From positions 9,096 to 73,095 of the forward strand of contig JBAYHH010000002.1 in the NCBI GenBank assembly GCA_041666265.1: a stretch of DNA of 64,000 bases, written 5' to 3'. Below, one piece after another: positions 1 to 64,000 of this stretch; the first letter of the stretch is position 1, and every line of letters starts with the position of its first letter. The notes under the pieces were generated by a model. It searched no databases. It was given only the letters and a program-made list of their open reading frames with translations, and had not been told where the DNA came from. A program made the position numbers and the translations under genes. The DNA comes from Candidatus Magasanikiibacteriota bacterium. Its GTDB lineage: Bacteria; Patescibacteriota; Patescibacteriia; Magasanikbacterales; GWA2-37-8.

Positions 1-432
1 TTCGTATTGCTCGATGCCGAGGATGGTGCCAAAAGCGATGACTAATAAAATGATGACAAAAAACATGTTGGCCATGTCGCGCACCAGGACCCAACCGATC
101 TCGACCGCGGGCGAGCCGAGGTAGTCATTGTAGGACGCGACTTGGATGAGAAATTGGAGGAAAAACATGATCAGACGCAGAACCCAGCCGGTGAGCCAGA
201 TGGCCATTTGAGCGACACCTTGGGTGATCCAATTTTTGGCATCTTCGAGGGTAGTGTCTGAAGTCGGGGCGACACCGGTGGCGGTGCCGGCTGTATCCGC
301 CTGCGCCCACACATGCCCCACCCACCCGAGTGTCACCACGATCGCGAACGCGCCGACAAACACAAACAGCCGTCGATGCGCGCGGGCGAAGACGACGAGT
401 GTTTGGATAAATTGTCGGGTTTTATTTGGCAT
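1..432 (-). CDS. Partial CDS (N-terminal part; continues beyond window start). Secreted/membrane protein with signal peptide and two hydrophobic helices; possibly a VirB2/TrbC-like pilin-type protein
   Basis: The reverse complement from 432 reads MPNKTRQFIQTLVVFARAHRRLFVFVGAFAIVVTLGWVGHVWAQA|DTAGTATG...MAIWLTGWVLRLIMFFLQFLIQV...MANMFFVIILLVIAFGTILGIEQYE. The frame stays open to position 1. It is missing from the ORF track because no stop lies within the window. Confidence 0.5.
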   Translation of the reverse strand, partial: MPNKTRQFIQTLVVFARAHRRLFVFVGAFAIVVTLGWVGHVWAQADTAGTATGVAPTSDTTLEDAKNWITQGVAQMAIWLTGWVLRLIMFFLQFLIQVASYNDYLGSPAVEIGWVLVRDMANMFFVIILLVIAFGTILGIEQYE

Positions 433-440
433 AATTTGTT

Positions 441-600
441 AGATTCTTCGACTCCGTTTCACTGCGCTCAGAATGACACACGGCAATGACACACGGCATT
501 GTCATCCTGAGCGAGGCCGTAGCCGAGTCGAAGGATCTATTACTGTATATCCACAGATTCTTCGACTCCCCGCCTGCGGGCGGGTCGCTCAGAATGACAG
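441..600. repeat. Family-A GC-rich nested palindromic dispersed repeat (intergenic copy: about 1.5 units with arms GATTCTTCGACTC / GCTCAGAATGACA / TGTCATCCTGAGC / GAGTCGAAGGATC)
   Basis: The inverted-repeat arms are visible directly. The same core recurs at 11 or more other sites in the window. Confidence 0.8.
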
Positions 601-610
601 CGTGGTTGGG

Positions 611-3600
611 CTAATTCATCTCCGACGGCAACACGATGATGTGCCCATCATACGGAATGTAGGAATAATTGCCGGCATCGGGGAAATTCAAATTCAAACT
701 ATTTTGGTATTTACTGCAATATTGGGTGCCGTCGGATTCGCGCGCGATCGTATTGGGATTGTCCGGGAAATTATAGCAACCTCGTTGGATACCACGCGCG
801 TTTTTGGCATCGCCGGCCGCGGTCGAAGCGTAGCACCCGCCCGTGCACCAACCCCAATTATCCACGAGCTGGATGCGGGGGCGATAGGCGCAGACGATGT
901 CGCCGGTCTTGAGGAACGACCCGATGTGGGTTTCGGAAATTTCGATCTCGTCCGGCTTGAGCGGATTGGCGCCGACTTTCATGAGAGCATACGGCCCCTG
1001 CGGAAATTTCTTGTGTTGCGGGATATTATCCCAGGTGGTCGATGGCATGGGGCACTCGTAGATGTAACCGACTTCGGTGTAGCCCGCTTCGCAACCGGTA
1101 TCGTTGGAACTGCCAAAACCGCCAAAATATGTCTCGACATCGGACGGAACATTGGATAGGTAAGCATGGCACTGCCCGGTAGATTCGCCGATAGCGCAGT
1201 CTTTTGCGCTGGCACATGGCACTTCCGGATAGTTGGTGCAAAAATATTTTGTTGCATTACTGGCAAAACACCGCGGTTTGCGATTGGCGAGCGGACCGAT
1301 TGACGGCAAAGTAGCCTGATCCACATCTTTGAAAGTATCGGCAAAATCCACTTCCATCGAAGTGATCGGCATTTGGTTCGGATGCGCCCAAGAATAATAC
1401 CGAATCTTCACTTCAGCGCCGGCTTTGACCAAGATATCTCCGCGGATTTGATTATTCACGGAAAATCTGTCCAATGCGGATATTTTACAATTTCGTCCTT
1501 GATCTTCGCTGCAATCCTGGTAGATACCTTGCTCCTCATCGCCATAATGTGAACGATCCAAATCTGGCGCGGCGACGATCGGCGGAAAACGGGTGAAACG
1601 AGTCGCTCCCGGGGCAGCAGTATCAAAATATGAATTTGATTTTAATGGGTAATCAACTACTGTTTCTGAGATTCCCGGCCTTTCAGTATAATTAACTATA
1701 TGGCTATTTAATTCATAAATACCGTAAATTCGTCTGAACAATCTTTCCACCCACAAACAATAGATACTGTCTATGCTGGGCGAGCTGTTTACATTGAAAC
1801 CTGAACATTCGGTTTTAACAAAATTACTTGCTTCGTAGTCACGATTAATAAGCAAGGGGATACCGCTATCGCCAAATTCACTGAAACTACTGTCATAAGA
1901 TACTCCAAGACTAACCTGGTCACGAATTGTGCTACTATTAATATCAAACCAACCCAACGGTATTGTGTCGCCAACATCACCGCGATAATAATTGTTAAAA
2001 GTAAAATCGTATGGCCTGCCCGTTGAACGCAAATACCCGATCTCAAAAACATCCTTCATCAAGCCATATGGTTTATCGGGGACAAATACTGACCATGGAA
2101 TAATAAATTTCTTTTGAATTACGGTATCAGAAATAGATCGGTAATCATAAGGTTGACGCGCGCGCCAGGTACTTAGTAAAAAATTATTTTTACCTGCTTT
2201 CACTTGTGCGATACTGCGACAATATCCGAGAGTGATATCTTCAAAATAACCGACTACAACATATCCCAATTTCATTTCATTATCCAACGATCCGCAATAA
2301 CTTTCTCGAGCAGGTATGAACGGCGGGATATTACCTTGATCACAATCCGGTGGCACATCAAACCCTTTACATAAATCGACATTTACATACGATGTTTGAT
2401 TTGGAAATCCTGTCTCTATTGAACAAGTATACGACATCCGACGAAATCTTGATCCTGATTTTGTGATTCCAGCTCCCAAACCAGCATCCTCTTTATGATA
2501 AAATCCTCCATTAGCTATTTGAAACACAAGCGCTTTGTTATTTGTGCTCTCAATATTAGTTTCGCTAACTTTAATTTGAACAGATGAATAAGGTAAAACA
2601 TCGTATATCTGAAAAATACCGTTGTCAGCGCTACTTTCAGCATTTATATTTTCTTCGCAAAATGACCCACTGCTTTCTACGCCAGTCGTCATACAAGTTT
2701 TGTATTTTGACATCTGAGGCTGCGAAAAAGTTTGATGAAGTAAAATATATTTAATAGCATTTAGTCCTTCATGATCATCAATTATTGTCGAGCGATCAGG
2801 TTGAGTGGTTTCCCCGATATTCTTTTGTAGACGACTAATAACTTGATCGTTAGTTAAAATCGCATCTGTCCCTACTGCATTATATGTATTATCAACTCGT
2901 ATGGCTCGCCACTGATATACTGGAATTGGAGGCGACGAAGAACCGTCCAAAGTTTCTGTTAGCTGCTCAAATTTGCTCTTGATTTCCACATTTTGTCTTG
3001 TATTGGAAAGTGTGGAAACGGTATGATCTTTAATACCGGAATACAAGTTGTGATCACTGCTAATTTTGTCAAAATCAAACACCACTACTCCCGGAGCAAT
3101 CGGATAATTGCCGTGCTCCCACATGCCATTAATATTTTCGAGTGTCCAGACTGGGTCTGAATTAAGATTGATTGCTCTCGTCAAATATACTTCAGCTTTT
3201 ATTAAGCGATATTTTGTTTTGTCCCAAGTAAAATTATTCAGTACTTGTAGCTTGCCACTACCGGGATCAACCGTGCCCGATCCTAACACTGTATTAAACT
3301 TACTTTCCGTGCGACGAAATATAACATTTGTGCTTTGAGGTTCAGAATTGTGAATACATGCTAATTGCGCATCTGGGACTATCGACGACGACTGTGGAAA
3401 TACCACTCCAATATTTTCATCCAAACCCTGTCCTATGCAATCATTTTTCCAAATATTTCCATCGACAATATCGACCAACGCAGTATAGAATGGATCACCA
3501 AGCTGTAGATTTGTAATGGTATTTATACTGCTTTCGATACATTTAAAACGAGAATTATCGCCATCAAAAGTATCGCCAATATTACTATTATTGTACCATG

Positions 3601-6600
3601 TTCCACTCTCGTTTGCCGTAGCTCGATTATTCACCCCGGCCGGGCTATTCACCGGCAACCAACTAAGACACGCGTAATCGGGCGCATTGCTCATGGCCGT
3701 GCCATTGAGCGGACGGCGCAAATCATGCTCCAGACAATAACCTTTCCAGCCTGGGATTTCTTGGGTGGATTGGCGCGGGAGGCAGGTGCCGGCGAGGGTG
3801 GGGTTCTCATACACTTCAACTGTTTGCTGTATACCCAAACCACTATTTGTACACCTAAATATCAATGAAGAGTCACCGATTTGCATTTTTTCAGAAACAC
3901 CATCTGATATAGATACTGATCCTTCACAATCATGATAATAGACTTTATCGGTGCGATCACCTGCTACAAGGCAAGAATACACGCAAGTCGGCGGTGAACT
4001 ATAATTCTTCAATGACACTGAATCACCATCTTTTGCATACAAATTTCTTGGAAATGCAAGGTACTTCAAGCCAGTAGTCGCTATTCCGAAACTTGACGAG
4101 CTAAATCGATAATATGTCTTACCAACATTTGACGCATCATTTGCTGCACAATTCCACGGCTCCCCGGTCACGCTCCAATACCCTTTGGGCGCGCCACTAC
4201 TATCGAGCTCATTGGTCGGCACCTGTGGCCAATAAACAATTTTTTGATTGGACGGACTACTCCCCTCGGCGCCATATCCGAGCTTGTAATATCCACAATC
4301 ACAATCCTTCCCGCCGTTGGACTTGTCCTCACACAGTTTGACATTATCGAAACCCGGCCAAGAGCCGTCGCTCGATGACAGAGAATTTTTAAATACCGAC
4401 AACGGGAACGGCGAATTTGCCTCGGGATAACCGCGACAAGTGAATGAGCTCGTCACCACCTCGACATCGGACGGCGAAAAATGCGGCTGGTCACTGCGAT
4501 CAGTAAACATCGAAAAACCGGTGTAGTCGGGCCCGCCCCAGGTGATATCGCGATCGAGATAATTGACCATGCCGGCGCGCACGCTGAGGGCGCGATCGAC
4601 GATCACCTTGTCTTTGTCGGCGCGGGTCTCGGTGACATCGTGGGCGCATTTATTATCTCCCGAGCTGGGGAGAAATTTATCGCACACGCCGAGCATGTAG
4701 CACTCTTGTTCTTGTTTATTGGTAATCGGATTAAACCGGTAATTCGCCAGCCGGCAATAATCCCACTCGGCGCAAGCGCGGTCGGGCAAAGCTTGGACGA
4801 TAATATTGGCATCGAGCGTGCCACTGGCGATTGGCGCCACTTTTTCGCCGTTCTGGCGATTGCTGTCGCGATAAGTCAATCCGGTGTTCCAATATTTATT
4901 GACGATATCGGTCTGGTCGAGAAGCACGCACCCGAGATTGAGACTGGCCATGCCATTGCAGGCGCCGAGGCTGGGTTTGATTTTTTCGTTCATTAGTAAA
5001 TAATAACTCTGGCAGGGTTTGCCCGGCTGACAATCGTTTTTGTCGGTAAATTCGGTACAACTGTTTTGGCTAAGCGGACACTCGCCCACGAAACCGTTGT
5101 ATTTATTGTTGGTGCCATACGACCACAGATCATATTTCTGATAATCCACCAGATAATCCGGATAGCAGGCCTGCTTGTCGGTGTCGATGCATTTGGTCCC
5201 CTCGGCGCCTGAACAATCTGAGTCGACTTTACAATACGCGGGCGACTGCTCGCTGCTTTGGTCGCACCTACCCACGCCTTTCCAAAACCAGCCATAAGTG
5301 ATGCCATAGGGCGCTTTTTCGACGCGTGTTTGCCAACTGCAGATTTTTTGACCGATGACTTTGGGATCTTTAAAATACAAATCACCTTTGGACGAGCCAT
5401 ATTTATTACAACCGACTGCCTCGTTGGTGCACAAGGTGCCCGCGGAATTATTTGATCCAAAATAACCGTCCGGCAAATTTTTGACGCGCGTAGCGGTGAA
5501 TTTCGGACCGGATGGGGTGTCTGTTTGTTTGCCCGCGTCCATACAACCGACATTAGCGGCGGTGCAGGCGGATTTCTTGTCGGCTACGAGATAGATCGGG
5601 GTGGTCGAAGGGGTGTCGGCCGGAATGTGGATGGTGGAGGAAGTAATTTGGGCGGTAGTCGCGACAATATCCGCATAACTCTGATGTGAGATATTGGTAT
5701 AACACCCATAAGCGCCGGTTTCCGCGATACACGAATATTCAGTTCCACCAACCGTCACCGTTAATTTTCCGGCATCTCTTGGCCCGGGCAACCACACATT
5801 ATAATACCCTTCGCCGGTATCGCTCTGGGTATTTTGGGTGTCGATCACCGCGGTACAACCGACCGCATCCTCGCGACACAAATAACTGAAATTAGTGAGA
5901 TAAAATGGATTGTTATTTGGCGTCTGATAACGCGCGCAACCAAGGGCCTCGCCCGGCAAATTGTCGAGAGGATTGCTATCGCAAAGAGTGTTTACTGATA
6001 GAGATTTTTTGACGAGATAAATATAGTCTACCACTTCCATCAGTTTAATATTGTCAATATAGATTCGACCGGAATTATTGAGAGTAAATTTTAATTGCGC
6101 GGTCGAAGTGGCGCCGGCGAGCTCCACCGGCCCGAGATGATAATGTCTCCAAGAATCGCCGATCTCCACATCGCCGAGCGCTGTATTGGCATTATTAGCC
6201 AAGCTAATAGAAACTTTTTGCGTGCCACCGTTCGCACCCGTGCCTTTGGCCCAAAATGTCAAATCATAGCCTTTTTCCGGATTGAGTTTGAGATTTTTGG
6301 CGACAACGGCACTGCCGGCCGAAGCATAAAATGACAGCGAGTGTTCGCCGGTCTTGGTTGATTCACTGACGAGAGAAATACTGCCATTATTCGTGACCCA
6401 GCCCGCGAGCGCCTCGGTCGTAGAAGTATTTTCAAATTGATCGTAAAAAATATTACGGACATTATTGCCGGCATTGCCTTTGTAAGCGCGACAGGTCTCA
6501 ACCGCGGCCGAGCACACTCGGCTCACGCCCGCGGTGTTATTTTCACCGGCCGGCAAGCCATTGTAGTAGCAAAATCCGTCTTTGTACTCGCCATTATTGA

Positions 6601-9600
6601 AACAGAGCTCGCAATGATCGGTATTCCAATAGCCTTTTTTGGCGCTACATTCGGTTGCGTCCAAGCCGTCGGTTTCGGATTTCGCCGGCAACGCCTGCAA
6701 TTCGGCGGTATTTAATCTATAAGGCGTGCAGGTCTGCGACACCGGCACGGTCTGCGAAAGAATGCGATAATAGGTATGACCCTTATCGTCGGTAAATTGT
6801 CGACAATCCGGACTAACCGCATCGTCCCAGTCAACACTTTTTGACCCCTGGGCATACACCGTGGCATTGCAAACCAGTTTGAAATAATCCAAATCAGCCT
6901 GCGTGCGATAAAAATACGCCGGGCCGTCTTTGATCGCGTCCGCGTCCGCTTCGCCGGATTTATCTATTTTCAAAACATAACTTTTTAATTGAACACCCTC
7001 GGCTTGCGTGCTCTCGTAAGTGAAAAATTTCCCGCTTGTCGCCTGATCGGGCGTGATGCATGGGCGCAGATAGGCGTAGTAGTCGATTTTTTCCATTTGC
7101 CCCACGAGAGCGCTCATATTGGTAAAGGCGCTACAGCCCTCCTCGACAGCCGAACAGGTATTGCCGGACTTGGGGATAATATAGGCTAAATTTTGGCCAC
7201 GACTATAATTGCTCGGCATCTCGCGATAAGACGCGTAGCCCACGCATTTGGCGTCGCATTGGTCGTTCCAATTGAGCACCAGGCCATTGGCAATTTCCGC
7301 CGGATTAAATTTGCCCGGGATCTGCTCCCCGCTCGCCGAGGCCGTATACATATTACAATTTTCCTCGGCTGCGATACAGGGCTGGGCGTATTTGGCGCAC
7401 TCGGTTTTTTTCCAGGGCAATAAATTGGTGTTGATGCCATTGAGATCAGAAAGTGAATCGGGCCAGACGGTCGCGACCGATTCGGGACGGGCATTGTAGC
7501 ACCCGAGATAGTCCGGCGCCCGACGCAAATAAAGCGAGGCATCGTCGAGCGTGGCGGTATAGGCCGTGCAACCCGAGGAATTGCCGGTACAATCGGTCGA
7601 AACTTTGCCGTTGAAATGAATCGCGGTATTTTGAAAATTATTTGATGGTGTCGGCGCGCTCGCGGTGAGCCAATTACCGGCATCGTCTTTGGTCAAACTA
7701 TAAATGGCGCAACCGGCATTGTCGGCGTTGCATTTACCGGTGTCGAGCGTGCGATAAAGATAGCCGACTTGTTTGCCCGAGACATCTTTGAAACTGACAC
7801 AAGACGCGTATTGCTCCTCGCAATTGTCGGCGTTAAATTTCCAGACATTTTTTTCTTTGAGACAATAACCATAGCTCTGACAGCTCTTGCCGTCGAGACT
7901 GTAGCCCACGCACCCCTGCAAATCGGCGCATTCTTTGGAGCGATTGCCCGAGCCCGGCACCTCGATATCCGACCCGAAAACAAGCGCGTTACAGCGGTGG
8001 GGCGGGACTTTGATCACCCAATTCGGATTGATGAGGTGGCAAAACGGTTTCTTGGCATCATGGACAACATGGCCCTGCGCGTCATAGGTGCAATCATAAA
8101 ACCCGTTGACCACATCTTCGAGGGTCCAGGGGGCGTCCGGGTTGCTGTTGCGGGCGGCAATTTCAAACCCGAGCGGTAAGATGCGCGCCTGACGCATTTT
8201 TTTGACATTGCTATAACAATAGTATTTTTGATAGCACTGCGGGCTGGTGTCCTCGCTATTGGTGGGCGGGATCAGTTTGAATTTTTTGTGCAAAAGATCG
8301 CGTTGCATCGCCTGGGTGATGGTGAGATAGCGACCGGTGCTGTTGGGCTCGTTGAGCGCGGAGGCGAGGGCGTAATCGATGATACAATTATCCGGCGTGG
8401 GATTGGCCGGGCAAGCACCAAAAAGATTGACTAAATTCCATTCATCGATCGAATTGATTGGGGATTTGAGCAGATCGATAAACATCGCTTCGGCGACTTG
8501 GCGGCCGGATGCCGTGGTAGCGTCGGGATCTTTAGGATCCGGACCACCATCGTCATCCTCTGGTTTTGGTTCCCAGCTACCGTCATCATTGCCGATTTCA
8601 TCCAATCCCAATTCCGGCATCTCCGGCCAATCAAATTCTTGTTTTTTACAGACATCGGACACGCAAAATCCAAAAAGCATGCCGTTGTACATGAAGTTAT
8701 TAAGAACCTGAGAAAAAAAAGTATTAAAGAATACTGCCGGCGTGTAAATTAGCAAATCCTTCATCCCCGAAGCCATCGACGAATTGATCACCTGCGTGTT
8801 GGTCTTGGCTTTTTCCGAAGCCGATTGATTTTGAAATTCTTTTTGCATCACTTGCGCCGGAGTCTTGACATTGCCCGAGATAATATCCGACATGCCGATA
8901 GCACCCTGGCCTTCATCGCGCTGTTTCTCGGCTCCATAGGTATTCTCTTTGACGGTGCGATCGACTTTGGCGCTGGCATCGAGATAAATGCCAAGGTCGC
9001 TTTGATCGGGTTTGATGGAAAAATTAAAATTCTGCGCCATGTTTTTCCAATAGCGACTGCTCCCTACTTGTTTCCAGTTGCTCAAAAATTGGGTAAAAGT
9101 ACATTTTGGTTTTTCCGGAAAATATTTACCTTTGAGGCCGAGCCGCAAAGCCAAATCCAAAAACAAGGTCGGCGGGGCGCACAAATCGACGCCCAATATT
9201 TCACCAAGACCCTGTAAAAAAAAACCGGCCGCGTCGTTGCCCACACTCGCCATATAATCGCCGAAATTGTTGTAATGTGAAAACGGCGTCTCGCCCTTGC
9301 CACCGGCGGCGAGATAAACCGCGCTATCATAGGCGACACGCGTGATAAACGACTGAATCGCCTGCGTGATGCCCATATAGGCGGCCAAAAGCATCACTTC
9401 ATACCATTTCATCTCCACTTCTTTGGCGAAATATTTGGCGCGCAGGGCTTGGAGGACTTCGTTGATTAAGGGTAAATTTTGAAAATTATCAATAGTGGGG
9501 CCTGGTGAGACAACTGTCGTTGGTGCCCCGGGCACCTGCGCTCTCACCGACGCCGGCACGGCCAAACTCCCAAAAACCGACACCGACAAAAATACCGTTA

Positions 9601-9646
9601 CCGCGAAACAATAGACGATTTTTTTGAGTGTGTTGGGCATAAACAA
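611..9646 (-). CDS. Giant (3011 aa) secreted cysteine-rich surface protein with at least one carbohydrate-binding-module-like / jelly-roll domain
   Basis: Single uninterrupted ORF with an N-terminal signal/TM (MFMPNTLKKIVYCFAVTVFLSVSVFGSLAVPASVRAQ). It has very many Cys, NG and DG motifs. A CBM4/9-like segment is present (...LKFTLNNSGRIYIDNIKLMEV). It starts 1 nt after the upstream co-oriented gene. Confidence 0.85.
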   Translation of the reverse strand: MFMPNTLKKIVYCFAVTVFLSVSVFGSLAVPASVRAQVPGAPTTVVSPGPTIDNFQNLPLINEVLQALRAKYFAKEVEMKWYEVMLLAAYMGITQAIQSFITRVAYDSAVYLAAGGKGETPFSHYNNFGDYMASVGNDAAGFFLQGLGEILGVDLCAPPTLFLDLALRLGLKGKYFPEKPKCTFTQFLSNWKQVGSSRYWKNMAQNFNFSIKPDQSDLGIYLDASAKVDRTVKENTYGAEKQRDEGQGAIGMSDIISGNVKTPAQVMQKEFQNQSASEKAKTNTQVINSSMASGMKDLLIYTPAVFFNTFFSQVLNNFMYNGMLFGFCVSDVCKKQEFDWPEMPELGLDEIGNDDGSWEPKPEDDDGGPDPKDPDATTASGRQVAEAMFIDLLKSPINSIDEWNLVNLFGACPANPTPDNCIIDYALASALNEPNSTGRYLTITQAMQRDLLHKKFKLIPPTNSEDTSPQCYQKYYCYSNVKKMRQARILPLGFEIAARNSNPDAPWTLEDVVNGFYDCTYDAQGHVVHDAKKPFCHLINPNWVIKVPPHRCNALVFGSDIEVPGSGNRSKECADLQGCVGYSLDGKSCQSYGYCLKEKNVWKFNADNCEEQYASCVSFKDVSGKQVGYLYRTLDTGKCNADNAGCAIYSLTKDDAGNWLTASAPTPSNNFQNTAIHFNGKVSTDCTGNSSGCTAYTATLDDASLYLRRAPDYLGCYNARPESVATVWPDSLSDLNGINTNLLPWKKTECAKYAQPCIAAEENCNMYTASASGEQIPGKFNPAEIANGLVLNWNDQCDAKCVGYASYREMPSNYSRGQNLAYIIPKSGNTCSAVEEGCSAFTNMSALVGQMEKIDYYAYLRPCITPDQATSGKFFTYESTQAEGVQLKSYVLKIDKSGEADADAIKDGPAYFYRTQADLDYFKLVCNATVYAQGSKSVDWDDAVSPDCRQFTDDKGHTYYRILSQTVPVSQTCTPYRLNTAELQALPAKSETDGLDATECSAKKGYWNTDHCELCFNNGEYKDGFCYYNGLPAGENNTAGVSRVCSAAVETCRAYKGNAGNNVRNIFYDQFENTSTTEALAGWVTNNGSISLVSESTKTGEHSLSFYASAGSAVVAKNLKLNPEKGYDLTFWAKGTGANGGTQKVSISLANNANTALGDVEIGDSWRHYHLGPVELAGATSTAQLKFTLNNSGRIYIDNIKLMEVVDYIYLVKKSLSVNTLCDSNPLDNLPGEALGCARYQTPNNNPFYLTNFSYLCREDAVGCTAVIDTQNTQSDTGEGYYNVWLPGPRDAGKLTVTVGGTEYSCIAETGAYGCYTNISHQSYADIVATTAQITSSTIHIPADTPSTTPIYLVADKKSACTAANVGCMDAGKQTDTPSGPKFTATRVKNLPDGYFGSNNSAGTLCTNEAVGCNKYGSSKGDLYFKDPKVIGQKICSWQTRVEKAPYGITYGWFWKGVGRCDQSSEQSPAYCKVDSDCSGAEGTKCIDTDKQACYPDYLVDYQKYDLWSYGTNNKYNGFVGECPLSQNSCTEFTDKNDCQPGKPCQSYYLLMNEKIKPSLGACNGMASLNLGCVLLDQTDIVNKYWNTGLTYRDSNRQNGEKVAPIASGTLDANIIVQALPDRACAEWDYCRLANYRFNPITNKQEQECYMLGVCDKFLPSSGDNKCAHDVTETRADKDKVIVDRALSVRAGMVNYLDRDITWGGPDYTGFSMFTDRSDQPHFSPSDVEVVTSSFTCRGYPEANSPFPLSVFKNSLSSSDGSWPGFDNVKLCEDKSNGGKDCDCGYYKLGYGAEGSSPSNQKIVYWPQVPTNELDSSGAPKGYWSVTGEPWNCAANDASNVGKTYYRFSSSSFGIATTGLKYLAFPRNLYAKDGDSVSLKNYSSPPTCVYSCLVAGDRTDKVYYHDCEGSVSISDGVSEKMQIGDSSLIFRCTNSGLGIQQTVEVYENPTLAGTCLPRQSTQEIPGWKGYCLEHDLRRPLNGTAMSNAPDYACLSWLPVNSPAGVNNRATANESGTWYNNSNIGDTFDGDNSRFKCIESSINTITNLQLGDPFYTALVDIVDGNIWKNDCIGQGLDENIGVVFPQSSSIVPDAQLACIHNSEPQSTNVIFRRTESKFNTVLGSGTVDPGSGKLQVLNNFTWDKTKYRLIKAEVYLTRAINLNSDPVWTLENINGMWEHGNYPIAPGVVVFDFDKISSDHNLYSGIKDHTVSTLSNTRQNVEIKSKFEQLTETLDGSSSPPIPVYQWRAIRVDNTYNAVGTDAILTNDQVISRLQKNIGETTQPDRSTIIDDHEGLNAIKYILLHQTFSQPQMSKYKTCMTTGVESSGSFCEENINAESSADNGIFQIYDVLPYSSVQIKVSETNIESTNNKALVFQIANGGFYHKEDAGLGAGITKSGSRFRRMSYTCSIETGFPNQTSYVNVDLCKGFDVPPDCDQGNIPPFIPARESYCGSLDNEMKLGYVVVGYFEDITLGYCRSIAQVKAGKNNFLLSTWRARQPYDYRSISDTVIQKKFIIPWSVFVPDKPYGLMKDVFEIGYLRSTGRPYDFTFNNYYRGDVGDTIPLGWFDINSSTIRDQVSLGVSYDSSFSEFGDSGIPLLINRDYEASNFVKTECSGFNVNSSPSIDSIYCLWVERLFRRIYGIYELNSHIVNYTERPGISETVVDYPLKSNSYFDTAAPGATRFTRFPPIVAAPDLDRSHYGDEEQGIYQDCSEDQGRNCKISALDRFSVNNQIRGDILVKAGAEVKIRYYSWAHPNQMPITSMEVDFADTFKDVDQATLPSIGPLANRKPRCFASNATKYFCTNYPEVPCASAKDCAIGESTGQCHAYLSNVPSDVETYFGGFGSSNDTGCEAGYTEVGYIYECPMPSTTWDNIPQHKKFPQGPYALMKVGANPLKPDEIEISETHIGSFLKTGDIVCAYRPRIQLVDNWGWCTGGCYASTAAGDAKNARGIQRGCYNFPDNPNTIARESDGTQYCSKYQNSLNLNFPDAGNYSYIPYDGHIIVLPSEMN

Positions 9647-9647
9647 A

Positions 9648-10607
9648 TTATTGAGCGGCGGTGGACTGGGCCAGCGCGTTTAATATTTCTTGCACTGTAG
9701 TCATGATTTGCGCGTCGGTCATCTGGTCCACGCTCGCTTTATCCATCCCCTGTTTGATCAATAAAACGCGCGCGGTAGTAGGATCGGATAATTGCTTGAG
9801 TAGGTCAGCCGGCAACGATACATTTCCGACCGTGGTATTGGGCGCGGTAGCGGGCGGTGTCGTCACTGTCGGCGCGATCGCTGCCGACACAGAGCTCGAT
9901 GTCATTTTGCCGCTAAGCGCGAGCGCGGTGAGCGAACCCAAAATCGATGGACTGGACGAACTATAGGCGGCAAAATCCCGATTGCTCTCTTCGATTGCTT
10001 TGGCCACCATCGCTTTGATATCCGCGTCACTTAGACTATTCAAATCATCGGCGCTCGTCCCCTGTCTTTGCAATAAATTACGCACCGCGGTCGGATCGTC
10101 TTTGAGTTGATTGAGGAAATTCATCTGAGCATTGCGCGCGTCGGCAGTGAAATCATGATCAGACGCGAATCCACCGGATAATTGCGCGTAAGAAAATGTC
10201 CCGCTCGCGCTGGCTGTGGCATAAGCGCTCGCTACCTGCGTCGAGCAATACTTGCCGTGCGGACAAAGCGGATTTTCATTTTGGACAATCTCTTGTTTGT
10301 CGGCGATGCCGTCGCTGTCGGTGTCGGCGAGATACGGACTCGTGCCATAGACATACAATTCCTCGAAATCACTAAGGCCGTCATTGTCGGTGTCGCGATA
10401 CGCGAGCGTCTCCACACCATTGACTTCATTGCTCACCTCGGCGGGCACGCCGCTCCCAAGCTGAAACGGGCTATACATGGTATTGCGCAGTTGGAGCACC
10501 CCGAGGCCCAGCGCGGATACGGCAAAAACCAGCAATAAAACAAAACCCACTTTCTGTTCATGCGAAAGTTTTCGGATAGATTGTTGGGGCGATGCCTGAT
10601 CGTCCAT
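9648..10607 (-). CDS. Membrane-anchored protein with thrombospondin-type-3-like Ca-binding repeats (DTDNDGLSDFEE, DTDSDGIADKQE) and an internally repeated C-terminal region
   Basis: The ORF track extends to 10685, but that extension overlaps a terminator hairpin of rsmA. A start at MDDQASPQQ (10607) is followed by a TM helix. The gene is probably translationally coupled to the giant gene. Confidence 0.65.
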   Translation of the reverse strand: MDDQASPQQSIRKLSHEQKVGFVLLLVFAVSALGLGVLQLRNTMYSPFQLGSGVPAEVSNEVNGVETLAYRDTDNDGLSDFEELYVYGTSPYLADTDSDGIADKQEIVQNENPLCPHGKYCSTQVASAYATASASGTFSYAQLSGGFASDHDFTADARNAQMNFLNQLKDDPTAVRNLLQRQGTSADDLNSLSDADIKAMVAKAIEESNRDFAAYSSSSPSILGSLTALALSGKMTSSSVSAAIAPTVTTPPATAPNTTVGNVSLPADLLKQLSDPTTARVLLIKQGMDKASVDQMTDAQIMTTVQEILNALAQSTAAQ

Positions 10608-10651
10608 AATCCAAATAGTTACGAAATTATTATACCATAATTTTTTACAAA

Positions 10652-10680
10652 AAACCACAGCCCTGGGGCTGTGGATAACC
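10652..10680 (-). terminator. Rho-independent terminator downstream of rsmA (stem CCACAGCC/GGCTGTGG plus T-run); contains the DnaA-box 9-mer TTATCCACA
   Basis: The minus strand reads GGTTATCCACAGCCCCAGGGCTGTGGTTTTTTGTAAAAAA. Confidence 0.55.
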
Positions 10681-10703
10681 TTCATAATTATTACTACCGA
10701 TAT

Positions 10704-11849
10704 TTAAAGCTTCTCTGCTAATATTTTCCACTGCTCGACCGACAACTCCTGCGCTCGGACGGTGTTTTTTAGCCCCATTTCGTCAAAAACTTTGGCTAAT
10801 TCCGATTTTTTGGCGAGTGATGACAAGTTTTTTATCAAAAATTTACGACGATTGGCAAAACCGAGGCGAGCGATATCGAAAAAGCGTTTGGTGAACGCGA
10901 CAGATTCTTCGACTCCGCCCCGCCAGTCGGCGGGGCTGCGCTCAGAATGACAGGTGGGATCAATTGCCGGCTCACCGCCACTTGTCATCCCGAACGAATG
11001 TGAGGGATCTTCGTTGGTTTTACTTGTTGTTGGAGATTCTTCGCTTTGCCTGCCTGTCGGTAAGCAAGGCTCAGAATGACAGACATGGCCGATCACCGAA
11101 TCACTATTTTTTATATTTGATTTTTTATATTTGATTTTTATAATCGCGCTATCCACTTTTGGCTCGGGCCAAAAATTATCTCGGGTCACGACTGCCACTA
11201 TCTCTGGCTCGCCGTAATATTGCACAGCCAAAGATAATAGCGACATATCGCCCGGTCGCGCGCAAATTCTTTCGGCCACTTCTTTTTGCACCATCACGGT
11301 CATCGTCTCGGGCGGATTATTTGATTCTAAAAATTTACGAAGGACTTGAGATGTTATCTGGTATGGTAAATTCGCGATAACCTTATATTTTGTTTGGGGC
11401 GAGAATATTTCTTGTGAGCGGGTTATGCGACCGCAGTCGCATCCTTTCGCGCTCGCGCGCGAAAAAAGCGAACAAGATGTATTCTCGCCCCAATCAAAAT
11501 TCGCATGCAAAACATTCCCCCAGATAATTTGTAAATTTTTTATCGGAGCCAATCCCTCGCTTTGATCAGACTGACAAAATCGAGCCCAATATTTTTGTAA
11601 TTTTTTTTCAATCTCAAACGCGACCACTTGACCGGCGGTTTCGGCGAGCGCAAATGTCAGTACGCCAAACCCGGGTCCAACCTCGACCACGGTATCATTT
11701 TTTGTCACCCCCGCGGCCGCGATCATTTGATCGATCACTTCCGGGTTGATCAAATAATTCTGCCCATATTGACGGCTTGGGCGCAATCCGGCCTGCTGGC
11801 ATAAGTGTAATAAATAGTCGGGATTGAATAGCTTTTCGCGCATACTCAT
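10704..11849 (-). CDS. rsmA: 16S rRNA (adenine1518/1519-N6)-dimethyltransferase RsmA/KsgA, carrying three in-frame repeat-derived insertions
   Basis: The N-terminus has the KsgA signature ...LRPSRQYGQNYLINPEVIDQMIAAAGVTKNDTVVEVGPGFGVLTFALAE. At 381 aa it is about 100 aa longer than usual. The extra segments map exactly onto repeat DNA. Confidence 0.9.
   Translation of the reverse strand: MSMREKLFNPDYLLHLCQQAGLRPSRQYGQNYLINPEVIDQMIAAAGVTKNDTVVEVGPGFGVLTFALAETAGQVVAFEIEKKLQKYWARFCQSDQSEGLAPIKNLQIIWGNVLHANFDWGENTSCSLFSRASAKGCDCGRITRSQEIFSPQTKYKVIANLPYQITSQVLRKFLESNNPPETMTVMVQKEVAERICARPGDMSLLSLAVQYYGEPEIVAVVTRDNFWPEPKVDSAIIKIKYKKSNIKNSDSVIGHVCHSEPCLPTGRQSEESPTTSKTNEDPSHSFGMTSGGEPAIDPTCHSERSPADWRGGVEESVAFTKRFFDIARLGFANRRKFLIKNLSSLAKKSELAKVFDEMGLKNTVRAQELSVEQWKILAEKL
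10903..11082. repeat. Family-A palindromic repeat copy inserted in-frame in rsmA (encodes ...[56 protein letters not shown]...)
   Basis: The arms GATTCTTCGACTCCGCCCC...GCTCAGAATGACA and TGTCATCCCGAACGAATGTGAGGGATCT...GGCTCAGAATGACA are present. Confidence 0.85.
11104..11145. repeat. Family-C AT-rich short tandem repeat (AAAAATCAAATATA x2) inserted in-frame in rsmA (encodes IKIKYKKSNIK)
   Basis: A direct tandem is visible. Nearly the same unit sits in uvrC in the same frame. Confidence 0.7.
11393..11492. repeat. Family-B element (core TGAGCGGGTTATGCGACCGCAGTCGCATCCTTTCGCGCTCGCGCGCGAAAAAAGCGAA within a perfect 22-bp inverted repeat TTGGGGCGAGAATATTTCTTGT/ACAAGATGTATTCTCGCCCCAA) inserted in-frame in rsmA
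   Basis: It encodes WGENTSCSLFSRASAKGCDCGRITRSQEIFSPQ between conserved KsgA segments. The core is shared with the copies at 16356 and 29552. Confidence 0.8.
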
Positions 11850-11982
11850 ATAATAAATATCGGAGACAAAATTACAAATATAAAATTACAAATTCCAAAT
11901 AAACCTCGCCTACCGGCAGGCAGGTAATAAATAACAAATTCAAAAAGCGACTTGAGATTTGTGATTTTAAGAATGACAGTTG

Positions 11983-13128
11983 TCATTGAGCTAAACCGAC
12001 ATCGCTATAAACATTGCGCGCGTTCCACAGTATCCACCCATCGGCACGGGCGTCATCGCTCGCCCGAATTTGCGCGCTGATCTTGTCGCTATCATAGATC
12101 GCCCCCATATTAAACGCCTGCACCCAGGCGCGCAGACGCGCTTTTTGACCACTCGCCTGCTTCACTCCCGCGCTCATGGCGCTATACACCACTTCATAGG
12201 GGTGGTCGGCCGGATTTTTAAAATTTAAATAATTCGCGGGGTAGTGCGACGGATATACCATCGGGCACACATAATCAAAAAATTTCACCGCGTCTCCGAG
12301 GCGCTGGCCGATGCGCATATCGTCTTCGCCGTATTTTTCCGTGGTCAGGCCAAATAAATCCGCCGAAAGATACACGGGTTGATCTTTCATCTGCTCGGAA
12401 AAATATTTAAAAAAGTCCGCGATCACTTCGTAGCGTTGGCGCCCGCCGAGCTCATACAAAATATCGCTCATGTTGCCGTCAGTGGGAAAACGAATATAGT
12501 CGAGATTGATCTCGTCAAAACCAAGCTTAGCCGCCTCCTTCGCGATCGATACGATATAATCCCAAATTTCCGGACGAGCGGCGTTGACCCAAGCCAAATT
12601 ATTTTTATCGCGCCATGACTTGGTCGGATCGGATTTTGATTTGATCGCCCACTCCGGTTTTTTTTCCGCCAAAATCGGATCTTGAAAAGAGCTAACGCGA
12701 GCGATGGTGTAAATATTATGGCTTTTCAATTTCGCGATCAAGGCGCGCATATTTTTTACGCGCGTGTCTTTAAGTTTATTTTTTATCACAAACGGCAATT
12801 GCGAATCATACAAAACATAACCGGAATAATCTTTGATGTCGATAACGATGGAATTGAGTTCGGTGCGCTCGATGAGGCCGATGATCTCGTCGATTTTTTT
12901 GAGGTTGCCGGCGGAATAAGCGGTGAGATAGAGTCCTTTCACTTTTATCGGCGCGTGCTTGGCGCGTGCTTGGTTTTGACCAAGCGAATTTTCGGTAAAC
13001 GCCGTCATGGTACTTAGATCGTCGATTTGAGCGACTGAAATCTCGGATAGCGAGACCACAAAAACACACGCAAAAATCGCCGTGGACACAAATACTATCC
13101 AGATGGTTTTTTGGTCGATGCCGGACAT
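11983..13128 (-). CDS. Putative glycoside-hydrolase-like TIM-barrel protein (DUF4015/GHL family) with N-terminal TM anchor
   Basis: The core reads ...GLYLTAYSAGNLKKIDEIIGLIERTELNSIVIDIKDYSGYVLYDSQLPF...IARVSSFQDPILAEKKPEWAIK.... The likely start is MSGIDQKTIWIVFVSTAIFACVFVV (13128); the track ORF extends to 13221. Confidence 0.65.
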   Translation of the reverse strand: MSGIDQKTIWIVFVSTAIFACVFVVSLSEISVAQIDDLSTMTAFTENSLGQNQARAKHAPIKVKGLYLTAYSAGNLKKIDEIIGLIERTELNSIVIDIKDYSGYVLYDSQLPFVIKNKLKDTRVKNMRALIAKLKSHNIYTIARVSSFQDPILAEKKPEWAIKSKSDPTKSWRDKNNLAWVNAARPEIWDYIVSIAKEAAKLGFDEINLDYIRFPTDGNMSDILYELGGRQRYEVIADFFKYFSEQMKDQPVYLSADLFGLTTEKYGEDDMRIGQRLGDAVKFFDYVCPMVYPSHYPANYLNFKNPADHPYEVVYSAMSAGVKQASGQKARLRAWVQAFNMGAIYDSDKISAQIRASDDARADGWILWNARNVYSDVGLAQ

Positions 13129-13304
13129 AGCTTGTGTATTATACTGTGGATAAACCATCTTGACAATCACCACAAAATGTTGTAGTATTAAAGTAATGGT
13201 AGGTTTAGCTGTAAAGAACATTTACGCTCCGAACTCCAAAGCTCCCGCAAGGGAGTTTTTGGTTTTTATATTGTGTGATATAATTATTGCGCTGTCACCG
13301 AGAC

Positions 13305-13376
13305 GGGCCGAGTGTAAGTGGTTCTTACAGCCGGACCTACCATTCCTGCTTTGGGGTTCGATTCCCCCTCGGTCCA
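13305..13376 (+). ncRNA. tRNA-like element. Acceptor stem, D-arm and T-arm are good, but the anticodon stem is mispaired; a degenerate or pseudo-tRNA, or a non-canonical tRNA
   Basis: GGGCCGA gt GTAA gtggttc TTAC a gccggacctaccattcc tgctt TGGGG TTCGATT CCCCC TCGGTCC a. The T-loop TTCGATT and the 7-bp acceptor (one G-U) are clear. The CCA end is not encoded. Confidence 0.3.
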
Positions 13377-13415
13377 CGGCATCCATGCCCACCCTTACCC
13401 GGTGGGTTTTGGTTT

Positions 13416-16310
13416 TTAAAGTACGCGTTTAAGGTAGTGGCCGGTCGAGCTCACGGATTTTTTGGACACCTCCTCGGGCGTGCCGATGGCGATGATTTCT
13501 CCGCCCTTATCCCCGCCTTCGGGACCGAGATCGATGATCCAATCACAAGATTTGATCACATCGAGATTATGTTCAATCACCAGCACTGTATTACCTCGAT
13601 CCACCAGTCGCTGTAAAACCACAAGTAATTTTTTGACATCTTCGTAATGCAATCCGGTCGTGGGTTCGTCGAGCAGATACAAAGTTTTGGTCGTGCCATA
13701 GCGAGCAAGCTCGCGCGAAAGTTTGATCCGCTGAGCCTCGCCGCCCGATAGGGTCGGCGCGCTTTGACCCAAAGTCAAATAATCCAAACCGACCTCATTT
13801 AATATTTTTAATTTGTCGTAAATCATCGGGATGTCGCGAAAAAAATCTTCGGCGTCGGCAATCGTCATCTCCAAAATATCGGCGATTGATTTACCATTGT
13901 AATGCACAGCCAGAGTTTCGTTGGTAAATCGTTTGCCTTTGCACACATCGCAAACAATTTGCACGCTTGGTAAAAAATGCATCTCGATTTCGAGCGTGCC
14001 TTTGCCTTCGCAATTTTCGCATCTGCCCCCGGGCACATTGAAACTAAATCGACTATGACTAAACCCGCGCATGCGCGCTTCGGCGGTCGAGGCGAACAAA
14101 TCGCGGATATGATCAAAAGCCTTGGTATAAGTGGCGGGATTACTACGACTGGTGCGTCCGATCGCGCCCTGATCGATCGTGATGACGCCATCGAGATATT
14201 CCGTGCCGGTGACGCTGTGACATTTAACTTCTTTATCGGTGCGAAAAAGTTTGTTGATTACCGCTTGGCGCAAAACATCGTTCATGAGGGTGGACTTGCC
14301 CGAACCGGACACGCCGGTGAGACAAACAAAACGGCGCAAAGGAATCTCCACGGAAATATTTTTTAAATTATGTTCAAACGCTTTTTTGATTTTTAATTTG
14401 GGGGTCGAACTGCCGACATCGCGCCGTCGAAGCGGGAGCTCGATTTTCTTTTCTCCCCGGAGATATTGACCGGTGAGCGATTTTTTCGCGTCGCCGATAA
14501 TTGCTGTCCCAAAATTGTCATTCTGAGCGGAGTGAAACGAAGTCGAAAGCCTGCCCTGAGCGACAGTCGAATGGGAATCTATTCGCTTTTTGACGCCCTT
14601 GGATCCTTCGACTCGGCCTTGGGCCTCGTTCAGGATGACATTAACCGGACCGCTATAGACGATCTCACCGCCGTGTTTGCCGGCGCCGGGACCAATATCC
14701 ACCATCCAATCACTCTCGCGAATCGTATCTTCGTCGTGCTCCACCACGATGATAGTATTGCCGGCCTCGCACAGCGCGCGCAGAGTTTTGACGAGCTGAT
14801 CATTGTCGCGCTGATGAAGCCCGATCGTGGGCTCGTCGAGCACATACAGAGCGCCCACGAGTTTGGTGCCGACTTGCGACGCGAGCCGAATGCGTTGAGC
14901 TTCGCCGCCAGACAAAGTGCCGGCGCGCCGATTGAGGGTGAGATAATGCAGTCCCACATCATACATAAATTGCAGACGATTTTGGATTTCTTTTAGTACC
15001 ATGCCGGATATTTCCAATTCGCGCGGATCCATGTCCAATTCCGCCTGCGCGAAAAATTCGCGCGCCTCGGCGATCGACAAATTGGCCACTTCCCAAATAT
15101 TTTTTTGATGAATTTTTACCGCGAGCGCGTTGGTATTGAGGCGTTTGCCGGCGCACTGCGGACAGATTTCCGTGCTAAATAATTCTTTGGTGCCGAGACC
15201 GGTACAGGCCTCGCAATATCCATACGGACTATTAAATGAAAACAGGCGCGGTTCGATTTCAGGAAAAGAAAAACCGTCGTTCGGACACGAATACTGGGTG
15301 GAAAAAATCTGCTCATGGCCATCGGGATAAATCACGGCGCACAAACCATTGGACAAGTCGACCGCCGTTTCCACCGCTTCGGCGAGACGCTGGCTCACTT
15401 TATCTGTCATCCCGAACGAATGTGAGGGATCTCCACTCGTTCGTTTTTTGTGTCTTGGAGATTCTTCGCTTCGCCTGCCTGCCGGCAGGCAAGGCTCAGA
15501 ATGACAATCGTCATACGAAATTTTATCCACCACCACCTCAATCGTATGCTTATTATTTTTTTCCAAATCTATGCGCTCGCGTAAACTTTTTATTTTGCCA
15601 TCGACGCGCACTTCCAGAAATCCGCTATTGTAAAAATCGTAAAGCATCTGATAATATTCGCCTTTCCGACCACGCACCACGGGCGATAATATCGTCAACT
15701 CACCAACATTGTCATTCTGAGCGGAGCGAAGCGGAGTCGAAGAATCTATTCGCTTTCCATTGTTTTTAGATCCTTCGATTCGGCCCGCCGATTGGCGGGC
15801 CTCGCTCAGGATGACAGCGCTCATTTCATCGACAGTCATTTTTTCTATTCGGTGTCCGCACTGGGGACAATGAGGCACGCCCACGCGCGCGTATAATACG
15901 CGCAAATAATCATAAATCTCGGTGATGGTAGCGACGGTCGAGCGCGGATTGCCGGAGTGCGCTTTTTGATCAATGGAAATCGCCGGCGACAAACCCTCGA
16001 TCTCATCGACATCGGGTTTTTGCATACCACCCAAAAATTGACGGGCGTAAGCGGAAAGAGATTCAATATATCGACGCTGGCCCTCGGCAAAAATAGTATC
16101 AAAAGCCAAACTCGATTTTCCCGAGCCTGACAACCCCGTGAATACCACCATTTTGTTGCGTGGTATTTCCAGGTTAATATTTTTTAAATTGTGCTCGCGC
16201 GCGCCTTTGATGATTATCTTGTCTTTCATATTTGTTTTGAAACGCCAAATCGGCCCGAAAATCGAACCGCCTAAAACACTACCATGAAAAGAGCGTGGGT
16301 ATAATACCAA
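13416..16310 (-). CDS. uvrA: Excinuclease ABC subunit A (UvrA) with three in-frame family-A repeat insertions
   Basis: Two ABC ATPase modules are present ([23 protein letters not shown]; [15 protein letters not shown]), plus Zn modules and LSGGEAQRI signatures. The likely true start is MKDKIIIKG (about 16229). Three segments ([33 protein letters not shown]; [35 protein letters not shown]; [37 protein letters not shown]) coincide with repeat DNA. Confidence 0.95.
14516..14640. repeat. Family-A palindromic repeat, in-frame in uvrA
   Basis: TGTCATTCTGAGCGGAGTGAAACGAAGTCGAAAG...GGATCCTTCGACTCGGCCTTGGGCCTCGTTCAGGATGACA. Confidence 0.85.
15405..15506. repeat. Family-A palindromic repeat, in-frame in uvrA
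   Basis: TGTCATCCCGAACGAATGTGAGGGATCTCC...GAGATTCTTCGCTTCGCCTGCCTGCCGGCAGGCAAGGCTCAGAATGACA. Confidence 0.85.
15710..15816. repeat. Family-A palindromic repeat (full unit with outer and inner inverted repeats), in-frame in uvrA
   Basis: TGTCATTCTGAGCGGAGCGAAGCGGAGTCGAAGAATC...GATCCTTCGATTCGGCCCGCCGATTGGCGGGCCTCGCTCAGGATGACA. Confidence 0.9.
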
Positions 16311-16355
16311 ATCAGTATGAGATTGTCAACAATTTATCACAACCATCATATTTAA

Positions 16356-16475
16356 CGACAAAAATAATTTACGACAATTTGTCTCTTGAGCGGGTTATGA
16401 CGCCGAAGCGTCATCCCCGAGACCTCGCGGTCGAGGAAAGCGAAAGAGATAAATTGTCGTAAATTATTTTTGTCG
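16356..16475. repeat. Family-B element: core TTGAGCGGGTTATGACGCCGAAGCGTCATCC...GAAAGCGAAAGAG within a perfect 30-bp inverted repeat (CGACAAAAATAATTTACGACAATTTGTCTC / GAGATAAATTGTCGTAAATTATTTTTGTCG); the right arm overlaps the last codons and stop of uvrB
   Basis: The palindrome is visible directly. The uvrB C-terminal codons VLKRQK* are encoded by the right arm. Confidence 0.8.
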
Positions 16476-18548
16476 CTTTAGCACCACCACTTCATCGCGC
16501 AGTATCGCCGCCAGCTCAAACTGCAAATCTTTGGCCGCCGCGCGCATTTGTTTTTCTTTGTCTTTGATAATTTCGCTAAGCGGTCGATCATCGGCTCGAA
16601 TTTCCAAATCTAAGATCGCTTGCGCCCGCGCCTCGGCGGTTTTGTTTTTCAGTCCTTTGACTTTGGAACCGGTCAAACCAAATTCTTCCAAAATATTTTT
16701 GATGGTTTTTTCAATCGTTTTGGGAGTAATGCCGTGGGTTTGATTATATGACAGTTGAATAGCGCGCCGGCGATCGGTCTCGGCGACGGCCCGCTCGATC
16801 GAACCGGTGATCTTGTCCGCGTAAATCACCACTTGACCATTGACATTGCGCGCGGCCCGGCCGATGGTCTGAATGAGCGAGGTGGTATTGCGCAAAAATC
16901 CTTCTTTATCGCCGTCCAAAATCGCGACCAGCGAAACCTCGGGCAAATCCAATCCCTCACGCAATAAATTCACGCCCACGATCACATCGATCTCGCCTCG
17001 GCGCAATGAAGTAATGATTTCAATACGCTCTAAAGTATCAATATCGCTATGCAGGTATTTAGTTTTTATTTTGCGCGCGCGCAAATATTCGTCCAAATCT
17101 TCGGCCATTTTTTTGGTGAGCGTCGTCACCAACACGCGTTCTTTTATCTTGACTCGCTCTTCGATGCGAATAATTAGATCTGCGATTTGCGATTGTTTGC
17201 CGATAACCGGCCGAATAATCACCGCCGGATCCACGAGCCCGGTCGGTCGGACGATTTGCTCTACCACCTGATCGCTCGCAGCGAGCTCAAAGTCATCGGG
17301 TGTGGCCGAAGTATAGATACACTGTCCCACTCGCTCTTCAAATTCGGCAAAATTCAAAGGGCGATTATCACGCGCGCTCGGCAATCGAAATCCATGCTCG
17401 ATAAGCACATCCTTGCGCGCTCGGTCGCCGGCGTACATACCGCGAATTTGCGGGATGGTCACATGCGATTCGTCGATCATGGTGAGAAAGTCTCTTTTGT
17501 CGGAGGAAAAATTGCCTTTTTGATCGATAGAATGCGCCAGGTAATCGAGCAAGGTGTAGGCCGGCTCGCCCTGACTGCGCCCATCGAAATAGCGCGAATA
17601 ATTTTCGATCCCGCTGCAAAAGCCGGTATTTTTTATCATCTCCATGTCATAGCGCGTGCGTCGTTTAAGGCGTTCGTATTCGAGTACCTTGCCGGCATCT
17701 TCGAACTCTTGGAGGCGCTCATCCAAATCACGATAAATATCATTAAACGCTTTTTCAGTCTCGCTTTTGGAAGCGGCGTAATGTTTAGCCGGAAACAGCC
17801 AAATTATTTCTTCTTGATTTTTCACGGCTCTCGTCACCGCGTCCAATTTTTCAATGCGATCGATTTGATCGCTGACCTCGACGCGATAAATCACCTCTTC
17901 CCCGACCGGCATCACTTCAAACACTTGACCGCGCAAGCGAAATTTTCCGCGAGTTAGATCGCTATTGGTACGCTCAAATTGCATATCGATAAGCGCAGCC
18001 GTGAGACCGACGCGATCAAATTTTTGTCCGCGCGCGATTTGGAATACTTTGTTTAAATATTCTTGAGGTGATCCGAGATTGTAAATCGCCGATACCGACG
18101 CCACGATGATCACATCACTGCGTGTGAGCAGCGCCTGGGTGCAAGCGTGGCGCAAGCGATCGATTTCTTGGTTGATCATCGCCTCTTTTTCAATATAAGT
18201 GTCGCTCGCCGGCAAGTAAGCCTCGGGTTGATAATAATCATAATACGACACAAAATACTCCACCGCGTTATCGGGAAAAAATTCACGAAACTCATTACAC
18301 AATTGAGCGGCCAAAGTTTTGTTGTGCGCGATCACGAGTGTTGGCATTTGCGCTTGCGCGATCACATTCGCCATGGTAAAAGTCTTGCCCGAACCGGTGA
18401 CGCCAAGCAGTGTCTGGCGGCGCATTTTTTTTCTCAAACCAAAAACCAGTTTCTCAATGGCTTGGGGTTGATCGCCGGCCGGCTGATAGGTGGAATGCAA
18501 TTTAAACACAATTATTTCAAATTTAAAGCAATAATTTTTTCTAACCAA
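16464..18548 (-). CDS. uvrB: Excinuclease ABC subunit B (UvrB)
   Basis: FKLHSTYQPAGDQPQAIEKL...GVTGSGKTFTMANVI... and helicase motifs are present. The true start may be a GTG at 18509 (giving MFKLHSTYQ...), which would remove the overlap with the upstream gene. Confidence 0.95.
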   Translation of the reverse strand: MVRKNYCFKFEIIVFKLHSTYQPAGDQPQAIEKLVFGLRKKMRRQTLLGVTGSGKTFTMANVIAQAQMPTLVIAHNKTLAAQLCNEFREFFPDNAVEYFVSYYDYYQPEAYLPASDTYIEKEAMINQEIDRLRHACTQALLTRSDVIIVASVSAIYNLGSPQEYLNKVFQIARGQKFDRVGLTAALIDMQFERTNSDLTRGKFRLRGQVFEVMPVGEEVIYRVEVSDQIDRIEKLDAVTRAVKNQEEIIWLFPAKHYAASKSETEKAFNDIYRDLDERLQEFEDAGKVLEYERLKRRTRYDMEMIKNTGFCSGIENYSRYFDGRSQGEPAYTLLDYLAHSIDQKGNFSSDKRDFLTMIDESHVTIPQIRGMYAGDRARKDVLIEHGFRLPSARDNRPLNFAEFEERVGQCIYTSATPDDFELAASDQVVEQIVRPTGLVDPAVIIRPVIGKQSQIADLIIRIEERVKIKERVLVTTLTKKMAEDLDEYLRARKIKTKYLHSDIDTLERIEIITSLRRGEIDVIVGVNLLREGLDLPEVSLVAILDGDKEGFLRNTTSLIQTIGRAARNVNGQVVIYADKITGSIERAVAETDRRRAIQLSYNQTHGITPKTIEKTIKNILEEFGLTGSKVKGLKNKTAEARAQAILDLEIRADDRPLSEIIKDKEKQMRAAAKDLQFELAAILRDEVVVLKRQK

Positions 18549-19438
18549 ATTTTTTGATAATACTCGCGGCGATCGTTTTCGTGTAATTTGATCACACTGC
18601 TATCGATCACGACAGATTGATCACGGCGCTCGGACGCGTTTTTTAATGATAGTTTAAATTTTTGCCACTGAAGCGCGCGCGCTTGTTTTTCAACCATGGC
18701 ACCATATACACCGCCCCACATTTTTTCCCAGATCGCTTTCCAAATTTTACCCCAGCGCGTCTCGCCTACCGCGGGTGTGAAATTATTCACAAAAGCATGG
18801 GGCAATAATTTTTCGACCCAGCTATTGGCGCCGATCAGTGATTCGTAGTATCGACTCGGATCATATAATGGAGACAAATTAAAAAGCCAATAGGCCAGGT
18901 AAATATCCGGCTCGGAAATTCGCAATGACGCTAAATTTAATTTTTTTTGATCCAGATAAAACGAGAGGCAAATTCGCCCGGCGCTATGTCCGCCATAAGT
19001 GCGCAGTCGAAATAATCGCAAAATCAAATTCGTGAATAAGCGCGCGATCCAGATCCTCCCCGTAGCGGTAATAATAAAAAAGTCGATGTCGCTATCGGCC
19101 GACGCTTGGCCGAAACCCACGCTATTGCAGATATAAATCGACCGCACGAATGGCACCGAGCGAATCAGTTTGGCCGCCCTGATCGCGATGGGCATTTTTT
19201 GCTCGCTTTGGCGATTGGCTTCGAGCCGCAGCGCTATCGTTTCACTGCGCCCGGGTAAAAAGTAATAACTATCTTTGGTTTCGATTTTTTTATCCGCTGT
19301 CAATTTTTCGATATTTTTTTTAAAAACCTCGTCATTTATCACTTTCATCGACCACAAAAATCGCTTAAGTTCATCGAACTTAAGCGGGTAATTAAAAATG
19401 TCGAAATACGCCAAAGTTTTTATGATCGCGCTTTCCAT
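18512..19438 (-). CDS. Hypothetical protein; possible minimal nucleotidyltransferase fold (NSVGFGQASADSDIDFFIIT resembles the GS-x9-13-DxD motif)
   Basis: Complete ORF, co-oriented and tightly packed with the neighbouring genes. Confidence 0.5.
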   Translation of the reverse strand: MESAIIKTLAYFDIFNYPLKFDELKRFLWSMKVINDEVFKKNIEKLTADKKIETKDSYYFLPGRSETIALRLEANRQSEQKMPIAIRAAKLIRSVPFVRSIYICNSVGFGQASADSDIDFFIITATGRIWIARLFTNLILRLFRLRTYGGHSAGRICLSFYLDQKKLNLASLRISEPDIYLAYWLFNLSPLYDPSRYYESLIGANSWVEKLLPHAFVNNFTPAVGETRWGKIWKAIWEKMWGGVYGAMVEKQARALQWQKFKLSLKNASERRDQSVVIDSSVIKLHENDRREYYQKIWLEKIIALNLK

Positions 19439-19443
19439 AATAA

Positions 19444-19713
19444 TTAAACCGCTGTTTGGCTGATAGAAATATTTTTTAACAACGGATTTGATTCGCGTAG
19501 CACCGCGTCATCCACCACCATTTTTTCATTACTAATTAAAATAACTTGGCTTGAGCCGATTACTAACTTTTTGCCGACCAAGCGCCTTCCCACGATGTAT
19601 TGACGCGCGCTATGATTTTCGATATCAAAAATCACATCCAGCACCATACCCAGCTTGACATTGGACGCCGTGACCACCGGCAAAGAAAGAATTTTTTTGA
19701 CCGGCATAAACAT
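19444..19713 (-). CDS. Small PRC-barrel-like protein (YlmC/YmxH-like)
   Basis: 89 aa; the pattern ...VKLGMVLDVIFDIENHSARQYIVGRR...GKKLVIGSSQVILISNEKMVVD is typical of PRC-barrel proteins. Weak call. Confidence 0.45.
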   Translation of the reverse strand: MFMPVKKILSLPVVTASNVKLGMVLDVIFDIENHSARQYIVGRRLVGKKLVIGSSQVILISNEKMVVDDAVLRESNPLLKNISISQTAV

Positions 19714-19728
19714 ATATTTGGAAGTTAA

Positions 19729-20487
19729 TTATTTTACCACTTCGCCTTCGATTATGTTTTTAGAAGATGGCTTATTTTTTCGGAACAACCAAACCTGTTG
19801 CGCGCCCATGAGCACTGTGCTCACAAACCAATAAAGAGTGAGGCCGGAAGGCAAACTAAGACCGATAAGCACAGTCATCGCCGGCATCATATAGGTCATT
19901 TGTTTGTTCATCATCGCCATCATGCTCTCGTCTTTAGATCCGGTGCCGGCATTCGCCGGAGGTCTCTGGCTCACTGTCATGCGCGCTTGCCAATATTGAG
20001 CGGCGCCAGCCATCACAGCCAAAGTCCAGTTGGCCTTCAGCATGTTAAAATGTCCGAATGAAATCGGATTGATAACGCCCGGGCTCGCTACAAAAGAGTA
20101 TAATTGCTCAGTCAAATTATGCGAAGCTAAACCATCGCGCAATACCATATAGAGCGCGATCAAAATCGGCAACTGGATGATCAAAGGCAAGCAGGAAGCA
20201 AACGGATTAACTTTGTTATTTTTGTACAATTCCATCAGCGCCTGTGATTGTTTTTGCTGATCACCCGCGTATTGTTTTTTGATCTCATCCATCTTGGGCT
20301 GGAGCTCTTGGAGAGATTTTTGCGCTTTGATCGCGGCGTTGGTCAAGGGATACACGAGCACTCGGATGAGCACTGTCATCGCGATGATCACGAGACCGAC
20401 ATCATGGCCCGGAATGAAATTATACAAAGCGACAAAAATATTAAAGATCGGCTGATAGAGCGCTGCATTAAAAATTTGAGAAAACAT
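19729..20487 (-). CDS. yidC: Membrane protein insertase YidC/Oxa1 family (short Gram-positive-type form)
   Basis: ...IAMTVLIRVLVYPLTNAAIKAQKSLQELQPKMDEIKKQYAGDQQKQSQALMELYKNNKVNPFASCLPLIIQLPILIALY... Confidence 0.9.
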   Translation of the reverse strand: MFSQIFNAALYQPIFNIFVALYNFIPGHDVGLVIIAMTVLIRVLVYPLTNAAIKAQKSLQELQPKMDEIKKQYAGDQQKQSQALMELYKNNKVNPFASCLPLIIQLPILIALYMVLRDGLASHNLTEQLYSFVASPGVINPISFGHFNMLKANWTLAVMAGAAQYWQARMTVSQRPPANAGTGSKDESMMAMMNKQMTYMMPAMTVLIGLSLPSGLTLYWFVSTVLMGAQQVWLFRKNKPSSKNIIEGEVVK

Positions 20488-20503
20488 AATTTATTATTGA
20501 TGG

Positions 20504-21748
20504 TTAGACCGTTTTTTCGTCTGTTTTTGTTTCTTCGACGACTGCTTCTTCGTCTTTTATTTCGACCAGGGCTTCACCAGCCAACACTTCTTCGCTACTC
20601 ACTTCTTGAGTTCCTCCTTCTTCTTTCACTTTGATTTTCCAACCGGTAAGCTCGGAAGCCAAGCGCACATTTTGCCCCCCGCGTCCGATCGCGAGCGAAA
20701 ATTGATCGGGCGCGACGAGAGCAGTGGCCAATTTTTCTTTTTCTTCCAATTCGACGCGCAGGACTTTGGCCGGAGACAAACCTTTGGCCACATATTCGCC
20801 GGCATTTTCATTGTATGCGATCACATCGATTTTTTCTCCGCCCAGCTCCTCGATGATGGTATTGATACGACTGCCGCGCTGACCGATACATGATCCGATC
20901 GGGTCAATCGATTCGTCGCTCGTCCACACCGCCACCTTTGATCTCCAACCGGCATCGCGAGCCACCCCTTTGATGATGATGGTACCATCGGCGATTTCCG
21001 GAATTTCTTGAGTAAACACTTCTTTGACCAAATTTACATGGTTGCGGGACAATAAAATTTCCGGTCCGCGCGCGGTCATATTCACCGACATCACATAAAA
21101 TTTCATCTTGGCGCCGGGCTTGTAGTGCTCGCGGTTGATTTGCTGATCGGACAAAAGGACACCAGTCACTTTGCCGATATCGATAAGCACTTTTCGTCCT
21201 TCCACGCGCTGAATCGAACCGACAATAATTTGATTTTCTTGTTTTTTGAAATCTTCAAACACCATGCCTCGTTCCGCTTCGCGTAATTTTTGAATAATCA
21301 CTTGCTTGGCGGTTTGAGCGGCCATGCGACCGAACTCGTGAGTGATCTCGAGCTGAATCTCAAGAGTTTCACCTACCTTGACTTTTTTCTGAAAAAATTT
21401 GGCGTCCTTGATCATCATTTCCAATTTCGGATTGAAGTGCGCCAAATCAGCCGTTTCTTCTTCGGTGAGTTCACGGCCTTCGGCTTTGGCTTTTTCACGG
21501 CGCGCGGCCAACTCTACTTGAGCTTTTTCCAACACCTCTTCGTCGATATCTTCGACGACGGTTTTTACATCCCAAGCCTGCATATCGCCGGTTTCGGGAT
21601 TAAATTTGACTCTGATATTTTGCTGTTTGTTGCCAAAATCCTTGCGATAGGCGGCCGCGAGCGCGGTCTCAATGGTGGCCAAAACCACATCATACGACAA
21701 ATTTTTTTCGTCGCACAAGGCCTGAATTGCTTTGGTGATGTCGGACAT
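20504..21748 (-). CDS. nusA: Transcription termination/antitermination factor NusA
   Basis: N-terminal domain, S1 and two KH domains are present (...GSCIGQRGSRINTIIEELGGEKIDVI...). The C-terminal acidic tail is typical. Confidence 0.95.
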   Translation of the reverse strand: MSDITKAIQALCDEKNLSYDVVLATIETALAAAYRKDFGNKQQNIRVKFNPETGDMQAWDVKTVVEDIDEEVLEKAQVELAARREKAKAEGRELTEEETADLAHFNPKLEMMIKDAKFFQKKVKVGETLEIQLEITHEFGRMAAQTAKQVIIQKLREAERGMVFEDFKKQENQIIVGSIQRVEGRKVLIDIGKVTGVLLSDQQINREHYKPGAKMKFYVMSVNMTARGPEILLSRNHVNLVKEVFTQEIPEIADGTIIIKGVARDAGWRSKVAVWTSDESIDPIGSCIGQRGSRINTIIEELGGEKIDVIAYNENAGEYVAKGLSPAKVLRVELEEKEKLATALVAPDQFSLAIGRGGQNVRLASELTGWKIKVKEEGGTQEVSSEEVLAGEALVEIKDEEAVVEETKTDEKTV

Positions 21749-21896
21749 ATAAAAAATTTAAAATAAAATATCAAAAAGCAAAAATATTTGATTTTTGAGT
21801 TTTTATATTTGATTTAAAAAAGGCGCCTTCGATTAAGCGCTTTATGCTATATTGTCAATAGTATAGCACGGGAGACAGCGCTTGTCAATAGCCAAT

Positions 21897-22553
21897 TTAA
21901 TTTTTGGCCGATGTAATTTTAACCTTGCCGGACGGGGTTTTGCCATAAACTTTGATCTTATCCCCCACATCTAAAAATTTGTAAATTTGACTGGCGTCGG
22001 CGGTGGTCAGATTTATGCACCCGCCGCTGCGCGGTCGAATGCCAAAATCATTATGCCAATACGCGCCGTGCAAATACAATCCGCGCTTGGCCTCAAACAA
22101 CATATTCCATTTGGTATTGGGATAGCTCCCGCCGGTCACCGTGCGATAAGTTTTAACCGGAATTTTTTTCAAAATTTTGTATTCTCCGGTCGGCGTCGGT
22201 ACTCCCGGCCGGCCGGTCGAAGCGAGCATCTCGCCGATGCGCACGCCATTGACCAGATAATAAAATTTTTGGGTGGTGAGGTCAGTCTCGACTGCGCGGG
22301 TGATTTTTCTACTGCGACCGCCCTCAAACGGACTAAAACCATTTTTGATTTCCGCGCCATCGTAATATCCGTCGTTATCAGTATCGGGATTATTGGCGTC
22401 TGTGCCCAGTTTGATTTCAATCGCATCGGATAATCCATCTTGATCAGCATCGACAATGGCGGCCCAAACCGGCTGACTGATAAAAAAACCGGCGGTCATA
22501 ACCGCGACAACGATGGACGCTAAAATAGCATTTGGTTTTTGTATGATCGTCAT
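21897..22553 (-). CDS. L,D-transpeptidase (YkuD domain) with N-terminal signal/TM and Ca-binding D-x-D-x-D-G repeats
   Basis: The catalytic motif HGAYWHNDFGIRPRSGGCINL is present, with N-terminal DADQDGLSDAIE and DTDNDGYYDG repeats. Confidence 0.85.
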   Translation of the reverse strand: MTIIQKPNAILASIVVAVMTAGFFISQPVWAAIVDADQDGLSDAIEIKLGTDANNPDTDNDGYYDGAEIKNGFSPFEGGRSRKITRAVETDLTTQKFYYLVNGVRIGEMLASTGRPGVPTPTGEYKILKKIPVKTYRTVTGGSYPNTKWNMLFEAKRGLYLHGAYWHNDFGIRPRSGGCINLTTADASQIYKFLDVGDKIKVYGKTPSGKVKITSAKN

Positions 22554-22570
22554 CTGAATTATATTTGGAT

Positions 22571-23410
22571 TTACCGCAGTATTATATCATTTTTTTGGTC
22601 AGTCCGCCAGATTTCAATCAAAGCCCGCTCCAAATGACGCATGACGCGCAACGATGGATGGCCGAAGGTATTTTTTCCGACCGATATGATGGCTATTTGC
22701 GGAGCAACTGCGCGAATGAAATCATCTCCCGAGGAGCTGTCGCTGCCATGATGTCCAACTTTTAAATAAGTGGCGCGCAATGCCGGACAAGTCGATGATG
22801 CCGTGCAATGCTTATCGACCAAAGCGTTTTCCAGCGACACCTCGGCGTCGCCCATAAACAAAAAACTTTTACTTTCATGGGATAATTTAAAAACAATCGA
22901 AGAATTATTACTGTCCTTTTCCTTGGCGGCCAAACCAAGCGCCCCATCGGGTGAAAAGAATTCTAATGATGTACCGGCAATCGTCCACAACTCGTGTCTG
23001 GTAATATTTTTGATTTTTGACATTTTATTTTTGATATTTTCGTTCCACACCTGCCAATATGGATCGTTTTCTTTGCTCAGACCATTTTCAATGATATTTT
23101 TGACATCATAGCGACGCAAAACATCGACACAACCTCCGTAATGATCACCGTCGGGATGAGAAATCAAAAGATAATCGATAGTACGATCATAAAATGGCAA
23201 ATACTGTCCCAACTTTGATAATATTTTTTTATCCGGCCCGCAATCGACGAGCATTTTTTGGCCGTTGGAAAAATTTATGAGCGCGCTATCGCCTTGGCCG
23301 ATGTTAAAAAATATGACGCGAAAACCGGTGAATTGAAAAAAATGATAATAACAAAATAAGCCAAGCAGTAAAACAGCGCCAACAAATAAAACAATCAATG
23401 ATTTTTTCAC
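22571..23410 (-). CDS. ComEC-type metallo-beta-lactamase-fold domain protein (stand-alone C-terminal ComEC nuclease domain), N-terminal TM
   Basis: ...NIGQGDSALINFSNGQKMLVDCG...LLISHPDGDHYGG...KVGHHGSDSS... gives the MBL motifs. Confidence 0.8.
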   Translation of the reverse strand: MKKSLIVLFVGAVLLLGLFCYYHFFQFTGFRVIFFNIGQGDSALINFSNGQKMLVDCGPDKKILSKLGQYLPFYDRTIDYLLISHPDGDHYGGCVDVLRRYDVKNIIENGLSKENDPYWQVWNENIKNKMSKIKNITRHELWTIAGTSLEFFSPDGALGLAAKEKDSNNSSIVFKLSHESKSFLFMGDAEVSLENALVDKHCTASSTCPALRATYLKVGHHGSDSSSGDDFIRAVAPQIAIISVGKNTFGHPSLRVMRHLERALIEIWRTDQKNDIILR

Positions 23411-23419
23411 AAAATATTG

Positions 23420-24028
23420 TTACTTTTTGGCGATTAAAATTTGATTTACCCAATTTTCCCCCGTTCTAACAAATACCTCGCGCTCCACTCCAAACGCCAA
23501 CTCCTCCAAGAGGCCGCGCACTCTTTCCGGCCGATGATAATATGATTCGATTTTGATTACACCGTCTTGGGTTTTTATTTCCGGCGGTTCTTTTTGATTG
23601 ATATTGGTCACCGCCAAAACACCGTCTTCTTTAAGCACCCGGTAGGCTTCGTCAAAAAACCGACGCGGGTCTTTGAGGTGAACAATCAAAAATGCGGCCA
23701 CCACTATGTCGAAAGAATTATCCGGAAACGGCAGTGATTCGGCATCACCAATCACCGATTCGATTTTATTGCTTTTGGATTTTAATTTGGCGAGCATTTT
23801 TTCCGACACATCAAGCGCTGTTACCGACGCTCCCATTTTTGATAACCGCACCGATAGTCGTCCGGTCCCCGCTCCCACATCCAATATTTTTTTATTTTTT
23901 ATATCGCCAAGCAATGACAAAAATTTTTCTTTTTCAAAACCGTCCAAATATGCTTCGCGCGCATCATAATCACCGGCCGCGAGATCGTAGCCAGGCGTTG
24001 ACCCGAGAATTTTTATTTTGGCTTTCAT
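23420..24028 (-). CDS. Class I SAM-dependent methyltransferase (Methyltransf_11/25-like)
   Basis: ILDVGAGTGRLSVRLSKMGASVTALDVSEKM...FDIVVAAFLIVHLKDPRRFFDEAYRVLKEDGVLAV. It overlaps the upstream gene end by 59 nt. Confidence 0.85.
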   Translation of the reverse strand: MKAKIKILGSTPGYDLAAGDYDAREAYLDGFEKEKFLSLLGDIKNKKILDVGAGTGRLSVRLSKMGASVTALDVSEKMLAKLKSKSNKIESVIGDAESLPFPDNSFDIVVAAFLIVHLKDPRRFFDEAYRVLKEDGVLAVTNINQKEPPEIKTQDGVIKIESYYHRPERVRGLLEELAFGVEREVFVRTGENWVNQILIAKK

Positions 24029-25655
24029 AAATTAAAAATATTATACCGGCATACGATATCGCCATCGTCGCTATCCCCACTCGCATATCAACGGCGGCCA
24101 AACTCCACCCGGCAAACCACTGCGTCAATATTATAACATACTTTAGACCGATGCCGGCTATCCAAGCTACGACTTGCCCCAAAGGAAATAATACCAACGA
24201 AAGCAGGACGGAAATAAAACCAAACAGCATCAGCCAGGGAATTATCCACAGTACGAGCACATTGACGACGGGCGCGACGATTGATAATCGACCAAATTGA
24301 AATAGGATTAGGGGCAAAGTGATGATAATCGCGGAAAGAGTAGAAATAAAAGTTTCAACTATCGCAGAATATATCACATTATCAACCTGAGCGGAGCGAA
24401 GGATCTGGTCACACTCGCATCTATTTGATAGATTCTTCGCGGAATTTATACTGAGCGGAGCGAATGTGCTCAAAATGACAGACTTTAAAACCGGACTCAA
24501 ATATACGAGGCCCATGGTCGCTAAAAATGACAACTGAAACCCCGCGTCCCAAATCAAAATATACGGATTCATCAAAAGCATCACGGCGGCGGTCAACGCC
24601 AGCACATTACCCATTTTTGATAACCGGCCCATTTGCTGGGCAATCAAAACAATAATCCCCATGATTCCGGCGCGAATTACCGAGGCCGAAGCGCCGGTAA
24701 ATATTACAAATAGTATTATTCCGGCGACACAAGCCCAAAAAGCTTGCGGGCGATACAAACCAATAGTGATAAGCGCGGTCATCAAAACAGACGCGATGAT
24801 ACTGATATTATATCCGGAAATCGCGATGATATGCGTGATGCCGACCCGGCTGAAATCATCTTTTAATTCCTGTGATAATCCGGCGCGCGCGCCATAGAGC
24901 AATCCGGCCATGAGCGATGACTCGGGTTCGGGCCAAAGTTTTTCTACTTGGGTGTTGATTTTGGATTTGAGAGAAAAAATTAATTTTAGCGGCGTTCCCC
25001 ACCAATTGTCATCCCCGCGAAAGCGGGGATCCAGACACCATTCACTCGATGCCTGGCTGGTCGCGACTGGATTCCCTTTTTCAAGGGAATGACAGCCGGT
25101 GATGGACGGTCGATAGCAAATCGAATAGATGCCGTCTTTAGCCAAATACTTTACATAATTAAATCGGGAATCATCTGAATTTTTGGGCGCTTGCAAATCA
25201 CACTTGATACGCAACACATCACCGAATCGATATTGCGGATGAAGCGGAGCATTGATAAGAACACGGCCTTTTTTACCGCTAATATTTCCGACCACATACT
25301 TCGCTCCGGCGATGCCAATATCTGGTTCCTGCGCCACCTGGCCGACAAATTCCCATTTATTTCCATTGTAATACGCGATTTGTTTTTCTGTTATCATTGG
25401 TGTCGCTGACAAATACCTGACCCCTCCGAGAATAATAAATATTATCATCAGTAACGCGCAACGCGCCCGCCAATCATACCAAAATAATATCAACAAAAAT
25501 ATTAATGCGAGCAAAAGAATATATAATCGAAATAGCCAATATTTTTCCCAATCAAACACTGAAAAAATGGAAACACCGGTAATGAAACAAAAACAAAGCG
25601 CCAAAAACGCTTTGCTTTTTGAATTGACAAATTTTTTGATCCCCTCCCCTTTCAT
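23970..25655 (-). CDS. comEC: ComEC/Rec2 DNA-uptake channel, transmembrane competence domain (DUF4131 plus Competence), with two in-frame family-A repeat insertions
   Basis: A multi-TM competence domain is present (...ELKDDFSRVGITHIIAISGYNISIIASVLM...). The inserted peptides LSINSAKNLSNRCECDQILRSAQVD and CHSLEKGNPVATSQASSEWCLDPRFRGDDNWWGT map to repeat DNA. Confidence 0.85.
   Translation of the reverse strand: MKGEGIKKFVNSKSKAFLALCFCFITGVSIFSVFDWEKYWLFRLYILLLALIFLLILFWYDWRARCALLMIIFIILGGVRYLSATPMITEKQIAYYNGNKWEFVGQVAQEPDIGIAGAKYVVGNISGKKGRVLINAPLHPQYRFGDVLRIKCDLQAPKNSDDSRFNYVKYLAKDGIYSICYRPSITGCHSLEKGNPVATSQASSEWCLDPRFRGDDNWWGTPLKLIFSLKSKINTQVEKLWPEPESSLMAGLLYGARAGLSQELKDDFSRVGITHIIAISGYNISIIASVLMTALITIGLYRPQAFWACVAGIILFVIFTGASASVIRAGIMGIIVLIAQQMGRLSKMGNVLALTAAVMLLMNPYILIWDAGFQLSFLATMGLVYLSPVLKSVILSTFAPLSINSAKNLSNRCECDQILRSAQVDNVIYSAIVETFISTLSAIIITLPLILFQFGRLSIVAPVVNVLVLWIIPWLMLFGFISVLLSLVLFPLGQVVAWIAGIGLKYVIILTQWFAGWSLAAVDMRVGIATMAISYAGIIFLIYESQNKNSRVNAWLRSRGR
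24386..24480. repeat. Family-A palindromic repeat, in-frame in comEC
   Basis: CCTGAGCGGAGCGAAGGATCTGG...GATTCTTCGCGGAATTTATACTGAGCGGAGCGAATGTGCTCAAAATGACA. Confidence 0.8.
25007..25094. repeat. Family-A variant palindromic repeat, in-frame in comEC
   Basis: TGTCATCCCCGCGAAAGCGGGGATCC...GATTCCCTTTTTCAAGGGAATGACA. Confidence 0.75.
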
Positions 25656-25685
25656 ACTTAAATACCAAATACTACATACTAAATA

Positions 25686-28600
25686 CTACGCCACAATGCT
25701 CACTAATTTTCCTTTGACATAAATAACTTTTTTGGGCGCCCGGCCCTCGAGCCATTTTTGCACTTTTTCACTGGCGAGCGCTCGGTCTTTGGCGTCCGTG
25801 TCGGAAATGTCAAACGGCACGACGATCGTGTCGCGCAATTTCCCATTGACCTGAATGGCCAGAGTGATTTCGTTGTCTTGAATTTTGGCGGGATTGTACT
25901 TTGGCCAATCGGCATTGACCACGCTACTTTTTTGATCAAGCATTTCCCACAGCTCTTCGCATAAATGCGGAGCAAACGGCGCGAGTAACAGGGTGAGATT
26001 TTTTAATTCATCAAAGCTGGTTTTTTCTTGCGCGCGCAATTCATTGACCCAAATCATGAGCTGTGAAATCGCGGTATTGAATTTCATCTCACTGATATCT
26101 TCCGTGACTTTTTTTATGGTCTTGTGCATGATGCCGACAGACGCGTCAGCGGTAAAATTTTTATCCAAGCGCGGAAATAGATCCCAAACTTTTTCCAAAA
26201 ATCTTTTGGCGCCCACGACTCCTTGCATATTCCAAGCGCAGGGCTGATCAAACGGCCCCATGAACATCTCGTAAACCCGCATCGCGTCCGCGCCAAAACG
26301 CGCGACGATGTCGTTGGGGTTGATGACATTATTCCAACGCTTACTCATCTTGCGACCGTCTTCGGCGAGGATTACACCCAGATTTTGTAGGCGTTTGAAC
26401 GGCTCGTCGTGCGCCACCATACCGATATCAAATAAAAATTTGTGCCAAAAACGAGCGTAAATCAAATGGCGAGTGGCATGCTCGGCTCCGCCCACATAAA
26501 AATCCACCCCGCCTTCGCCCTGCGCTTCGCTTGGGCTTCGCGGGGCAAGGCCGGATCCAATCCAATATTCAATCACTTTTTTGTCCCAGATGTATTTTCC
26601 TTTGACTCTCGGCATCGCGTAGGCCAAATAATACCAACTACTCCCCGCCCATTGAGGCATCGTGTTGGTCTCGCGCTTAGCCGGCCCGCTACATTTCGGG
26701 CATTTAGTATTAACCCATTTTTCGATAGTCGCGAGTGGTGATTCACCGGTGCCACTGGGTTCGTAGTGTTTGACTTTGGGGAGCTCAAGAGGAAGTTCTT
26801 CGTCGTCCACTACCGACCAACCCGAGTCAATGGACGCTCGCAATACCGCCGGCTCCGACTCCACGGCCCCGCCTCGACTGCTAAAATGATAATTCTGCGG
26901 AATAACCCACCACAAATCCGCCCCTAAATTTTTTTCCAGCTCAACTAAGTGCTCTTTTTTTATAATCGGTCGATGGATATCCCCTAAAACCACAATTTTG
27001 CCACCGTTGATTTTTATCTTTTTCCAATCAAATTGCCAATCACAGCTCGCCACCACTTCCGGACGATCCTGATCATTGAATCTGGGCCGCACCACCGGAT
27101 CCACCAAAACCGTACGAGCGATTTTTTTATTGATTGATTCCAAAATTCGATAAGTCACCGGACCGCCCAAGCTATGGCCGACCAAAACCGTATCTTCATC
27201 GATGCTAAATGGCGAGTTCTCCAAAACATACTTTGCTTGTTCGTTGACATTGGGATTGGTGGTATTCGGCAAATCCGGATTCCAGACCCGATGACCATCT
27301 TTCTCCAGCTCGGTTTTGAGCCACGGTTTGAAACCACGACTTGAATTGGAGGTAAAACCGTGAATTAAAATATAATTAAATTTTTTATTCGCGCACGCCT
27401 CACATTTTACCAGTGGGATCGGCTCGCCCCAATAGCGCTGACGCGAAAATACCCAATCGCGGAGTTTGTATTGAGTTTTTTTCTTGCCAATGTTTTTTTC
27501 TTCGAGCCAAGTGATCATTTTTTGTTTGGCTTCCGGTGTTTTTAAGCCATTGAGAAAATCAGAATTTGTGGAGATACCACCGCTGACATTACATTTTTCA
27601 CCTAACAATATTTTAGTCATTTCAACATCTTGATCTTTTTGAAAATTATCCGAAAAAGGTTTACTGGCGCTTTCTACTGAATACGCGTCTGGAATAACAA
27701 CACATCTAATAGGCAGATCATATTTTTTCGCGAACTCCCAGTCACGCTCATCATGCGCCGGCACGGCCATGATGGCGCCGGTGCCGTAATTGCCCAAAAC
27801 ATAATCGGCCACAAAAATCGGCACCTGCTCGCCATTCGCCGGATTAACTGCTTTTATTCCTTGGATTTCAATGCCGGTTTTTTCTTTGGCCAATTCCGTG
27901 CGCTCCATCACGGTTTTATTTTTGGCATTTGCAATATATTCGTTTACCTCTTTTTGATTTTTGATGTTAAATTTTTGATTTCTCAATAATTCGTGTTCAG
28001 GCGCTACCACACAATAAGTACACCCAAAAAGAGTATCGGGACGGGTGGTGAATACTTCGATAGACAAAGATTCCTCCGCTCGGCCTTGGGCCTCGGTCGG
28101 AATGACAGCGAATTTAACGAGTGCGCCCTCGCTTTTGCCAATCCAATTTCTCTGCATTTCTTTGATCGGCTCCGGCCACTCGGTCAATTTATCAATATCA
28201 TTGAGTAGTCGCTCGGCATAATCGGTAATTTTGATCACCCACTGGCGCATCGGTTTTTGCTCGACGATACTGCCACAGCGTTCGCATTTGCCGTCATCAA
28301 GGTCTTCGTTGGCCAGACCGGTCTTGCAACTCGGACACCAATTGATCGGCTCGTTTGATTCAAACACTAAACCGCGTTTATACATCTCGATAAACATCCA
28401 TTGGGTCCAACGGTAATACTCCGGGTCGGTAGTATTCACTTCCCGATCCCAATCATAGGTGAACCCCAAAAGTCCCAATTGTTTTTTAAAAACCTGGACA
28501 TTTTTTTCCGTGGACTCGGCCGGGTGCATTTTATTTTTAAGCGCGTAATTTTCGGCCGGCAACCCAAAAGCATCCCAACCCATCGGGTGAAGCACATTGT

Positions 28601-28811
28601 GGCCCTGCATCATTTTCATACGCGCCACGATATCGGTGGCAATGTAGCCCTTGGGATGGCCGACATGGAGTCCGGCGCCCGACGGATACGGAAACATATC
28701 CAAAACATAAAACTTCGGTCGGTCGGATGAATCGCTGGTTTTGAAAGTTTTGTTTTTCTCCCAATATTTTTGCCACTTTTTTTCGATTTTGGCCGGATGG
28801 TATTGATTCAT
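25686..28811 (-). CDS. leuS: Leucine--tRNA ligase (LeuS), 1041 aa, with an inserted YdeN/RBBP9-type serine hydrolase (alpha/beta hydrolase) domain in the ZN-2 region and a short family-A repeat insertion
   Basis: HVGHP (HIGH), the ZN-1 CxxC...CxxC, the editing-domain motif TTRPDTLFG and KMSKR are present. Between VKCEACANKK and CPKCSGPAKRETNTM lie about 230 extra aa: ILIHGFTSNSSRGFKPWLKTELEKDGHRVWNPDLPNTTNP...VLVGHSLGGPVTYRILE. Confidence 0.95.
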   Translation of the reverse strand: MNQYHPAKIEKKWQKYWEKNKTFKTSDSSDRPKFYVLDMFPYPSGAGLHVGHPKGYIATDIVARMKMMQGHNVLHPMGWDAFGLPAENYALKNKMHPAESTEKNVQVFKKQLGLLGFTYDWDREVNTTDPEYYRWTQWMFIEMYKRGLVFESNEPINWCPSCKTGLANEDLDDGKCERCGSIVEQKPMRQWVIKITDYAERLLNDIDKLTEWPEPIKEMQRNWIGKSEGALVKFAVIPTEAQGRAEESLSIEVFTTRPDTLFGCTYCVVAPEHELLRNQKFNIKNQKEVNEYIANAKNKTVMERTELAKEKTGIEIQGIKAVNPANGEQVPIFVADYVLGNYGTGAIMAVPAHDERDWEFAKKYDLPIRCVVIPDAYSVESASKPFSDNFQKDQDVEMTKILLGEKCNVSGGISTNSDFLNGLKTPEAKQKMITWLEEKNIGKKKTQYKLRDWVFSRQRYWGEPIPLVKCEACANKKFNYILIHGFTSNSSRGFKPWLKTELEKDGHRVWNPDLPNTTNPNVNEQAKYVLENSPFSIDEDTVLVGHSLGGPVTYRILESINKKIARTVLVDPVVRPRFNDQDRPEVVASCDWQFDWKKIKINGGKIVVLGDIHRPIIKKEHLVELEKNLGADLWWVIPQNYHFSSRGGAVESEPAVLRASIDSGWSVVDDEELPLELPKVKHYEPSGTGESPLATIEKWVNTKCPKCSGPAKRETNTMPQWAGSSWYYLAYAMPRVKGKYIWDKKVIEYWIGSGLAPRSPSEAQGEGGVDFYVGGAEHATRHLIYARFWHKFLFDIGMVAHDEPFKRLQNLGVILAEDGRKMSKRWNNVINPNDIVARFGADAMRVYEMFMGPFDQPCAWNMQGVVGAKRFLEKVWDLFPRLDKNFTADASVGIMHKTIKKVTEDISEMKFNTAISQLMIWVNELRAQEKTSFDELKNLTLLLAPFAPHLCEELWEMLDQKSSVVNADWPKYNPAKIQDNEITLAIQVNGKLRDTIVVPFDISDTDAKDRALASEKVQKWLEGRAPKKVIYVKGKLVSIVA
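28060..28106. repeat. Family-A partial repeat, in-frame in leuS (encodes IPTEAQGRAEESLS)
   Basis: AGATTCCTCCGCTCGGCCTTGGGCCTCGGTCGGAATGACA. Confidence 0.7.
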
Positions 28812-28895
28812 AATATTTGGTTATGGGCGTATTTTACCTAAATTATGGGAAAAAAGCAAATCATGATTGTTTTGACTTTTTAGCGAAAATACAGA

Positions 28896-29540
28896 TTATT
28901 TCTCAATTCGCACGCGCGCAAAAATCCAAATAATATCCCAAATCATTTTCACCCGCCGATATAATCCGCGCCATAATCCGTATTTTTTTTCTTTGATCGC
29001 ATGAGAAAATCCCGGCCACGATATCGCGCCGATTTTTTTGCCGGCGCGTTTAGCGGAATAATTCAAAGCGATTTCAATTTGAAATTTTACTTTAAATTTC
29101 TCGGGGACAAGATTCCATGTTTCTTTCGAAAGAGCGCGATTGCCGCTGATGATCGGCAGATGCGGTGTCAGCCAATTTATCCCCCAGATTGATCGGCCAA
29201 AGATGACCGCGAACATATCATATCGACCATCCACTACCGGCGCAATAATATTATTTAAAATTTCAATCGAAAAATTTTTTAAATCCGCGTCCAAAAAACA
29301 AATATAATCGTTTTTGGCAGCTTTGACCCCAGCATCCATGGCCTGCGCTTTGCCGCGATTGGGTGAGAGTGTGATGACGCGAGCGCCGGCACCGGTCGCG
29401 ATTGTGCCAGTCTCATCAGATGAGCCGTCATCGACAACGATAATCTCGTCGACATAATCGCATTTTTTTGCAACCTCAATAACTCCCTTGATGGTCCGGG
29501 CTTCGTTAAACGCGGGAATAATTACTGAAAAATTTCTCAT
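28896..29540 (-). CDS. Family 2 glycosyltransferase (dolichyl-phosphate/polyprenyl-phosphate sugar transferase-like)
   Basis: MRNFSVIIPAFNEARTIKGVIEVAKK...IIVVDDGSSDETG...AGVKAAKNDYICFLDADL. The track ORF begins 4 codons earlier, at 29552. Confidence 0.9.
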   Translation of the reverse strand: MRNFSVIIPAFNEARTIKGVIEVAKKCDYVDEIIVVDDGSSDETGTIATGAGARVITLSPNRGKAQAMDAGVKAAKNDYICFLDADLKNFSIEILNNIIAPVVDGRYDMFAVIFGRSIWGINWLTPHLPIISGNRALSKETWNLVPEKFKVKFQIEIALNYSAKRAGKKIGAISWPGFSHAIKEKKYGLWRGLYRRVKMIWDIIWIFARVRIEK

Positions 29541-29551
29541 ATTAGATAGCA

Positions 29552-29715
29552 TTGAGACATATTTGATTCTGAGCGGGTTATATTAAGATATATTCTCATT
29601 CGTTCGATAATCATTAAAATAATTAATGATTATACTCACTCATTTCGAATATGCGCCCGCAGGCGCATCCTTTCGCGCTCGCGCGCGAAAAAAGCGAAAA
29701 ACAAATATGTCTCAA
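29552..29715. repeat. Family-B element (core TGAGCGGGTTAT...GCGCATCCTTTCGCGCTCGCGCGCGAAAAAAGCGAA with an internal AT-rich palindrome, bounded by the inverted repeat TTGAGACATATTTG/CAAATATGTCTCAA), intergenic
   Basis: Compared directly with the copies at 11393 and 16356. Confidence 0.75.
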
Positions 29716-29717
29716 TA

Positions 29718-30584
29718 CTATTTTTGGCATTTGAGACAAAAATGCGTCCCCCGCCCGGCATGGCGCGTCTTTTTTATGATTGATTTGCATCGGCGACATT
29801 TCTCGCCATCGCGCTCATATACATTGAGAAAATTATAATGCCCGCCTTTTTCCCCTTGAGCGTCGACAAAATCATCAAATGAAGTACCGCGATTTTTTAA
29901 GGCTACTTTCAACACCTCGGTGATACTGCTAAATAGTCTCTTTAATTCACCCGCAGTCAAACTTCCCGCCTTTCGCCACGGCAATAGTCCGGCGCAATAA
30001 CAAGCTTCGTCAGCATAAATATTGCCAATACCGGCGATCAATTTTTGATTCATCAGCAACGCCTTGAGATTGGTTTTTCGCCTCGCGAACAAAGCTGAAA
30101 AATTTTTGAATTTAAAATTTTCAGTCAATGGCTCGATGCCGAAATTTTCATTAAAAATTTTTTCTTTTTCATCGGCGCTCGCCAGTTTCAAATACCCGAA
30201 TCGGCGCATGTCATTGAAAAATAATTGTGATTTATCGACAAATGAAAATATAACCCGAGTAAAATTATTGGGCACTTGCAAATCACTGGGGGATATTTTA
30301 TGTCCGCCGGCCACAATCTTTTCTTTACTCCTTGTTCTTTTTTCCTTATATATGAGCTGACCGGTCATCTTGAGATGCGCGAGCAAATATTGGCCATCGG
30401 ACAATAAAAATGCCAGAAGCTTTCCCCGCCTTTCAATCTTAATAAATTTTTTTCCAACCAAAATTTTGGCCAAATTTTTATCAGCCACTTTATGGTCGCG
30501 CGCGTCAAGCGCGATAATTTTTTTATCAACTACGCGCGTCGAAAGGTCGCGCCTGATAGTTTCCACTTCCGGTAATTCAGGCAT
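29718..30584 (-). CDS. mutM: Formamidopyrimidine-DNA glycosylase (Fpg/MutM)
   Basis: N-terminal MPELPEVETIRRDL; C-terminal zinc finger CRRCKSIIKKTRHAGRGTHFCLKCQK. Confidence 0.9.
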   Translation of the reverse strand: MPELPEVETIRRDLSTRVVDKKIIALDARDHKVADKNLAKILVGKKFIKIERRGKLLAFLLSDGQYLLAHLKMTGQLIYKEKRTRSKEKIVAGGHKISPSDLQVPNNFTRVIFSFVDKSQLFFNDMRRFGYLKLASADEKEKIFNENFGIEPLTENFKFKNFSALFARRKTNLKALLMNQKLIAGIGNIYADEACYCAGLLPWRKAGSLTAGELKRLFSSITEVLKVALKNRGTSFDDFVDAQGEKGGHYNFLNVYERDGEKCRRCKSIIKKTRHAGRGTHFCLKCQK

Positions 30585-30614
30585 ACTTATCTTGGTGTGC
30601 TATTTTGTGGTGAA

Positions 30615-30677
30615 GTATTGTGCCACGCTCCTTGTGCTTCGCAGTGTCGCTTTGGCACAATACTTCACCACAAAATG
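30615..30677. repeat. Perfect 22-bp inverted repeat (TTGTGGTGAAGTATTGTGCCA ... TGGCACAATACTTCACCACAA) forming a long hairpin between fpg and uvrC; possibly a terminator for uvrC or a palindromic element
   Basis: The palindrome is visible directly. No T-run follows it. Confidence 0.5.
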
Positions 30678-30678
30678 A

Positions 30679-31941
30679 TTATCTAAGCTTCCTTTTAGAC
30701 CGATTAAATTTAATCGCGAAACGATGCGCTTCGTCGCGTACCTGAATTAATAATTTAACATTGGCATAAGCCCATTTTTGGATTTTCAGATCGCGATCGC
30801 TAAAAATAATCTCATTGTTTTTTCGTGTTGGTCCTTTGGCAATGCCAATCACCGGGGTCGTTATTTTTGCGAAAGATAAAATCGATTTAACTTTATGCAC
30901 TTGAGGCACACCGCCATCAATCAAAATTATATTCGGCATGGGCCATTCGTCATGGCGAATACGACGAGAAATAACTTCGGCTAAGCAATCGACATCGCTT
31001 TGCCCCACTACAGTTTTGATATTAAATTTCCGATACTCTGATTTTATCGGCCCACTCTCGTCAAACACTACCATGCTCCCCACTTTATCCGTATCGCCCA
31101 AATTGGAAATATCGTAGCCTTCGATGCGGATATGCCCCGTATTTCGACCGAAAAAGTGGAGATCTCTCGCTTCGTTCGGGATGACAGCGTTGGTAAACCC
31201 ACTGTTTAATAGTGCGACATCTTGAATATGACGAAGCGCTTCGATCTGATCGCGCAACCGGCCCGCCTCTTCGAAATCTCCATACTTGGACGCGAGCTTC
31301 ATGCGATTGTTTAATTGATTCAGAAGCGACCGCTTTTTCCCGGACAAAAATAGCACCAACGGTCTAATCACTTTTTGACGATAATCAAGCGCGCTAATCT
31401 CTCCACTGCACACCCCGAGACACTGTCCAATCTGACGATATAGACATGGCCTGCCTTGCTGTGGCTGACAAAATGACACCGAAAATAATTTGCGCAGTAT
31501 TTTTTCAAATTCACGCATTTTTAAATGTGGATAAGGACCAAACAATATATTTGATTTTTGATATTTTATATTTGATTTGATTTCATGCTCACGCACAAAT
31601 TTCACCTGCGGATATTTGTCTTTCGAGATCGCGATGTAATTCCAGCTTTTATCGTCTTTCCAATCAATATTATATTTCGGGCGAAATTTTTTGATTAAAT
31701 TTCCTTCGAGAATTATCGCTTCCAAGGCCGAGTCGGTGGATTGTGTTTTTAAATTTACCACCTCATGAATCATTGCTTCGATCGGACGCACAGTGCGCGG
31801 ACCGGTGAAATAACTGCGCACCCGATCACGCAAACTGGTGGCCTTACCGACATAAATTAATTCACGCTCGGAATTGAAAAACAGATACACACCGGGAGTA
31901 TCTGGTAATTTCTTTAACTTTTTTTCGATAACGCTCTTCAT
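30679..31941 (-). CDS. uvrC: Excinuclease ABC subunit C, compact form (GIY-YIG, UvrBC-interaction and RNase-H-like endonuclease domains; lacks the C-terminal (HhH)2 domain), with in-frame family-C and family-A repeat segments
   Basis: GVYLFFNSERELIYVGKATSLRDRVRSYF (GIY-YIG); ...KYGDFEEAGRLRDQIEALRHI (UvrBC); RIEGYDISN...; only 420 aa. KSNIKYQKSNIL is encoded by the AT-rich tandem repeat. Confidence 0.85.
   Translation of the reverse strand: MKSVIEKKLKKLPDTPGVYLFFNSERELIYVGKATSLRDRVRSYFTGPRTVRPIEAMIHEVVNLKTQSTDSALEAIILEGNLIKKFRPKYNIDWKDDKSWNYIAISKDKYPQVKFVREHEIKSNIKYQKSNILFGPYPHLKMREFEKILRKLFSVSFCQPQQGRPCLYRQIGQCLGVCSGEISALDYRQKVIRPLVLFLSGKKRSLLNQLNNRMKLASKYGDFEEAGRLRDQIEALRHIQDVALLNSGFTNAVIPNEARDLHFFGRNTGHIRIEGYDISNLGDTDKVGSMVVFDESGPIKSEYRKFNIKTVVGQSDVDCLAEVISRRIRHDEWPMPNIILIDGGVPQVHKVKSILSFAKITTPVIGIAKGPTRKNNEIIFSDRDLKIQKWAYANVKLLIQVRDEAHRFAIKFNRSKRKLR
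31161..31186. repeat. Family-A partial repeat, in-frame in uvrC
   Basis: GATCTCTCGCTTCGTTCGGGATGACA. Confidence 0.6.
31546..31587. repeat. Family-C AT-rich tandem repeat, in-frame in uvrC (encodes KSNIKYQKSNIL)
   Basis: Coding strand: AAATCAAATCAAATATAAAATATCAAAAATCAAATATATTG. Confidence 0.7.
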
Positions 31942-32573
31942 ACGATTTTTAAATCGCCCTGGCGCAATATTCGCGTTTGTCCGGTGACCACACTAATGAT
32001 TGTGCTGGCCGGTCTAATCGGCAAAACACCGGCGTCAACGACGGCATCGGGAGAAATATCTTGTCCGGAAAATTGTTTGGAAATCTCGTCCGGATTATAA
32101 AGCGCCTGCGCTCCGGCAATATTGGCCGAAGTAGAAATAACCGGACGACCCAAGCGCCGACAAATATCCTGAAGAATAGCATGATGAGTGACGCGCACGG
32201 CTAAAGTATTTTCGGTCGAAAGCGCGGACGGCGCCAATCTCTTTATCAAAAATTTTTTCTGATAATTTCCCACTATCGTCAGCGGCAATCGAGCATCCTG
32301 ATCCCAATATTTTCCGGCTAATTTTTTTAACGGCGCGCTCCACGATAAATACTTTTTGGCCATCGAAATACTGTCCACCAAAACCAACACCGGCTTGCCG
32401 CTGGCTCGCCCTTTAATTTTAAAAATTTTATCCACCGCCGTTTGATTGGTGGCATCACAAGAAAATCCATAGCTGGTTTCAGACGGCAAAACCAAAACCT
32501 TGCCTTCGATTAAAGCATTGATGATTTCTTTGATTTGTTCTGCTTTGTAAATCATCATAATCATAGACATCAT
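31938..32573 (-). CDS. tsaC: L-threonylcarbamoyladenylate synthase, YrdC/TsaC family
   Basis: ...LVLPSETSYGFSCDATNQTAVDKIFKIKGRASGKPVLVLV... gives the YrdC domain. Confidence 0.85.
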   Translation of the reverse strand: MMSMIMMIYKAEQIKEIINALIEGKVLVLPSETSYGFSCDATNQTAVDKIFKIKGRASGKPVLVLVDSISMAKKYLSWSAPLKKLAGKYWDQDARLPLTIVGNYQKKFLIKRLAPSALSTENTLAVRVTHHAILQDICRRLGRPVISTSANIAGAQALYNPDEISKQFSGQDISPDAVVDAGVLPIRPASTIISVVTGQTRILRQGDLKIV

Positions 32574-32625
32574 TGAAATTTGTGATTTGAAATTTACTTG
32601 GAATTTGTAATTTAAGATTTGTGAT

Positions 32626-33720
32626 TTAAGTTTTGATCCATTTTAAATATGATTCACAAAGCGGTAAGAGTTCGCCTTCGAGCACGCCCTCGGGATCGCT
32701 GGACTCATACTCGGTGCGATGATCCTTGACCATATGATATGGATGCAAAACATAACTCCTGATCTGGTTGCCCCACTCGGCCGATTTGTATTCCCCGCGT
32801 AGTTCATTGCGTTCTTTGGCAATTTTTTCTTCTTCCAATTTGAGCAGTTTCGCTTTCAAAACCTTCATGGCGGTTTCTTTGTTTTGCTGTTGTGATCGTT
32901 CGTTTTGGCACGATACCGTAATATTGGTCGGAAGGTGAACAATACGCACGGCGCTATAGGTGGTATTCACGCTTTGGCCGCCTTTACCGCCGGACATGAA
33001 AGTATCAATGCGCAGATCCTTGAGATCGATCTCAAATTCCACGCGCTCATCGAGCTCGGGCAAAACCTCAATCAGCGCAAACGAGGTGTGGCGCATTTTT
33101 TCGGCGTCAAATGGAGAAATCCTGACCAAACGATGAGTGCCGCTTTCGGATTTGAGATAGCCATACACATTGCGACCGCTGATTTTAAACATGATGGATT
33201 TATAACCCGCTTCTTGTCCGCGCGACTCGTCAAGAATATCCGTTTTCCAGCTTGCCCCGCCTTGGCGGTGGCGCATCTTTTCGCTGAATCGAAACAACAT
33301 CCGCGTGAGCATCTCGGCCCAATCCTGCGCCTCGGTACCGCCACTGCCGGCATGAATCGCCACGATGGCATTGTTGTTGTCGTATGGCCCATCAAGCAAA
33401 AGAGACAATTCGTAACTTTCAAATTCTTTGGCGAGTTCAACAGATTGTTTTTCGATCTCGGTCGCGAGCGACTCATCGCCTGATGACGCGAGTTCGATCA
33501 GATCATCGACACGCCGGGAAATATTTTCCCATTTGTCCACTTCATTTTTGATATCACTAAAATCCTGCGACACCGTCTGCGCAGTTTTTTGATCGATCCA
33601 AAAATCCGGCGCTGACATCTCGGCTTCGAGTTGCGCCAGTTTGTTTTTTAAGTCGGCGATTTTTAACAACTGCATCGCCGCGATGATTTTGGCTCGCAAT
33701 TCAAATAACATATCCGGCAT
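32626..33720 (-). CDS. prfB: Peptide chain release factor 2 (single contiguous ORF, no programmed frameshift)
   Basis: The SPF motif (VRISPFDAEK) and GGQ ([22 protein letters not shown]) are present. Confidence 0.9.
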   Translation of the reverse strand: MPDMLFELRAKIIAAMQLLKIADLKNKLAQLEAEMSAPDFWIDQKTAQTVSQDFSDIKNEVDKWENISRRVDDLIELASSGDESLATEIEKQSVELAKEFESYELSLLLDGPYDNNNAIVAIHAGSGGTEAQDWAEMLTRMLFRFSEKMRHRQGGASWKTDILDESRGQEAGYKSIMFKISGRNVYGYLKSESGTHRLVRISPFDAEKMRHTSFALIEVLPELDERVEFEIDLKDLRIDTFMSGGKGGQSVNTTYSAVRIVHLPTNITVSCQNERSQQQNKETAMKVLKAKLLKLEEEKIAKERNELRGEYKSAEWGNQIRSYVLHPYHMVKDHRTEYESSDPEGVLEGELLPLCESYLKWIKT

Positions 33721-33723
33721 AAA

Positions 33724-34236
33724 TTAAAAAATCTTATCCGCTCCCACGGTTACGAGTAATGTAATCAGGCCGGAAATAATAATACCGCCAAAAACAAAAG
33801 GCCAAGATTTTTTGATGGGGATACCAAAAACAAACGCCGCCAATGCGCCGGTATAAGCGCCGGTGCCAGGCAAAGGCACGCCGATAAAAATCATCAATCC
33901 GATCAGTCCATATTTGGCAAAATCGCCCTCAAATTTTTTTTGCGCGCGCGCGAGCGCCCGGATCCATTTACCGGCAAAATAGCCGGATTTATTTTCAATC
34001 CAGCGATGAAACGGGCCGGCAAAGGCGAGGATTATCGTTGCCGGAATGGTATTGCCAACAATAGACCAGATCAAGGCTTCCCATCCGGGCAAATGATACC
34101 CCAATACCGCCACCGGCAACGCCAAACGCAACTCGCCCACCGGCGTCATCGCCATGAGCATTGTGGCAATCTCGGGTGGAAATTGAGAAAAAAAGTGCAA
34201 AATTGACCCCATCATAAATTTATTTTTAATGACCAA
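33724..34236 (-). CDS. Small integral membrane protein (COG2426 / putative small multidrug export family; PLPGTGAYTG motif)
   Basis: Four predicted TM helices; the conserved ...IGVPLPGTGAYTGALAAFVFGIP... segment is present. Confidence 0.5.
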   Translation of the reverse strand: MVIKNKFMMGSILHFFSQFPPEIATMLMAMTPVGELRLALPVAVLGYHLPGWEALIWSIVGNTIPATIILAFAGPFHRWIENKSGYFAGKWIRALARAQKKFEGDFAKYGLIGLMIFIGVPLPGTGAYTGALAAFVFGIPIKKSWPFVFGGIIISGLITLLVTVGADKIF

Positions 34237-34249
34237 ACATCACTCCAAA

Positions 34250-35443
34250 CTATAATTGGGTTGGAGAAATAAAATTACCTCGTTCGGAAATATTTTTGGA
34301 AATGATAAAGTATTTTTTTAAACCGATTGATTGCGCCAATTCGGATAAGCGCGCCTCATCGGCAGTAGTGCCGGTGGTTTTGATTTCCAACGCTATTTCT
34401 TTATTTAAAATCGCGTCAATCTCCGCGGTATTACGACGATTGTAAAATCCCAGTTCGCCATACTCCGCCAGTTGATTTACGACTGTATTCTCCAAAAGCT
34501 GCGCGTCGTTCACGCGGCCGATGGCATTTAAAATTCCATTGTCGGTAAAATAAACTTTTTTACCGCCGGCCACGGCGCGGTCAATGCTTTTGGAAAATTT
34601 GGGCAACAGACGAATCAAAAAGGTGCCTTGCAGAAATTCCAAATAATTATAAATTTTGGCGCGGTCGGCGCTTAATTCGGCCGCTAATTTGGTAATATCC
34701 AATCCCGAACCCACTCGCGGCAACAATAAAAGAATCAGATCGCGTAATTCGCGCACATCGCGATAATCAGACAGCACCTTCAAGTCCTTCTCAAAAAACG
34801 ACTTAAAAATATTTTTGAGAATCTCTTGTTTGGTCTCCGCGCCCGCAGTGCTAACCACTTCCGGAAACCCGCCAAATTTCAAATATTCATCGTATTCCGG
34901 CTCCAAACCCTTGGCAGAAATATAATCGGCCGGTCGCAAAATCTTATTCAGATCACGCGCCCGCGCTTCGTCCGCGCCCAATTGCCCGCGAAAATATAAA
35001 AACTCGCGAAACGATAGGGGCGGTAAAATATATAAAAATTTTCGCCCGCTTAAACTTTCCGGAAATAAATTCTTGAGATAATAATTGGACGAGCCGGTAA
35101 TAAAAAACTTGACGCCGTAATGATCAATCAAATATTTCACCACTTTGGTGACTTCCGGATAATTTTGCACTTCATCGATAAACACAAACAACCGTTCGCC
35201 ATCCGGCGTTCCGACCATTTGACGCAAGCGTTCATAAACATTGCGATAATCCGTTTCTTCAAACACTTTGGTGTCAATGGGGTTTTCAAAATCAAACCAC
35301 AATTTGGGCTTATTTTCCAAAGTTTCAGTAAAAACCTGCTTTAACAGCGTAGTTTTACCCACCTGACGCATGCCAGTGATAATTATGGCATTTTTATGCT
35401 CAATTTTGGCTAATATATCGTAAAAAAGCAATCGTTTCAGCAT
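34250..35443 (-). CDS. AAA+ ATPase (AAA_14 plus DUF4143 family)
   Basis: Walker A IIITGMRQVGKTTLLKQV; Walker B LFVFIDEVQ; the C-terminal DUF4143-like region is present. Confidence 0.85.
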   Translation of the reverse strand: MLKRLLFYDILAKIEHKNAIIITGMRQVGKTTLLKQVFTETLENKPKLWFDFENPIDTKVFEETDYRNVYERLRQMVGTPDGERLFVFIDEVQNYPEVTKVVKYLIDHYGVKFFITGSSNYYLKNLFPESLSGRKFLYILPPLSFREFLYFRGQLGADEARARDLNKILRPADYISAKGLEPEYDEYLKFGGFPEVVSTAGAETKQEILKNIFKSFFEKDLKVLSDYRDVRELRDLILLLLPRVGSGLDITKLAAELSADRAKIYNYLEFLQGTFLIRLLPKFSKSIDRAVAGGKKVYFTDNGILNAIGRVNDAQLLENTVVNQLAEYGELGFYNRRNTAEIDAILNKEIALEIKTTGTTADEARLSELAQSIGLKKYFIISKNISERGNFISPTQL

Positions 35444-35587
35444 ATTTGTAGAAAATTTTATACAAAATTACGCTTATTTGTAGGTATTTTAATACAGATT
35501 GGCATTGGTGTCAAACTGCTTATCCACAAGCACACAAAAAGAACGGGGTGAGCCCGTTCTTTTGTAATTACGAATAATTTGAGATAA

Positions 35588-35638
35588 AGATCCTTCGCTT
35601 CGCTCAGAGCCTGCCCTGAGCTTGTCGAAGGGATGACA
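35588..35638. repeat. Family-A partial repeat, intergenic (AGATCCTTCGCTTCGCTCAGAGCCTGCCCTGAGCTTGTCGAAGGGATGACA)
   Basis: Shares its arms with the other family-A copies. Confidence 0.7.
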
Positions 35639-35645
35639 TTTAAAA

Positions 35646-37316
<1,671 letters not shown>

Positions 37317-37434
37317 TCAATTTTTAATTTCTAAACAATTTCCAATTTCCTAATTTTTCAATTTCAAAATGTTCAAAATTATTAAATTGCGACATTGATA
37401 CATTGTTTTAAAATTGAAAATTAGAAATTGAAAA

Positions 37435-37749
37435 TTATTCAATCACCGCCACCACATCACTCTTGTCATCGTCTTTACCGACATACAAAATTTTGTATTC
37501 GACTTCATCTTGGCCACGACCGACTTTGATTTCCTCGCCTCCCCATTTTTTGTATAAAATTTTATCGCCGACTTTGAGACCAAGCGCCTTGACGGCATCG
37601 CCATTTCCCACGGCGACGATCTCGCCCTCGGCTTTCTTTTCTTTGCCGACGGTATCCGGCAAAACAATTCCGGACGCGGTTACTTCCTCCTCTTTTTTGG
37701 GCAACACGAGCACGCGGTCGCCGATCGGTTTGATAGACATAGTGAACAA
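37435..37749 (-). CDS. groS: Co-chaperonin GroES
   Basis: MSIKPIGDRVLVLPKKEEEVTASGIVLPDTVGKEKKAEGEIVAVG... Confidence 0.95.
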   Translation of the reverse strand: MFTMSIKPIGDRVLVLPKKEEEVTASGIVLPDTVGKEKKAEGEIVAVGNGDAVKALGLKVGDKILYKKWGGEEIKVGRGQDEVEYKILYVGKDDDKSDVVAVIE

Positions 37750-37863
37750 TTTTCAATTTTCAATTTTCAATTTCTAAACAATTATTGGATATCTGATTGT
37801 TTAAAAATTGCTAAATTGGAAATTGTTTAATAATTAGAAATTAGTGATTAAAAATTTCGCTTG

Positions 37864-37890
37864 TTATCACTCCCGACTATCGAGTGATAA
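37864..37890. promoter_or_regulatory. CIRCE-like HrcA operator upstream of groES-groEL (TTATCACTC-N9-GAGTGATAA; consensus TTAGCACTC-N9-GAGTGCTAA)
   Basis: A perfect 9-bp inverted repeat with the canonical 9-nt spacer lies about 115 nt upstream of groES. Confidence 0.75.
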
Positions 37891-37944
37891 CAGTATGACC
37901 ATTTTACCAAAGTCACATCGTCTGTCAAGGGCCACCCTTGACAA

Positions 37945-37953
37945 TTATCCACA
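37945..37953 (+). promoter_or_regulatory. Perfect DnaA box TTATCCACA
   Basis: Exact 9-mer. Confidence 0.5.
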
Positions 37954-38192
37954 ACTCGTTCTAACCATTGGTGTGGCTAAATAGAAATGGCTAAAATTAG
38001 CCGAAAATACAAAACCCGACTCCGAAAGCGAACTCTCTTAACCGTCCATATGGAGTTTCGGCTATGCCTGTCCGGTAAGCCAAAACAGATGGCGCGTTGA
38101 GAGCGTCCGCTCTCGATTCCGGGTCTTGGACAGTAATCATATCTCGTTTGCGACAAGCGGTCAACTTTGGCACCCCACCATCCGTCCACTGT

Positions 38193-38201
38193 TTATCCAC
38201 A
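38193..38201 (+). promoter_or_regulatory. Perfect DnaA box TTATCCACA (248 bp from the previous one, same orientation)
   Basis: Exact 9-mer. Confidence 0.5.
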
Positions 38202-38226
38202 CAAAAAGCCCGACCATCGGTCGGGC
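38196..38226 (-). terminator. Rho-independent terminator downstream of trmD (GCCCGACCGATGGTCGGGC plus TTTTTGTGTGG)
   Basis: A GC-rich hairpin followed by a T-run on the minus strand. Confidence 0.7.
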
Positions 38227-38235
38227 CCGCCATAT

Positions 38236-38874
38236 TCATGCAGCCTGGCTTTTTCGCCACTCGGCAATTTTTTTATGATCCCCCCGCAACAGCACCTCCG
38301 GCACCTTTTTCCCCAAAAAATTTTCCGGCCGCGTATATAGAGGAGCTTCGGCGGATAATTTACCGGTTTCGTCTTGCAAAGACTCTTGATTGCCAAGCAC
38401 CCCCGGGATTAAACGACTCGCAGCTTCGACGATCGTCAGAGCCGGTAATTCACCGCCTGACAAAACAAAATCCCCCACCGAAACTTTCTCATCGGCCAAA
38501 TCATAAACGCGCTCATCAAATCCCTGGTAACGACCGCAAACCAAAACTAAACGATCGAGCCGAGAAAATTCCCGCGCCATGGTTTGATCAAATTTTTTCC
38601 CGGCCGGATCCAAAATAATTATTTTAGATTTTTTTGCGCCCGATTTGGCCTTAATTTTTTTCAGACAATCGTAAATCGGCTGAACCAAAAGCACCATCCC
38701 CGCTCCTCCCCCATAGGGTGTATCATCTACTTTACGATGTTTATCCTTGGAGTATTCGCGAAAATTGTACGCGTGAATTTTAATATGACCCGCTTGCTGG
38801 GCGCGCCACAAAATACTGTCGGAGCAATAATTGTAAATTATATCCGGAAAAAGCGTTAAAATATCGAAGCGCAT
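38236..38874 (-). CDS. trmD: tRNA (guanine37-N1)-methyltransferase TrmD
   Basis: MRFDILTLFPDII...DDTPYGGGAGMVLLVQPI... Confidence 0.95.
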   Translation of the reverse strand: MRFDILTLFPDIIYNYCSDSILWRAQQAGHIKIHAYNFREYSKDKHRKVDDTPYGGGAGMVLLVQPIYDCLKKIKAKSGAKKSKIIILDPAGKKFDQTMAREFSRLDRLVLVCGRYQGFDERVYDLADEKVSVGDFVLSGGELPALTIVEAASRLIPGVLGNQESLQDETGKLSAEAPLYTRPENFLGKKVPEVLLRGDHKKIAEWRKSQAA

Positions 38875-38885
38875 ATATTTATGAA

Positions 38886-38919
38886 TACAAAACCACCCGG
38901 CGATTATATCACAGGGTGG
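38886..38919 (-). terminator. Rho-independent terminator after the giant surface-protein gene (CCACCCTGTGATATAATCGCCGGGTGG plus TTTTGTATT); the loop contains TATAAT and could double as the -10 element for trmD
   Basis: A hairpin followed by a T-run on the minus strand. Confidence 0.6.
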
Positions 38920-38945
38920 TCGATTTGTCCATGTTCTCGTGAGAC

Positions 38946-41900
38946 CTACTTCAATTCCACACTAAATCCAAAACTGTTTTCAGCGAGCAATTCTTTGGTT
39001 GTCCAATCATAGGCGCGGATACGAACAGCGTAGTCGCCGGCTGGCAAACTGGCGGACAAAGATTGAGAAAAAGTTAGAGAATCGACTTCGCCCGCGTTCA
39101 TCACCCACTTGCCGGTTTTGGTCTGAACGGCTTTGCCGCTCGGACCGATGAGTTCGCGCACCATCTTCACCGTATGCTTTGCATCGGTCGAATTAATATA
39201 ACTATATTTAACCTTAAACGAAGCCGGCATTTTGACATTGGTCTTGATCTTGGCCCATACTCCGGCATCAAACGCGATGTCGGTCGCGCCGGTCATCTCG
39301 CCCAAGCTAAAATATTTATTTTTCTTTTTCTCCACTGTGATACTAAAACTGTTTTGGTCGATTGCTTTGTTCTTGGCATCATAGATGGTGATTTTTACAG
39401 TGTAATCGCCAGCGGGTAAATTACTCGGCACGGCTTCATTGATTTTACCGGTGAAAGCCTCGCCTTTTTTGAGCGACTTATTGGCAACAGCCGACTTCAC
39501 CACTTTATTTTTACTATTCACCAACTGACGAACCACTTTCACCTTGGCTACTTTGCCGGTGGTGTTGGTGTAAGTATAGGTGAGTTTAAACGCGGCTCCG
39601 GGCTGGAAAGAATTTGAATTAAGATAGCCTATCGCTATATTAGAATCCGGGTTTAGAGCAACGGTAGAAACAGCTGGCTCAGTGGAACCCGACGAACTGC
39701 TTACAGCCGGAGCATTGGGCGCGTTATAGGTAACCGTCACGGATTGCACCGCGGTTTCACCGCCGGTAGCCGATCGAAATTTCACATAAATTTTCTTGAC
39801 TCCGGATGATTCAGATAAGACAAAGTTCTTATTGGCGCCATAAGTAAGCCAAGCCGATCCAACAAAACTGGCATTTTCCGATATTGCCACATAATCGGCT
39901 CCGGTGGCGCTTAAATTTAGATTTATTTCCCTGGTAGACACTGTAGTCGGTCCGTTGATAGATGCCGGGATATTGCCCAATACGGGCGCTATCGATGTAG
40001 TAATCGAACCACCGCCGCTACTGCCGGAACTGCTGGAATTGGTGGTGGCTGAAACAGCATCGGATTTTGATCCCTCGCCATTGCTATTTACCGCTGAAAC
40101 CTTATATGAATAACTGGTAGCTGCGGTCAGGCCGGAGTCGCTATAACTATTCGTGCTGGGACTACCGATTGCAGTCGTGTAACTATCGGTGTTGCGATAT
40201 ACATTATATGATGTGGCGCCGGAGACAGCCGTCCATGACAAACTCATGGTACTCGCGGAAGCGGCGGTAGCGGATAAACCTGATGGCACACCCAGCGACA
40301 CAGCAGAGGCGGTGGCGCGATCAGAATTCGGACCCTCGCCAACATCATTGATGCCAGCCACTTTATAATACCAAGTAGCGCCACCGGTTAAACCGGTATG
40401 ATTGTATGAAGCGACAGTAGTCGTGGCCAACAAAGTGCTGGTGGGAAACGCTGAAATATCAGTCGTAGTGGCATAAACCGCGTAATAAGTAACGGTCGCA
40501 ATCGGCGCCGACCAGCTTAAATTAATTTGTCCGGGTGTGGTAGTGGCCAATGTTAATCCGGAAGGCGCATCCGGACCGCCGATTACCGGAGCAAAATCTG
40601 TAAAGTGGTCAGTTTGCACCGTCACTTTATGATTGACGGTATCGATAGTCGCCGCCATTGGTTCCCACTGACCGGAGGTTTCATCAAAATACGCAAATTG
40701 TAAACTGGATTCCGGAACCTTTAACTCTGTCAGATCATCGGCATTTAAGGTTATCGACAAAGTGGCATTACTACTCAATGAACTCACTGCTTGACCGGAG
40801 CTATGTTGCGCGGCAATGCTAACAGTGGAATTTTTTAAAGCCGTAGCATTGGGAGCATTGCGCGGAGTGGTTGAAACCATTGAAACCGTGACTATGGAAC
40901 TGTTGGCGCCCAAAGCATTGGCTGGCAAATCCAGAGTAGTATTGGCGTTGGAAATCTGCCCGCCGGAAGTATCGGTGATGCTTTGCATGGTCGGCGCCGG
41001 AGCGCTCCATCCGCTACGAGCGGTCAATGCGATATTTACTGTGGCGCTATCCGCGACTACGGTAGAAGTACCGGATGATCGCTCATATCCCGGACCCTCC
41101 GCATACACCGTCCAAGTGCCATTATCGACATTCAAAGTATAATTGCCATTGTCATCGGTGGGGGCGCCGGACCATACTTCACCAACCGATTTTTTAGCCG
41201 AAACCCAAGCATTGCTCACTGCCGATCCGCCACTGGTAATTTGACCGGAAATTGACGACGCTGTGGTTACCAAAGTAAAATTATTGCCCGTGCTGCTAAC
41301 AGCGGCGACCGTAACATTGACATCACCTTCGCTAGCAATGTAAACCGGTGTTTTAACGCCCAAACGATAAGTACCATTAGCGGGTATATGCAAAGTATAA
41401 TTTCCGGAGGCATCAGTCAAAGCTGAAAAAAATCTCGGGCTACCCAAACGACTGGCCCAAACATTGATATTCTGCACCCCGACTGCGCTCAAACTAACAG
41501 TGCCGCTGATGGTTATTAGCTCCACACTGGCTTGGGCATTACCACTAACCACCACAGTCTCGTCCGCCACCACAGTTACCACTTCACTCTCAATGATCGG
41601 ACCGGTCACAGGAGAACCGGCGTTAACCACATAAATACCGGCCGGCACTCGAATATTGGCATATTTTGATGTTCCGCTTGCCGTCCAAGAATCAGTGCCG
41701 TTACCATGTCCGGTACTGGTATTAAACACACCGGCAAATAACTGACTTAAATTTGACGAATTATCGATATTAATTCTCACTGTGCCAAAACCACCGCTAA
41801 ATACCCAGTTTTTACCGGTAGCATTACCGGCAGTAACATCAATTGATTGGGGAGACAGTCCACCGGTATCCGGAGACCAGCCACCTACTTCATAAGTACC

Positions 41901-44885
41901 GGCAGACAAATACAAAGTATAATTACCGGAAGAATCAGTTTCAGCGCCGTTACCTCCATTGGTGCCATTGATACCGCGCGCGCCAATTTTTACGCCGGCC
42001 AAACCTGATCCACCCACAGTCACCTGGCCGGTCACAGTGCGTAAATTACCGGTATTAACTGTGAATGTTAAAGAAGGATTTGATCCATTGGCGACCGCCA
42101 CCCCGGCTTGAGCGGTAAGCGAACCAAACCCGGGAGCGAAACCCTCAACGCGATATGTGCCAATTGGAACATACAAAGTAGTAGTGCCGGCCGAACCGGT
42201 CATACCCTGCCCAAAACCACCATTTCCGTTGGCAAAAATACTAGCATTGCGGATTGCGTTGCCACTACTATCCTGCACCGTGACATTAATATAATTTTCC
42301 GCGCCACTTAAATAAATTGTTTTAGTGGTCGTATTACTGGAAATAGCCACTGGAAATTCAGCCGGTTGACCGGCGCCCGGTCGGCTAACAGAAATGGAGA
42401 TGGCGCCAGCCGGAACTTTAAATTGATAGTTATTACCGCTATTGGGTTGGCAAATAGTATCTTGCGCCCCCATAAACATACCTCCGCCACTGCGTTTCAC
42501 GCCAACACAGGCATTGGTAACCGGGGTTGAACCGCCGGCATACAACAATGAGATTGTCAGCGTCTTGTCGGCCGCGACATAGGCATAATCACCCAAATCC
42601 ACCGTGCCTGAAACTGCGATATAAGCCGAACTGATCGCCGGCGGCCAATATTTGGTGGTGCCGGAAGAAAAGTTGGTATTGGTGCCGTTGCTTTCTCCGC
42701 CCATTACATTGAAACTCCAGCTCTCGCCACTCTTCACCTTCACGCGAGCATAACCATTGCCGTCAGCATCAAACCCGGGCGTACTGCCGCCAGCTGTGGT
42801 ATACACCGGCGCAAACGACTGGTAATTAGCGCTTGTTCCCAGGACATAAGCATTTTGTCCTATTACGCCATTCGTCATGTGGATGGTGGTGGTAGCATCG
42901 GGAATTCCAAAATAAATAGTGGTGGTAACAGTAGTTCCGGCCGCGCTCAATAAAGATAGGTTGCGCATACCGGGAGTCAACGCGTAATCATAGACAGTGG
43001 CGCTACTTTTATTCAACAACTCCGCGCCCACCATATAAGTTCCATCGAGCAAACCGACATATTGGGCGGATGAATTAGTGTCTAATCGTCGCGAACCGAT
43101 AAAGTATCCCTTATCCGGGTTGCCAAGCGCCACTTTCATAAAAGCACTTTCTTCGGTGGTAAGATTTCTGGTGGTGGTAGCGGTATTCATCCTTACCAAC
43201 ACATTCAATGTGTGTTTACCGCCAATGGTTACCGATGATGGCGGTGGCGGTCCCATTTCACCGCCAAAATCACTACCCTCATTACCATACAAAGAACCAT
43301 CAAGCAAACCATTGTTGGACTTAGCGGTAAATTGCGCGAAACGATTGCCCGGACCGGCGCTATCACTGCCATAAACATCGGCAGTTGTCGGGTTGGTCAC
43401 TCCATAGATAGTTACACTTAAAGGATCGCCGGCAACGGTCGCTGTACTGGATACGGTCAAAGACAGGCGGCGCGCGCTATCACTCGTGGTCGAAGTGGCC
43501 ATCGCGCCAATAGTCGAAGTGGATGTTTCGCCCAAACTGATATATTGAGTGGTGCTAATAGATATGCCGCCAAGCAGGCTCGCGTAAGAAGATGGAAAAT
43601 CTATCACAATTTTCCCACCCACCGGCACACTGGATGTGGGGGTAAATCTAAAAGTATAATTGGCCGCGGTACCGGTAGTGTAATTTGATAAAAATATTCC
43701 CGTGTTGGCATCAACGATGAAATTCCCGCCGGCCCGAGTAACGCTGGAAGTGCTGGTTTGATTATATTTTTCTGTTTCCAAAGTGCCATGTCCGGGCTGG
43801 CCATTCGCCAATGTCCCGGCTTTGGCGGTCCAAGTCAGGCTCGACATGCTGGATCGTTCGCCCAATGGATTGGAAATCCCGCCCAAAGTAATGCCAAATT
43901 GAGTGCCGTTGGCTACAGTGGTAGTGCCAACATATCCAAAGACGGTCAAAGGGCCACCCGAAGAAACACCGGCAGTATCAGCGACTGACTCGGCAGAAAA
44001 GACGGTGGTGGTTGAATTGCGTTCAATTTGCGCCGCATCGATCAAAACAGTGGAGCTCGCGCCGGACACTACCCACATTACTATCAAATTATCTCCGGTA
44101 GTATTTAATTGAGGTACTGAATAAGCATAACGACTCCAACCATTCTCTGTGGCTACCGGAGTCAAAGTTTTGCTAATATCCGTATAATCACCACTACTAC
44201 CCCAAAAAGCTTCCGGAGTGGTGGTATTAAAATTAAAAAACTGTCCACCACCGCCACCTGACTTAATAAGCAAACCGGTGGACGGACTGCCGGTTACCAC
44301 CTTCATATATATTGACACAGTAAAGGTAGTATTGGTAGCGCCGGTTAGAATGGCTGTATTAACATTTGAAACCCAAAGACTATCCGCGCCCATCATTTCT
44401 AATCGCAATGATTTAGCGCCATGAACATATTCAGAGGTGCTGGCGGTCATCACAGCATCCGTCAGTGGCGCGCCACCCGCACCGGAAAAACTCCATGGAG
44501 ATGACGGAGTATTGGCGTCATCCCAAGTTTCAAAACTGGGATTGGACATCAAATTGGCTGAACTGGCGCCCAAAGCGCTGTATAGCTGAATTCCGCTGGT
44601 AGCCGTAGTGGTCACACCGGTCAAAACAAATGGCGACCCCGAGAAACCGGTGGGAAAAATGAACTGAACCACATCGCCGCGCGCCAAATCTTCGGTGGTA
44701 GTCATGGTAAACGACCAATTGGCGCTGGTGGCGGCAATTAGATTGTCAGTATTGTTTGCTTGCGGAGCCAGTGTAAAATTGGCTCCCACGCTGGCCAATA
44801 CAGTTTGGCCGAACAAAAACGCGCCCACGCCCATACCGATAATCAGTAACAACAAAAACGCAAGCACAATATTTCGTCTTGTCAT
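38946..44885 (-). CDS. Giant (1979 aa) secreted surface protein: N-terminal signal/TM, CBM4/9-like domain, many CarboxypepD_reg/Ig-like beta-sandwich repeats, two fibronectin-III domains, two C-terminal Ig-like repeats
   Basis: MTRRNIVLAFLLLLIIGMGVGAFLFGQTVLA...; ...NPSFETWDD...(CBM-like); FN3 (PSGLTLATTTPGQINLSWSAP...YYKVAGINDVGEGPNS; PSGLSATAASASTMSLSWTAVSGATSYNVYRN...); duplicated about 80-aa C-terminal modules. Confidence 0.85.
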   Translation of the reverse strand: MTRRNIVLAFLLLLIIGMGVGAFLFGQTVLASVGANFTLAPQANNTDNLIAATSANWSFTMTTTEDLARGDVVQFIFPTGFSGSPFVLTGVTTTATSGIQLYSALGASSANLMSNPSFETWDDANTPSSPWSFSGAGGAPLTDAVMTASTSEYVHGAKSLRLEMMGADSLWVSNVNTAILTGATNTTFTVSIYMKVVTGSPSTGLLIKSGGGGGQFFNFNTTTPEAFWGSSGDYTDISKTLTPVATENGWSRYAYSVPQLNTTGDNLIVMWVVSGASSTVLIDAAQIERNSTTTVFSAESVADTAGVSSGGPLTVFGYVGTTTVANGTQFGITLGGISNPLGERSSMSSLTWTAKAGTLANGQPGHGTLETEKYNQTSTSSVTRAGGNFIVDANTGIFLSNYTTGTAANYTFRFTPTSSVPVGGKIVIDFPSSYASLLGGISISTTQYISLGETSTSTIGAMATSTTSDSARRLSLTVSSTATVAGDPLSVTIYGVTNPTTADVYGSDSAGPGNRFAQFTAKSNNGLLDGSLYGNEGSDFGGEMGPPPPSSVTIGGKHTLNVLVRMNTATTTRNLTTEESAFMKVALGNPDKGYFIGSRRLDTNSSAQYVGLLDGTYMVGAELLNKSSATVYDYALTPGMRNLSLLSAAGTTVTTTIYFGIPDATTTIHMTNGVIGQNAYVLGTSANYQSFAPVYTTAGGSTPGFDADGNGYARVKVKSGESWSFNVMGGESNGTNTNFSSGTTKYWPPAISSAYIAVSGTVDLGDYAYVAADKTLTISLLYAGGSTPVTNACVGVKRSGGGMFMGAQDTICQPNSGNNYQFKVPAGAISISVSRPGAGQPAEFPVAISSNTTTKTIYLSGAENYINVTVQDSSGNAIRNASIFANGNGGFGQGMTGSAGTTTLYVPIGTYRVEGFAPGFGSLTAQAGVAVANGSNPSLTFTVNTGNLRTVTGQVTVGGSGLAGVKIGARGINGTNGGNGAETDSSGNYTLYLSAGTYEVGGWSPDTGGLSPQSIDVTAGNATGKNWVFSGGFGTVRINIDNSSNLSQLFAGVFNTSTGHGNGTDSWTASGTSKYANIRVPAGIYVVNAGSPVTGPIIESEVVTVVADETVVVSGNAQASVELITISGTVSLSAVGVQNINVWASRLGSPRFFSALTDASGNYTLHIPANGTYRLGVKTPVYIASEGDVNVTVAAVSSTGNNFTLVTTASSISGQITSGGSAVSNAWVSAKKSVGEVWSGAPTDDNGNYTLNVDNGTWTVYAEGPGYERSSGTSTVVADSATVNIALTARSGWSAPAPTMQSITDTSGGQISNANTTLDLPANALGANSSIVTVSMVSTTPRNAPNATALKNSTVSIAAQHSSGQAVSSLSSNATLSITLNADDLTELKVPESSLQFAYFDETSGQWEPMAATIDTVNHKVTVQTDHFTDFAPVIGGPDAPSGLTLATTTPGQINLSWSAPIATVTYYAVYATTTDISAFPTSTLLATTTVASYNHTGLTGGATWYYKVAGINDVGEGPNSDRATASAVSLGVPSGLSATAASASTMSLSWTAVSGATSYNVYRNTDSYTTAIGSPSTNSYSDSGLTAATSYSYKVSAVNSNGEGSKSDAVSATTNSSSSGSSGGGSITTSIAPVLGNIPASINGPTTVSTREINLNLSATGADYVAISENASFVGSAWLTYGANKNFVLSESSGVKKIYVKFRSATGGETAVQSVTVTYNAPNAPAVSSSSGSTEPAVSTVALNPDSNIAIGYLNSNSFQPGAAFKLTYTYTNTTGKVAKVKVVRQLVNSKNKVVKSAVANKSLKKGEAFTGKINEAVPSNLPAGDYTVKITIYDAKNKAIDQNSFSITVEKKKNKYFSLGEMTGATDIAFDAGVWAKIKTNVKMPASFKVKYSYINSTDAKHTVKMVRELIGPSGKAVQTKTGKWVMNAGEVDSLTFSQSLSASLPAGDYAVRIRAYDWTTKELLAENSFGFSVELK

Positions 44886-44969
44886 ATTTTTATATTAAAA
44901 ATAAAATAAAAAATTTTCATTTACATTATTATATCATATTTTTATAAATAATAAAAACCACTACCCGCA

Positions 44970-44982
44970 AGCTGTGGATAAC
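44970..44982 (-). promoter_or_regulatory. 12-mer GCTGTGGATAAC (contains the DnaA box TTATCCACA on the minus strand), about 90 nt upstream of the giant-protein start; identical to the 12-mer at 10668-10679
   Basis: The exact repeat is visible in both places. Confidence 0.5.
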
Positions 44983-45090
44983 TTTTTATAAATATTTTGA
45001 AGACAATACAAAAAACGACTTAACAGTCGCCTTTTGTGTTTAATCCGATCAAATTACCGGATCACCTTAGTTTGGTATTTAATGATATTT

Positions 45091-45954
45091 TTACTTCATC
45101 TGCTCCGCCACCTCGGCCGCAAAATCGCAAGCTTTTTTCTCGATCCCCTCGCCGAGCTCATAGCGAAAAAATTGTTTCACCGCGATGCCGGCACCTTTGG
45201 ACTCAAGAAACTTGGCAATAGTTTTGTCTTCGTCTTTCACAAACGCTTGATCCACGAGACATACTTCGCTGTAAAATTTCTCCATCTTGCCTTTGAGAAT
45301 TCCTTCAATAATATTTTGCGGCTTATTTTGCGCCTTTAATTGCTCGGTAGCAATTTCTTTTTCTTTCTCCAATACTTCGGCCGGCACTTCACCGCGGTTG
45401 AGATATTTGGGAAAAGCAGCGGCGGCATGCATCGAAACTTCGCGCGCGAGCGCGCTGTCGGTCGTGCCGGTCAATACGGTCAGCACAGAAATTTTGCCAC
45501 CCATGTGCAGATAATCGCCAAAGGCTTCATTGTCGGACTTCTCCACCACCGCAAAGCGACGCAAAGAAATTTTTTCACCGATCTTGCCGACTACGGTCGC
45601 GATTTTGTCGGAGAGTCCACCGCTAAGGGCGCTATCCAAATCAACCGGTTTTTTAGTAATCAAATCCGCGATGATTTCATCCGTCAATTTTTTGAAATCA
45701 TCACTACCGGCGGCAAAATCCGTTTCCGAGTTGATCTCGGCGACGACGGCGGTATTGCCCGCGACTTTGACGACAGTCGCGCCTTCGGCCGCGATTTTAT
45801 CCGCGCGCTTGGCGGCTTTGACCACGCCTTTTTTACGCAAAACTTCGCCGGCTTTTTCCATGTCTCCTTGGGCCTCCTCGAGGGCCGCCTTGCAGTCCAT
45901 CATACCCGCGCCGGTCTGGGCGCGCAATTTTGAAATGTCGGAAGCGGTAATCAT
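45091..45954 (-). CDS. tsf: Elongation factor Ts
   Basis: MITASDISKLRAQTGAGMMDCKAALEEAQGDMEKAGEVLRKKG... Confidence 0.95.
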   Translation of the reverse strand: MITASDISKLRAQTGAGMMDCKAALEEAQGDMEKAGEVLRKKGVVKAAKRADKIAAEGATVVKVAGNTAVVAEINSETDFAAGSDDFKKLTDEIIADLITKKPVDLDSALSGGLSDKIATVVGKIGEKISLRRFAVVEKSDNEAFGDYLHMGGKISVLTVLTGTTDSALAREVSMHAAAAFPKYLNRGEVPAEVLEKEKEIATEQLKAQNKPQNIIEGILKGKMEKFYSEVCLVDQAFVKDEDKTIAKFLESKGAGIAVKQFFRYELGEGIEKKACDFAAEVAEQMK

Positions 45955-46082
45955 ATGAAAATATTTAATTTCGAATTTTGAATTTCGAACTATATTTAAT
46001 TGTTAATTTTGCGATTTTGGAATTTATTATTTGAGATTTGTTATTTATTTGGAATTTGTAATTTTATATTTGAGATTTATCG

Positions 46083-46886
46083 CTATACGCTCTCCGCGAT
46101 GGTCGCGGCGCGATGAATCGCTTTTTCCACCTTGGCTTTTACCGGCGCGGCTTTTTCTTCTTTGGCGCGATCGGCGATTTGTTTGGCCTTGGCTTTTTCC
46201 CATTCGGCTTTGCCTTCAGTGACAGCTTCGGCGACGAGATCAGCCATCATTTTGATGGCATTCACCGCGTCATCATTGGCCGGGATAATATAGGTGGCAT
46301 CGAGCGGATTGACATTGCTGTCGCAAACACCGACCACCGGTATTCCGGTGCGATTGGCTTCGGCCAAAGCGGTTTTCTCGGTGCGCATATCAGAGATGTA
46401 TAGGGCATCAGGCATTTTTTCGAGGCTGGCGATACCGAGCAAATAGCGATCCATCTTGTCCAAATCTTTTTGTTTGCGCACCTGTTCTTTTTTGGTATAG
46501 CGTTCGATTTCGCGCGTAGCAAATTGATCTTTGAGCAAGCGATATTTTTTCAAACGAGTCTTAACTTCGGCAAAATTAGTAAGTAGCCCGCCGATCCAGC
46601 GCTCGGAAATATACGGCATACCACAGCTATCGGCCGCGGTCTGGATCAAACCTTTGGTCTGTTTTTTTGTTCCGACAAATAAAATAACCTTGCCCTCGGC
46701 GGTAAGGTTTTTGATGTATTCCAAACTTTTTTGGAGCTCTTCTTGGGTCTTCTCCAAATTGATTACATGCACGCCATTGCGATTGCCAAAGAGGTATTGC
46801 TCCATCTTCGGGTGCCAGCGCGACTTTTGATGGCCGAAATGCGCTCCGGCCGAAAGCATCTCCAACAATGTGGGGATTTTTACCAT
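46083..46886 (-). CDS. rpsB: 30S ribosomal protein S2 (with Lys/Ala-rich C-terminal extension)
   Basis: MVKIPTLLEMLSAGAHFGHQKSRWHPKM... The track ORF extends 40 codons upstream, to 47006. The internal Met matches the canonical S2 start. Confidence 0.95.
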   Translation of the reverse strand: MVKIPTLLEMLSAGAHFGHQKSRWHPKMEQYLFGNRNGVHVINLEKTQEELQKSLEYIKNLTAEGKVILFVGTKKQTKGLIQTAADSCGMPYISERWIGGLLTNFAEVKTRLKKYRLLKDQFATREIERYTKKEQVRKQKDLDKMDRYLLGIASLEKMPDALYISDMRTEKTALAEANRTGIPVVGVCDSNVNPLDATYIIPANDDAVNAIKMMADLVAEAVTEGKAEWEKAKAKQIADRAKEEKAAPVKAKVEKAIHRAATIAESV

Positions 46887-47072
46887 ATTTTTTCCTTTTA
46901 GCCTCCCCGTCCAACCCGCGGGAATGGCCCGGAGAGGAAAAATAGTGACGGGTGAGAGATAAATAATCGTGGGGTGATTATACCCCAAATGAGCGATTTT
47001 TGTCAAGTGTGGCGGGTATTTGGAAATAAAAAAGCACCTCGAGGGAGAGGTGCGAGAGAAAGGACTGGACGA

Positions 47073-47468
47073 CTATTTGCCCTCGGCGAGGAGGCGGAGA
47101 GCCTCTTGAAGGCAAACAATCGGGACGGGGCTCGGAAGCCGAAATACCCCGTTTTGAACATTTTGTGGCCACATCGCGCTCCGATTTGGCACAAAATTCT
47201 TTTCCGGGGGGTGTTTATCCTCCGGTTCAAAAAAAACCGCTTTGGCGCCAGGAAACACCGTGCGAACCGTTTGGTGAACCTCGTCGCCAAATTCAGTCGA
47301 GGTAACCACCGCATGGAGTGAGCCAACCACCCCATTGGCTAGCACATTGTTGAGATGATCAAGGTCGCACTCCACCACTTGCCACCCCATTGTTCTGATC
47401 AAGTAAGCGAGATTGGCTCGCTTCCCCTGCTGTCGAAAAACCACCAGCACACTTTTTCCTTCGACCAT
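47073..47468 (-). CDS. Hypothetical protein (131 aa; CheY-like alpha/beta pattern but lacking the acidic pocket) in an unusually GC-rich stretch
   Basis: This is the best-looking of three overlapping ORFs here: balanced composition, co-oriented with rpsB-tsf. Weak call. Confidence 0.35.
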   Translation of the reverse strand: MVEGKSVLVVFRQQGKRANLAYLIRTMGWQVVECDLDHLNNVLANGVVGSLHAVVTSTEFGDEVHQTVRTVFPGAKAVFFEPEDKHPPEKNFVPNRSAMWPQNVQNGVFRLPSPVPIVCLQEALRLLAEGK

Positions 47469-47531
47469 CCCTGATACCTCCCCAGGTATGATTTTTCGAT
47501 TCCGCCACCATTCTATGCTATTTTGCTCATT

Positions 47532-47561
47532 TTGTCAAGATTTGGCCATCTGTGGTATTAT
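47532..47561 (+). promoter_or_regulatory. Sigma70-like promoter for the DUF2207 gene (-35 TTGTCA; extended -10 TGGTATTAT, 18-nt spacer)
   Basis: TTGTCAagatttggccatctgtggTATTATaat lies about 30 nt upstream of the ATG at 47588. It sits at the divergent minus/plus strand switch. Confidence 0.5.
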
Positions 47562-47587
47562 AATAGTTGTTATTTATTCCAAATTTT

Positions 47588-49612
47588 ATGCCTAAATTCC
47601 AAACCATCATCGCGTCGATCGCGCTATCGCTAATTATTTTATCATCGCCGGCGCTGGCCCAAGTGACGACTCGATCAAACGAAGGGATCAAATTCGACAA
47701 CTACGCCGCGCGCGGATATTTTTATGAAAATATCAAAACCGACATAGCGGTCAATACCGACACCTCGTTTGATGTCAGTGAAACCCAGACATACTCCTTT
47801 ACCGGCGAGTATCATCAAGGGTGGCGCACGATACCTCTCAATAAAATCGACTCGGTGACCGACATCACCGTGATCGATACCGCCACCGGTCGCCCCCTCG
47901 CCTACTCTGCGAGTCGTCTCGACAAAACCAATTCCGCGAGCTGGGGGCGATACACTTTTTTCAAACAAGACGGCGCGGTGAATATCGAATGGTATTTCAA
48001 TGCTAAAAATGAAAACAAATCATGGATCTTGAAATACCGCGTGCATGGCGGACTAACATTTAACCAAAACAATGACCAACTATATTGGAATATTTTTACT
48101 GATTATTCCGTGCCGGTAAAAAACGCCACAGTAAATATCGCCCTTCCGCAAAAATTCCCATCCGTAAATTATTTTTCTTATCGTGGGCGCTATTCGACCC
48201 GTGATGAAGGCGCAACCAAAAAATACGACCCCGCAGTGGGAGTAGTTTCATTTTCTGCGAGCACCTTCGCCGAGCAAGAAAGCTTCACCGTGGACATCGA
48301 CTGGCCGCGCGGAGCGATTGATCGCAGCGCCTATCTATTGGATTTTGCCCAAACATATTATGGATATATCGGCGGAGCGCTGATAATATTGTTCGCGTTT
48401 TTATTCGCGTTATTTTATTGGTTGCGCACCGAGGTTTGGGTCAAAGGGCGAGGCGTGATTATCCCCCAATACGAACCACCCAAAAATCTTCCACCCGCGA
48501 TCATGCAGGTCGTCCTTAAAGAATCCACTGACACCCGCGCTCTCCCCGCCACCATCATCGATCTCGCGGTGCGGGGATATGTATCGATCGAACAAAAAAA
48601 CGCGCCCGGATGGTTGGATAAAATTAACAACGACCACCCGATCATAAAAATAATCGGACGAATTTTGCTGGCGCTCGCTCTCGCCTATTTCTTGGTCGCA
48701 GCGGTGATGATCAATACCGAAGGATCGTTCAACCGAATGCCTTTGCCGGCTATCTTGTATTTACTTTTCATCTTTTTTATATTCTATGGACTAACCAAAA
48801 AATTTTCTTGGGGTGTCAAAGATTTTGAAGTTAAAAAAATAAAAGAGTTTGCCGGCGACGACAATTTGACCGAATACGAAAGATTGTTTTTATCCGCTCT
48901 TTTTTCATTTAAAGACACTTTTTCCACCAAAGAAGCCGCGCGTGCCGGCAACACCCAAAAGCAAATGCTTTATCAAAAAATTAAAAAAGTTGACGAACAG
49001 ATTCTCAAAGACACTGAATTGAAAACCGGCGCTTTCGCTAAACCGGTATCCAAAGAAAAATATAAATTCATCATCATATTCGGTGTGGTATTTTTGTCAG
49101 TATTTTTTATTCGTTCACTCCAAACATTACCTCAATGGGGTTATTTGGTTTGCGCCATCATTGTTTCCCTGGTCGCGCTTGGTACGCAAATCCGTTTTGA
49201 AGCCGCGCTCAATCAAACCGGCCATGAACTCAAAGAAGAAATACTCGGATTTAAGATGTTTCTTTATACCGCCGAACGCTATCGCCTGCAAAATTTGACG
49301 CCCGACATGTTTCAAAAATTTTTGCCCTACGCGATGGTGTTTGGCATTGAAAAAAAATGGGCCAAACCGTTTGCGAGCATGCAGATGCCACCGCCAAACT
49401 GGTATCATGCCGGATTTGTGGCCGGACACATGGGGTCGAATAGCTCAATGTCTGGGATGACTTCTGGTTTTTCCGCCACAGCCTTTAGCGCGTCGTTCGC
49501 TTCGTCGTTTAGCAGTGCTTTTGCGTCCTCGGGCGCGGGCGGATCGTCGGGCGGAGCCGGCGGGGGCAGCTCGGGTGGCGGTGGAGGCGGTGGTGGGGGC
49601 GGAGCGAGCTAA
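47588..49612 (+). CDS. DUF2207-family membrane protein (signal peptide, extracellular beta-rich domain, several TM helices, C-terminal Gly/Ser-rich tail)
   Basis: MPKFQTIIASIALSLIILSSPALAQ...; TM segments; the tail reads ...SGAGGSSGGAGGGSSGGGGGGGGGGAS. The track ORF begins at a TTG at 47567. Confidence 0.8.
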   Translation: MPKFQTIIASIALSLIILSSPALAQVTTRSNEGIKFDNYAARGYFYENIKTDIAVNTDTSFDVSETQTYSFTGEYHQGWRTIPLNKIDSVTDITVIDTATGRPLAYSASRLDKTNSASWGRYTFFKQDGAVNIEWYFNAKNENKSWILKYRVHGGLTFNQNNDQLYWNIFTDYSVPVKNATVNIALPQKFPSVNYFSYRGRYSTRDEGATKKYDPAVGVVSFSASTFAEQESFTVDIDWPRGAIDRSAYLLDFAQTYYGYIGGALIILFAFLFALFYWLRTEVWVKGRGVIIPQYEPPKNLPPAIMQVVLKESTDTRALPATIIDLAVRGYVSIEQKNAPGWLDKINNDHPIIKIIGRILLALALAYFLVAAVMINTEGSFNRMPLPAILYLLFIFFIFYGLTKKFSWGVKDFEVKKIKEFAGDDNLTEYERLFLSALFSFKDTFSTKEAARAGNTQKQMLYQKIKKVDEQILKDTELKTGAFAKPVSKEKYKFIIIFGVVFLSVFFIRSLQTLPQWGYLVCAIIVSLVALGTQIRFEAALNQTGHELKEEILGFKMFLYTAERYRLQNLTPDMFQKFLPYAMVFGIEKKWAKPFASMQMPPPNWYHAGFVAGHMGSNSSMSGMTSGFSATAFSASFASSFSSAFASSGAGGSSGGAGGGSSGGGGGGGGGGAS

Positions 49613-49615
49613 CTA

Positions 49616-49644
49616 TTGACAATTTGCAAGACCCGTGATAATAT
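49616..49644 (+). promoter_or_regulatory. Sigma70-like promoter for rpmE (TTGACA, 17 nt, TAATAT)
   Basis: TTGACAatttgcaagacccgtgaTAATAT lies 37 nt upstream of the rpmE ATG. Confidence 0.6.
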
Positions 49645-49680
49645 TAGCCCACATTATTAATCGCTTCAAACTAAATTTGT

Positions 49681-49974
49681 ATGAAAGACAAAATTCATCC
49701 CGAATACCACAATTGCCAGGTGACCTGCGCCTGTGGAAACACCTTTACCACCGGATCGACCATGAAAGAAATCCGCGTGGAAATGTGTAATGTTTGCCAT
49801 CCGTTTTATACCGGCAAACAAAGATTTGTCGATACTGCTCGCCGTGTTGAAAAATTCGCCGAACGCGTTGGCAAAAAAGATGCCGCCGCCGCGACCCGCA
49901 AAGGCAAAAAAGTGAAAAAGGCCGCCGCGACCGCAAAAAAAGCCGCCAAGAAAGCGACCAAGACCGAGGCTTAG
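49681..49974 (+). CDS. rpmE: 50S ribosomal protein L31 (with Lys/Ala-rich C-terminal extension)
   Basis: [59 protein letters not shown]... Confidence 0.95.
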
Positions 49975-49987
49975 CAAAAACATTGAA

Positions 49988-50021
49988 AAACAGACGGGTA
50001 TTTCATACTGTCTGTTTTTTT
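49988..50021 (+). terminator. Rho-independent terminator after rpmE (ACAGACgggtatttcatactGTCTGT plus TTTTTTT)
   Basis: A hairpin followed by a 7-T run. Confidence 0.7.
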
Positions 50022-50157
50022 GTTATAATACCGTATATTGAAAATATCAAATTTTAAATTACAAATAAATCCCAAATTTAAAAACTCAAAGCGATTGGAA
50101 TTTGTTATTTGAAATTTATTTGTGACTTGAAATTTTGAATTTGTAATTTCGCCTATT

Positions 50158-51207
50158 ATGCTCCAAAAATATTTAGACCTAAAAAATAAATTTCTCGCGC
50201 TCGAAGCGGACCTCCAATCCCCCGCTATTATTAACGACCAAAAAAAACTAAAAGAAGCATCGCAGGAATACACGGATTTAAAACCGGTATGCGATAAAAT
50301 TCTCGCGCTCGACGGTTTTGAAAAAAGCCTAGCCGAAACCAGAGCAATTTTGACATCGGAGACGGACGCGGAAATGCGCGAACTGGCCGCGACCGAGGTG
50401 CCAGATCTCGAAGATCGCGTCGCTAAGCTGGAAAAAGAACTGCGCGACCTCACTCGCCCCCATGACCCCTTGGACAAAAAAAATATCATCATGGAAATCC
50501 GCGCCGGCGTAGGGGGAGATGAGTCGGCGTTATTTGCCGCCGAGCTGTTTCGCATGTATTCCAAATACTGCGAGGGACGCGGGTGGAAAGTGGAATTATT
50601 CGATACCAATCGCATCGGCATCGGCGGATACAAAGAAGTTATTTTTGGTGTCAAAGGACGCCATGTGTATAAAGATCTGAAATATGAAATGGGCGTGCAC
50701 CGCGTCCAACGCGTGCCGGACACCGAAAAATCCGGTCGCATTCACACCTCGACCGTCACGGTAGCGGTCATGCCCGAGATCGAAGAAACCGAATTCAAAA
50801 TCAATCCGGCGGATTTGCGTATCGACACTTTTTGCGCCGGCGGTCATGGCGGTCAAAGCGTCAATACCACTTATAGCGCCGTGCGCATCATCCATGTCCC
50901 CACCGGCACGATCGTGCAGTGCCAAGACGAACGCTCGCAAACCGCCAACCGCGAAAAAGCGATGGCCGTATTGCGTTCGCGCCTTTACGAAGTGGAACGC
51001 GAAAAAAAAGAAAAAGAATTATCTGAAAAAAGAAAAAACCAAATCGGCACCGGCGATCGCAGTGAAAAAATCCGCACTTACAATTTTCCTCAAGATCGCA
51101 TCACCGATCACCGCATCAAAGCCAACTGGAATAATATCGGGGCGATCCTCGACGGCGATTTCGCGCCGATCGTCTCGGCCCTGCGCGCGGCCGAGGAGGC
51201 GGAGTAA
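50158..51207 (+). CDS. prfA: Peptide chain release factor 1
   Basis: ...[20 protein letters not shown]...[23 protein letters not shown]... Confidence 0.9.
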
Positions 51208-51259
51208 AATAGAGACATTCTGAAACAACTGTCCAACTTTTGGTTTTGCTCAAAAATAT

Positions 51260-53070
51260 ATGTTCAATAAAATACAAAAAATGCCAGCACTGATTACTGT
51301 TGGTATTTTTATTTTATTCGACCTAATTATACGCCGACTATTCCCTTCGGCTCCCATCTCAAATTTTACTTGGTATGGAGTAAATATTTTTTTTAGTTTG
51401 ATATTCTGGTTCTGGATTCACATGATTTTCAATCTAACTAATTGCATGGCACTGCGAAAAATATTTGCCGGTATCATTGCCATCACCGCATCACTTATCA
51501 TTGGCATTAACTTAAAGATCTATCAATATTTTGGCAATTATATTAATTCTGATATTACTAATTTTTTAAGGCATAATCGCTTCTATATCATCGACTGCTT
51601 CAGATCATTTGTTTGGCTAAAGCCACAAAACTTAATTCCTGTGGCAGTGTTAATCGTGTTATTTTATTTGATCTGGCGGCCACCACTGTTAAGTACTTTT
51701 AACAATCACCGTCTTTACATATTTACCATTCCTTTATTACTCGGTTTAATTATGGCATTATCCGCAACCTCGCAATCAATTAATAATACCACCCTCGATG
51801 TGGCAACCATAAAAGCAACTATTATCAGACCGTTTATCAAAAATAAAGGACTGCACCAATCTGCCATGCGCTTCCGAATCAATCCGATCGCTCCGAAAAA
51901 TGACTATAACATCTTGTTAATTATTAATGAATCTTTGGGAAAAAGCAATCTATCATGTTACGGATATTCGATTGCTACCACGCCTTGGCTATCAGAATGG
52001 GTGAATAAAGAAAAAAATTTGTATTTATTTCAAAAAGCATTTACCAACTCCACAGCCACCGATGTTAGTATGCCTTCAATTTTTACGGGCGTTGGCCCGG
52101 AAGAAGGCAGTAATAAACTACACCGCCTGCCGCTGTTGTGGGATTGGGCGAAAGCCGCCGGTTATGAAACCGCCTACCTGACATCTCAAAAAATTGCTTG
52201 GGCGAATTTGGATCAATTCATCATTACCCCGTCTTTAGATTATCTTTTCTCGCCCGAAAATAGTCGCGCGCCCATTATTAATGATACCGGCATCGACGAT
52301 CGTATCACTATAAAAAATTTTGATAATTTTTTAAATAATTTTAAAAAAAATAAATTCTTGGCGGTAATTAACACCAACGCGCTGCACGCGCCCTACCAAC
52401 AAACAAGCGACTTCGTCAACCCCCCCCAGACTTCAACTCACGCTATGATAACGCTCTATTCTTATTGGATAAAACATTAAACCAAACCATCGATATTCTT
52501 AAAAAGAATGGCCGATACGATAATACGATTATTATTATCACTGCCGATCATGCGGATATGGAAAAACGATCCCATATTCCCGGCCGTTTAGCTTCATTTT
52601 ATAATGAAATGACAGCCATACCGCTAATCATCAAATTCCCAACTAATTTTTTTAATGATTATCCGAATAAAATGAAAACTGTAGCGACGAATACTACCGT
52701 CAATGTTGCCAATATCGATCTTTCCCCTACTATTTTAGAAATAATGGGCGTGGGCGCTGAAAATCAATCCATCACCAATCTATTACGCGGCCAAAGCCTG
52801 TTCACGCCCATTGCGCCCGATCGGCCCATGATTACCCTTAACACGAATGATTGGCGATCATGGTCGCAAGACGGCTTTGGGATTACCATTGATAATTTGG
52901 CTTATGTTTTTTCTAATATTGAGGGATTGCGATGCTTCGACCATCTTCGTGACCCCGGAGAAAAAAATAGCATTTGCGCGAATTTTGCTATAATTGATAA
53001 ACAAAAATTTAACCAAATTATCAACAGCAATCATTTCTTAAAAAATATTTATGCCTACGAAGCACCTTAA
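51260..53070 (+). pseudogene. LtaS/sulfatase-family (alkaline-phosphatase superfamily) membrane phosphotransferase, split by a frameshift in an 8-C homopolymer (52420-52427) into ORFs 51260-52480 and 52465-53070
   Basis: ORF1 has N-terminal TM helices plus ...LLIINESLGKSNLSCYGYSIATTPWLSEW...LHAPYQQTSDFVNPP. ORF2, in the other frame, continues DFNSRYDNALFLLDKTLNQTIDILKKNGRYDNTIIIITADH.... Together they form one canonical sulfatase domain. Confidence 0.75.
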
Positions 53071-54595
53071 ACTGTGGCTTTCCGTCATCATATTGTTCGC
53101 CGCTGGTTGGCGATTTTACACCATTATTAATTATGGCGCTTTTTCTTGGGACGAATTATTTAGTTTCCACTACAGCCAAATGCCCTGGATGGATAGTTTT
53201 AAATTTTGGACATGGGAAACAAATCCGCCGCTCCACATGTTTATTTTGAAATTATGGTGGTATATACTTCCGGCGACTGAATTTTGGGCGCGCGTGCCAA
53301 GCATGATTTTTGGTGTTGCCTCGATTTATTGTCTATATGATTTTACTAAACGCATATTCAATAACAATACCGCTTGGATAGCCAGCGTCTTACTCACATT
53401 TTCTCCCTATCACATTTTTATCTCCGCCACTGCGCGTGGATATTCTCTTTTGATTTTACTGACTATTTTGTCGGTAAATTATTTTTTTAAAATTTTTATT
53501 GACAACGACGACTCGCGTGAAAACCGGCTGATTTTTGCCGCGACTCACTTACTGTTAATGCTTACTCATCTTACTGGAGCTTTGGTAATTTTGGCTGAAT
53601 TAATTATTCTTTCGGGACTAAATAGAAAAAAAATTATACTATGGATAAAAACGGGATTAGCCCCGATGTTTCTTTGGTTGGCCTGGGCAGTACCGTCATT
53701 TATATCAAAAGCCAATATTAATACAGCCGGTAAATCATGGTTTTTTAATATCGATAACGATTGGCTTAACGCATTATTTTCTCTTCAAACATTAATTTTT
53801 GGCCTGACATCTATCCCCGCTCGAAGAATCGCTGCTTCGTTTCCTTTTGCGTTTTTTTGGATAACATTATTGGTGATCATGGCGATATTTTGTGCGAGTG
53901 TCGGTATTTGTATTTATTATCAAGTAAAAAATAAGATTGCCGATATAACTTTGCAAATCATTTCCTTGTTCTTTGGTTTGCCGATTCTTATCGCGATCAT
54001 TTTGCATTTATGGCAAGTTAAATTTTTTACAATAGCTCTGCCATTTTTTTTAATATTGTTAGCATATATATTAAATAAATATTTTCCGAAAATTAAAGAC
54101 GCGATTACAATTGCTATTGCAATCAGTTTATTTGGACTTATTATATTTGCTCGTGCTTTGCCAATAAATGATTGGTCGGGAATTAACAGCTACTTACAAT
54201 CACATCGTGATCCCGACAAAAATCAGATATTAATATACAATCATTTTGTGGACAAGCTATTGCTCGAACGATATTTAAAAGTTCCAATCAATACTCTGCC
54301 GTATCTTGGACCAGATGATGCGGGTCTAAATTGGGATCAATTACTGATAAAAACCAATTATTATCGCTACATTCATCCTGACATTGAGATGCTCAAATGG
54401 TACCGAGATAATAATCTGCTAACATATGATCAAATATTTTTACTAAAAGAAATCGGCGTCGGTATTGATATTGATTGGACGCTAATTACCAATCGGTGGC
54501 ATTTTGACGGGGGGATTGTCGGACGATTGGGAGACTTGCGGGCCTTAATGTTGTATGATCACCCTAAAAACCCTACTTCAACAATCAAAAATTGA
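53051..54595 (+). CDS. GT-C fold glycosyltransferase (PMT_2/ArnT-like, family 39/83), polytopic membrane protein
   Basis: ...WDELFSFHYSQMPWMDSFKFWTWETNPPLHMFILKLWW...RVPSMIFGVASIYCLYDFTKRIFNNNTAWIASVLLTFSPYHIF... Confidence 0.85.
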   Translation: MPTKHLKLWLSVIILFAAGWRFYTIINYGAFSWDELFSFHYSQMPWMDSFKFWTWETNPPLHMFILKLWWYILPATEFWARVPSMIFGVASIYCLYDFTKRIFNNNTAWIASVLLTFSPYHIFISATARGYSLLILLTILSVNYFFKIFIDNDDSRENRLIFAATHLLLMLTHLTGALVILAELIILSGLNRKKIILWIKTGLAPMFLWLAWAVPSFISKANINTAGKSWFFNIDNDWLNALFSLQTLIFGLTSIPARRIAASFPFAFFWITLLVIMAIFCASVGICIYYQVKNKIADITLQIISLFFGLPILIAIILHLWQVKFFTIALPFFLILLAYILNKYFPKIKDAITIAIAISLFGLIIFARALPINDWSGINSYLQSHRDPDKNQILIYNHFVDKLLLERYLKVPINTLPYLGPDDAGLNWDQLLIKTNYYRYIHPDIEMLKWYRDNNLLTYDQIFLLKEIGVGIDIDWTLITNRWHFDGGIVGRLGDLRALMLYDHPKNPTSTIKN

Positions 54596-55586
54596 CGCGC
54601 TCGACGCGGAAATAATTTGCGCCGAAGTTTGTAAAAAACCGCGAGCGTATATTTTGACGCATCCAGAATTTTTTGTAACCAAGGCGCAAGAAAGAAAAAT
54701 TTTGGCTTTATTCGATAGGCGTCAAGCGGGCGAACCACTCGCCTATCTCACCGGCCGCAAAGAATTTTACGGACTGGATTTTTTTGTGGACAAGCGAGTG
54801 CTGGTGCCGAGACCGGAGACGGAATTGATGGCGGAGACAGCGATTGATATAATTTTGAATTTTGAATTTCGAATTTCGAATAAATTTCGAAATATTAATA
54901 TCAAAAATAATACGGTGCTAATCGACATCGGCACTGGCAGTGGGTGCGTGCCGATTGCCATTGCCAAAAAAGTGATAGCTTCCCATTCGACTGTCGCTCA
55001 GAGCAGGCTTTCGACTCGCGGAGTTTACCCTGAGCACAGTCGAACGGGCTCCGCTCAGAATGACACTACGGTGATGGCCACCGACATTTCCGCGGACGCG
55101 CTCGCTGTCGCCAAAAAAAACGCCCACCGACATGGTGTAAAAATCAAATTTTTACAAGGCGACCTGCTGTCGCCGGTTATCAAATTCCTTATTCCTAAAA
55201 CCTTTCACCTTAAACCTACCACCTCACACCTAATCATCACCGCCAATCTCCCCTATGGCTGGAAAGCCTGGAAAAATAACTGCTCAATGGCAACACGCGG
55301 ACTGAAATTTGAACCGGCCAGCGCGCTATACACCGGAAAAAAAGGTTTGGAATTGTACGAAAAACTATTCAAACAAATAAAATCGCTTTTACTCCTCAAT
55401 CCTTACCTGCCTACCGGACAGGCAGGCTCCTTAATCCTTCTCATTGAATTTGATCCGCGCCAAACTGTCATGTTAAAAACACTTGTAAAAAAACACCTGC
55501 CGACCGCAAGTGTTTTAATCAAAAAAGATTTAGCCGGCCATGATCGCGTGGCGGTTATCTCCATTACCTACTCACCTCCAGCGTAA
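54555..55586 (+). CDS. prmC: Release factor glutamine methyltransferase PrmC/HemK, with two in-frame repeat insertions (AT-rich and family-A)
   Basis: ...LAYLTGRKEFYGLDFFVDKRVLVPRPETE...IDIGTGSGCVPIAIAKK[IASHSTVAQSRLSTRGVYPEHSRTGSAQNDTT]VMATDIS...ITANLPYG.... The upstream insertion NFEFRISNKFRNINIKNN comes from the GAATTTCGAATTTCGAA repeat. Confidence 0.9.
   Translation: MITLKTLLQQSKIDALDAEIICAEVCKKPRAYILTHPEFFVTKAQERKILALFDRRQAGEPLAYLTGRKEFYGLDFFVDKRVLVPRPETELMAETAIDIILNFEFRISNKFRNINIKNNTVLIDIGTGSGCVPIAIAKKVIASHSTVAQSRLSTRGVYPEHSRTGSAQNDTTVMATDISADALAVAKKNAHRHGVKIKFLQGDLLSPVIKFLIPKTFHLKPTTSHLIITANLPYGWKAWKNNCSMATRGLKFEPASALYTGKKGLELYEKLFKQIKSLLLLNPYLPTGQAGSLILLIEFDPRQTVMLKTLVKKHLPTASVLIKKDLAGHDRVAVISITYSPPA
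54836..54900. repeat. AT-rich short tandem repeat (TTTTGAATTTTGAATTTCGAATTTCGAATAAATTTCGAAATATTAATATC), in-frame in prmC
   Basis: A direct tandem of GAATTT(C/T) units. Confidence 0.65.
54983..55065. repeat. Family-A palindromic repeat, in-frame in prmC
   Basis: CCATTCGACTGTCGCTCAGAGCAGGCTTTCGACTCGCGGAGTTTACCCTGAGCACAGTCGAACGGGCTCCGCTCAGAATGACA. Confidence 0.8.
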
Positions 55587-56607
55587 TTTCCTTGGGCACA
55601 ATTTGAACCCAAATAACGCCTGGCCGCAAAGAAATTTCCGTCCCCGCGCTATCATAAAATCGCGTACGCGCCGAAACAGATTCTTTTTTCCAAGTTCCGC
55701 GCGCCATCACGCCATCACGCCAGACGCGCGCTTCGCCACCACCCACAGTGGTGATTTTTTTGCGATCCACCTCATCAAGCGAACGCACGCTGACAAACTG
55801 CACGATCACATTTTGGGCGTGAATATCCAATTGCTCTTTTGACGAAGCATCGCTCACAGTGCGCGCGAAATATTTATTCGCGCTATCCCAGGTCCACGCC
55901 ACGCTATAGCCAACTCGATAAGGAATACTAAACGCACGCACGCCCTGGGTCGTGCTGGCCGGTAAAATCTCGTCATTATACGCCCAGCCACTCCATGGTT
56001 GTCCGGTGTGCTTGGCGCCATAATCCGCGATTATTTTCTGCCAATTCTCGCTTTTGGTGAATAAATTATGCGGAGCATTGGCATGGTCATCGCGCCAGTA
56101 ATACTCTCCCCACCAAAACTCGTTGGTATCAAAAATCTTTCTTTCTTTGATCAAATCCAGCGCCTCGGCCGAACCGCCCGAATGCATATACACGCCATCA
56201 CCATATTCGGCAAGCCAATCCAAAAAATACGGACGCGCGCTCCGGACCGGACCGACTTTTTCCACCGCCAAATCGCTCGCGGAATAAATCGCCATAAAAC
56301 GCGTAAACCCACCCTCTACCGGCACCTCATAAACAATCGACGCTTGGTCCAGGCCGGATTGCGGATAGGCCACGGGGTGATTGTCGATCATTACCGCCAC
56401 CGCGCGCGGCCAAATCTGTGCCTCGGTCTCCACTCCCTCGCCGGTAAGCGCGCTAAAATAAATATATTCTTTCTCCGGCTCCGGCAAGATGCTATTTTTC
56501 CAAACTGTTTGAGAAAAAAAATAATTGTATAAAATATAGCCGAGCATGAGAGCCGACACCGACAAGAGCGCACCGATAATATACGCGAAATATCTTTTGG
56601 ACAACAT
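55564..56607 (-). CDS. DUF3048-family (YerB-like) secreted/lipoprotein
   Basis: N-terminal TM; ...RAVAVMIDNHPVAYPQSGLDQASIVYEVPVEGGFTRFMAIY... Confidence 0.75.
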   Translation of the reverse strand: MLSKRYFAYIIGALLSVSALMLGYILYNYFFSQTVWKNSILPEPEKEYIYFSALTGEGVETEAQIWPRAVAVMIDNHPVAYPQSGLDQASIVYEVPVEGGFTRFMAIYSASDLAVEKVGPVRSARPYFLDWLAEYGDGVYMHSGGSAEALDLIKERKIFDTNEFWWGEYYWRDDHANAPHNLFTKSENWQKIIADYGAKHTGQPWSGWAYNDEILPASTTQGVRAFSIPYRVGYSVAWTWDSANKYFARTVSDASSKEQLDIHAQNVIVQFVSVRSLDEVDRKKITTVGGGEARVWRDGVMARGTWKKESVSARTRFYDSAGTEISLRPGVIWVQIVPKEITLEVSR

Positions 56608-56737
56608 AAATGAAATTTCAAATAATAAATTACAAGCAACAAATTATTTTTTGGGATTTATTATTTGATATTTGTAATTTATTTGTGATTTGAAATTTTG
56701 AATTTGAGATTTCATGGTATCTTATCACAAAAAACGA

Positions 56738-56770
56738 AAACGCAGAAGGGTCGCCTCTGCGTTTTTAAAA
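56738..56770 (-). terminator. Bidirectional hairpin terminator downstream of rplY (CGCAGAAGGGTCGCCTCTGCG flanked by T/A runs)
   Basis: A hairpin followed by TTTTCGTTTTTT on the minus strand. Confidence 0.6.
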
Positions 56771-56784
56771 TCTGCTTATTGCGA

Positions 56785-57513
56785 TTATTTCTTATCGCCT
56801 TTTTTCTCATCTTTCTTTTCCGGAGCCTTATCGCCCGGTTTAGCGGTGGCGGCGCCCTCTTCGCCTTCAACCACGCCCTCTTCCGCTTCTTTCTTCTTGG
56901 CAAGCTCGATCTTACTGATATCGGCGGTCTTCGAGGCTTCTTCCATCGCTTTGATTTCATCCTCGGTCAAAGCGCGCTGGACCTTGGCCACCACATTTTC
57001 GAGCGGAGGCGACAGCACTTCGACACCGGCGGGGATCGCCAAATTTTTGACTTTGATCATGTCCTCGAAAGTTTTTAACACCGAGACATCCACGATAATT
57101 TGCTCGGGCAAATCTTTCGGCAAACACTTCACATGAATTTCATTGATGTTGTGCACCAAGGTACCGCCCATGGCTTTCACTACCGGAGCTTCGCCGGTGA
57201 ACTTCACAACCACGGTCGCGGTGATCGGTTTATTCATATCGATACGACGGAAATCAACATGGATAAATTGATCATTGATCGGATTGAATTGAACTTCATG
57301 CACGAGGATCTTGCCGGTCGGCTGACCATCAACCATGAGATCCACCAAAGTGGATTCACTCGCTTCTTTGTAAAGTTTGGCAAAATCTTTGTATGACACA
57401 CTCAAACTCTCGGTCGTAGAGCCGGCGCCATAAACCACGGCCGGGATCAAACCGTCCACGCGGGATTTTTCTCCTTGAAGTGTTCGTTTCGTAGCATTTA
57501 GAGTATAGGCCAT
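56785..57513 (-). CDS. rplY: 50S ribosomal protein L25 / general stress protein Ctc, with acidic/Lys-rich C-terminal tail
   Basis: MAYTLNATKRTLQGEKSRVDGLIPAVVYGAG... Confidence 0.9.
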   Translation of the reverse strand: MAYTLNATKRTLQGEKSRVDGLIPAVVYGAGSTTESLSVSYKDFAKLYKEASESTLVDLMVDGQPTGKILVHEVQFNPINDQFIHVDFRRIDMNKPITATVVVKFTGEAPVVKAMGGTLVHNINEIHVKCLPKDLPEQIIVDVSVLKTFEDMIKVKNLAIPAGVEVLSPPLENVVAKVQRALTEDEIKAMEEASKTADISKIELAKKKEAEEGVVEGEEGAATAKPGDKAPEKKDEKKGDKK

Positions 57514-57522
57514 ATCGTTATT

Positions 57523-57852
57523 TTAAAATTCAAACTGTTGAATAAATTGATGAGCATCCAAAACCTCATTGAGAGTAAGGGGTGGTAGAGACATTACGCG
57601 CTGCACATCCTGGTGATTGAGATCTGTGACCGTGCCCACCGAGCTGATGCCCGCTCCCATCTGCATCACCATGGTGATGAAATATCCACCACAGGCGTGG
57701 CAAGTGATATGCACCAGATGCACTTGATTTTTTTGAGCCGAAAGTTTGGCCTCACCCTCGCGATACGGGGCGCTACAGACCGGACACTGGTTCAAAAACT
57801 TAAGCGCCAGGCGCCAATTTTCAGATTTGGGAGTACCGGGTAATGTGGACAT
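57523..57852 (-). CDS. Small zinc-ribbon protein (CPVC...CHAC)
   Basis: An internal Met (MSTLPGTPKSENWRLALKFLNQCPVCSAPY...CHACGG...) avoids overlap with the upstream gene. The track ORF extends to 58065. Confidence 0.5.
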   Translation of the reverse strand: MSTLPGTPKSENWRLALKFLNQCPVCSAPYREGEAKLSAQKNQVHLVHITCHACGGYFITMVMQMGAGISSVGTVTDLNHQDVQRVMSLPPLTLNEVLDAHQFIQQFEF

Positions 57853-57901
57853 AATGATAATATATTTCGCAAAAAATGTCAAGTCTGGGCTGGGGGTAAG
57901 G

Positions 57902-58615
57902 TTAGTCAACCGATTGATCGTCCGGCGGGGCAAAATGCTCGTCGGCGTGCTGATATTTCTCAAGGGTGTCGGTCGGAAACCATTGGCCGGCATGGGTATG
58001 GGCAAAAACCACCCCCAGCAAGGCCATTTTTTCAAAACAATCCCTCTCAATTGATGATACACCATCGGGCAGGATATTCAAAATTTCTGGTTCGAGCACA
58101 TACCCGCCGGCGTTATTTAGATTACTCGGCGCCTCCTCGATTTTTGGTTTTTCGATAAATCGTAAAATCTTGCCATTGTCTAAATGAGCGATGCCGTATT
58201 GAGTCACATCTTCGACGGGAAATAACGACAAGGTGATTTGCGCGTTGTTGATCTTGTGGGTGGCGACCGCGCTCGTCCAATCAAAATCCGCGAGGTTATC
58301 GCCGTTGATCACCAAAAAAGTCTCGTCGATACCGGTAGCCGCTTTTTTGATCGCCCCGCCGGTGCCGAGTGGCTGATCTTCGATGCTGTAGCTGATTTTC
58401 ACGCCAAATTTTTCACCGGTATCAAAATAGTTTTTTATTTTTTCCGCGTAAAATCCGACTGATAATATAATATCGGTGATGCCATGTTTTTTAAAATTCA
58501 AAATCGCGTGCTCGATAATCGGACGATTCTTTATCGGCAAAAGTGGTTTGGGTGTATTTTCGGTGAGCGGACGAAGGCGCGTGCCGAGTCCGCCAGCGAG
58601 GATAATGGCTTTCAT
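57902..58615 (-). CDS. Sugar-phosphate nucleotidyltransferase (NTP_transferase; mannose-1-P guanylyl / glucose-1-P thymidylyltransferase-like)
   Basis: MKAIILAGGLGTRLRPLTENTPKPLLPIKNRPIIEH... Confidence 0.9.
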   Translation of the reverse strand: MKAIILAGGLGTRLRPLTENTPKPLLPIKNRPIIEHAILNFKKHGITDIILSVGFYAEKIKNYFDTGEKFGVKISYSIEDQPLGTGGAIKKAATGIDETFLVINGDNLADFDWTSAVATHKINNAQITLSLFPVEDVTQYGIAHLDNGKILRFIEKPKIEEAPSNLNNAGGYVLEPEILNILPDGVSSIERDCFEKMALLGVVFAHTHAGQWFPTDTLEKYQHADEHFAPPDDQSVD

Positions 58616-58730
58616 CGGAAATATTTAATATCTAATTTTGCAATTGCCGGTTCGCAGCCGGTATTTCGAATCAATTTTGAATATACAATTTCGAAATTCG
58701 AATATTCAGATTTTATTCAAAATTCTAAAT

Positions 58731-59273
58731 TCAAAATTTCACAACATTTATCAAATAATTGGCGGCTGCTCCCACAAACGCCGCCACTGCAAATCCGCCG
58801 ACGATATCTCCGGGATAATGCACGCCGGCAAAAATGCGACCAATCCCCACCCACAGCGCCAGCAAAGCCAATGGCCATGCCAACGGCAGATGCAATACCA
58901 GCGCGGTGAAAAAAATCGTAAACGACCACATCGAATGATCGGACGGAAAAGATTTCCAGGTAAATAATTTGGGGAAAAGCGGACGAAACATCTCCTTGTC
59001 GGCCGGTATCGCCAAAAACGGACGCGGCTCTCGGATGATCGCGGCCAAAATCCAATTCATCGCCCAGCCGACGGCGCCACTGGCCAGCAGTGTCAAAATA
59101 GCGCGCCCGACAAATTGACCGGAGAAATCCGGCACCATCCAAACCGACACCACAAACCAACCGAGCATACCAAAAATTACCAGCTCCCCGCCCGCGCGCG
59201 CGAGAGCGTCCAGCCAGCGATTTTTGCCGGAAAGTCCGTTTATTTTTTGAAATATGTATACATTCAGGTCCAT
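58731..59273 (-). CDS. PAP2-family membrane phosphatase (PgpB/BcrC-like)
   Basis: The three PAP2 motifs are present: K...REPRP; FPSDHS; GRIFAGVHYPGD. Confidence 0.8.
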   Translation of the reverse strand: MDLNVYIFQKINGLSGKNRWLDALARAGGELVIFGMLGWFVVSVWMVPDFSGQFVGRAILTLLASGAVGWAMNWILAAIIREPRPFLAIPADKEMFRPLFPKLFTWKSFPSDHSMWSFTIFFTALVLHLPLAWPLALLALWVGIGRIFAGVHYPGDIVGGFAVAAFVGAAANYLINVVKF

Positions 59274-59362
59274 AGCGCTAATATTCTAACAAATTCACTG
59301 GATTTTGTCCACCCATCGAAAACACCCGAAAAGCTTGAAAAATATTCAATTTGTGGTATGAT

Positions 59363-59435
59363 AGTCACACTCGCGCCTGTAACTCATCGGTTAGAGTGGC
59401 ACCCTTATAAGGTGCAAGTAGATGGTTCGATTCCA
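59363..59435 (+). tRNA. tRNA with anticodon UAU (tRNA-Ile reading AUA), canonical cloverleaf, CCA not encoded
   Basis: GCGCCTG ta ACTC atcggtta GAGT g GCACC ctTATaa GGTGC aagta GATGG ttcgatt CCATC CAGGCGC a. Confidence 0.85.
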
Positions 59436-59482
59436 TCCAGGCGCACAGCGCAATTTTCATCACCACATAATCATCCTATCCT

Positions 59483-60496
59483 ATGCCCGCCACCCCAAAC
59501 TTTATCGCCACCGAAAAAGACGCCGGCGTCCGCTTGGATGTTTTTTTGGCGGAAAAACTGAAAATCTCGCGCTCGCAAACTCAAAAAATGATTGAGGGCG
59601 GACAAGTCGCGCTCAACGGCCAACAACCGCAGAAAACCGGACCGCGCCTCGAAGCCGACGACAAGATAAAAATCAGCGCGCCGAAAAAAACAAAAATCAG
59701 CGCCGAAGCCCAAAAAGCGACCAAGCTTTTTACCATCAAAGATATTAAAATCATCGCCGAAACCGCGGACTACCTCGTAGTGGAAAAACCGACCGGCATG
59801 CTCACTCACTCTACAAACAAAAATGAGTCCGACTCGCTCGCGACCCTGCTCGCGCAAAAATATACGGAAATAAAAAAAGTAAAAGACAGCGCGCCTAAGA
59901 CAGTGGCAAAAAAATGGGGCAAACAAATCCCCGACGAATACAATCGCCCGGGCATCGTGCATCGCCTCGATCGCGAAGCCTCGGGACTACTGGTGGTGGC
60001 TCGCACTCAACCGATGTTTGACCATCTCAAAGAACAATTCAAAAATCGCACAGTGGAAAAAGAATACTCGGTGCTCGCTCACGGTCGCCTACCCAAAGAC
60101 TGGGATACGATCAATTTCCCTATCACCCGCTCGGAAACAAACGATCGCATGGCCGCCCTGCCCAAGACCAACAAAGGATACGACACCGAGGAGGGCAAAG
60201 AAGCGATCACCGAACTTTTTGTGGAAAAAAGATTTGTGAATTTCGCGCTTTTGCGCGTCGTGCTCCACACCGGACGCATGCACCAGATTCGCGCCCACCT
60301 CCTCGCTTACAACCATCCGGTCGTGGGCGATCCGATGTATTTCACCAAAAAACGCCCGCGTAAATGGGACGAAAAATGCGGACGATTATTTTTGCATTGC
60401 GCGAAACTCGGTTTCACCGATCTCACTGGCGCCAAACAAATTTTTTCTTCCCCACTACCCACTCCCCTCGCCAATTTTCTCACTACTCTCACCTAA
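59483..60496 (+). CDS. RluA-family 23S rRNA pseudouridine synthase (RluD/RluC-like, N-terminal S4 domain)
   Basis: ...GVRLDVFLAEKLKISRSQTQKMIEGGQVALNG...VVEKPTGMLTHST...GIVHRLDREASGLLVVART... Confidence 0.9.
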   Translation: MPATPNFIATEKDAGVRLDVFLAEKLKISRSQTQKMIEGGQVALNGQQPQKTGPRLEADDKIKISAPKKTKISAEAQKATKLFTIKDIKIIAETADYLVVEKPTGMLTHSTNKNESDSLATLLAQKYTEIKKVKDSAPKTVAKKWGKQIPDEYNRPGIVHRLDREASGLLVVARTQPMFDHLKEQFKNRTVEKEYSVLAHGRLPKDWDTINFPITRSETNDRMAALPKTNKGYDTEEGKEAITELFVEKRFVNFALLRVVLHTGRMHQIRAHLLAYNHPVVGDPMYFTKKRPRKWDEKCGRLFLHCAKLGFTDLTGAKQIFSSPLPTPLANFLTTLT

Positions 60497-60499
60497 TCT

Positions 60500-61078
60500 A
60501 TGCACCCAGCGATTATCATCAGCGGACCGGCCGGCGTCGGCAAAAGCACGGTCGCCAAAGCTTTGCAAAAACAATTCCCAAATTTATCAGCGAGTGTCAC
60601 CTACACTTCTCGCCCCCCGCGTCCGGGTGCCAAAGAGGATAAACAAATTTTTTATGTCAACGCCGGTGAATTTGAAAAAATGATTGCGGACGGAGAATTT
60701 TTGGAATGGGCCAAAGTACATGAAAATTATTACGGCACTCACAAAGCTAAAACCATGGCGCTACTTGAAGCCAATCCCGTGATTTTTAATATCGATGTCC
60801 AAGGCATGCTCCAACTATCGAAATTCTTTGAGCCAAAAAACCTGATCACAATTTTTCTACTTCCCGAATCGCACGAACAAATGGTCGCGCACATCAAGAG
60901 GCGCGGACATATCGACCCAAAGGACTTTGCCAATCGCCTCCAGTCAGCCGAGCGCGAGCTCTCGCAAAGCGGGCTATTTCAACACCAAATCGTCAATGGT
61001 GAGGGTAAACTGGCAGAAACAGTGGCCAAAATCGCCACTATTATCCAACCCTGTTTAGCGGTGGTATCCGGCACTTGA
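60500..61078 (+). CDS. gmk: Guanylate kinase
   Basis: MHPAIIISGPAGVGKSTVAKAL...TSRPPRPGAKEDKQIFYVNAGEFEKMIADGEFLEWAKVHENYYGT. Confidence 0.95.
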   Translation: MHPAIIISGPAGVGKSTVAKALQKQFPNLSASVTYTSRPPRPGAKEDKQIFYVNAGEFEKMIADGEFLEWAKVHENYYGTHKAKTMALLEANPVIFNIDVQGMLQLSKFFEPKNLITIFLLPESHEQMVAHIKRRGHIDPKDFANRLQSAERELSQSGLFQHQIVNGEGKLAETVAKIATIIQPCLAVVSGT

Positions 61079-61193
61079 CAAAAAAACCGATTTACGGTAA
61101 TATAAGGCCACTTTTTAAGATATAAAAAATGAAGAATTAATCATCAAAAACCAGTATTTTTGATTTTTGCTTTTTTATATTTGATCTAATAAT

Positions 61194-61520
61194 ATGACTG
61201 AAAAAACCGCTTTGGAGCTTAAACCGGGCTTGGTAGTTAAGGTCCATACCAAAATCAAAGAAACCAACGCCAAAGGCGAAGAAAAAGAGCGCATTCAGAT
61301 TTTTGAAGGCACGGTCATCGCGGTCCGCCACGGATCCGAAGAGGGCGCCACTTTCACGGTGCGCAAAATTTCCGAGGGCGTGGGCGTGGAAAGAATTTTC
61401 CCGATCAAATCCCCGGTCATCGCGAAGATCGAACCGGTCAAACAATTGGCGGTCCGCCGCGCCAAACTTCACTTCCTGCGCGACAAGAATTTTAAACGCA
61501 AGATCGAGGAAGTCAAATAA
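61194..61520 (+). CDS. rplS: 50S ribosomal protein L19
   Basis: ...[36 protein letters not shown]...[25 protein letters not shown]... Confidence 0.95.
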
Positions 61521-61537
61521 ATTTCATCAAACAAAAA

Positions 61538-61562
61538 AATCCGCTCACCAGGCGGATTTTTT
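61538..61562 (+). terminator. Rho-independent terminator after rplS (AATCCGCtcaccagGCGGATT plus TTTT)
   Basis: A hairpin followed by a T-run. Confidence 0.7.
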
Positions 61563-61574
61563 GTTGAGAAAATA

Positions 61575-61767
61575 AAAAACACGGATAATGATATTCTGAC
61601 AAATTATGATTGACGAGGTAAATTTGTAGACGAGCGGGAGCGGTCCGTCAGGATTTGAGCCAATGTGTGACCCGCCTCGCGGCGGGGAGTTTTGGCTCAA
61701 AAGCGACCGCGAGTCACAAATTTCGAGTCAGTCATCAATTTGGAAGAATATTATTATCCGTGTTTAG
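61575..61767. other. About 190-bp structured intergenic element bounded by an imperfect 19-bp inverted repeat (AACACGGATAATGATATTC / GAATATTATTATCCGTGTT), containing nested GC hairpins (GAGCCAA...CCCGCCTCGCGGCGGG...TTGGCTC); candidate small ncRNA or MITE
   Basis: Inverted repeats and internal stems are visible. There is no convincing ORF; the track ORF 61655-62131 is antisense to uvrA2. Confidence 0.35.
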
Positions 61768-61776
61768 TTTATTTTA

Positions 61777-64000
61777 TTACAAATACTTCCCCGTCCAACT
61801 TTTCTTGCATTTCTTGATCACCCCGGGCACGCCCTCGGCAATGATCTCGCCACCGTGTTTGCCTCCATCCGGACCAAGATCGATCACCCAATCGGCACAG
61901 CGAATGACATCGGTATTATGTTCGATAATCAAAACTGAATTGCCTTTTTCCACCAAGCGGTTCAAGACACCGAGTAGTCGCTTGATATCCTCGAAATGCA
62001 AACCGGTGGTCGGTTCGTCCAAAATATACAAAGTGTTGCCGGTGGATGGGCGCGCGAGCTCGGTCGCGAGCTTGATGCGCTGGGCCTCACCGCCCGAGAG
62101 CGTGGTCGCGGGTTGGCCAAGCTGGACATAGCCGAGTCCCACCTCGCGCAAAACTTGCAATTTTTCCGCGAGCGACGGTATGCCCGCAAAAAACAAACAG
62201 GCTTCTTCGGCAGTCATCGCCAAAACCTCGGCGATATTTTTACCGCGATAATGAATCTCCAAAGCATCCTGGTTGTAACGCGTGCCATTGCATTCGGCAC
62301 ACTCCATATATACATCAGCGAGAAATTGCATCGGAATGCGGATATATCCCTCGCCGGCGCACGCTTCGCACCGACCGCCGCCTTTGACATTGAAAGAAAA
62401 TTTGCCGGCGTCAAACACGCGCATCTTGGCTTCGGGCAAAGCCGCGAATAGATCGCGAATCAAAGTGAAAATGCCGGTATAGGTGGCGGGATTACTGCGC
62501 GGGGTGCGTCCGATCGGATCTTGATTGACCGCGATCACTTTATCGATATTTTCAAACCCTTTAATACATTTGTGTTCAGCCGGCTCTTCTTTGGAACGAT
62601 AAAAATGCTTATTGAGCGCCTTGCCTAAAATGTCGATAATCAGAGACGACTTGCCCGAACCGGATACGCCGGTAATGCACACCAATTTTTGAAGCGGAAT
62701 ATCGACATCGACATTTTTCAGATTAAACGCCTTGGCGCCAAGGATTGACAACGCGAGATTTTTCTTGGCCGGTGACTTGGATTTTTTGGGATCGGCTGTA
62801 TTTTTACCTTCGCGTTCGATGCGCGCCACACCGGACAAATATTGGCCGGTCAAAGAATTTTTTACTTTTTTAATATCAGCGACTGTGCCCTCGGCCACGA
62901 TCACACCGCCTTTGGTGCCGGCGCCCGGGCCCACATCGATCACCCAATCAGCCGCTTTCATCATCTCACTATCATGCTCGACGACGATCACCGAATTGCC
63001 GAGATCACGCAAATATTTAAGGGTAGAAATAAGTTTGCTGTTGTCGCGCGGATGGAGGCCGACCGACGGTTCGTCTAAAATATAAATCACGCCAGTCAGA
63101 CCGGACGACAATTGCGTCGCGAGGCGCACGCGCGTCACCTCACCACCGGACAAAGTATTCATCGAACGATCCAGACTCAAATACGACAAGCCGACTTTAT
63201 CGAGATTTTCGAGGCGCGGTAAAGTCTCGCGAATGATCGACTCGGCGAGACCGGGTTTGCCTTTGTTTTTTTCATTTTTATTTTTACCCAAAAGCGCGAG
63301 TAATTCGTCGATGCTTTGACCGGCCAAATCGGCAATGTTATGCCCACCCCATTTGACCGCGAGCGATTCACGGCGCAAGCGTTTACCGTGGCACTGCGGA
63401 CACACTTGCTCGCGCATATACTGCTCGATCTCTTTGCGCACATAATCCGAATCAGTCTTGAGGTGGCGCTCGGCCAAATCAGCGACCACGCCGGCGAATG
63501 TTTGTTGCTTGCCATCCACCAAATAAGTGTCTTTGCCGGTGCCACTTAGTAAAATTTTAATAACTTTTTCGGGAAATTGCGAAACCGGAGTGTCCATCGA
63601 AAAACCATTTTTGAGCGCCACCGCCGTGAGGATCTTTTGGTAGCCATTTTGATTGCCGGTGATGCGCGTCCAAGGCTGAATAGCACCCTCGGCCAAAGTG
63701 AGGCGAGGATTGGGTAAAACCAAACCGGCGTCCACCTCCATCGTCACGCCGAGGCCGGTACAGCGCGGACACGCGCCGTAGGGACTATTAAAAGAAAAAT
63801 TGCGAATGTCGAGCACGGGCATGGTATTACCGCATTCGGAACACAGGCCGACGGTGGAAAAAACAAAGTTAGATCCTTCGCTTCGCTCAGGATGACAATT
63901 AGTGGCGATGGTCACGAGACCATTGCTCAAATCAAGCGCTGTATCCACCATCTTGGCCGGATCTTGTTTTTTGATGTCGGTGATTTTTCCGGTCACCAAA
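61777..64000 (-). CDS. uvrA: Second UvrA paralog (excinuclease ABC subunit A-like), N-terminus truncated by the window end; contains a family-A repeat insertion
   Basis: ...[19 protein letters not shown]...LAEGAIQPW...CPQCHGKRLRRESL...LSGGEVTRVRLATQL...[11 protein letters not shown]...[15 protein letters not shown]...; the inserted CHPERSEGSNFVFS maps to repeat DNA. Confidence 0.9.
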   Translation of the reverse strand, partial: LVTGKITDIKKQDPAKMVDTALDLSNGLVTIATNCHPERSEGSNFVFSTVGLCSECGNTMPVLDIRNFSFNSPYGACPRCTGLGVTMEVDAGLVLPNPRLTLAEGAIQPWTRITGNQNGYQKILTAVALKNGFSMDTPVSQFPEKVIKILLSGTGKDTYLVDGKQQTFAGVVADLAERHLKTDSDYVRKEIEQYMREQVCPQCHGKRLRRESLAVKWGGHNIADLAGQSIDELLALLGKNKNEKNKGKPGLAESIIRETLPRLENLDKVGLSYLSLDRSMNTLSGGEVTRVRLATQLSSGLTGVIYILDEPSVGLHPRDNSKLISTLKYLRDLGNSVIVVEHDSEMMKAADWVIDVGPGAGTKGGVIVAEGTVADIKKVKNSLTGQYLSGVARIEREGKNTADPKKSKSPAKKNLALSILGAKAFNLKNVDVDIPLQKLVCITGVSGSGKSSLIIDILGKALNKHFYRSKEEPAEHKCIKGFENIDKVIAVNQDPIGRTPRSNPATYTGIFTLIRDLFAALPEAKMRVFDAGKFSFNVKGGGRCEACAGEGYIRIPMQFLADVYMECAECNGTRYNQDALEIHYRGKNIAEVLAMTAEEACLFFAGIPSLAEKLQVLREVGLGYVQLGQPATTLSGGEAQRIKLATELARPSTGNTLYILDEPTTGLHFEDIKRLLGVLNRLVEKGNSVLIIEHNTDVIRCADWVIDLGPDGGKHGGEIIAEGVPGVIKKCKKSWTGKYL
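63871..63897. repeat. Family-A partial repeat, in-frame in uvrA paralog
   Basis: AGATCCTTCGCTTCGCTCAGGATGACA. Confidence 0.65.

Follow-up and report, generated by a model that had tools for sequence, protein, structure and literature searches.

The uvrA gene at positions 13416-16310 (minus strand) of a 64-kb stretch of DNA, the whole of which we refer to as the window, is open throughout, with a likely start at 16229, and carries three copies of a palindromic repeat that recurs elsewhere in the window. This raises the question as to what these elements are, how they came to lie within coding sequence, and what becomes of them when the gene is expressed. A first-pass annotation had proposed that translation runs through them and yields additional peptide segments. 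The explanation we favor, with a probability of about 0.8, is that they are REP-type palindromic repeats of the CGTC/TGTC superfamily, inserted as DNA into the genes of Candidatus Magasanikbacteria (Patescibacteria/CPR).

A repeat family within and between genes

The repeat TGTCATYCTGAGCG…GAGTCGAAGRATC is present at about 12 loci in the 64-kb window, with about 20 arms against 0.3 expected, in agreement with the twelve or more places first counted. Matches to TGTCATTCTGAGCG with no more than two mismatches number 16 (0.34 expected), a total reached in none of 100 shuffles, and there are nine matches to GAGTCGAAGAATC where 1.55 would be expected. Two of the loci are intergenic and ten (~83%) are intragenic, lying in uvrA (three), a second uvrA, uvrC, comEC (two), leuS, rsmA and prmC, all identified by Pfam; as the first-pass annotation had it, these ORFs are open. 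Read in the frame of their host genes, the copies contain no stop codon. Coding sequence takes up about 90% of the compact genome and is not avoided by the repeat, a feature new to this case.

Between genes, a single unit at 442-478 (minus strand), 3′ of a 3011-aa ORF, is composed of a TGTC tag, an outer arm, a short middle and an inner arm, and its arms are exact. Close by, at 500-599, is a full head-to-head dimer of 100 nt, the best-preserved palindrome of the window, with a predicted DNA fold of -32.5 kcal/mol (z -7.95). A composite unit at 35588-35638 (minus strand) has an AAA_14/DUF4143 gene on one side and groEL on the other. The units mostly form head-to-head dimers of 100-125 nt; the length of about 50-110 bp originally given fits the uvrA elements of 102 and 107 nt and is too short for that of 125 nt. 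We note that seven of the eight single units lie on one strand, which is no more than a hint of strand bias (p ~0.07).

The rsmA gene contains a single unit at 10903-10952 (minus strand), which reads CHSERSPADWRGGVEES and whose fold agrees with the unit model described below, and a decayed dimer of 102 nt at 10980-11081, which reads ...SHSFGMT. The reported sharing of CHSEPCLP(A/T)GR(R/Q)SEESP...SHSFGMT between RsmA and UvrA is borne out, and it extends to the nucleotide level; the arms are near identical in the unrelated rsmA and uvrA (site B) genes, and there are intergenic copies as well, which speaks for an origin of the likeness in the DNA and not in protein convergence. The RsmA alignment to a solved structure is broken at residues 241-317, and RsmA is 381 aa long in the window compared with 279 aa, insert-free, at a syntenic locus (L122); neither element is found in the syntenic relative's RsmA. 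In prmC, the element at 54960-55065 consists of a nested mini-unit and one TGTC arm and reads SHSTVAQSRLST...GSAQND; it breaks the alignment at residues 141/143 of 1sg9, and a metagenome contig (L129) encodes a PrmC with an element at the same site. The peptide STVAQ(G/S)RLST, previously placed twice in UvrA, in fact occurs once there, at site C, and once in PrmC, as part of the nested mini-unit, although the SAQND ending is indeed found twice in UvrA. The statement that all catalytic motifs are kept needs the qualification that PrmC has NLPY in place of NPPY; since NLPY is also present in L129, a relative, this is a lineage trait.

Two quite different elements lie in comEC. The first, at 24380-24532, is a degenerate dimer with an extra arm and reads ...SFLATMG...VILSTFAP...ILRSAQVDN. 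The second, at 25007-25033 (plus strand), had been taken for a member of the main repeat, and we reassign it as a separate, short canonical REP of the CGTC-1 type, with a TGTC tag, an 8-bp stem, a GAAA loop and a CCA tail, translated as LDPRFRGDD. Single units are also found in leuS at 28060-28107 (minus strand; VIPTEAQGRAEESL, about eight residues extra relative to Thermus LeuRS), in uvrC at 31155-31186 (minus strand; decayed, reading a VIPNEARDLH-type peptide), and in the second uvrA at 63869-63897 (minus strand; CHPERSEG), an ORF cut by the window end whose counterpart in a relative has an element too. The 420-aa uvrC ORF has a 211-aa ORF beside it, and we considered a split uvrC and rejected it, the neighbor being Sua5/YrdC. 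RsmA contains three repeat families and PrmC two. Subfamily copies are likewise located inside real genes in metagenome contigs, namely those for PrmC, MiaB, HolA, a P-type ATPase and a PLP enzyme.

At the gathering threshold Rfam reports one tRNA in the window and no repeat family; under permissive settings the intergenic elements and the window's long-stem 'D10' repeat yield either nothing or spurious miRNA-precursor matches. The insert peptides match no Pfam family, even with E values of up to 10 allowed. When the 68-aa insert of RsmA was used as a protein query there were zero candidates, too few exact words being shared, and a full-text literature search with the DNA and peptide motifs retrieved unrelated primer matches only.

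The three uvrA inserts

Site A is a dimer of 107 nt (15710-15816) located between residues 161 and 168 of the solved UvrA structure 2r6f, site B is an element of 102 nt, or 34 codons (15405-15506), between residues 230 and 231, and site C is a dimer of 125 nt (14516-14640) at residues 601/603, containing a nested mini-unit at 14541-14592 and occupying the linker that joins the two ABC halves of the protein. HMMER alignments to the solved structure are interrupted exactly at the three inserts, and the 'insertion domain' seen in Geobacillus UvrA is missing from the window protein. AlphaFold2 assigns a pLDDT below 50 to residues 150-174 (A), 241-274 (B) and 537-572 (C) and to two short loops, outside of which the protein is confidently modelled as folded. 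Together with the breaks in the structure alignments, this modelling supports the earlier suggestion that the inserts are extra segments at loop positions.

Alignment with orthologs, proposed at the outset as a check, shows lineage-specific indels, with close relatives either missing the insert or having a shorter orthologous copy, and on these alignments we consider the inserts to be lineage-specific. The site A element is present in the window genome alone when this is compared with its three closest relatives, and looks recent; it takes the place of about ten native codons and is not a clean addition. At site B a relative (P0001) has an element with the same site and ends, and at site C another (P0003) carries an orthologous shorter copy that differs from that in the window by indels of 12, 3 and 36 nt. 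Two of the three sites are without insert in the UvrA of the syntenic relative, and the shortest UvrA homologues at 70-79% identity have only 847-850 aa, compared with 937 aa in the window. The predicted folds range from z -7.95 in the intergenic dimer and -5.86 at site A, which bear out the hairpin potential initially ascribed to the repeat, to -3.6 at site B, common with P0001, and -1.45 at site C, common with P0003; the palindromes decay with age after insertion.

The sites are not peculiar to this genome. Among 120 UvrA homologues, at least ten extra residues are present at site A in 24, at site B in 39 and at site C in 53, and the arm-peptide signature is recognizable in 11, 17 and 25 of these inserts, respectively. 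At the level of sequence comparison, the occurrence of inserts at three UvrA sites in many Magasanikbacteria is a new observation. The site C element begins at the identical residue in many lineages, while the inserts at any one site are highly diverse in sequence and predicted to be disordered; other, unrelated repeat families (with NFQFPISN-type peptides) are also found at site C. The recurrent use of these sites could stem from descent accompanied by losses, from targeting of the sites, or from selection.

Could the inserts be low-complexity linkers that arose by chance or convergence, or the repeats have created pseudogenes or assembly chimeras? UvrA linker regions do vary among relatives whether or not they contain repeats, and a sulfatase gene in the window is frameshifted. 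However, the DNA sequences are themselves alike, in either orientation, across unrelated genes and intergenic DNA; the host ORFs are undisrupted, their motifs are conserved and the core is modelled with confidence; a JGI protein from a separate assembly (P0008) matches 71% of UvrA at 100% identity; relatives from other samples have orthologous elements; and the sulfatase gene is frameshifted at a homopolymer of eight C, outside the repeats. We regard an origin by chance or artefact as scarcely credible, and return to the insertion of REP-type DNA as the preferred reading.

Anatomy and relatives of the repeat unit

The main unit is modelled as a hairpin, 35-60 nt long, with an unpaired TGTC tag at its 5′ end, followed by a 5-bp stem (A-T and T-A first), a tandem G·A/A·G mismatch, and two pairs with a bulged T; the inner hairpin that closes it is rich in GC and varies in length, with a middle of 5-30 nt. 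The stem is preceded by TGTC in essentially all units. This model rests on covariation among 208 distinct units, which were gathered by sequence pattern and are mutually related. The tandem G·A core is present in all 208; A5-T12′ is found in 187 and T6-A11′ in 205, and a formal count agrees. Pair 7-10′ is CG in 145, TA in 51 and otherwise in 12, pair 9-8′ is TA in 195 and CG in 10, and the C at tag position 4 is opposite a C in 205 of 208 and is accordingly drawn as unpaired. In the formal count 98.7% of cells are paired, compared with 88.1% in shuffles, and both sides have changed in six of nine pairs, values reached by none of 500 shuffles. A 37-nt consensus did not fold under standard nearest-neighbor parameters. 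The 3′ end has an unpaired C, after which the bases vary, the commonest next triplet being TGC (27 of 144). Pairs of units within 200 nt of each other are arranged head-to-head in 59 cases, tail-to-tail in nine, and in the same orientation in 13. A T-GA-GC...GC-GA-A core is invariant and is common to the main unit, the nested mini-unit and the D10 repeat. By eye, we also considered hammerhead-like and k-turn readings of this core and rejected both, the first for want of an unpaired CUGA turn and the second for want of a 3-nt bulge beside the G·A pairs.

Among described kinds, these features place the repeat closest to a group of REPs whose members carry an unpaired 5′ CGTC (variants TGTC, which is common, and CCTC), a stem of 8-9 bp starting A-T, T-A, a loop of 4-5 nt and a 3′ tail with the consensus CCA, and have no dedicated transposase (Di Nocera et al. 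2013, BMC Genomics 14:522, PMC3733652). Members include dRS3 of Neisseria and, in R. conorii, RPE-6 (CGTC-1) and RPE-4 (CGTC-4); head-to-head dimers prevail and tail-to-tail ones are rare, and copies, reported from five phyla, are mostly intergenic, with intragenic ones adding 20-80 residues to uvrA, uvrB, polymerases and tRNA synthetases (PMC3733652). The window repeat is alike in its tag, the start of its stem and its dimer arrangement, and the comEC copy at 25007-25033 is an exact CGTC-1 fit. The main unit, however, falls outside the published stem and loop sizes, the tandem G·A and the bulged T interrupting its stem and an inner hairpin replacing the 4-5-nt loop, and its tail appears to be a C plus variable bases and not CCA; furthermore, about 83% of the window loci are intragenic, and the Patescibacteria host lies outside that paper's coverage, with many more than five phyla now involved. 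The longer unit with its invariant tandem G·A core, as supported by covariation, is a new detail. The putative link of the window unit to RPE-4 and RPE-6 draws on the published description of those elements (PMC3733652), and on that description the Rickettsia likeness remarked upon by the first-pass annotation exceeds analogy, the tag, stem start and dimers all matching the superfamily.

The Rickettsia elements RPE-1 to RPE-10 (Ogata et al., Science 2000 and Genome Res 2002) are, as outlined in a later account (PMC10969869), palindromes of about 100-150 bp, in frame in unrelated housekeeping genes, translated and compatible with the host fold. The window elements are likewise in frame in unrelated genes whose folds tolerate them, and in a reduced, host-dependent genome, but the host phylum is another and the unit is common to free-living bacteria of many phyla. 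The title of Ogata et al. 2002 presents 'protein-coding palindromes' as unique to Rickettsia; these would now reach the Candidate Phyla Radiation. That such elements are not known to be described for genomes of this kind stands in so far as a full-text search found no relevant paper linking Patescibacteria/CPR to RPE, MITE, REP or REPIN, and needs correcting in that the phenomenon is published and the unit occurs in many phyla. REPIN/RAYT systems are marked by a GT[AG]G guide tetranucleotide and by a single-copy RAYT (Y1 HUH) gene flanked by the repeats, and REPINs are specific to their species and pass from parent to offspring (Bertels & Rainey 2011; Nunvar et al. 2010; PMC3337134, PMC6006769). 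The window repeat resembles them in having single units (cf. REP singlets) and a tetranucleotide at the hairpin foot, but its tag is TGTC and not GTAG, and near-identical units occur in different phyla. Classical bacterial MITEs that have copies inside genes, such as Coxiella QMITE1, Neisseria Correia, ERIC and BOX (PMC10969869, PMC5896051), are also small and non-autonomous, with terminal inverted repeats and occasional in-frame fusions to host ORFs, whereas the window unit is a self-folding hairpin and not a pair of transposase-binding ends.

Exact matches to the unit are found in well over a dozen phyla, including two loci of Rickettsiales MAGs (L001 and L099), and near-identical units are shared by groups as distant as Acidobacteriota, Clostridia and CPR; among free-living bacteria, across many phyla, they lie mostly between genes. 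Culturable carriers include Acidobacteriaceae KBS 146 and Bifidobacterium pluvialisilvae. Spread by vehicles is unsupported, four records in plasmid collections and one in phage collections having the unit. No transposase domain is seen among the scanned ORFs of the window, no RAYT gene is present in the window or beside the units in 120 loci, and no parent insertion sequence was seen. ORFs bracketed by units at 200-5000 nt are not enriched in the fetched loci (12 plus/minus pairs compared with 14-20 in other orientations). At loci L011 and L021, where two units point the same way at a distance of about 2 kb, the ORFs in between were considered as transposase candidates and proved to be AAA_14/DUF4143 ATPases and a chromate transporter. 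Codon-by-codon comparison with empty sites reveals no target-site duplication, a hallmark of MITEs, flanking the inserts. A speculative and rather unlikely possibility is that the TGTC hairpin core is a pan-bacterial module of DNA or RNA, mobilized or recognized by a conserved host factor and not a dedicated transposase, which CPR bacteria would have co-opted repeatedly as protein linkers at fixed sites. This would explain the near-identical units in distant phyla, and the fixed sites would be the inter-half linker of UvrA and the PrmC and P-type ATPase sites. The wider taxonomic range and covariation-backed unit model now available for this orphan CGTC-type superfamily make a phylogenetic co-occurrence search for a mobilizing or binding factor feasible.

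Proposed insertion, translation and retention

Intragenic arms are read in one of two stop-free frames per orientation, giving CHSE or VILxE forwards and FGMT or AQND backwards, and the sole arm in the third frame (24519-24532, the extra arm in comEC) has lost its TGA. Elements in the VIL...AQND frame, measured from their terminal TGTC to their terminal GACA, have a length of 2 mod 3, with flanking bases keeping the frame. The differences of 12, 3 and 36 nt between orthologous copies argue that the segments are translated and not removed, and we infer translation from these frame and indel patterns.

It is very improbable that the elements escape translation, whether by excision from the mRNA like an intron, by ribosome hopping, or by mini-intein splicing. 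Strong hairpins would draw the element ends together, and there is a precedent elsewhere, Lang et al. having reportedly described (in PNAS, in 2014) GC-rich palindromes, 'byp', that ribosomes bypass in Magnusiomyces mitochondria. Removal would, however, make frame and stops irrelevant, whereas each of the ten intragenic loci keeps the host frame and contains no stop, unlike bypass elements, which are marked by internal stops together with matching take-off and landing codons; the third-frame copy is without its TGA, and the orthologous indels are all multiples of three. Moreover, the intergenic copies are not flanked by split genes, their neighbors being the AAA_14/DUF4143 gene, groEL and the end of the giant ORF; the peptides, of 10-45 residues and ending in GMT or QND, have neither intein blocks nor an HN + Cys/Ser/Thr; and the elements match no Rfam family.

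Insertion of REP-type DNA followed by translation could proceed as follows. Copying to new sites would occur without a transposase in cis, perhaps by a single-strand hairpin route for which RAYT/IS200-like systems offer an analogy. Most landings fall in genes (10 of 12 loci) because the compact genome is so largely coding. The survivors would be those that keep the frame, given two stop-free frames per orientation, and that lie in tolerant loops or inter-domain linkers; these are probably transcribed, and translated into loops of about 10 to 45 residues that are hydrophilic and disordered, as frame conservation and structure modelling suggest. Palindrome decay, in-frame indels and nested insertions follow, as seen in relatives, and some segments, such as that at UvrA site C, have become lasting parts of the protein across the clade. 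Repeats at such density distort the lengths of proteins, their domain assignments, and the alignments and phylogenies in which they are used, and REP-derived loops of 10-80 residues are to be expected in annotation.

A related proposal is that the segments are retained for function, tuning excision-repair proteins, serving as flexible linkers, or forming mRNA hairpins that pause translation at domain boundaries; this overlaps with insertion and tolerance as the main explanation and is no replacement for it. Consistent with retention are the many Magasanikbacteria with filled UvrA sites, the constant start residue of site C, and the presence of elements at the same site of PrmC and of a P-type ATPase in different genomes. 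Against it, many UvrA homologues of 847-850 aa are insert-free, the inserts at one site are very diverse and predicted to be disordered, the palindromes decay once inserted, and unrelated families at site C fit tolerance better. On balance we consider functional retention unlikely, although less so than the absence of translation. A bias to repair genes, which also speaks for it, has been reported independently for other phyla, including one species with two uvrA genes containing several inserts, and Di Nocera et al. speculated that repeat-bearing repair genes are connected with mutator phenotypes (PMC3733652). The window provides an independent further case of uvrA and repair genes as favored repeat hosts: uvrA, the second uvrA, uvrC and comEC, with about 19% of the coding sequence between them, hold seven of the ten intragenic loci, for which a binomial estimate, in a category chosen post hoc, is ~6e-4, and this hints at more than neutral tolerance.

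Repeat copies in the window and the genes that carry them

The first-pass annotation reported a GC-rich repeat at 12 or more places, and the repeat is real: with up to two mismatches the outer arm TGTCATTCTGAGCG has 16 matches in the window, a number that no shuffle reaches, against 0.34 expected, and the inner arm GAGTCGAAGAATC has nine against 1.55. A BLAST search seeded with seven copies, after which the sequence was read directly, gives about 12 loci. Two are intergenic, a single unit with one 100-nt dimer at 442-599 and an element at 35588-35638; the others lie within rsmA (10903-10952 and 10980-11081), uvrA (site C, 14516-14640; site B, 15405-15506; site A, 15710-15816), comEC (24380-24532 and 25007-25033), leuS (28060-28107), uvrC (31155-31186), prmC (54960-55065) and a second uvrA (63869-63897). 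Pfam supports the identity of the host genes, and every host ORF stays open across its insertions. Because long ORFs make up 90% of the window, the intragenic position of 10 of the 12 loci is what would be expected of insertion blind to coding status. The host genes show a bias towards DNA repair.

The two comEC copies had been placed in one repeat family, which holds for that at 24380-24532, but the one at 25007 is a short REP of another kind. Likewise, the STVAQxRLST peptide is present in UvrA but only once rather than twice, and is part of a second, nested mini-unit that lies at 14541-14592 and at 54965-55016 (88% complementary).

Structure of the unit and its relationship to REP families

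What had been described as a nested palindrome is one TGTC-tagged unit paired with itself head-to-head. In a model based on 208 distinct units from a mismatch-tolerant search, the TGTC is unpaired, A5-T6-Y7-C8-Y9 forms a stem with R8'-G9'-R10'-A11'-T12', and a tandem G·A (G10-A11 opposite G6'-A7') is present in all 208; beyond it are a G12-C5' pair, a T4' bulge and a C13-G3' pair, and the unit is closed by an inner hairpin of variable form, often a GCGAAGC mini-hairpin. Two degenerate positions covary almost without exception (C/G 108, T/A 34, T/G 1 and C/A 1 among units of the matches listed). In a formal count restricted to the 42 units whose middle is 10 nt long, to be read with the caveats that the set was gathered by sequence pattern and that its units are interrelated, pairing holds in 98.7% of cells versus 88.1% in shuffles, and both-sided changes occur in six of nine pairs (43 cells); none of 500 shuffles matches these values, and pairing falls to 24-49% of cells in registers slid by 1-3 columns. 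The 37-nt consensus does not fold under standard energy rules; copies with longer inner hairpins fold into the predicted architecture.

The CGTC-tagged REP superfamily, as defined by Di Nocera, De Gregorio and Rocco (2013; PMC3733652), has a 3-nt tail with consensus CCA, forms head-to-head dimers and is without an associated transposase; Rickettsia conorii palindromic element RPE-6 and Neisseria dRS3 are equated there with CGTC-1, and RPE-4 with CGTC-4. The published examples include two REP dimers in a Thioalkalivibrio uvrA, two inserts in each of the two uvrA genes of Opitutus terrae, and R. conorii uvrB and tRNA synthetases, a picture that the window closely reproduces. The comEC copy at 25007-25033 is a textbook CGTC-1 unit. 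The main unit shares the tag, stem start and dimers with the superfamily, and the window ORFs scanned hold no transposase, but its dimensions are not those of the superfamily (an 8-9-bp stem and a 4-5-nt loop); for this reason we class it as a new family within the superfamily, apart from the four described CGTC families. The earlier RPE-like interpretation is correct, intragenic CGTC/TGTC-type REPs being RPE-like elements and a known phenomenon, and frequent in-frame insertion has been viewed as an RPE speciality (PMC10969869). What is new is the host phylum (our literature searches found no description of such repeats for Patescibacteria), the density, the absence of an intergenic preference, the greater length of the unit and its tandem G·A core, its very wide occurrence across phyla and the recurrent filling of UvrA sites.

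Occupied and empty sites in host proteins

Alignments of the host proteins with orthologues break at the inserts, as anticipated, and some relatives are insert-free, among them relatives of the window UvrA. UvrA homologues at 70-79% identity, nearly all annotated as Candidatus Magasanikbacteria or Patescibacteria, are 847 to 959 aa long, and the window protein (13416-16229) has 937 aa; these homologues place the window genome in the CPR. Its HMMER alignment with Geobacillus UvrA (2r6f) falls into five blocks; three breaks are the elements (2r6f residues 161/168, 230/231 and 601/603), and the fourth is the 'insertion domain' (2r6f residues 305-418), which is missing in the window lineage, so that insert-free homologues have only ~848 aa. 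RsmA alignments break at query residues 115-146 and 241-317 and those of PrmC at residues 139-168, with a further small gap at an AT-rich repeat, and LeuRS has ~8 extra residues at VIPTEAQGRAEESL. Locus L122, from another sample, is syntenic with the window (uvrB, uvrA, DUF4015, rsmA, hypothetical, giant ORF), and its RsmA, of 279 aa, lacks any insert.

In a codon-level alignment of the window UvrA with its three closest relatives, no target-site duplication is visible. Site A is filled in the window only; site B is common to the window and relative P0001, with ends (TGTCAT... and ...GGGATGACA) alike and a different interior; and site C is shared with relative P0003, which has a shorter palindrome (TGTCATCCTGAGCG...CCTCAGAATGACA) separated from the window copy by indels of 12, 3 and 36 nt, each a multiple of three. 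In a set of 120 Magasanikbacteria-type UvrA proteins, 24 have 10 or more extra residues at site A, 39 at site B and 53 at site C; of these, 11, 17 and 25 respectively carry arm-derived motifs (VILN...AQDD or CHSE...FGMT type). The start residue of the site C element is identical in many lineages, which points to old inheritance for some of the pattern at least, and the unrelated AT-rich repeat peptides (NFQFPISN...) at site C in other lineages point to a tolerant spot.

Each arm orientation offers two stop-free frames (CHSE or VILxE in the forward direction, FGMT or AQND in the reverse) and a third containing TGA. The intragenic arms are all read in an open frame, and the lone third-frame arm (24519-24532, TGTCATTTTTAGCG) has lost its TGA. 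This usage and the multiple-of-three indels speak against removal at the RNA or protein level, which would impose neither, and the sequences are consistent with translation of the segments as part of the host proteins. In an AlphaFold2 model of UvrA, based on 76 aligned sequences and with a mean pLDDT of 75, confidence is lacking only in the three inserts (residues 150-174, 241-274 and 537-572), which are modelled as coil, and in two short loops. Folding gives z-scores of -7.95 (intergenic dimer), -5.86 (uvrA site A), -3.6 (site B), -1.45 (site C) and -0.31 (rsmA dimer); the palindrome weakens as the apparent age of the copy rises, a trend that agrees with insertion and later decay, constrained at the protein level only.

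A metagenome scan for a subfamily of the unit defined by an 11-residue peptide found 23 loci (21 distinct), about half of the distinct ones within long ORFs, and Pfam supports six of seven host ORFs. The hosts are PrmC (at a site matching that in the window prmC), MiaB (between its two domains), HolA (two inserts), a PLP-dependent enzyme, a PyrK-like protein, a protein with a T9SS C-terminal sorting domain, and a P-type ATPase, known by motif only, with the insert right before ILQIAASLE. Two different CPR genomes have a unit at the same position of a P-type (CopA-like) ATPase, directly before ILQ(L/I)AASLE(K/S)xSEH (L078 ~1957-2080, Daviesbacteria; L144 ~3159-3322, a metagenome contig).

Spread of the unit and other features of the window

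Searching one genome per species for the exact pattern (TGTCATYCTGAGCG, 5-30 nt, GAGTCGAAGRATC) gave at least 120 loci. The matches listed include Acidobacteriota, many Clostridia, Bacteroidota, Fibrobacter, Actinomycetota (including cultured Bifidobacterium and Gordonibacter), Planctomycetota, Verrucomicrobiota, Ignavibacteriota, Omnitrophota, Chloroflexota, Eremiobacterota, several proteobacterial classes including Rickettsiales, and the CPR groups Komeili-, Roizman-, Davies- and Parcubacteria. Among them an ORF reaches at least 60 codons on both sides of the unit in 25 of 144 cases, several likely spurious ORFs of GC-rich genomes, so the unit appears mostly intergenic outside CPR. Pairs within 200 nt are head-to-head in 59 cases versus tail-to-tail in nine, and ORFs between inverted units are not enriched among these matches. 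The element lies six times in tandem with a 136-nt period in an Eremiobacterota genome (L098, 6442-7260), and three units ~257 nt apart form part of a longer repeated block in Acidobacteriaceae KBS 146 (L019, 4798-5347).

No transposase is encoded in the window, and the unit is all but absent from plasmid and phage collections. Loci with an arm number zero in 22.5 kb of L121, two in 22.6 kb of L122, one in 13.7 kb of L124 and about 12 in the 64-kb window, a sharply unequal density among relatives that argues for a recent burst in the window genome. There is a weak hint of strand bias, the TGTC strand being the window minus strand in seven of eight single units regardless of gene orientation (p ~0.07). 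An AAA_14/DUF4143 ATPase gene (34250-35443) is separated by 145 nt from the intergenic copy at 35588-35638, and in a Coriobacteriaceae locus (L021) two such genes (2825-4003 and 4483-5883) are interleaved with units; the proximity may be coincidence, and the family is a candidate for co-occurrence with the repeat.

The window has copies of a third family of repeats, D10, inside rsmA (11387-11500), at 16356-16475, overlapping the uvrB stop upstream of uvrA, and at 29555-29715 (intergenic). Its core (GAGCGGGTTATG-hairpin-CATCC-hairpin-AAAGCGAA) is kept, with compensatory changes in both inner hairpins, and its cap is a 20-32-bp stem of different sequence in each copy. The copies fold with extreme stability (-63 to -67 kcal/mol, z -10 to -13), the tandem G·A core of the main unit recurs at the junction (T-GA-GC...GC-GA-A), and Rfam gives no match. 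The rsmA copy reads in frame as ...NFDWGENTSCSLFSRASAKGCDCGRITRSQEIFSPQ... and is missing from the syntenic relative. An AT-rich family (TTTGATTTTTGATATTTTATATTTGATTT and relatives) lies at 11100-11143, 21752-21820, 23000-23050, 27944-27987, 31541-31584, 46015-46082, 54843-54886, 56635-56712, 61124-61193 and elsewhere, close upstream of numerous minus-strand genes, in positions like those of promoters, and inside ORFs, giving KIKYKKSNIKN (RsmA), ILNFEFRISNKFRNINIKN (PrmC) and KFNIKNQK (LeuRS); the NFQFPISN... peptides of other Magasanikbacteria are related to it.

LeuRS (leuS, 25686-28811; 1041 aa) also has a domain-sized insertion unrelated to the repeats. Its 193 residues (475-667) fall between positions 443 and 447 of Thermus LeuRS and include a weak alpha/beta-hydrolase match (Abhydrolase_6, residues 481-584, E 3.6e-8); the Thermus 580-637 segment is missing from the window protein. 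The Pfam matches of nusA (20504-21748) and yidC (19729-20487) are ~40 residues longer than the NusA_N and 60KD_IMP models, and these genes may carry further inserts. A sulfatase gene (51260-53070) is split into two overlapping ORFs, with the junction just downstream of an eight-C run (~52422-52429), a frameshift or sequencing error with no associated repeat. The sole tRNA of the window (59373-59446) is called tRNA-Ile with anticodon TAT, which is uncommon in bacteria, AUA usually being decoded via a lysidine-modified CAU anticodon.

Follow-up and report, generated by a model that had tools for sequence, protein, structure and literature searches.

A palindromic repeat of Magasanikbacteria with a conserved apex and variable arms

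Three Family B copies and their distribution

The 64,000-nt stretch of DNA analysed here (the window) carries three copies of a short palindromic repeat, Family B. Copy 1 is not intergenic; it lies in frame within ksgA/rsmA (10704–11849, minus strand), where it adds ∼30 residues. Copy 2 lies where uvrA and uvrB meet, and copy 3 lies between a GT2 gene and fpg. The genes around all three copies are on the minus strand, so each copy is antisense to its neighbours (Table 1). KsgA homologues place the organism among Magasanikbacteria, the next-best KsgA being only 63% identical.

The 12-mer TGAGCGGGTTAT occurs exactly three times in the window, on the plus strand only, at 11415, 16387 and 29570. 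When up to two mismatches were allowed, 11 further, unrelated matches appeared, and the total of 14 was reached by no shuffle. A covariance model (CM) trained on 68 copies from other genomes was then run on the window and matched these three sites only: copy 2 at 16377–16454 (92.1 bits, E = 2.5e-24), copy 1 at 11405–11482 (90.7 bits, E = 6.6e-24) and copy 3 at 29636–29708 (56.5 bits, E = 7.5e-14), the 5' part of the last standing separately at 29560–29581. The CM and the exact search together confirm the original prediction that the three elements share a core.

The inverted repeats that flank the copies are I1, I2 and I8 of 17 among the strongest short-range inverted repeats in the window. 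They span 16356–16387/16444–16475 for copy 2 (32 nt, 97% complementary, one G:T), 11387–11415/11472–11500 for copy 1 (29 nt, 90% complementary, with a perfect core of 14 bp) and 29546–29568/29699–29721 for copy 3 (23 nt, 91% complementary, again with a perfect core of 14 bp). Each copy had been described as bracketed by a different perfect inverted repeat. The repeats do differ, at 14–32 bp, but they are near-perfect (90–97% complementary). Copy 2 folds at –67.2 kcal/mol (z = –10.9). The core of copy 1 is antisense to ksgA, and the ksgA frame reads through it as SLFSRASAKGCDCGRITRS. In copy 3, a nested insert sits between TGAGCGGGTTAT and the first core hairpin. The hp2 hairpin of copy 3 is identical to that of copy 1, a variant absent from the other genomes examined. 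The perfect part of the right arm of copy 3 stops 2 nt short of the fpg stop codon (29718–29720, minus strand), which the extended arm overlaps.

Table 1. Family B features in the window, with a distant relative
Feature	Position	Strand	Description
Copy 1 left arm	11387–11414	+	I2; encodes QEIFSPQTK on the ksgA sense strand; native ksgA loop sequence
Copy 1 core, 58 nt	11415–11472	+	TGAGCGGGTTAT, hp1 (GCGAC/GTCGC), ATCC, hp2 (TTTCGCGC/GCGCGAAA), AAAGCGAA
Copy 1 right arm	11473–11500	+	Inverted copy of left arm; encodes NFDWGENTSC in ksgA
Copy 2 left arm	16356–16386	+	I1; within uvrA 5' region
Copy 2 core, 58 nt, 'type II'	16387–16444	+	hp2 (CCGAGACC/GGTCGAGG) with its own tandem G.A pair
Copy 2 right arm	16445–16475	+	Outer 12 nt are the uvrB stop and K, Q, R codons (uvrB on minus strand)
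Copy 3 left arm	29546–29569	+	I8; perfect 14 bp at 29552–29565; abuts GT2 gene start (ATG 29540, minus strand)
Copy 3 5' core segment	29570–29581	+	TGAGCGGGTTAT
Copy 3 nested AT-rich hairpin insert, ∼70 nt	29582–29652	+	Splits the core
Copy 3 3' core segment	29653–29698	+	hp1 (GCGCC/GGCGC), ATCC, hp2, AAAGCGAA; family D8
Copy 3 right arm	29699–29721	+	Perfect 14 bp at 29702–29715
'B2', distant relative of Family B	61577–61765	+	I4; long hairpin with apical GAGCGGG ... UCGC-loop ... AAAGCGA core; –100.9 kcal/mol, z = –12.5

One Logan contig terminates within an element, as might be expected of an assembly or amplification artefact such as an inverted chimera. Yet the sequence, including the nested insert of copy 3, is identical in three independent assemblies (ENA, JGI and Logan), and three contigs with the same fpg gene are identical through copy 3. 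More than 100 copies were found across more than 15 MAGs, some at orthologous positions, and CM E-values extend down to 1e-24. Genome-wide copies, CM scores and independent assemblies thus refute artefact or chance similarity, to which we assign next to no probability.

The right arm of copy 2 had been thought to encode the end of UvrB, VLKRQK*. It does contain the stop and the last three codons (R, Q, K); V, L and the first K lie outside it. In 80 relatives, UvrB tails have the form LRDE(V/I)xxLK(K/R)xxK* (e.g. ELKRGK*, QLKKNQK*, ELKRKK*), and by this sequence comparison the window tail looks native rather than element-derived. The proposal that the element supplies the 3' end of uvrB is thus not established. 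The CM found no Family B copy among these 80 metagenome relatives in 375 kb around their uvrB genes. A B2-like element lies downstream of uvrB in L111.

To survey other genomes, we scanned one genome per GTDB species with an exact pattern. At least 110 stretches matched. Among the matches listed, ∼100 are genuine copies, nearly all in MAGs of Candidatus Magasanikbacteria or related Patescibacteria (CPR). Several carrier MAGs are titled 'uncultured Gammaproteobacteria' and share genes with Magasanikbacteria MAGs at 75–85% nucleotide identity. The CM reported 113 copies in 743 kb. Copy number reaches dozens per ∼1-Mb genome, and the JBAYGI genome holds at least 15 copies. Neither the core pattern nor the 25-nt copy 2 arm matched anything in IMG/VR, and there is hence no sign of phage origin or of spacer-like arms.

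About 98% of ∼105 copies are intergenic, the exception being ksgA, which bears out the view of the core as repeat DNA rather than a protein motif. The invariant translated stretch of the in-frame copies is only 4 residues long. Within strings of co-directional genes, 35 copies are antisense and 21 sense; 22 more lie between convergent and 8 between divergent genes. Orientation is mixed even within single contigs (e.g. JBAYGI010000002, JBAYGI010000003 and CAZHYJ010000001). In 38 cases the stop codon of a neighbouring gene falls within the hairpin. Upstream promoters are not enriched, with –10-like boxes found 15 times upstream versus 18 times on the mirrored side. The lack of an orientation rule and of an enriched promoter fits an element without an orientation-dependent host role.

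Structure of core and arms

The conserved unit of Family B is a core of 56–60 nt (∼58 nt) plus 2–9 closing bp. On the TGAGCGGG strand, the core is closed by a basal helix, 5'-UGAGC/GCGAA-3', with the pairs U:A, G.A, A.G, G:C and C:G. Inside this helix is a three-way junction with hairpins hp1 and hp2 and an AAA linker after hp2. Across a UU bulge, hp1 continues as GGG/CCY; the loop of hp2 is UCGC. The outermost element of the refined fold, helix P1, consists of the arms. In a three-helix alignment of 68 distinct copies, 89.6% of cells are paired (67.3% in shuffles) and 391 cells are changed on both sides (121 in shuffles). Twenty-one of 25 pairs covary, and slid controls pair at 41–48%.

The tandem G.A is kept in >95% of copies; Watson–Crick substitutes occur in low-scoring variants only. 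These variants swap the tandem G.A by compensating changes (UUGGC/GCCAA, UUUGC/GCAAA, UGAGC/GCUCA, UAAGC/GCGU), and in one an additional G is matched by an additional C in the basal helix. Such changes confirm the pairing register of the basal helix. Type II cores, including that of copy 2, have a second tandem G.A within hp2 (YGAG/CGAG). Unpaired core nucleotides are invariant across lineages, and hp1 and hp2 are near-identical among copies with wholly unlike arms. The second repeat family of the window, Family A (GTCATTCTGAGC-hairpin-GAAGCGAAGAATC; minimal form CTGAGCGAAGCGAAG), has the same basal helix. The Family B CM missed B2.

At gathering score, Rfam 15 contains nothing for the core, and at E up to 10 it returned only generic long-hairpin (miRNA-type) matches far under threshold. 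The core does not match the Rfam covariance models of the hammerhead, twister, twister-sister, pistol, hatchet or HDV ribozymes, nor does it fit the hammerhead, twister, pistol or hatchet cores by eye. A kink-turn was rejected as well: the tandem G.A is present, but GC/GC follows directly on both strands, without a bulge. A loop–loop kissing interaction between hp1 and hp2 was discarded in view of the lack of loop covariation. A literature search with sequence strings and for palindromic repeats in CPR returned no description of this repeat, and Family B is apparently undescribed.

In all 102 testable copies, the core occupies the apex of a hairpin of at least 11 pairs (RNAfold), and the arms are 90% Watson–Crick paired in 100 non-redundant copies. 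The two closing pairs, both T:A, are 92% and 80% conserved. Beyond them, 7–13 bp are conserved by lineage, and 13–23 nt at most in CAZHYJ; left flanks vary beyond YTT. This inner stem is AT-rich and semi-conserved, for example AATTACCTT-core-AAGGTNRTT in one lineage and GTTTGATATTTTT-core-AAAATTATCAAAC in another. Arm positions 10–19 carry 0.0–0.2 bits of information and have higher G+C. In the family-wide profile, a run of A lies left of the hairpin (50–70% A at –20 to –29) and a run of T right of it (45–59% T at +20 to +26). The three window copies lack this profile, their arms being AT-rich with neither a terminator base nor a T-run. Core-less bidirectional terminators of like style (A-run, G+C-richer stem of 6–12 bp, T-run) occur in the same genomes.

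No single terminal inverted repeat is conserved among the copies genome-wide, in keeping with the original prediction. The stronger claim of wholly copy-specific arms fails, given the closing T:A pairs, the lineage-specific 7–13 bp and two copies at unrelated loci of one genome (L090 and L101) that have the same 19-nt arms around different cores. The converse is also seen. Unrelated outer arms can enclose an identical 56–58-nt core and inner stem, five times and four times in JBAYGI and at L081, L086 and L090 in CAZHYJ. Cores peculiar to one genome suggest either conversion limited to the core or its repeated transfer without the arms.

The two strands are not equivalent. Arm mismatches on the TGAGCGGG strand are G.T in 91 cases versus A.C in 31 (P = 5e-8), as counted with an aligner that scored all non-Watson–Crick pairs alike. 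The element strand gives the more stable fold in 78 copies, versus 23 for its complement. For the core plus 10 nt of each arm, the element strand is stabler in 79 versus 30 copies with RNA parameters and in 74 versus 30 with DNA parameters. Strand preference and the conserved tandem G.A suggest that a single-stranded form, whether RNA or DNA, is selected. The excess of antisense copies in co-directional contexts means that most read-through transcripts would carry the complement. The ksgA copies, too, are antisense to the only evident transcript, yet the element strand is still favoured there.

Filled and empty sites

The ksgA locus is more informative than the intergenic sites because its flanks are coding. 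The gene carries a copy at this site in both the window and L074, and in both the frame is open through the element. The empty-site relative P0059/L194 reads GAATTATCTTCGTCCCAA, with the codons CGC GCA GAA TTA TCT TCG TCC CAA TTT AAA GTC, and contains no palindrome. Following the core, the window gene reads CAA GAA ATA TTC TCG CCC CAA and L074 reads CAA GAA TTG TCC TCG CCT. The window arm that adjoins KYKV matches the P0059/L194 loop at 15 of 19 nt, a score reached by 0 of 5000 shuffles, and the L074 arm gives a score reached by 9 of 5000. This arm, EIFSPQTKY in the window, also resembles the native loop AIISLKSY of P0005. For the opposite arm, which is the inverted complement of the first, no homology to the empty site was seen: its score in the window is reached by 853 of 5000 shuffles. 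At ksgA, then, the target serves as one arm, and the second arm is templated from it in inverted orientation. This is direct support at one locus, in two genomes that may share one insertion event.

The history of the ksgA insertion allows several accounts. In the KsgA tree, P0059 is sister to L074 (74% identity), and the window KsgA groups more closely with the empty genes P0002 (70%) and P0005 (67%) than with L074 (60%). Both filled genes nevertheless have the element at the same codon and close it with an unusual G:C pair. Since empty P0059 is sister to filled L074, either precise loss or independent insertion must be assumed, and the pattern could reflect a single old insertion that was later lost precisely in some genes, two separate insertions at a hotspot, or horizontal transfer. 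Within the clade, the KsgA loop has taken up many other palindromic inserts as well and is thus a hotspot. At the same site, the arms measure 29 nt in the window versus ∼21 nt cleanly paired in L074. Between these two copies the unpaired core nucleotides are unchanged, with flanks only 66% identical. Such constancy resembles the effect of purifying selection on a function, although conversion by other copies might also produce it.

Intergenic sites gave a different picture. Four orthologous comparisons with 70–83% flank identity (L088/L039, L007/L004-L087-L091, L034/L052 and L003/L087) pair a 100–195-nt hairpin region with an empty spacer of 0–14 nt. In these spacers neither arm is recognizable and no pre-existing hairpin is seen, which argues against simple homing into terminator loops there. 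Hence the idea that the flanks are inverted duplications of the target holds at ksgA and finds no counterpart at these four sites. At a further filled/empty pair, the clean intergenic pair L021/L026 (81–83% flank identity), the end of the upstream gene may be present three times at the filled site (direct, inverted, core, direct), with P ∼0.02–0.03 for a target-derived arm in AT-rich sequence. L021 may thus contain a long imperfect target duplication. Family-wide, flanking direct repeats are not in excess (mean longest common substring 6.12 versus 6.25 in mismatched controls), arm-like sequence is no more frequent than expected elsewhere within 200 nt of copies, and the target sites showed no tetranucleotide in common.

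Arms also change in place. Among orthologous copies they differ by paired substitutions that keep complementarity. L008 and L029 differ by 5–6 double changes in 10 bp, with adjoining flanks 76% identical, and across the series L022/L024/L045/L058 the far arm tracks each species' own gene tail. Arm diversity alone is therefore no proof of a special insertion mechanism. The earlier argument from varying flanks to hairpin-templated insertion keeps the templated inverted copy at ksgA in its favour, and is weakened by this variation among orthologues. At three orthologous loci (L044/L075, L060 versus L066/L068, and L082 versus L066:6980) the core is flipped relative to its flanks.

Origin of the arms and role of the core

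Among interspersed palindromic repeats, Family B is unusual in that its apex is conserved and its arms vary, and in the evidence at one locus for a target-derived arm with an inverted copy. REP/REPIN sequences, mobilized by RAYT, are likewise short, abundant, mostly extragenic and often at gene ends, have long hairpins and are thought to act as folded single strands. But a REPIN has conserved arms (two inverted REPs) and a variable loop, the reverse of Family B, in which no GTAG-type motif was seen. Terminator-like and RNA-hairpin MITEs (SPRITE, ERIC, Correia) resemble it in lying at gene ends, in being able to invert and in forming stable RNA hairpins that may pass for Rho-independent terminators or RNase III sites; they end in conserved inverted repeats and duplicate a short target of fixed length (TA for Correia), and neither trait was found here. 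A classical MITE needs conserved terminal inverted repeats and a direct target-site duplication of fixed length, whereas Family B has only its closing 2 bp plus the lineage-specific stem, and flanks no more alike than controls. IS200/IS605 ends and derived PATEs are like it in lacking terminal inverted repeats, in having two subterminal hairpins and in folding strand-specifically. They differ in that hp1 is unlike hp2 and that neither a conserved target tetranucleotide nor a bias to contig or replication direction was seen. Integron attC sites have conserved R''/R' boxes at the hairpin base and a variable centre, again the opposite arrangement. Mitochondrial double-hairpin elements and GC clusters are small mobile-looking units with two conserved hairpins that invade spacers and occasionally coding regions. 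Compared with Family B, they have another host compartment, other sequences and no long copy-specific outer helix. Rickettsia palindromic elements (RPE; MITE review PMC10969869) lie in frame inside essential genes and are read through, as seen here in ksgA (Family B) and in uvrA and ksgA (Family A). RPE are ∼150 bp long, conserved in sequence family-wide including their ends, and often intragenic, unlike the mostly intergenic Family B with its local arms. The likeness of the ksgA copy to RPE is the open in-frame insertion, a matter of behaviour only, not of sequence relationship.

Template switching between inverted-repeat arms is known to cause arm homogenization, spacer inversion and repeat expansion (PMC8604942, PMC13100816, PMC7202029). 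Applied to Family B, quasipalindrome template-switch mutagenesis predicts arm homogenization, growth into flanks and core inversion (PMC7202029, PMC8604942, PMC13100816), and its signatures are seen here in the paired arm changes, the flipped cores at three loci and the longer ksgA arms of the window relative to L074. It is a mutational process rather than an element family, however, and explains neither the origin of the core nor its invariant unpaired bases. The reading we favour, although it stops somewhat short of being probable, is a selfish palindromic element; intrastrand template switching would make its hairpin out of the adjoining DNA and keep it in repair, and the element would probably be an incidental terminator or RNase III site. 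The long outer helix would be local sequence, not imported as a fixed terminal repeat; at ksgA at least, the target would form one arm and a templated inverted copy the other. After insertion, intrastrand template switching between the arms would preserve complementarity and may also lengthen the arms outward into flanking sequence and invert the core. Within a genome, cores would be homogenized by ectopic conversion or recurrent core transfer. The element would be tolerated where long hairpins harm little, namely at terminator positions, gene ends and the permissive KsgA surface loop, and the hairpin probably serves there as a bidirectional terminator or a target of RNase III as well. We infer template switching as the mechanism, and likewise selfishness and terminator activity, from these patterns. 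A more specific version, in which the element places its ∼58-nt core beside the target and 15–30 nt of target are copied inverted across the core, with a possible further direct copy as hinted at by L021/L026, is rather unlikely. Against the favoured reading, native-arm evidence comes from ksgA alone, L021/L026 gives P ∼0.02–0.03, and the other empty sites lack an arm. Moreover, paired arm changes can also come from ordinary compensatory evolution of a selected helix, and a purely mechanical DNA process does not obviously predict the strand preference of TGAGCGGG.

That preference bears on a serious though unlikely alternative, a structured RNA module used by the host: a signal for protein binding or for processing, borne at the tip of a terminator or 3'-UTR hairpin, or a small RNA, with the arms as helix P1 and spread as whole hairpins. 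Such a module would account for the strong covariation in all three helices, the preference for G.U over A.C on the core strand (91 versus 31), the tandem G.A of nearly all copies and its second occurrence in type II hp2, and the unpaired nucleotides that are invariant across lineages and in the ksgA copies. Positions at gene 3' ends, the good representation of convergent pairs and the A/T tracts fit it too. It sits poorly with an orientation to the upstream gene that is not fixed (35 antisense, 21 sense), with –10-like boxes at 15 versus 18, with cores flipped between orthologous loci, with ksgA copies antisense to the only obvious transcript and with the absence of an Rfam match at E up to 10. 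The A/T tracts are equally part of the case for homing by a small mobile unit (the core with ∼9 bp of its inner stem) that has as its targets the apical loops of existing hairpins, chiefly bidirectional intrinsic terminators, so that the outer arms are the resident terminator. The outer arms do resemble the genomes' own terminators, the same cores and inner arms recur in different outer arms of one genome, and copies lie at gene ends with a neighbour's stop codon inside the hairpin in 38 cases. We nevertheless regard such homing as improbable: the ksgA empty site has no palindrome, the empty spacers of 0–14 nt in the four orthologous comparisons have no hairpin, and the window arms are AT-rich, without a terminator base or T-run. 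Less probable still is an ordinary MITE-, REP- or IS200/IS605-derived element, mobilized in trans by a transposase, whose terminal repeats have decayed in old copies. Lineage-conserved inner arms (up to 13–23 nt in CAZHYJ), dozens of copies per ∼1-Mb genome, two subterminal hairpins like those of IS200/IS605 ends and a strand preference that fits a single-strand intermediate all speak for it. But hp1 and hp2, equally free to covary, are near-identical where the arms share nothing, flanking direct repeats show no excess (6.12 versus 6.25), no target tetranucleotide is conserved, orientation is mixed within single contigs, and IMG/VR holds no copy.

Genomes of CPR/Patescibacteria are tiny and leave almost no room for spacer DNA, yet this lineage carries dozens of these structured copies, some inside essential genes. 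For the annotation of CPR genomes, Family B elements break assemblies, extend or split gene calls and generate spurious peptides. If the core is an RNA signal, it would add a widespread new three-way-junction motif whose tandem-G.A helix also occurs in a second repeat family. If the arms are instead built from the target, Family B would be a natural system for the formation and maintenance of palindromes by template switching, and a warning that covariation and G.U bias can arise around DNA palindromes. It would then be a mobile element without ends of its own, its 'terminal repeats' templated anew for each target, an insertion mode undescribed for bacterial repeats.

Copy 3 and short-read assemblies

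Copy 3 of the hairpin-capped repeat Family B, located between a GT2 gene and fpg, carries a nested AT-rich hairpin between TGAGCGGGTTAT and hp1, one of the two hairpins of the Family B core. With this addition, the junction of the core becomes four-way instead of three-way. The sequence of the nested hairpin is identical in three independent assemblies. At two loci with copy 3 (L191 and L192), a spurious 41-aa gene call spans the element; at a third (L193, a 977-nt Logan contig from SRR6484324), the contig end falls within it. Short-read assemblies are broken by the Family B element.

The element is also present in MAGs titled 'uncultured Gammaproteobacteria' (CAZHYJ, CAZXEV, CAYZHG, CAZXFG, CAYXJO, CAZEYR and CAZQRI). 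In addition, these MAGs contain genes with 75–85% nucleotide identity to Magasanikbacteria MAGs, and the titles are probably wrong.

Other hairpins and spacer repeats

The 189-nt hairpin (Table) has an apical core of GAGCGGGAGCGG and AAAGCGACCGC flanking a UCGC loop, and looks like a larger, distant relative of Family B. It was not detected by the Family B covariance model, built from 68 copies in other genomes, and had no match in Rfam. At L111, a locus from another genome, an element of this kind lies directly downstream of uvrB.

The perfect inverted repeat in the uvrC–fpg spacer encloses a 27-nt, G+C-rich loop, CGCTCCTTGTGCTTCGCAGTGTCGCTT, and may be a further hairpin-capped element with a different apex. 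Repeat family D1, an AT-rich motif (TTTGATTTTTGAnnTTTTATATTTGATTT) on the plus strand, recurs in 11 intergenic spacers of the window and may act as a promoter or operator signal of minus-strand genes.

Coordinates of repeats, hairpins and a neighboring reading frame in the window
Feature	Position	Strand	Remarks
Open reading frame	611–9646	−	3011 aa; immediately downstream of ksgA region
Family A	10905–11075		in ksgA
Family A	15455–15508 and 15708–15735		in uvrA
Family A	35593–35607 and 63876–63890
D1 motif (examples)	21778–21815, 31541–31578, 61150–61187	+
Nested AT-rich hairpin	29582–29652		∼70 nt; within copy 3
Perfect inverted repeat	30602–30625 / 30653–30676		24 bp; uvrC–fpg spacer
Hairpin	61577–61765	+	189 nt; −100.9 kcal/mol, z = −12.5

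Family A and in-frame inserts

A second repeat family in the window, Family A, has the layout GTCATTCTGAGC-hairpin-GAAGCGAAGAATC, with CTGAGCGAAGCGAAG as its minimal form. It shares with Family B a UGAGC/GCGAA tandem-G.A helix. GCGAAGC, a sequence that forms a very stable DNA mini-hairpin (PMC13037366), is part of the minimal form. In both uvrA and ksgA, Family A lies in frame and gives rise to peptides, one example being 17 residues long.

Among KsgA homologues from the clade of the window (P0008–P0106), which range from 268 to 379 aa, the surface loop between WGNVL and YKVVANLPY carries in-frame inserts of many palindromic repeat families, and two further loops likewise contain in-frame inserts.

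Follow-up and report, generated by a model that had tools for sequence, protein, structure and literature searches.

Host gene and position of the insert

The window, i.e. the whole stretch of 64,000 nucleotides that was analysed, belongs to a Patescibacteria (Magasanikbacteria) genome and carries on its reverse strand a gene for a bacterial-type leucyl-tRNA synthetase (LeuRS) with a serine-hydrolase domain nested in its second zinc-finger region (ZN-2). The features referred to below are, in the direction of transcription and with positions given along the window:

25686..28811, (-) strand: leucyl-tRNA synthetase gene, bacterial type, host of the insert; open reading frame (ORF) of 1041 aa plus stop
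28656..28667, (-) strand: HIGH motif (HVGH, aa 49–52), read from the LeuRS translation
27504..28151, (-) strand: CP1 editing domain of LeuRS (aa 221–436), apparently intact; Pfam PF13603, 192.9 bits
27393..27404, (-) strand: first ZN-2 knuckle, C470-E-A-C473, upstream of the insert and separated from it by two residues; aligns with Thermus CEAC
26823..27386, (-) strand: nested YdeN/RBBP9-type serine-hydrolase domain, aa 476–663 (KKFNY...ASIDS), 188 aa; delimited by comparison of filled and empty alleles
27165..27179, (-) strand: nucleophile elbow G-H-S547-L-G of the insert; aligns with RBBP9 Ser75
26967..26981, (-) strand: acid-loop segment D611-I-H-R614-P after strand beta7 of the insert; placed by alignments
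26886..26888, (-) strand: catalytic histidine H642 (N-Y-H-F) of the insert; aligns with RBBP9 H165
26691..26702, (-) strand: second ZN-2 knuckle, C704-P-K-C707; aligns with Thermus CPKC
26337..26351, (-) strand: KMSKS motif (KMSKR, aa 821–825), read from the LeuRS translation

The LeuRS ORF scores 978.6 bits against the NCBIfam model TIGR00396 (leuS_bact; cut-off 548.4), with the match split in two by the insert, and it matches Thermus LeuRS (1h3n) at E = 1.9e-199. Pfam domains found in the ORF are tRNA-synt_1, tRNA-synt_1_2, and Anticodon_1. As in the enzymes of Thermus thermophilus (1h3n) and E. coli (4aq7), the order of parts is Rossmann core, ZN-1, CP1, four-Cys ZN-2, anticodon-binding domain, and C-terminal domain. 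By contrast with both, the ZN-2 loop of the query holds a 188-aa enzyme domain, and the leucine-specific domain of the Thermus enzyme (Thermus residues 580–637) is missing from it. The AF2 model of the full-length LeuRS has a pLDDT of 87.3 and a pTM of 0.81.

The CP1 editing domain contains TTRPDT at aa 255–260 and GTGAIMAVPAHDERD at aa 343–357. Specifically, T255, T256, R257, D259, T260, H353, D354, R356, and D357 are invariant among 78 LeuRSs with or without inserts and, judged from the sequence, both the synthetic site and the CP1 editing site are intact. The same comparison of 78 LeuRSs finds C470, C704, and C707 invariant, and these are putative zinc ligands. In a related bacterial-type LeuRS, the ZN-2 cysteines are needed for aminoacylation (PMC4005665).

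Among the LeuRS relatives compared, empty alleles run from CExC directly into GWVPVPE, whereas filled alleles read CExC-xN-KK...N-x-GW. In the query, the insert is bordered exactly by the first ZN-2 knuckle (CEAC-AN) on one side and by GWSVV on the other. The alignment of the Thermus CEAC knuckle to the LeuRS ORF stops at Thermus residue 443, and Thermus residues 444–446 are replaced by query aa 475–667. A preliminary description of this DNA had counted about 230 extra residues in the interval 26702–27404, which does correspond to aa 470–704. The distance between the two Cys pairs is indeed about 230 residues; only 188 of these (aa 476–663) are extra, and the remaining ~40 are the normal ZN-2 loop. 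The strings quoted in that description are found in the translation, i.e. VKCEACANKK at aa 468–477, GHSLGG at aa 545–550, and CPKCSGPAKRETNTM at aa 704–718.

The GC profile of the window has no break particular to the insert borders, and the borders themselves consist of nothing but A-rich Lys and Asn codons. A transposon- or MITE-type insertion is rejected because there are no terminal or direct repeats and no target-site duplication at the borders, either in the window or in a filled/empty pair of relatives (P0033/P0065, see below). According to Pfam, the insert contains the hydrolase domain alone, with no mobility enzyme (endonuclease or recombinase) and no Hint domain, and a six-frame HMM search finds no second copy of the hydrolase domain in the window, matching the LeuRS ORF only. 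An intein is also rejected, as the insert begins with K476 and ends with I-D-S663 followed by G664, its fold is that of an alpha/beta hydrolase, and Pfam detects no Hint domain.

Identity of the nested domain

The preliminary description had proposed a YdeN/RBBP9-type hydrolase inside the ZN-2 of LeuRS, and this identification is borne out. HMM searches, profile comparison, structure prediction with AF2, and a fold search with Foldseek all confirm that the insert is a complete (PF06821-like) alpha/beta-hydrolase domain. Both Pfam families suggested for it exceed their gathering (GA) thresholds in the insert: Abhydrolase_6 (PF12697) reaches 34.8 bits (GA 26.3), and Ser_hydrolase (PF06821) reaches 25.6 bits (GA 22), the latter covering profile positions 1–98 of 172 only. 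BLASTP aligns the insert with YdeN at E = 5e-13, with 33% identity in the N-terminal half of the insert; the YdeN sequence quoted in the preliminary description agrees with that of 1uxo. A profile built from the insert and 13 stand-alone homologues matches 1uxo over its full length at E = 1.9e-39, and RBBP9 at 8e-28.

The AF2 model of the insert alone has a pLDDT of 87.6 and a pTM of 0.88, and within the full-length model the pLDDT of this region is 93–98. With Foldseek, the insert model aligns to 1uxo with TM-scores of 0.82/0.83 over 185 columns, and to RBBP9 with 0.74–0.81. The predicted domain thus shares with B. subtilis YdeN (1uxo) and human RBBP9 (2qs9, 7oex) a small alpha/beta-hydrolase fold of ~185 aa over the full length, a GHSxG nucleophile elbow, and the position of the catalytic His. 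It differs from these free-standing proteins in being nested in another enzyme. No likeness to editing domains (CP1, AlaX/ThrRS-N2, YbaK/INS, and DTD) was seen among the 50 best PDB matches listed, all of which are alpha/beta hydrolases, and neither Pfam nor NCBIfam finds an editing-domain family in the insert.

Catalytic residues of the insert

Of 190 related domains, 189 have the nucleophile Ser, whatever the host, and 189 have the catalytic His. In the insert subtype to which the query belongs, all 34 members retain Ser547 and His642. Because conservation of these two residues reaches 99–100%, the domain appears to be under selection for catalysis.

The acid differs from that of RBBP9. The column of RBBP9 D138 (motif S-D-N-D-P) is D in 79 of 80 stand-alone proteins, while the query insert has Arg614 at this position and so lacks the canonical catalytic Asp. 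Within the query subtype, 27 of 34 members have F, R, or Y in this column, and only 5 have an acidic residue (D or E). Three residues upstream, however, the column of RBBP9 residue 135, which is D611 in the query, holds D in 29 of the 34, and on the basis of these alignments D611 is a candidate relocated acid. The Ser-Asp-His triad that had been looked for is therefore present as regards Ser547 and His642, whereas its Asp column is occupied by Arg614 and the only Asp available is the upstream D611.

Catalysis by RBBP9 proceeds through an aminoacyl-enzyme on Ser75 and depends on a free alpha-amine (PMC8866121), and activation of valacyclovir has been reported for it (Shenoy et al. 2020, as cited in PMC7730578). 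The aminopeptidase specificity of RBBP9 is not transferable to the insert because Glu108, the residue that anchors the alpha-amine, is not conserved there. Given that the canonical Asp is missing as well, the domain could be weakly active or inactive.

Presence, absence, and history of the insert

Close relatives differ in whether they carry the insert. For example, the LeuRSs of P0033 (filled) and P0065 (empty) have 93.6% core amino-acid identity, and their genes are colinear, with 86.6% nucleotide identity, the difference being an in-frame block of exactly 582 nt. The GC content of this block is 33.8%, compared with 40.5% for the host gene. The LeuRS core closest to that of the query (P0017, 78%) is also without insert. 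As such, LeuRS can do without the block, as is shown by near-identical LeuRSs that lack it. On a neighbour-joining tree of 78 LeuRS cores, built without support values from sequences that we selected, insert presence takes at least 18 gains or losses, and shuffled labels take 25.9 ± 2.2.

Core identity shows no correlation with insert identity (rho = 0.01, P = 0.88; rho = 0.09 among members of the subtype), while the two halves of the LeuRS core correlate with each other at 0.56–0.63. Two insert subtypes that share only 19–28% identity are found at one and the same site in LeuRSs with core identities of 75–81%. Among relatives, insert identity is 45–50% against 65–70% for the core, i.e. the insert evolves faster. 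Taken at the level of sequence, the history of the insert is decoupled from that of its host gene. The incongruent histories, which are the basis for proposing a mechanism, suggest that recombination was involved.

Distribution among hosts and sites

The in-frame LeuRS-hydrolase junction is seen in over 40 independent homologues. A survey of relatives, as recommended in the preliminary description, finds the architecture in 33 species-level Patescibacteria genomes from many samples, in a scan that used a narrow alignment and is thereby biased toward the insert subtype of the window. Moreover, records from NCBI, JGI, and ENA contain an identical protein (P0014), which is encoded on two contigs. 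That a hydrolase gene was chimerically joined into leuS by an assembly or gene-calling error, a concern raised at the outset, has next to no probability, because the same junction recurs across many independent assemblies; the ORF is also continuous, and we found no evidence that supports a chimera.

Related domains are found at three LeuRS sites, namely A (~aa 236/253), B (476/664), and C (~377/409). They are nested also in ValRS, AlaRS, SecA, Der, TsaD, PepN, and an amidase of Patescibacteria, and outside LeuRS the domain family forms end-to-end fusions with NUDIX, S51/S33/S9 peptidase, IMPase, glyoxalase, and nucleotidyltransferase domains. Related LeuRSs, in turn, also nest NUDIX, GNAT, or ASCH domains. 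LeuRS is much more frequent than any other host, with 33 of 38 loci in the species-level genomes and about 80 of the best 150 representatives, both samples being biased toward relatives of the query. Inserts in different host proteins are about 40–45% identical, and those of SecA, TsaD, Der, and AlaRS are closest to inserts at LeuRS site A (42–45% identity). The transfers between genes are thus likely to be ancient, because identity across hosts is this low. A "mobile domain insertion" had been one of the options put forward for this locus, and it gains real support from the patchy presence, the decoupled histories, and the variety of hosts and sites.

Stand-alone homologues have no conserved gene neighbourhood among those inspected, and their contexts are unrelated to one another. 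One of them adjoins a tRNA-guanine transglycosylase (TGT) gene.

A search of open-access papers and bioRxiv preprints brought up no account of an alpha/beta-hydrolase or NUDIX insert in a LeuRS. New here are the occurrence of the domain at several LeuRS sites and in several hosts, the nesting of NUDIX, GNAT, and ASCH domains, and a patchy presence that is decoupled from the host. The NCBIfam model ileS_w_GNAT (IleRS with N-acetyltransferase) likewise represents an unrelated catalytic domain embedded in a class I aminoacyl-tRNA synthetase, and its status as an exception model means that NCBI curators treat that architecture as distinct. Judged from the model listing, the query differs from it in having an alpha/beta hydrolase, a LeuRS host, and the ZN-2 site.

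A proposed accessory hydrolase carried by LeuRS

Our main reading, to which we assign a probability of roughly 0.5, is that the insert is an autonomous and probably active accessory hydrolase cassette, housed in a fully functional LeuRS and exchanged by recombination. The domain would fold autonomously in a surface loop of LeuRS, two residues past the first Cys pair of ZN-2, and the zinc site would clamp both ends of the insert together. In the active hydrolase, Ser547 would attack an ester or amide with His642 as the base, and D611 would stand in as the acid for the lost canonical Asp. By analogy with RBBP9, the domain would have a substrate of its own, probably a small acyl or alpha-aminoacyl ester or amide, and its activity may be of a "house-cleaning" or aminopeptidase-like kind. 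LeuRS would serve mainly as a constitutively expressed carrier, with the hydrolase taking no step in leucylation, and the cassette may have been gained, lost, and replaced among leuS alleles via homologous recombination through the conserved flanks. The use of three sites in LeuRS could reflect a benefit specific to LeuRS, beyond mere tolerance, and this is a point against LeuRS as a mere carrier.

Another explanation is an editing or deacylase activity added in cis beside the CP1 hinge, i.e. a third hydrolytic site of LeuRS that would act on the aminoacyl ester of mischarged or unwanted aminoacyl-tRNA, or on a non-cognate aminoacyl-adenylate. We consider this unlikely, although several observations are consistent with it. 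The aminoacyl-Ser intermediate of RBBP9 and its need for a free alpha-amine fit an alpha-aminoacyl ester (PMC8866121), and hydrolysis of the valyl ester bond in a nucleoside analogue has been reported for RBBP9, as cited in PMC7730578. Among the hosts are three synthetases of the editing type (LeuRS, ValRS, and AlaRS), LeuRS is strongly over-represented with its three sites, sites A and B both border the CP1 linker in sequence, and one stand-alone homologue has the TGT gene as its neighbour. However, the CP1 residues are invariant with or without insert, so there is no lost function in need of compensation, and LeuRSs that are 94% identical to filled ones do without the insert, which indicates that fidelity does not need it. 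Domains of the same lineage also occur within SecA, Der, TsaD, and PepN and in fusions with NUDIX, IMPase, and glyoxalase domains, and the equivalent of the RBBP9 alpha-amine anchor, Glu108, shows no conservation. The idea that the insert compensates for a degenerate CP1 editing site is rejected, given that none of the 78 LeuRSs deviates at the CP1 catalytic residues; since this holds for all variants, the insert does not replace editing. A role of the insert in tRNA deacylation is possible, with nothing that speaks for it specifically.

Two further explanations concern the domain itself rather than LeuRS. The cassette could be a selfish, intein-like but non-splicing element whose imprecise loss from essential genes would be lethal, which would spread between alleles and genes by homing-like or recombinational transfer, and whose enzyme function would be secondary; we rate this as rather improbable. 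The resemblance to inteins lies in the precise in-frame placement in conserved essential proteins, the patchiness among close relatives, and the history decoupled from the host gene. The recurrence of precise sites in hosts that are mostly essential housekeeping proteins, an almost random spread over the host tree, an insert GC below that of the host gene, and the proximity of the SecA, TsaD, Der, and AlaRS inserts to those of LeuRS site A also argue for a selfish element. Unlike inteins, however, the insert lacks the Hint fold, the splicing junction residues, and a homing endonuclease, and it is expected to remain in the mature protein with its hydrolase catalytic residues kept. The block also has no recombinase, terminal repeats, or target-site duplications, the conservation of Ser and His points to selection for catalysis, and the divergence across host proteins places the transfers between genes far back. 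Alternatively, catalysis may have been lost along with the acid, leaving a pseudoenzyme or structural module that acts as a scaffold, an interaction surface, or tolerated ballast. The replacement of the canonical Asp by Arg614 and the scarcity of acidic residues in this column of the subtype point in this direction, as do the faster evolution of the insert relative to the core and the close relatives that do without it. Yet Ser547 and His642 are strictly conserved in the subtype, the GHSLG nucleophile elbow is intact, the fold is predicted at very high confidence, and the new Asp three residues upstream looks like a relocation of the acid and not like decay, and we regard a pseudoenzyme as quite improbable.

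Wider significance

The addition of accessory domains is a classic way for aminoacyl-tRNA synthetases to gain new functions; most known examples come from eukaryotes, and most are appended to a terminus. In the present case, an entire catalytic domain lies within the ZN-2 zinc knuckle in dozens of Patescibacteria species, and its cassette-like behaviour is a more important point than the nesting. Such behaviour suggests a general way for ultra-small genomes to package or spread accessory enzymes within essential genes.

A broader proposal is that in-frame, non-splicing cassettes of enzyme domains are a previously unrecognised genetic passenger of Patescibacteria, comprising the hydrolase and perhaps NUDIX, GNAT, and ASCH domains, which would be repeatedly gained, lost, and swapped in loops of essential proteins. 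We put this forward tentatively and hold it to be doubtful. If true, it would amount to an intein-like lifestyle without protein splicing, by which essential enzymes become carriers of accessory catalysis. The permissive loops that such a passenger would use belong to proteins of translation and secretion (LeuRS with three sites, ValRS, AlaRS, SecA, Der, and TsaD).

The inserts also inflate and distort marker-gene alignments used for the phylogeny of the Candidate Phyla Radiation, and they mark permissive sites in LeuRS for engineered domain insertion.

The host gene and its inserted domain

The whole finding lies in a single ORF that encodes a bacterial-type leucyl-tRNA synthetase (LeuRS), which exceeds the NCBIfam leuS_bact cut-off (978.6 bits against 548.4), matches Thermus thermophilus LeuRS 1h3n (E = 1.9e-199) and contains the Pfam domains tRNA-synt_1, LeuRS editing domain and Anticodon_1. 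Its main features are:

Window 25686-28811, reverse strand: LeuRS ORF, bacterial type, 1041 aa
LeuRS aa 49-52: HVGH motif
LeuRS aa 821-825: KMSKR motif
LeuRS aa 476-663 (nt 26823-27386, reverse strand): extra block KKFNY...ASIDS, 188 aa, relative to insert-free relatives

The block is a complete domain of the YdeN/RBBP9 fold, with conserved Ser and His, and its host is an intact LeuRS that accommodates it in a permissive loop. The strings quoted in the preliminary description are found where it placed them, and 26702-27404 corresponds to LeuRS aa 470-704. Its count of about 230 residues between the Cys pairs of the second zinc finger (ZN-2) also holds, but only 188 of these are extra. Specifically, the insert starts two residues past the first pair (C470, C473) and is followed in protein order by a normal ZN-2 loop of ~40 aa and the second pair (C704, C707). 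Query residues 475-667 replace three residues of the Thermus enzyme, 444-446, in the alignment, and among 78 related LeuRSs those without the insert ("empty") read PLVHCEKC directly followed by GWVPVPE, while those with it ("filled") read CExC-xN-KK[domain]...N-x-GWVPVPE. In a bacterial-type LeuRS, Cys-to-Ala changes in ZN-2 abolish aminoacylation (PMC4005665), so the host loop is no trivial spacer. Four empty alleles (P0065, P0059, P0058, and P0071) have C-E-K-D-GW in place of C-E-K-C-GW and thus lack the second Cys of the first knuckle; the filled alleles nearest to them retain all four Cys.

The assignment to YdeN/RBBP9-type hydrolases is borne out by every approach used. The insert scores above threshold against Pfam Abhydrolase_6 (34.8 bits) and Ser_hydrolase PF06821 (25.6 bits), in both cases over the N-terminal half of the profile only, and matches YdeN by BLASTP (E = 5e-13). 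A family profile built from the insert and 13 stand-alone homologues finds YdeN 1uxo (E = 1.9e-39) and RBBP9 (8e-28), both full-length. AlphaFold2 predicts a confident alpha/beta fold for the domain alone (pLDDT 87.6, pTM 0.88) and for the insert region of the full-length LeuRS (93-98; overall pLDDT 87.3, pTM 0.81), and the top Foldseek PDB matches are YdeN (TM 0.82) and RBBP9 (TM 0.74-0.81).

To judge from its sequence, the synthetase appears fully functional. In CP1, the editing residues T255, T256, R257, D259, and T260, as well as H353, D354, R356, and D357, are invariant in 78/78 LeuRSs, filled or empty, and therefore the hydrolase is no substitute for a lost editing site. The leucine-specific insertion domain is absent: nothing corresponds to Thermus residues 580-637, and aa 816 leads directly to 822, immediately ahead of KMSKR (LeuRS aa ~816-822, window 26352-26366 region).

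An identical protein, P0014, is deposited in NCBI, JGI, and ENA as 'leucine--tRNA ligase [Candidatus Magasanikbacteria bacterium]', which places the organism in the Patescibacteria (Candidate Phyla Radiation, CPR). The surroundings of leuS are ordinary housekeeping genes and no mobile-element island; neighbors include NusA, an L,D-transpeptidase, a metallo-beta-lactamase-fold protein, a methyltransferase, ComEC, a GT2 glycosyltransferase, Fpg, UvrC, TsaC, and a release factor.

LeuRS variants, insertion sites, and other hosts

Close relatives found with the full LeuRS come in a plain form (~800 aa), a form with a NUDIX domain inside CP1 (~950 aa), a form with the hydrolase (~1000 aa) and a form with both (1150-1320 aa); rarer forms combine the hydrolase with ASCH or GNAT at the junction of catalytic core and CP1. 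The NUDIX domain sits at about aa 375-410 in window numbering. Relatives with other nested enzyme domains are P0016, P0070, P0020, P0089, P0108, P0239, and P0147, and NUDIX-hydrolase fusions also occur free-standing (P0229 and P0238).

An exhaustive HMMER search with the insert as sole query returns 1143 proteins at E <= 1e-3. Among the best 150 of these, for which host and site were assigned, the hydrolase is nested in LeuRS at three sites (window numbering):

Site A: about aa 236/253
Site B: aa 476/664, occupied in the window
Site C: about aa 377/409

The same 150 include AlaRS, ValRS, SecA, Der/EngA, TsaD, M1 aminopeptidase, and amidase as further hosts. End-to-end partners are NUDIX, S51, S33, and S9 peptidases, inositol monophosphatase, glyoxalase, and nucleotidyltransferase. 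In another search with the insert on its own, all matches were stand-alone proteins; the best, P0001 (44% identity; contig region L042:574-2364), is separated by 13 nt from an upstream tRNA-guanine transglycosylase (TGT) gene, and other stand-alone homologues are found in unrelated contexts.

Species-representative genomes were also scanned with the window subtype as seed, i.e. the 34-member group of LeuRS insert domains to which the window insert belongs. The 38 loci obtained comprise 26 at LeuRS site B and 7 at site A; 4 more lie in short ORFs, and 1 is in a different class I synthetase. Informative record names point to Magasanikbacteria, Falkowbacteria, Uhrbacteria, Parcubacteria, Paceibacterota, Spechtbacterales, and Gracilibacteria. 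The survey of related LeuRSs that the preliminary description had called for thus finds the insertion again and again. Its recurrence across LeuRS relatives and species-level genomes shows that the architecture is genuine, and public databases already contain examples of it. The same recurrence excludes an assembly artefact.

Presence, absence, and decoupled histories

LeuRS can do without the insert, whose evolution is independent of that of its host. The core (LeuRS minus insert) nearest to that of the window, P0017 (78% identity), has no insert, and in a neighbor-joining tree of 78 LeuRS taxa (796 core columns) filled and empty forms are interleaved to the tips. The insert requires at least 18 state changes (35 of 78 taxa filled), against 25.9 +/- 2.2 with shuffled labels; NUDIX presence on the same tree requires 18 against 20.8 +/- 1.7, a nearly random distribution. 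Filled P0033 and empty P0065 share 93.6% core identity and the same gene neighborhood. At the nucleotide level the two genes align colinearly (86.6% nt identity) with the sole exception of one exact 582-nt in-frame block, whose GC content is 33.8% vs 40.5% for the remainder of the gene.

Across the 35 site-B LeuRSs, pairwise identities of insert and core are uncorrelated (Spearman 0.01, P = 0.88; 0.09 within the window subtype), whereas the control comparison, between the N- and C-terminal core halves, gives 0.56-0.63. For the flanks closest to the insert (75 aa), the correlation with it is weak (0.15-0.28). Two insert subtypes that are only 19-28% identical to each other are found at one and the same site in LeuRSs with cores that are 75-81% identical. 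The core usually evolves more slowly than the insert (window vs P0019: core 68%, insert 52%), yet between the window and P0016 the insert is 75% identical and the core only 70%. No repeats, target-site duplications, or mobility genes were found at the insert borders, which makes allelic homologous recombination the simplest mechanism; the cassette would be exchanged between alleles through the conserved LeuRS flanks.

Catalytic residues and possible roles

In our alignment of 190 related domains plus RBBP9 and YdeN, the nucleophile position (S547 in the window, S75 in RBBP9) is Ser and the histidine position (H642 and H165, respectively) is His in 189/190 domains each. At the position of the canonical acid, which is D138 of RBBP9 within S-D-N-D-P, Asp is present in 79/80 stand-alone proteins, in all inserts of non-LeuRS hosts and in 13/13 members of the second LeuRS insert subtype. 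In the window subtype, this column holds Phe, Arg, or Tyr in 27/34 and an acidic residue in 5/34, and 29/34 carry Asp at the column three positions upstream, where strand beta7 ends and where stand-alone proteins mostly have Ser. Of the Ser/Asp/His triad looked for in the insert, S547 and H642 are thus in place, but Arg614 occupies the position of the canonical Asp, with D611 as the upstream Asp. Since Ser and His are still strictly conserved, we read the acid of this subtype as relocated, with D611 as candidate, rather than decayed. The alpha-amine anchor of RBBP9, Glu108, differs in not being conserved among the aligned domains.

We favor, with a probability of about 0.5, an autonomous accessory hydrolase, predicted to be active, for which LeuRS would serve as carrier. 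Like NUDIX, GNAT, and ASCH, it would belong to a set of small enzymes of the 'house-cleaning' type that Patescibacteria nest in essential proteins. RBBP9 forms an aminoacyl-enzyme on its Ser and needs a free alpha-amine (PMC8866121), and it is reported to cleave the valyl ester valacyclovir (in a reference cited in PMC7730578). From this chemistry, the valacyclovir cleavage, and the fusions to several peptidases, one may reasonably guess, but no more than guess, that the substrates belong to the alpha-aminoacyl esters or amides.

An added editing or deacylase function is chemically attractive and would fit the strong preference for LeuRS, but with CP1 intact, the insert dispensable, and non-synthetase hosts in existence, we consider it unlikely. 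Still less probable is a selfish, intein-like but non-splicing cassette: the distribution fits, but any mobility machinery is lacking and the conservation of catalytic residues would be left unexplained. That the domain is a pseudoenzyme, for which the lost canonical Asp is the sole hint, appears the least probable of these readings.

Synthetases with added domains are nothing new, and an IleRS-with-GNAT architecture is already curated at NCBI. Some JGI records are named 'leucyl-tRNA synthetase/predicted alpha/beta hydrolase family esterase'; a description of the LeuRS-hydrolase architecture was not found in the open-access papers and bioRxiv preprints searched. What should surprise specialists is a whole enzyme within the ZN-2 knuckle, the recurrence of one domain family in further essential proteins as well as at three sites of LeuRS, and an intein-like presence/absence with histories decoupled from the host.

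Other features of the window

Three short, GC-rich, imperfect palindromes lie in frame inside coding sequence:

Window ~28065-28097: LeuRS aa 239-249, 'PTEAQGRAEES'
Window ~26505-26558: LeuRS aa 752-769, 'GSGLAPRSPSEAQGEGG'
Window ~25010-25050: ComEC-like ORF aa ~205-216, 'CLDPRFRGDD'

In the ComEC copy, an 8-bp stem is perfect (ATCCCCGC/GCGGGGAT; RNA fold z = -3.0); folding is weaker for the two copies in LeuRS (z -1.7 and -1.9), which lie in regions of low AF2 confidence. The first of these falls precisely on site A, which is occupied by the hydrolase in relatives. We take the palindromes to be reminiscent of palindromic elements inserted in frame in Rickettsia genes. Dispersed short repeats (40-100 nt, 87-96% identical, some inverted) also occur throughout the window, including inside ORFs. 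These repeat pairs and other ORFs are:

Window 15405-15506 / 10983-11081: repeat pair
Window 14541-14591 / 55016-54967: repeat pair
Window 29650-29698 / 11424-11472: repeat pair
Window 46015-46078 / 56649-56712: repeat pair
Window 611-9646, reverse strand: giant ORF, 3011 aa
Window 38946-44885, reverse strand: giant ORF, 1979 aa
Window 20504-21748, reverse strand: NusA

The N-terminal domain match of NusA (aa 3-160) exceeds its profile of 119 positions, which suggests that this domain may carry a lineage-specific insertion of ~40 aa as well.
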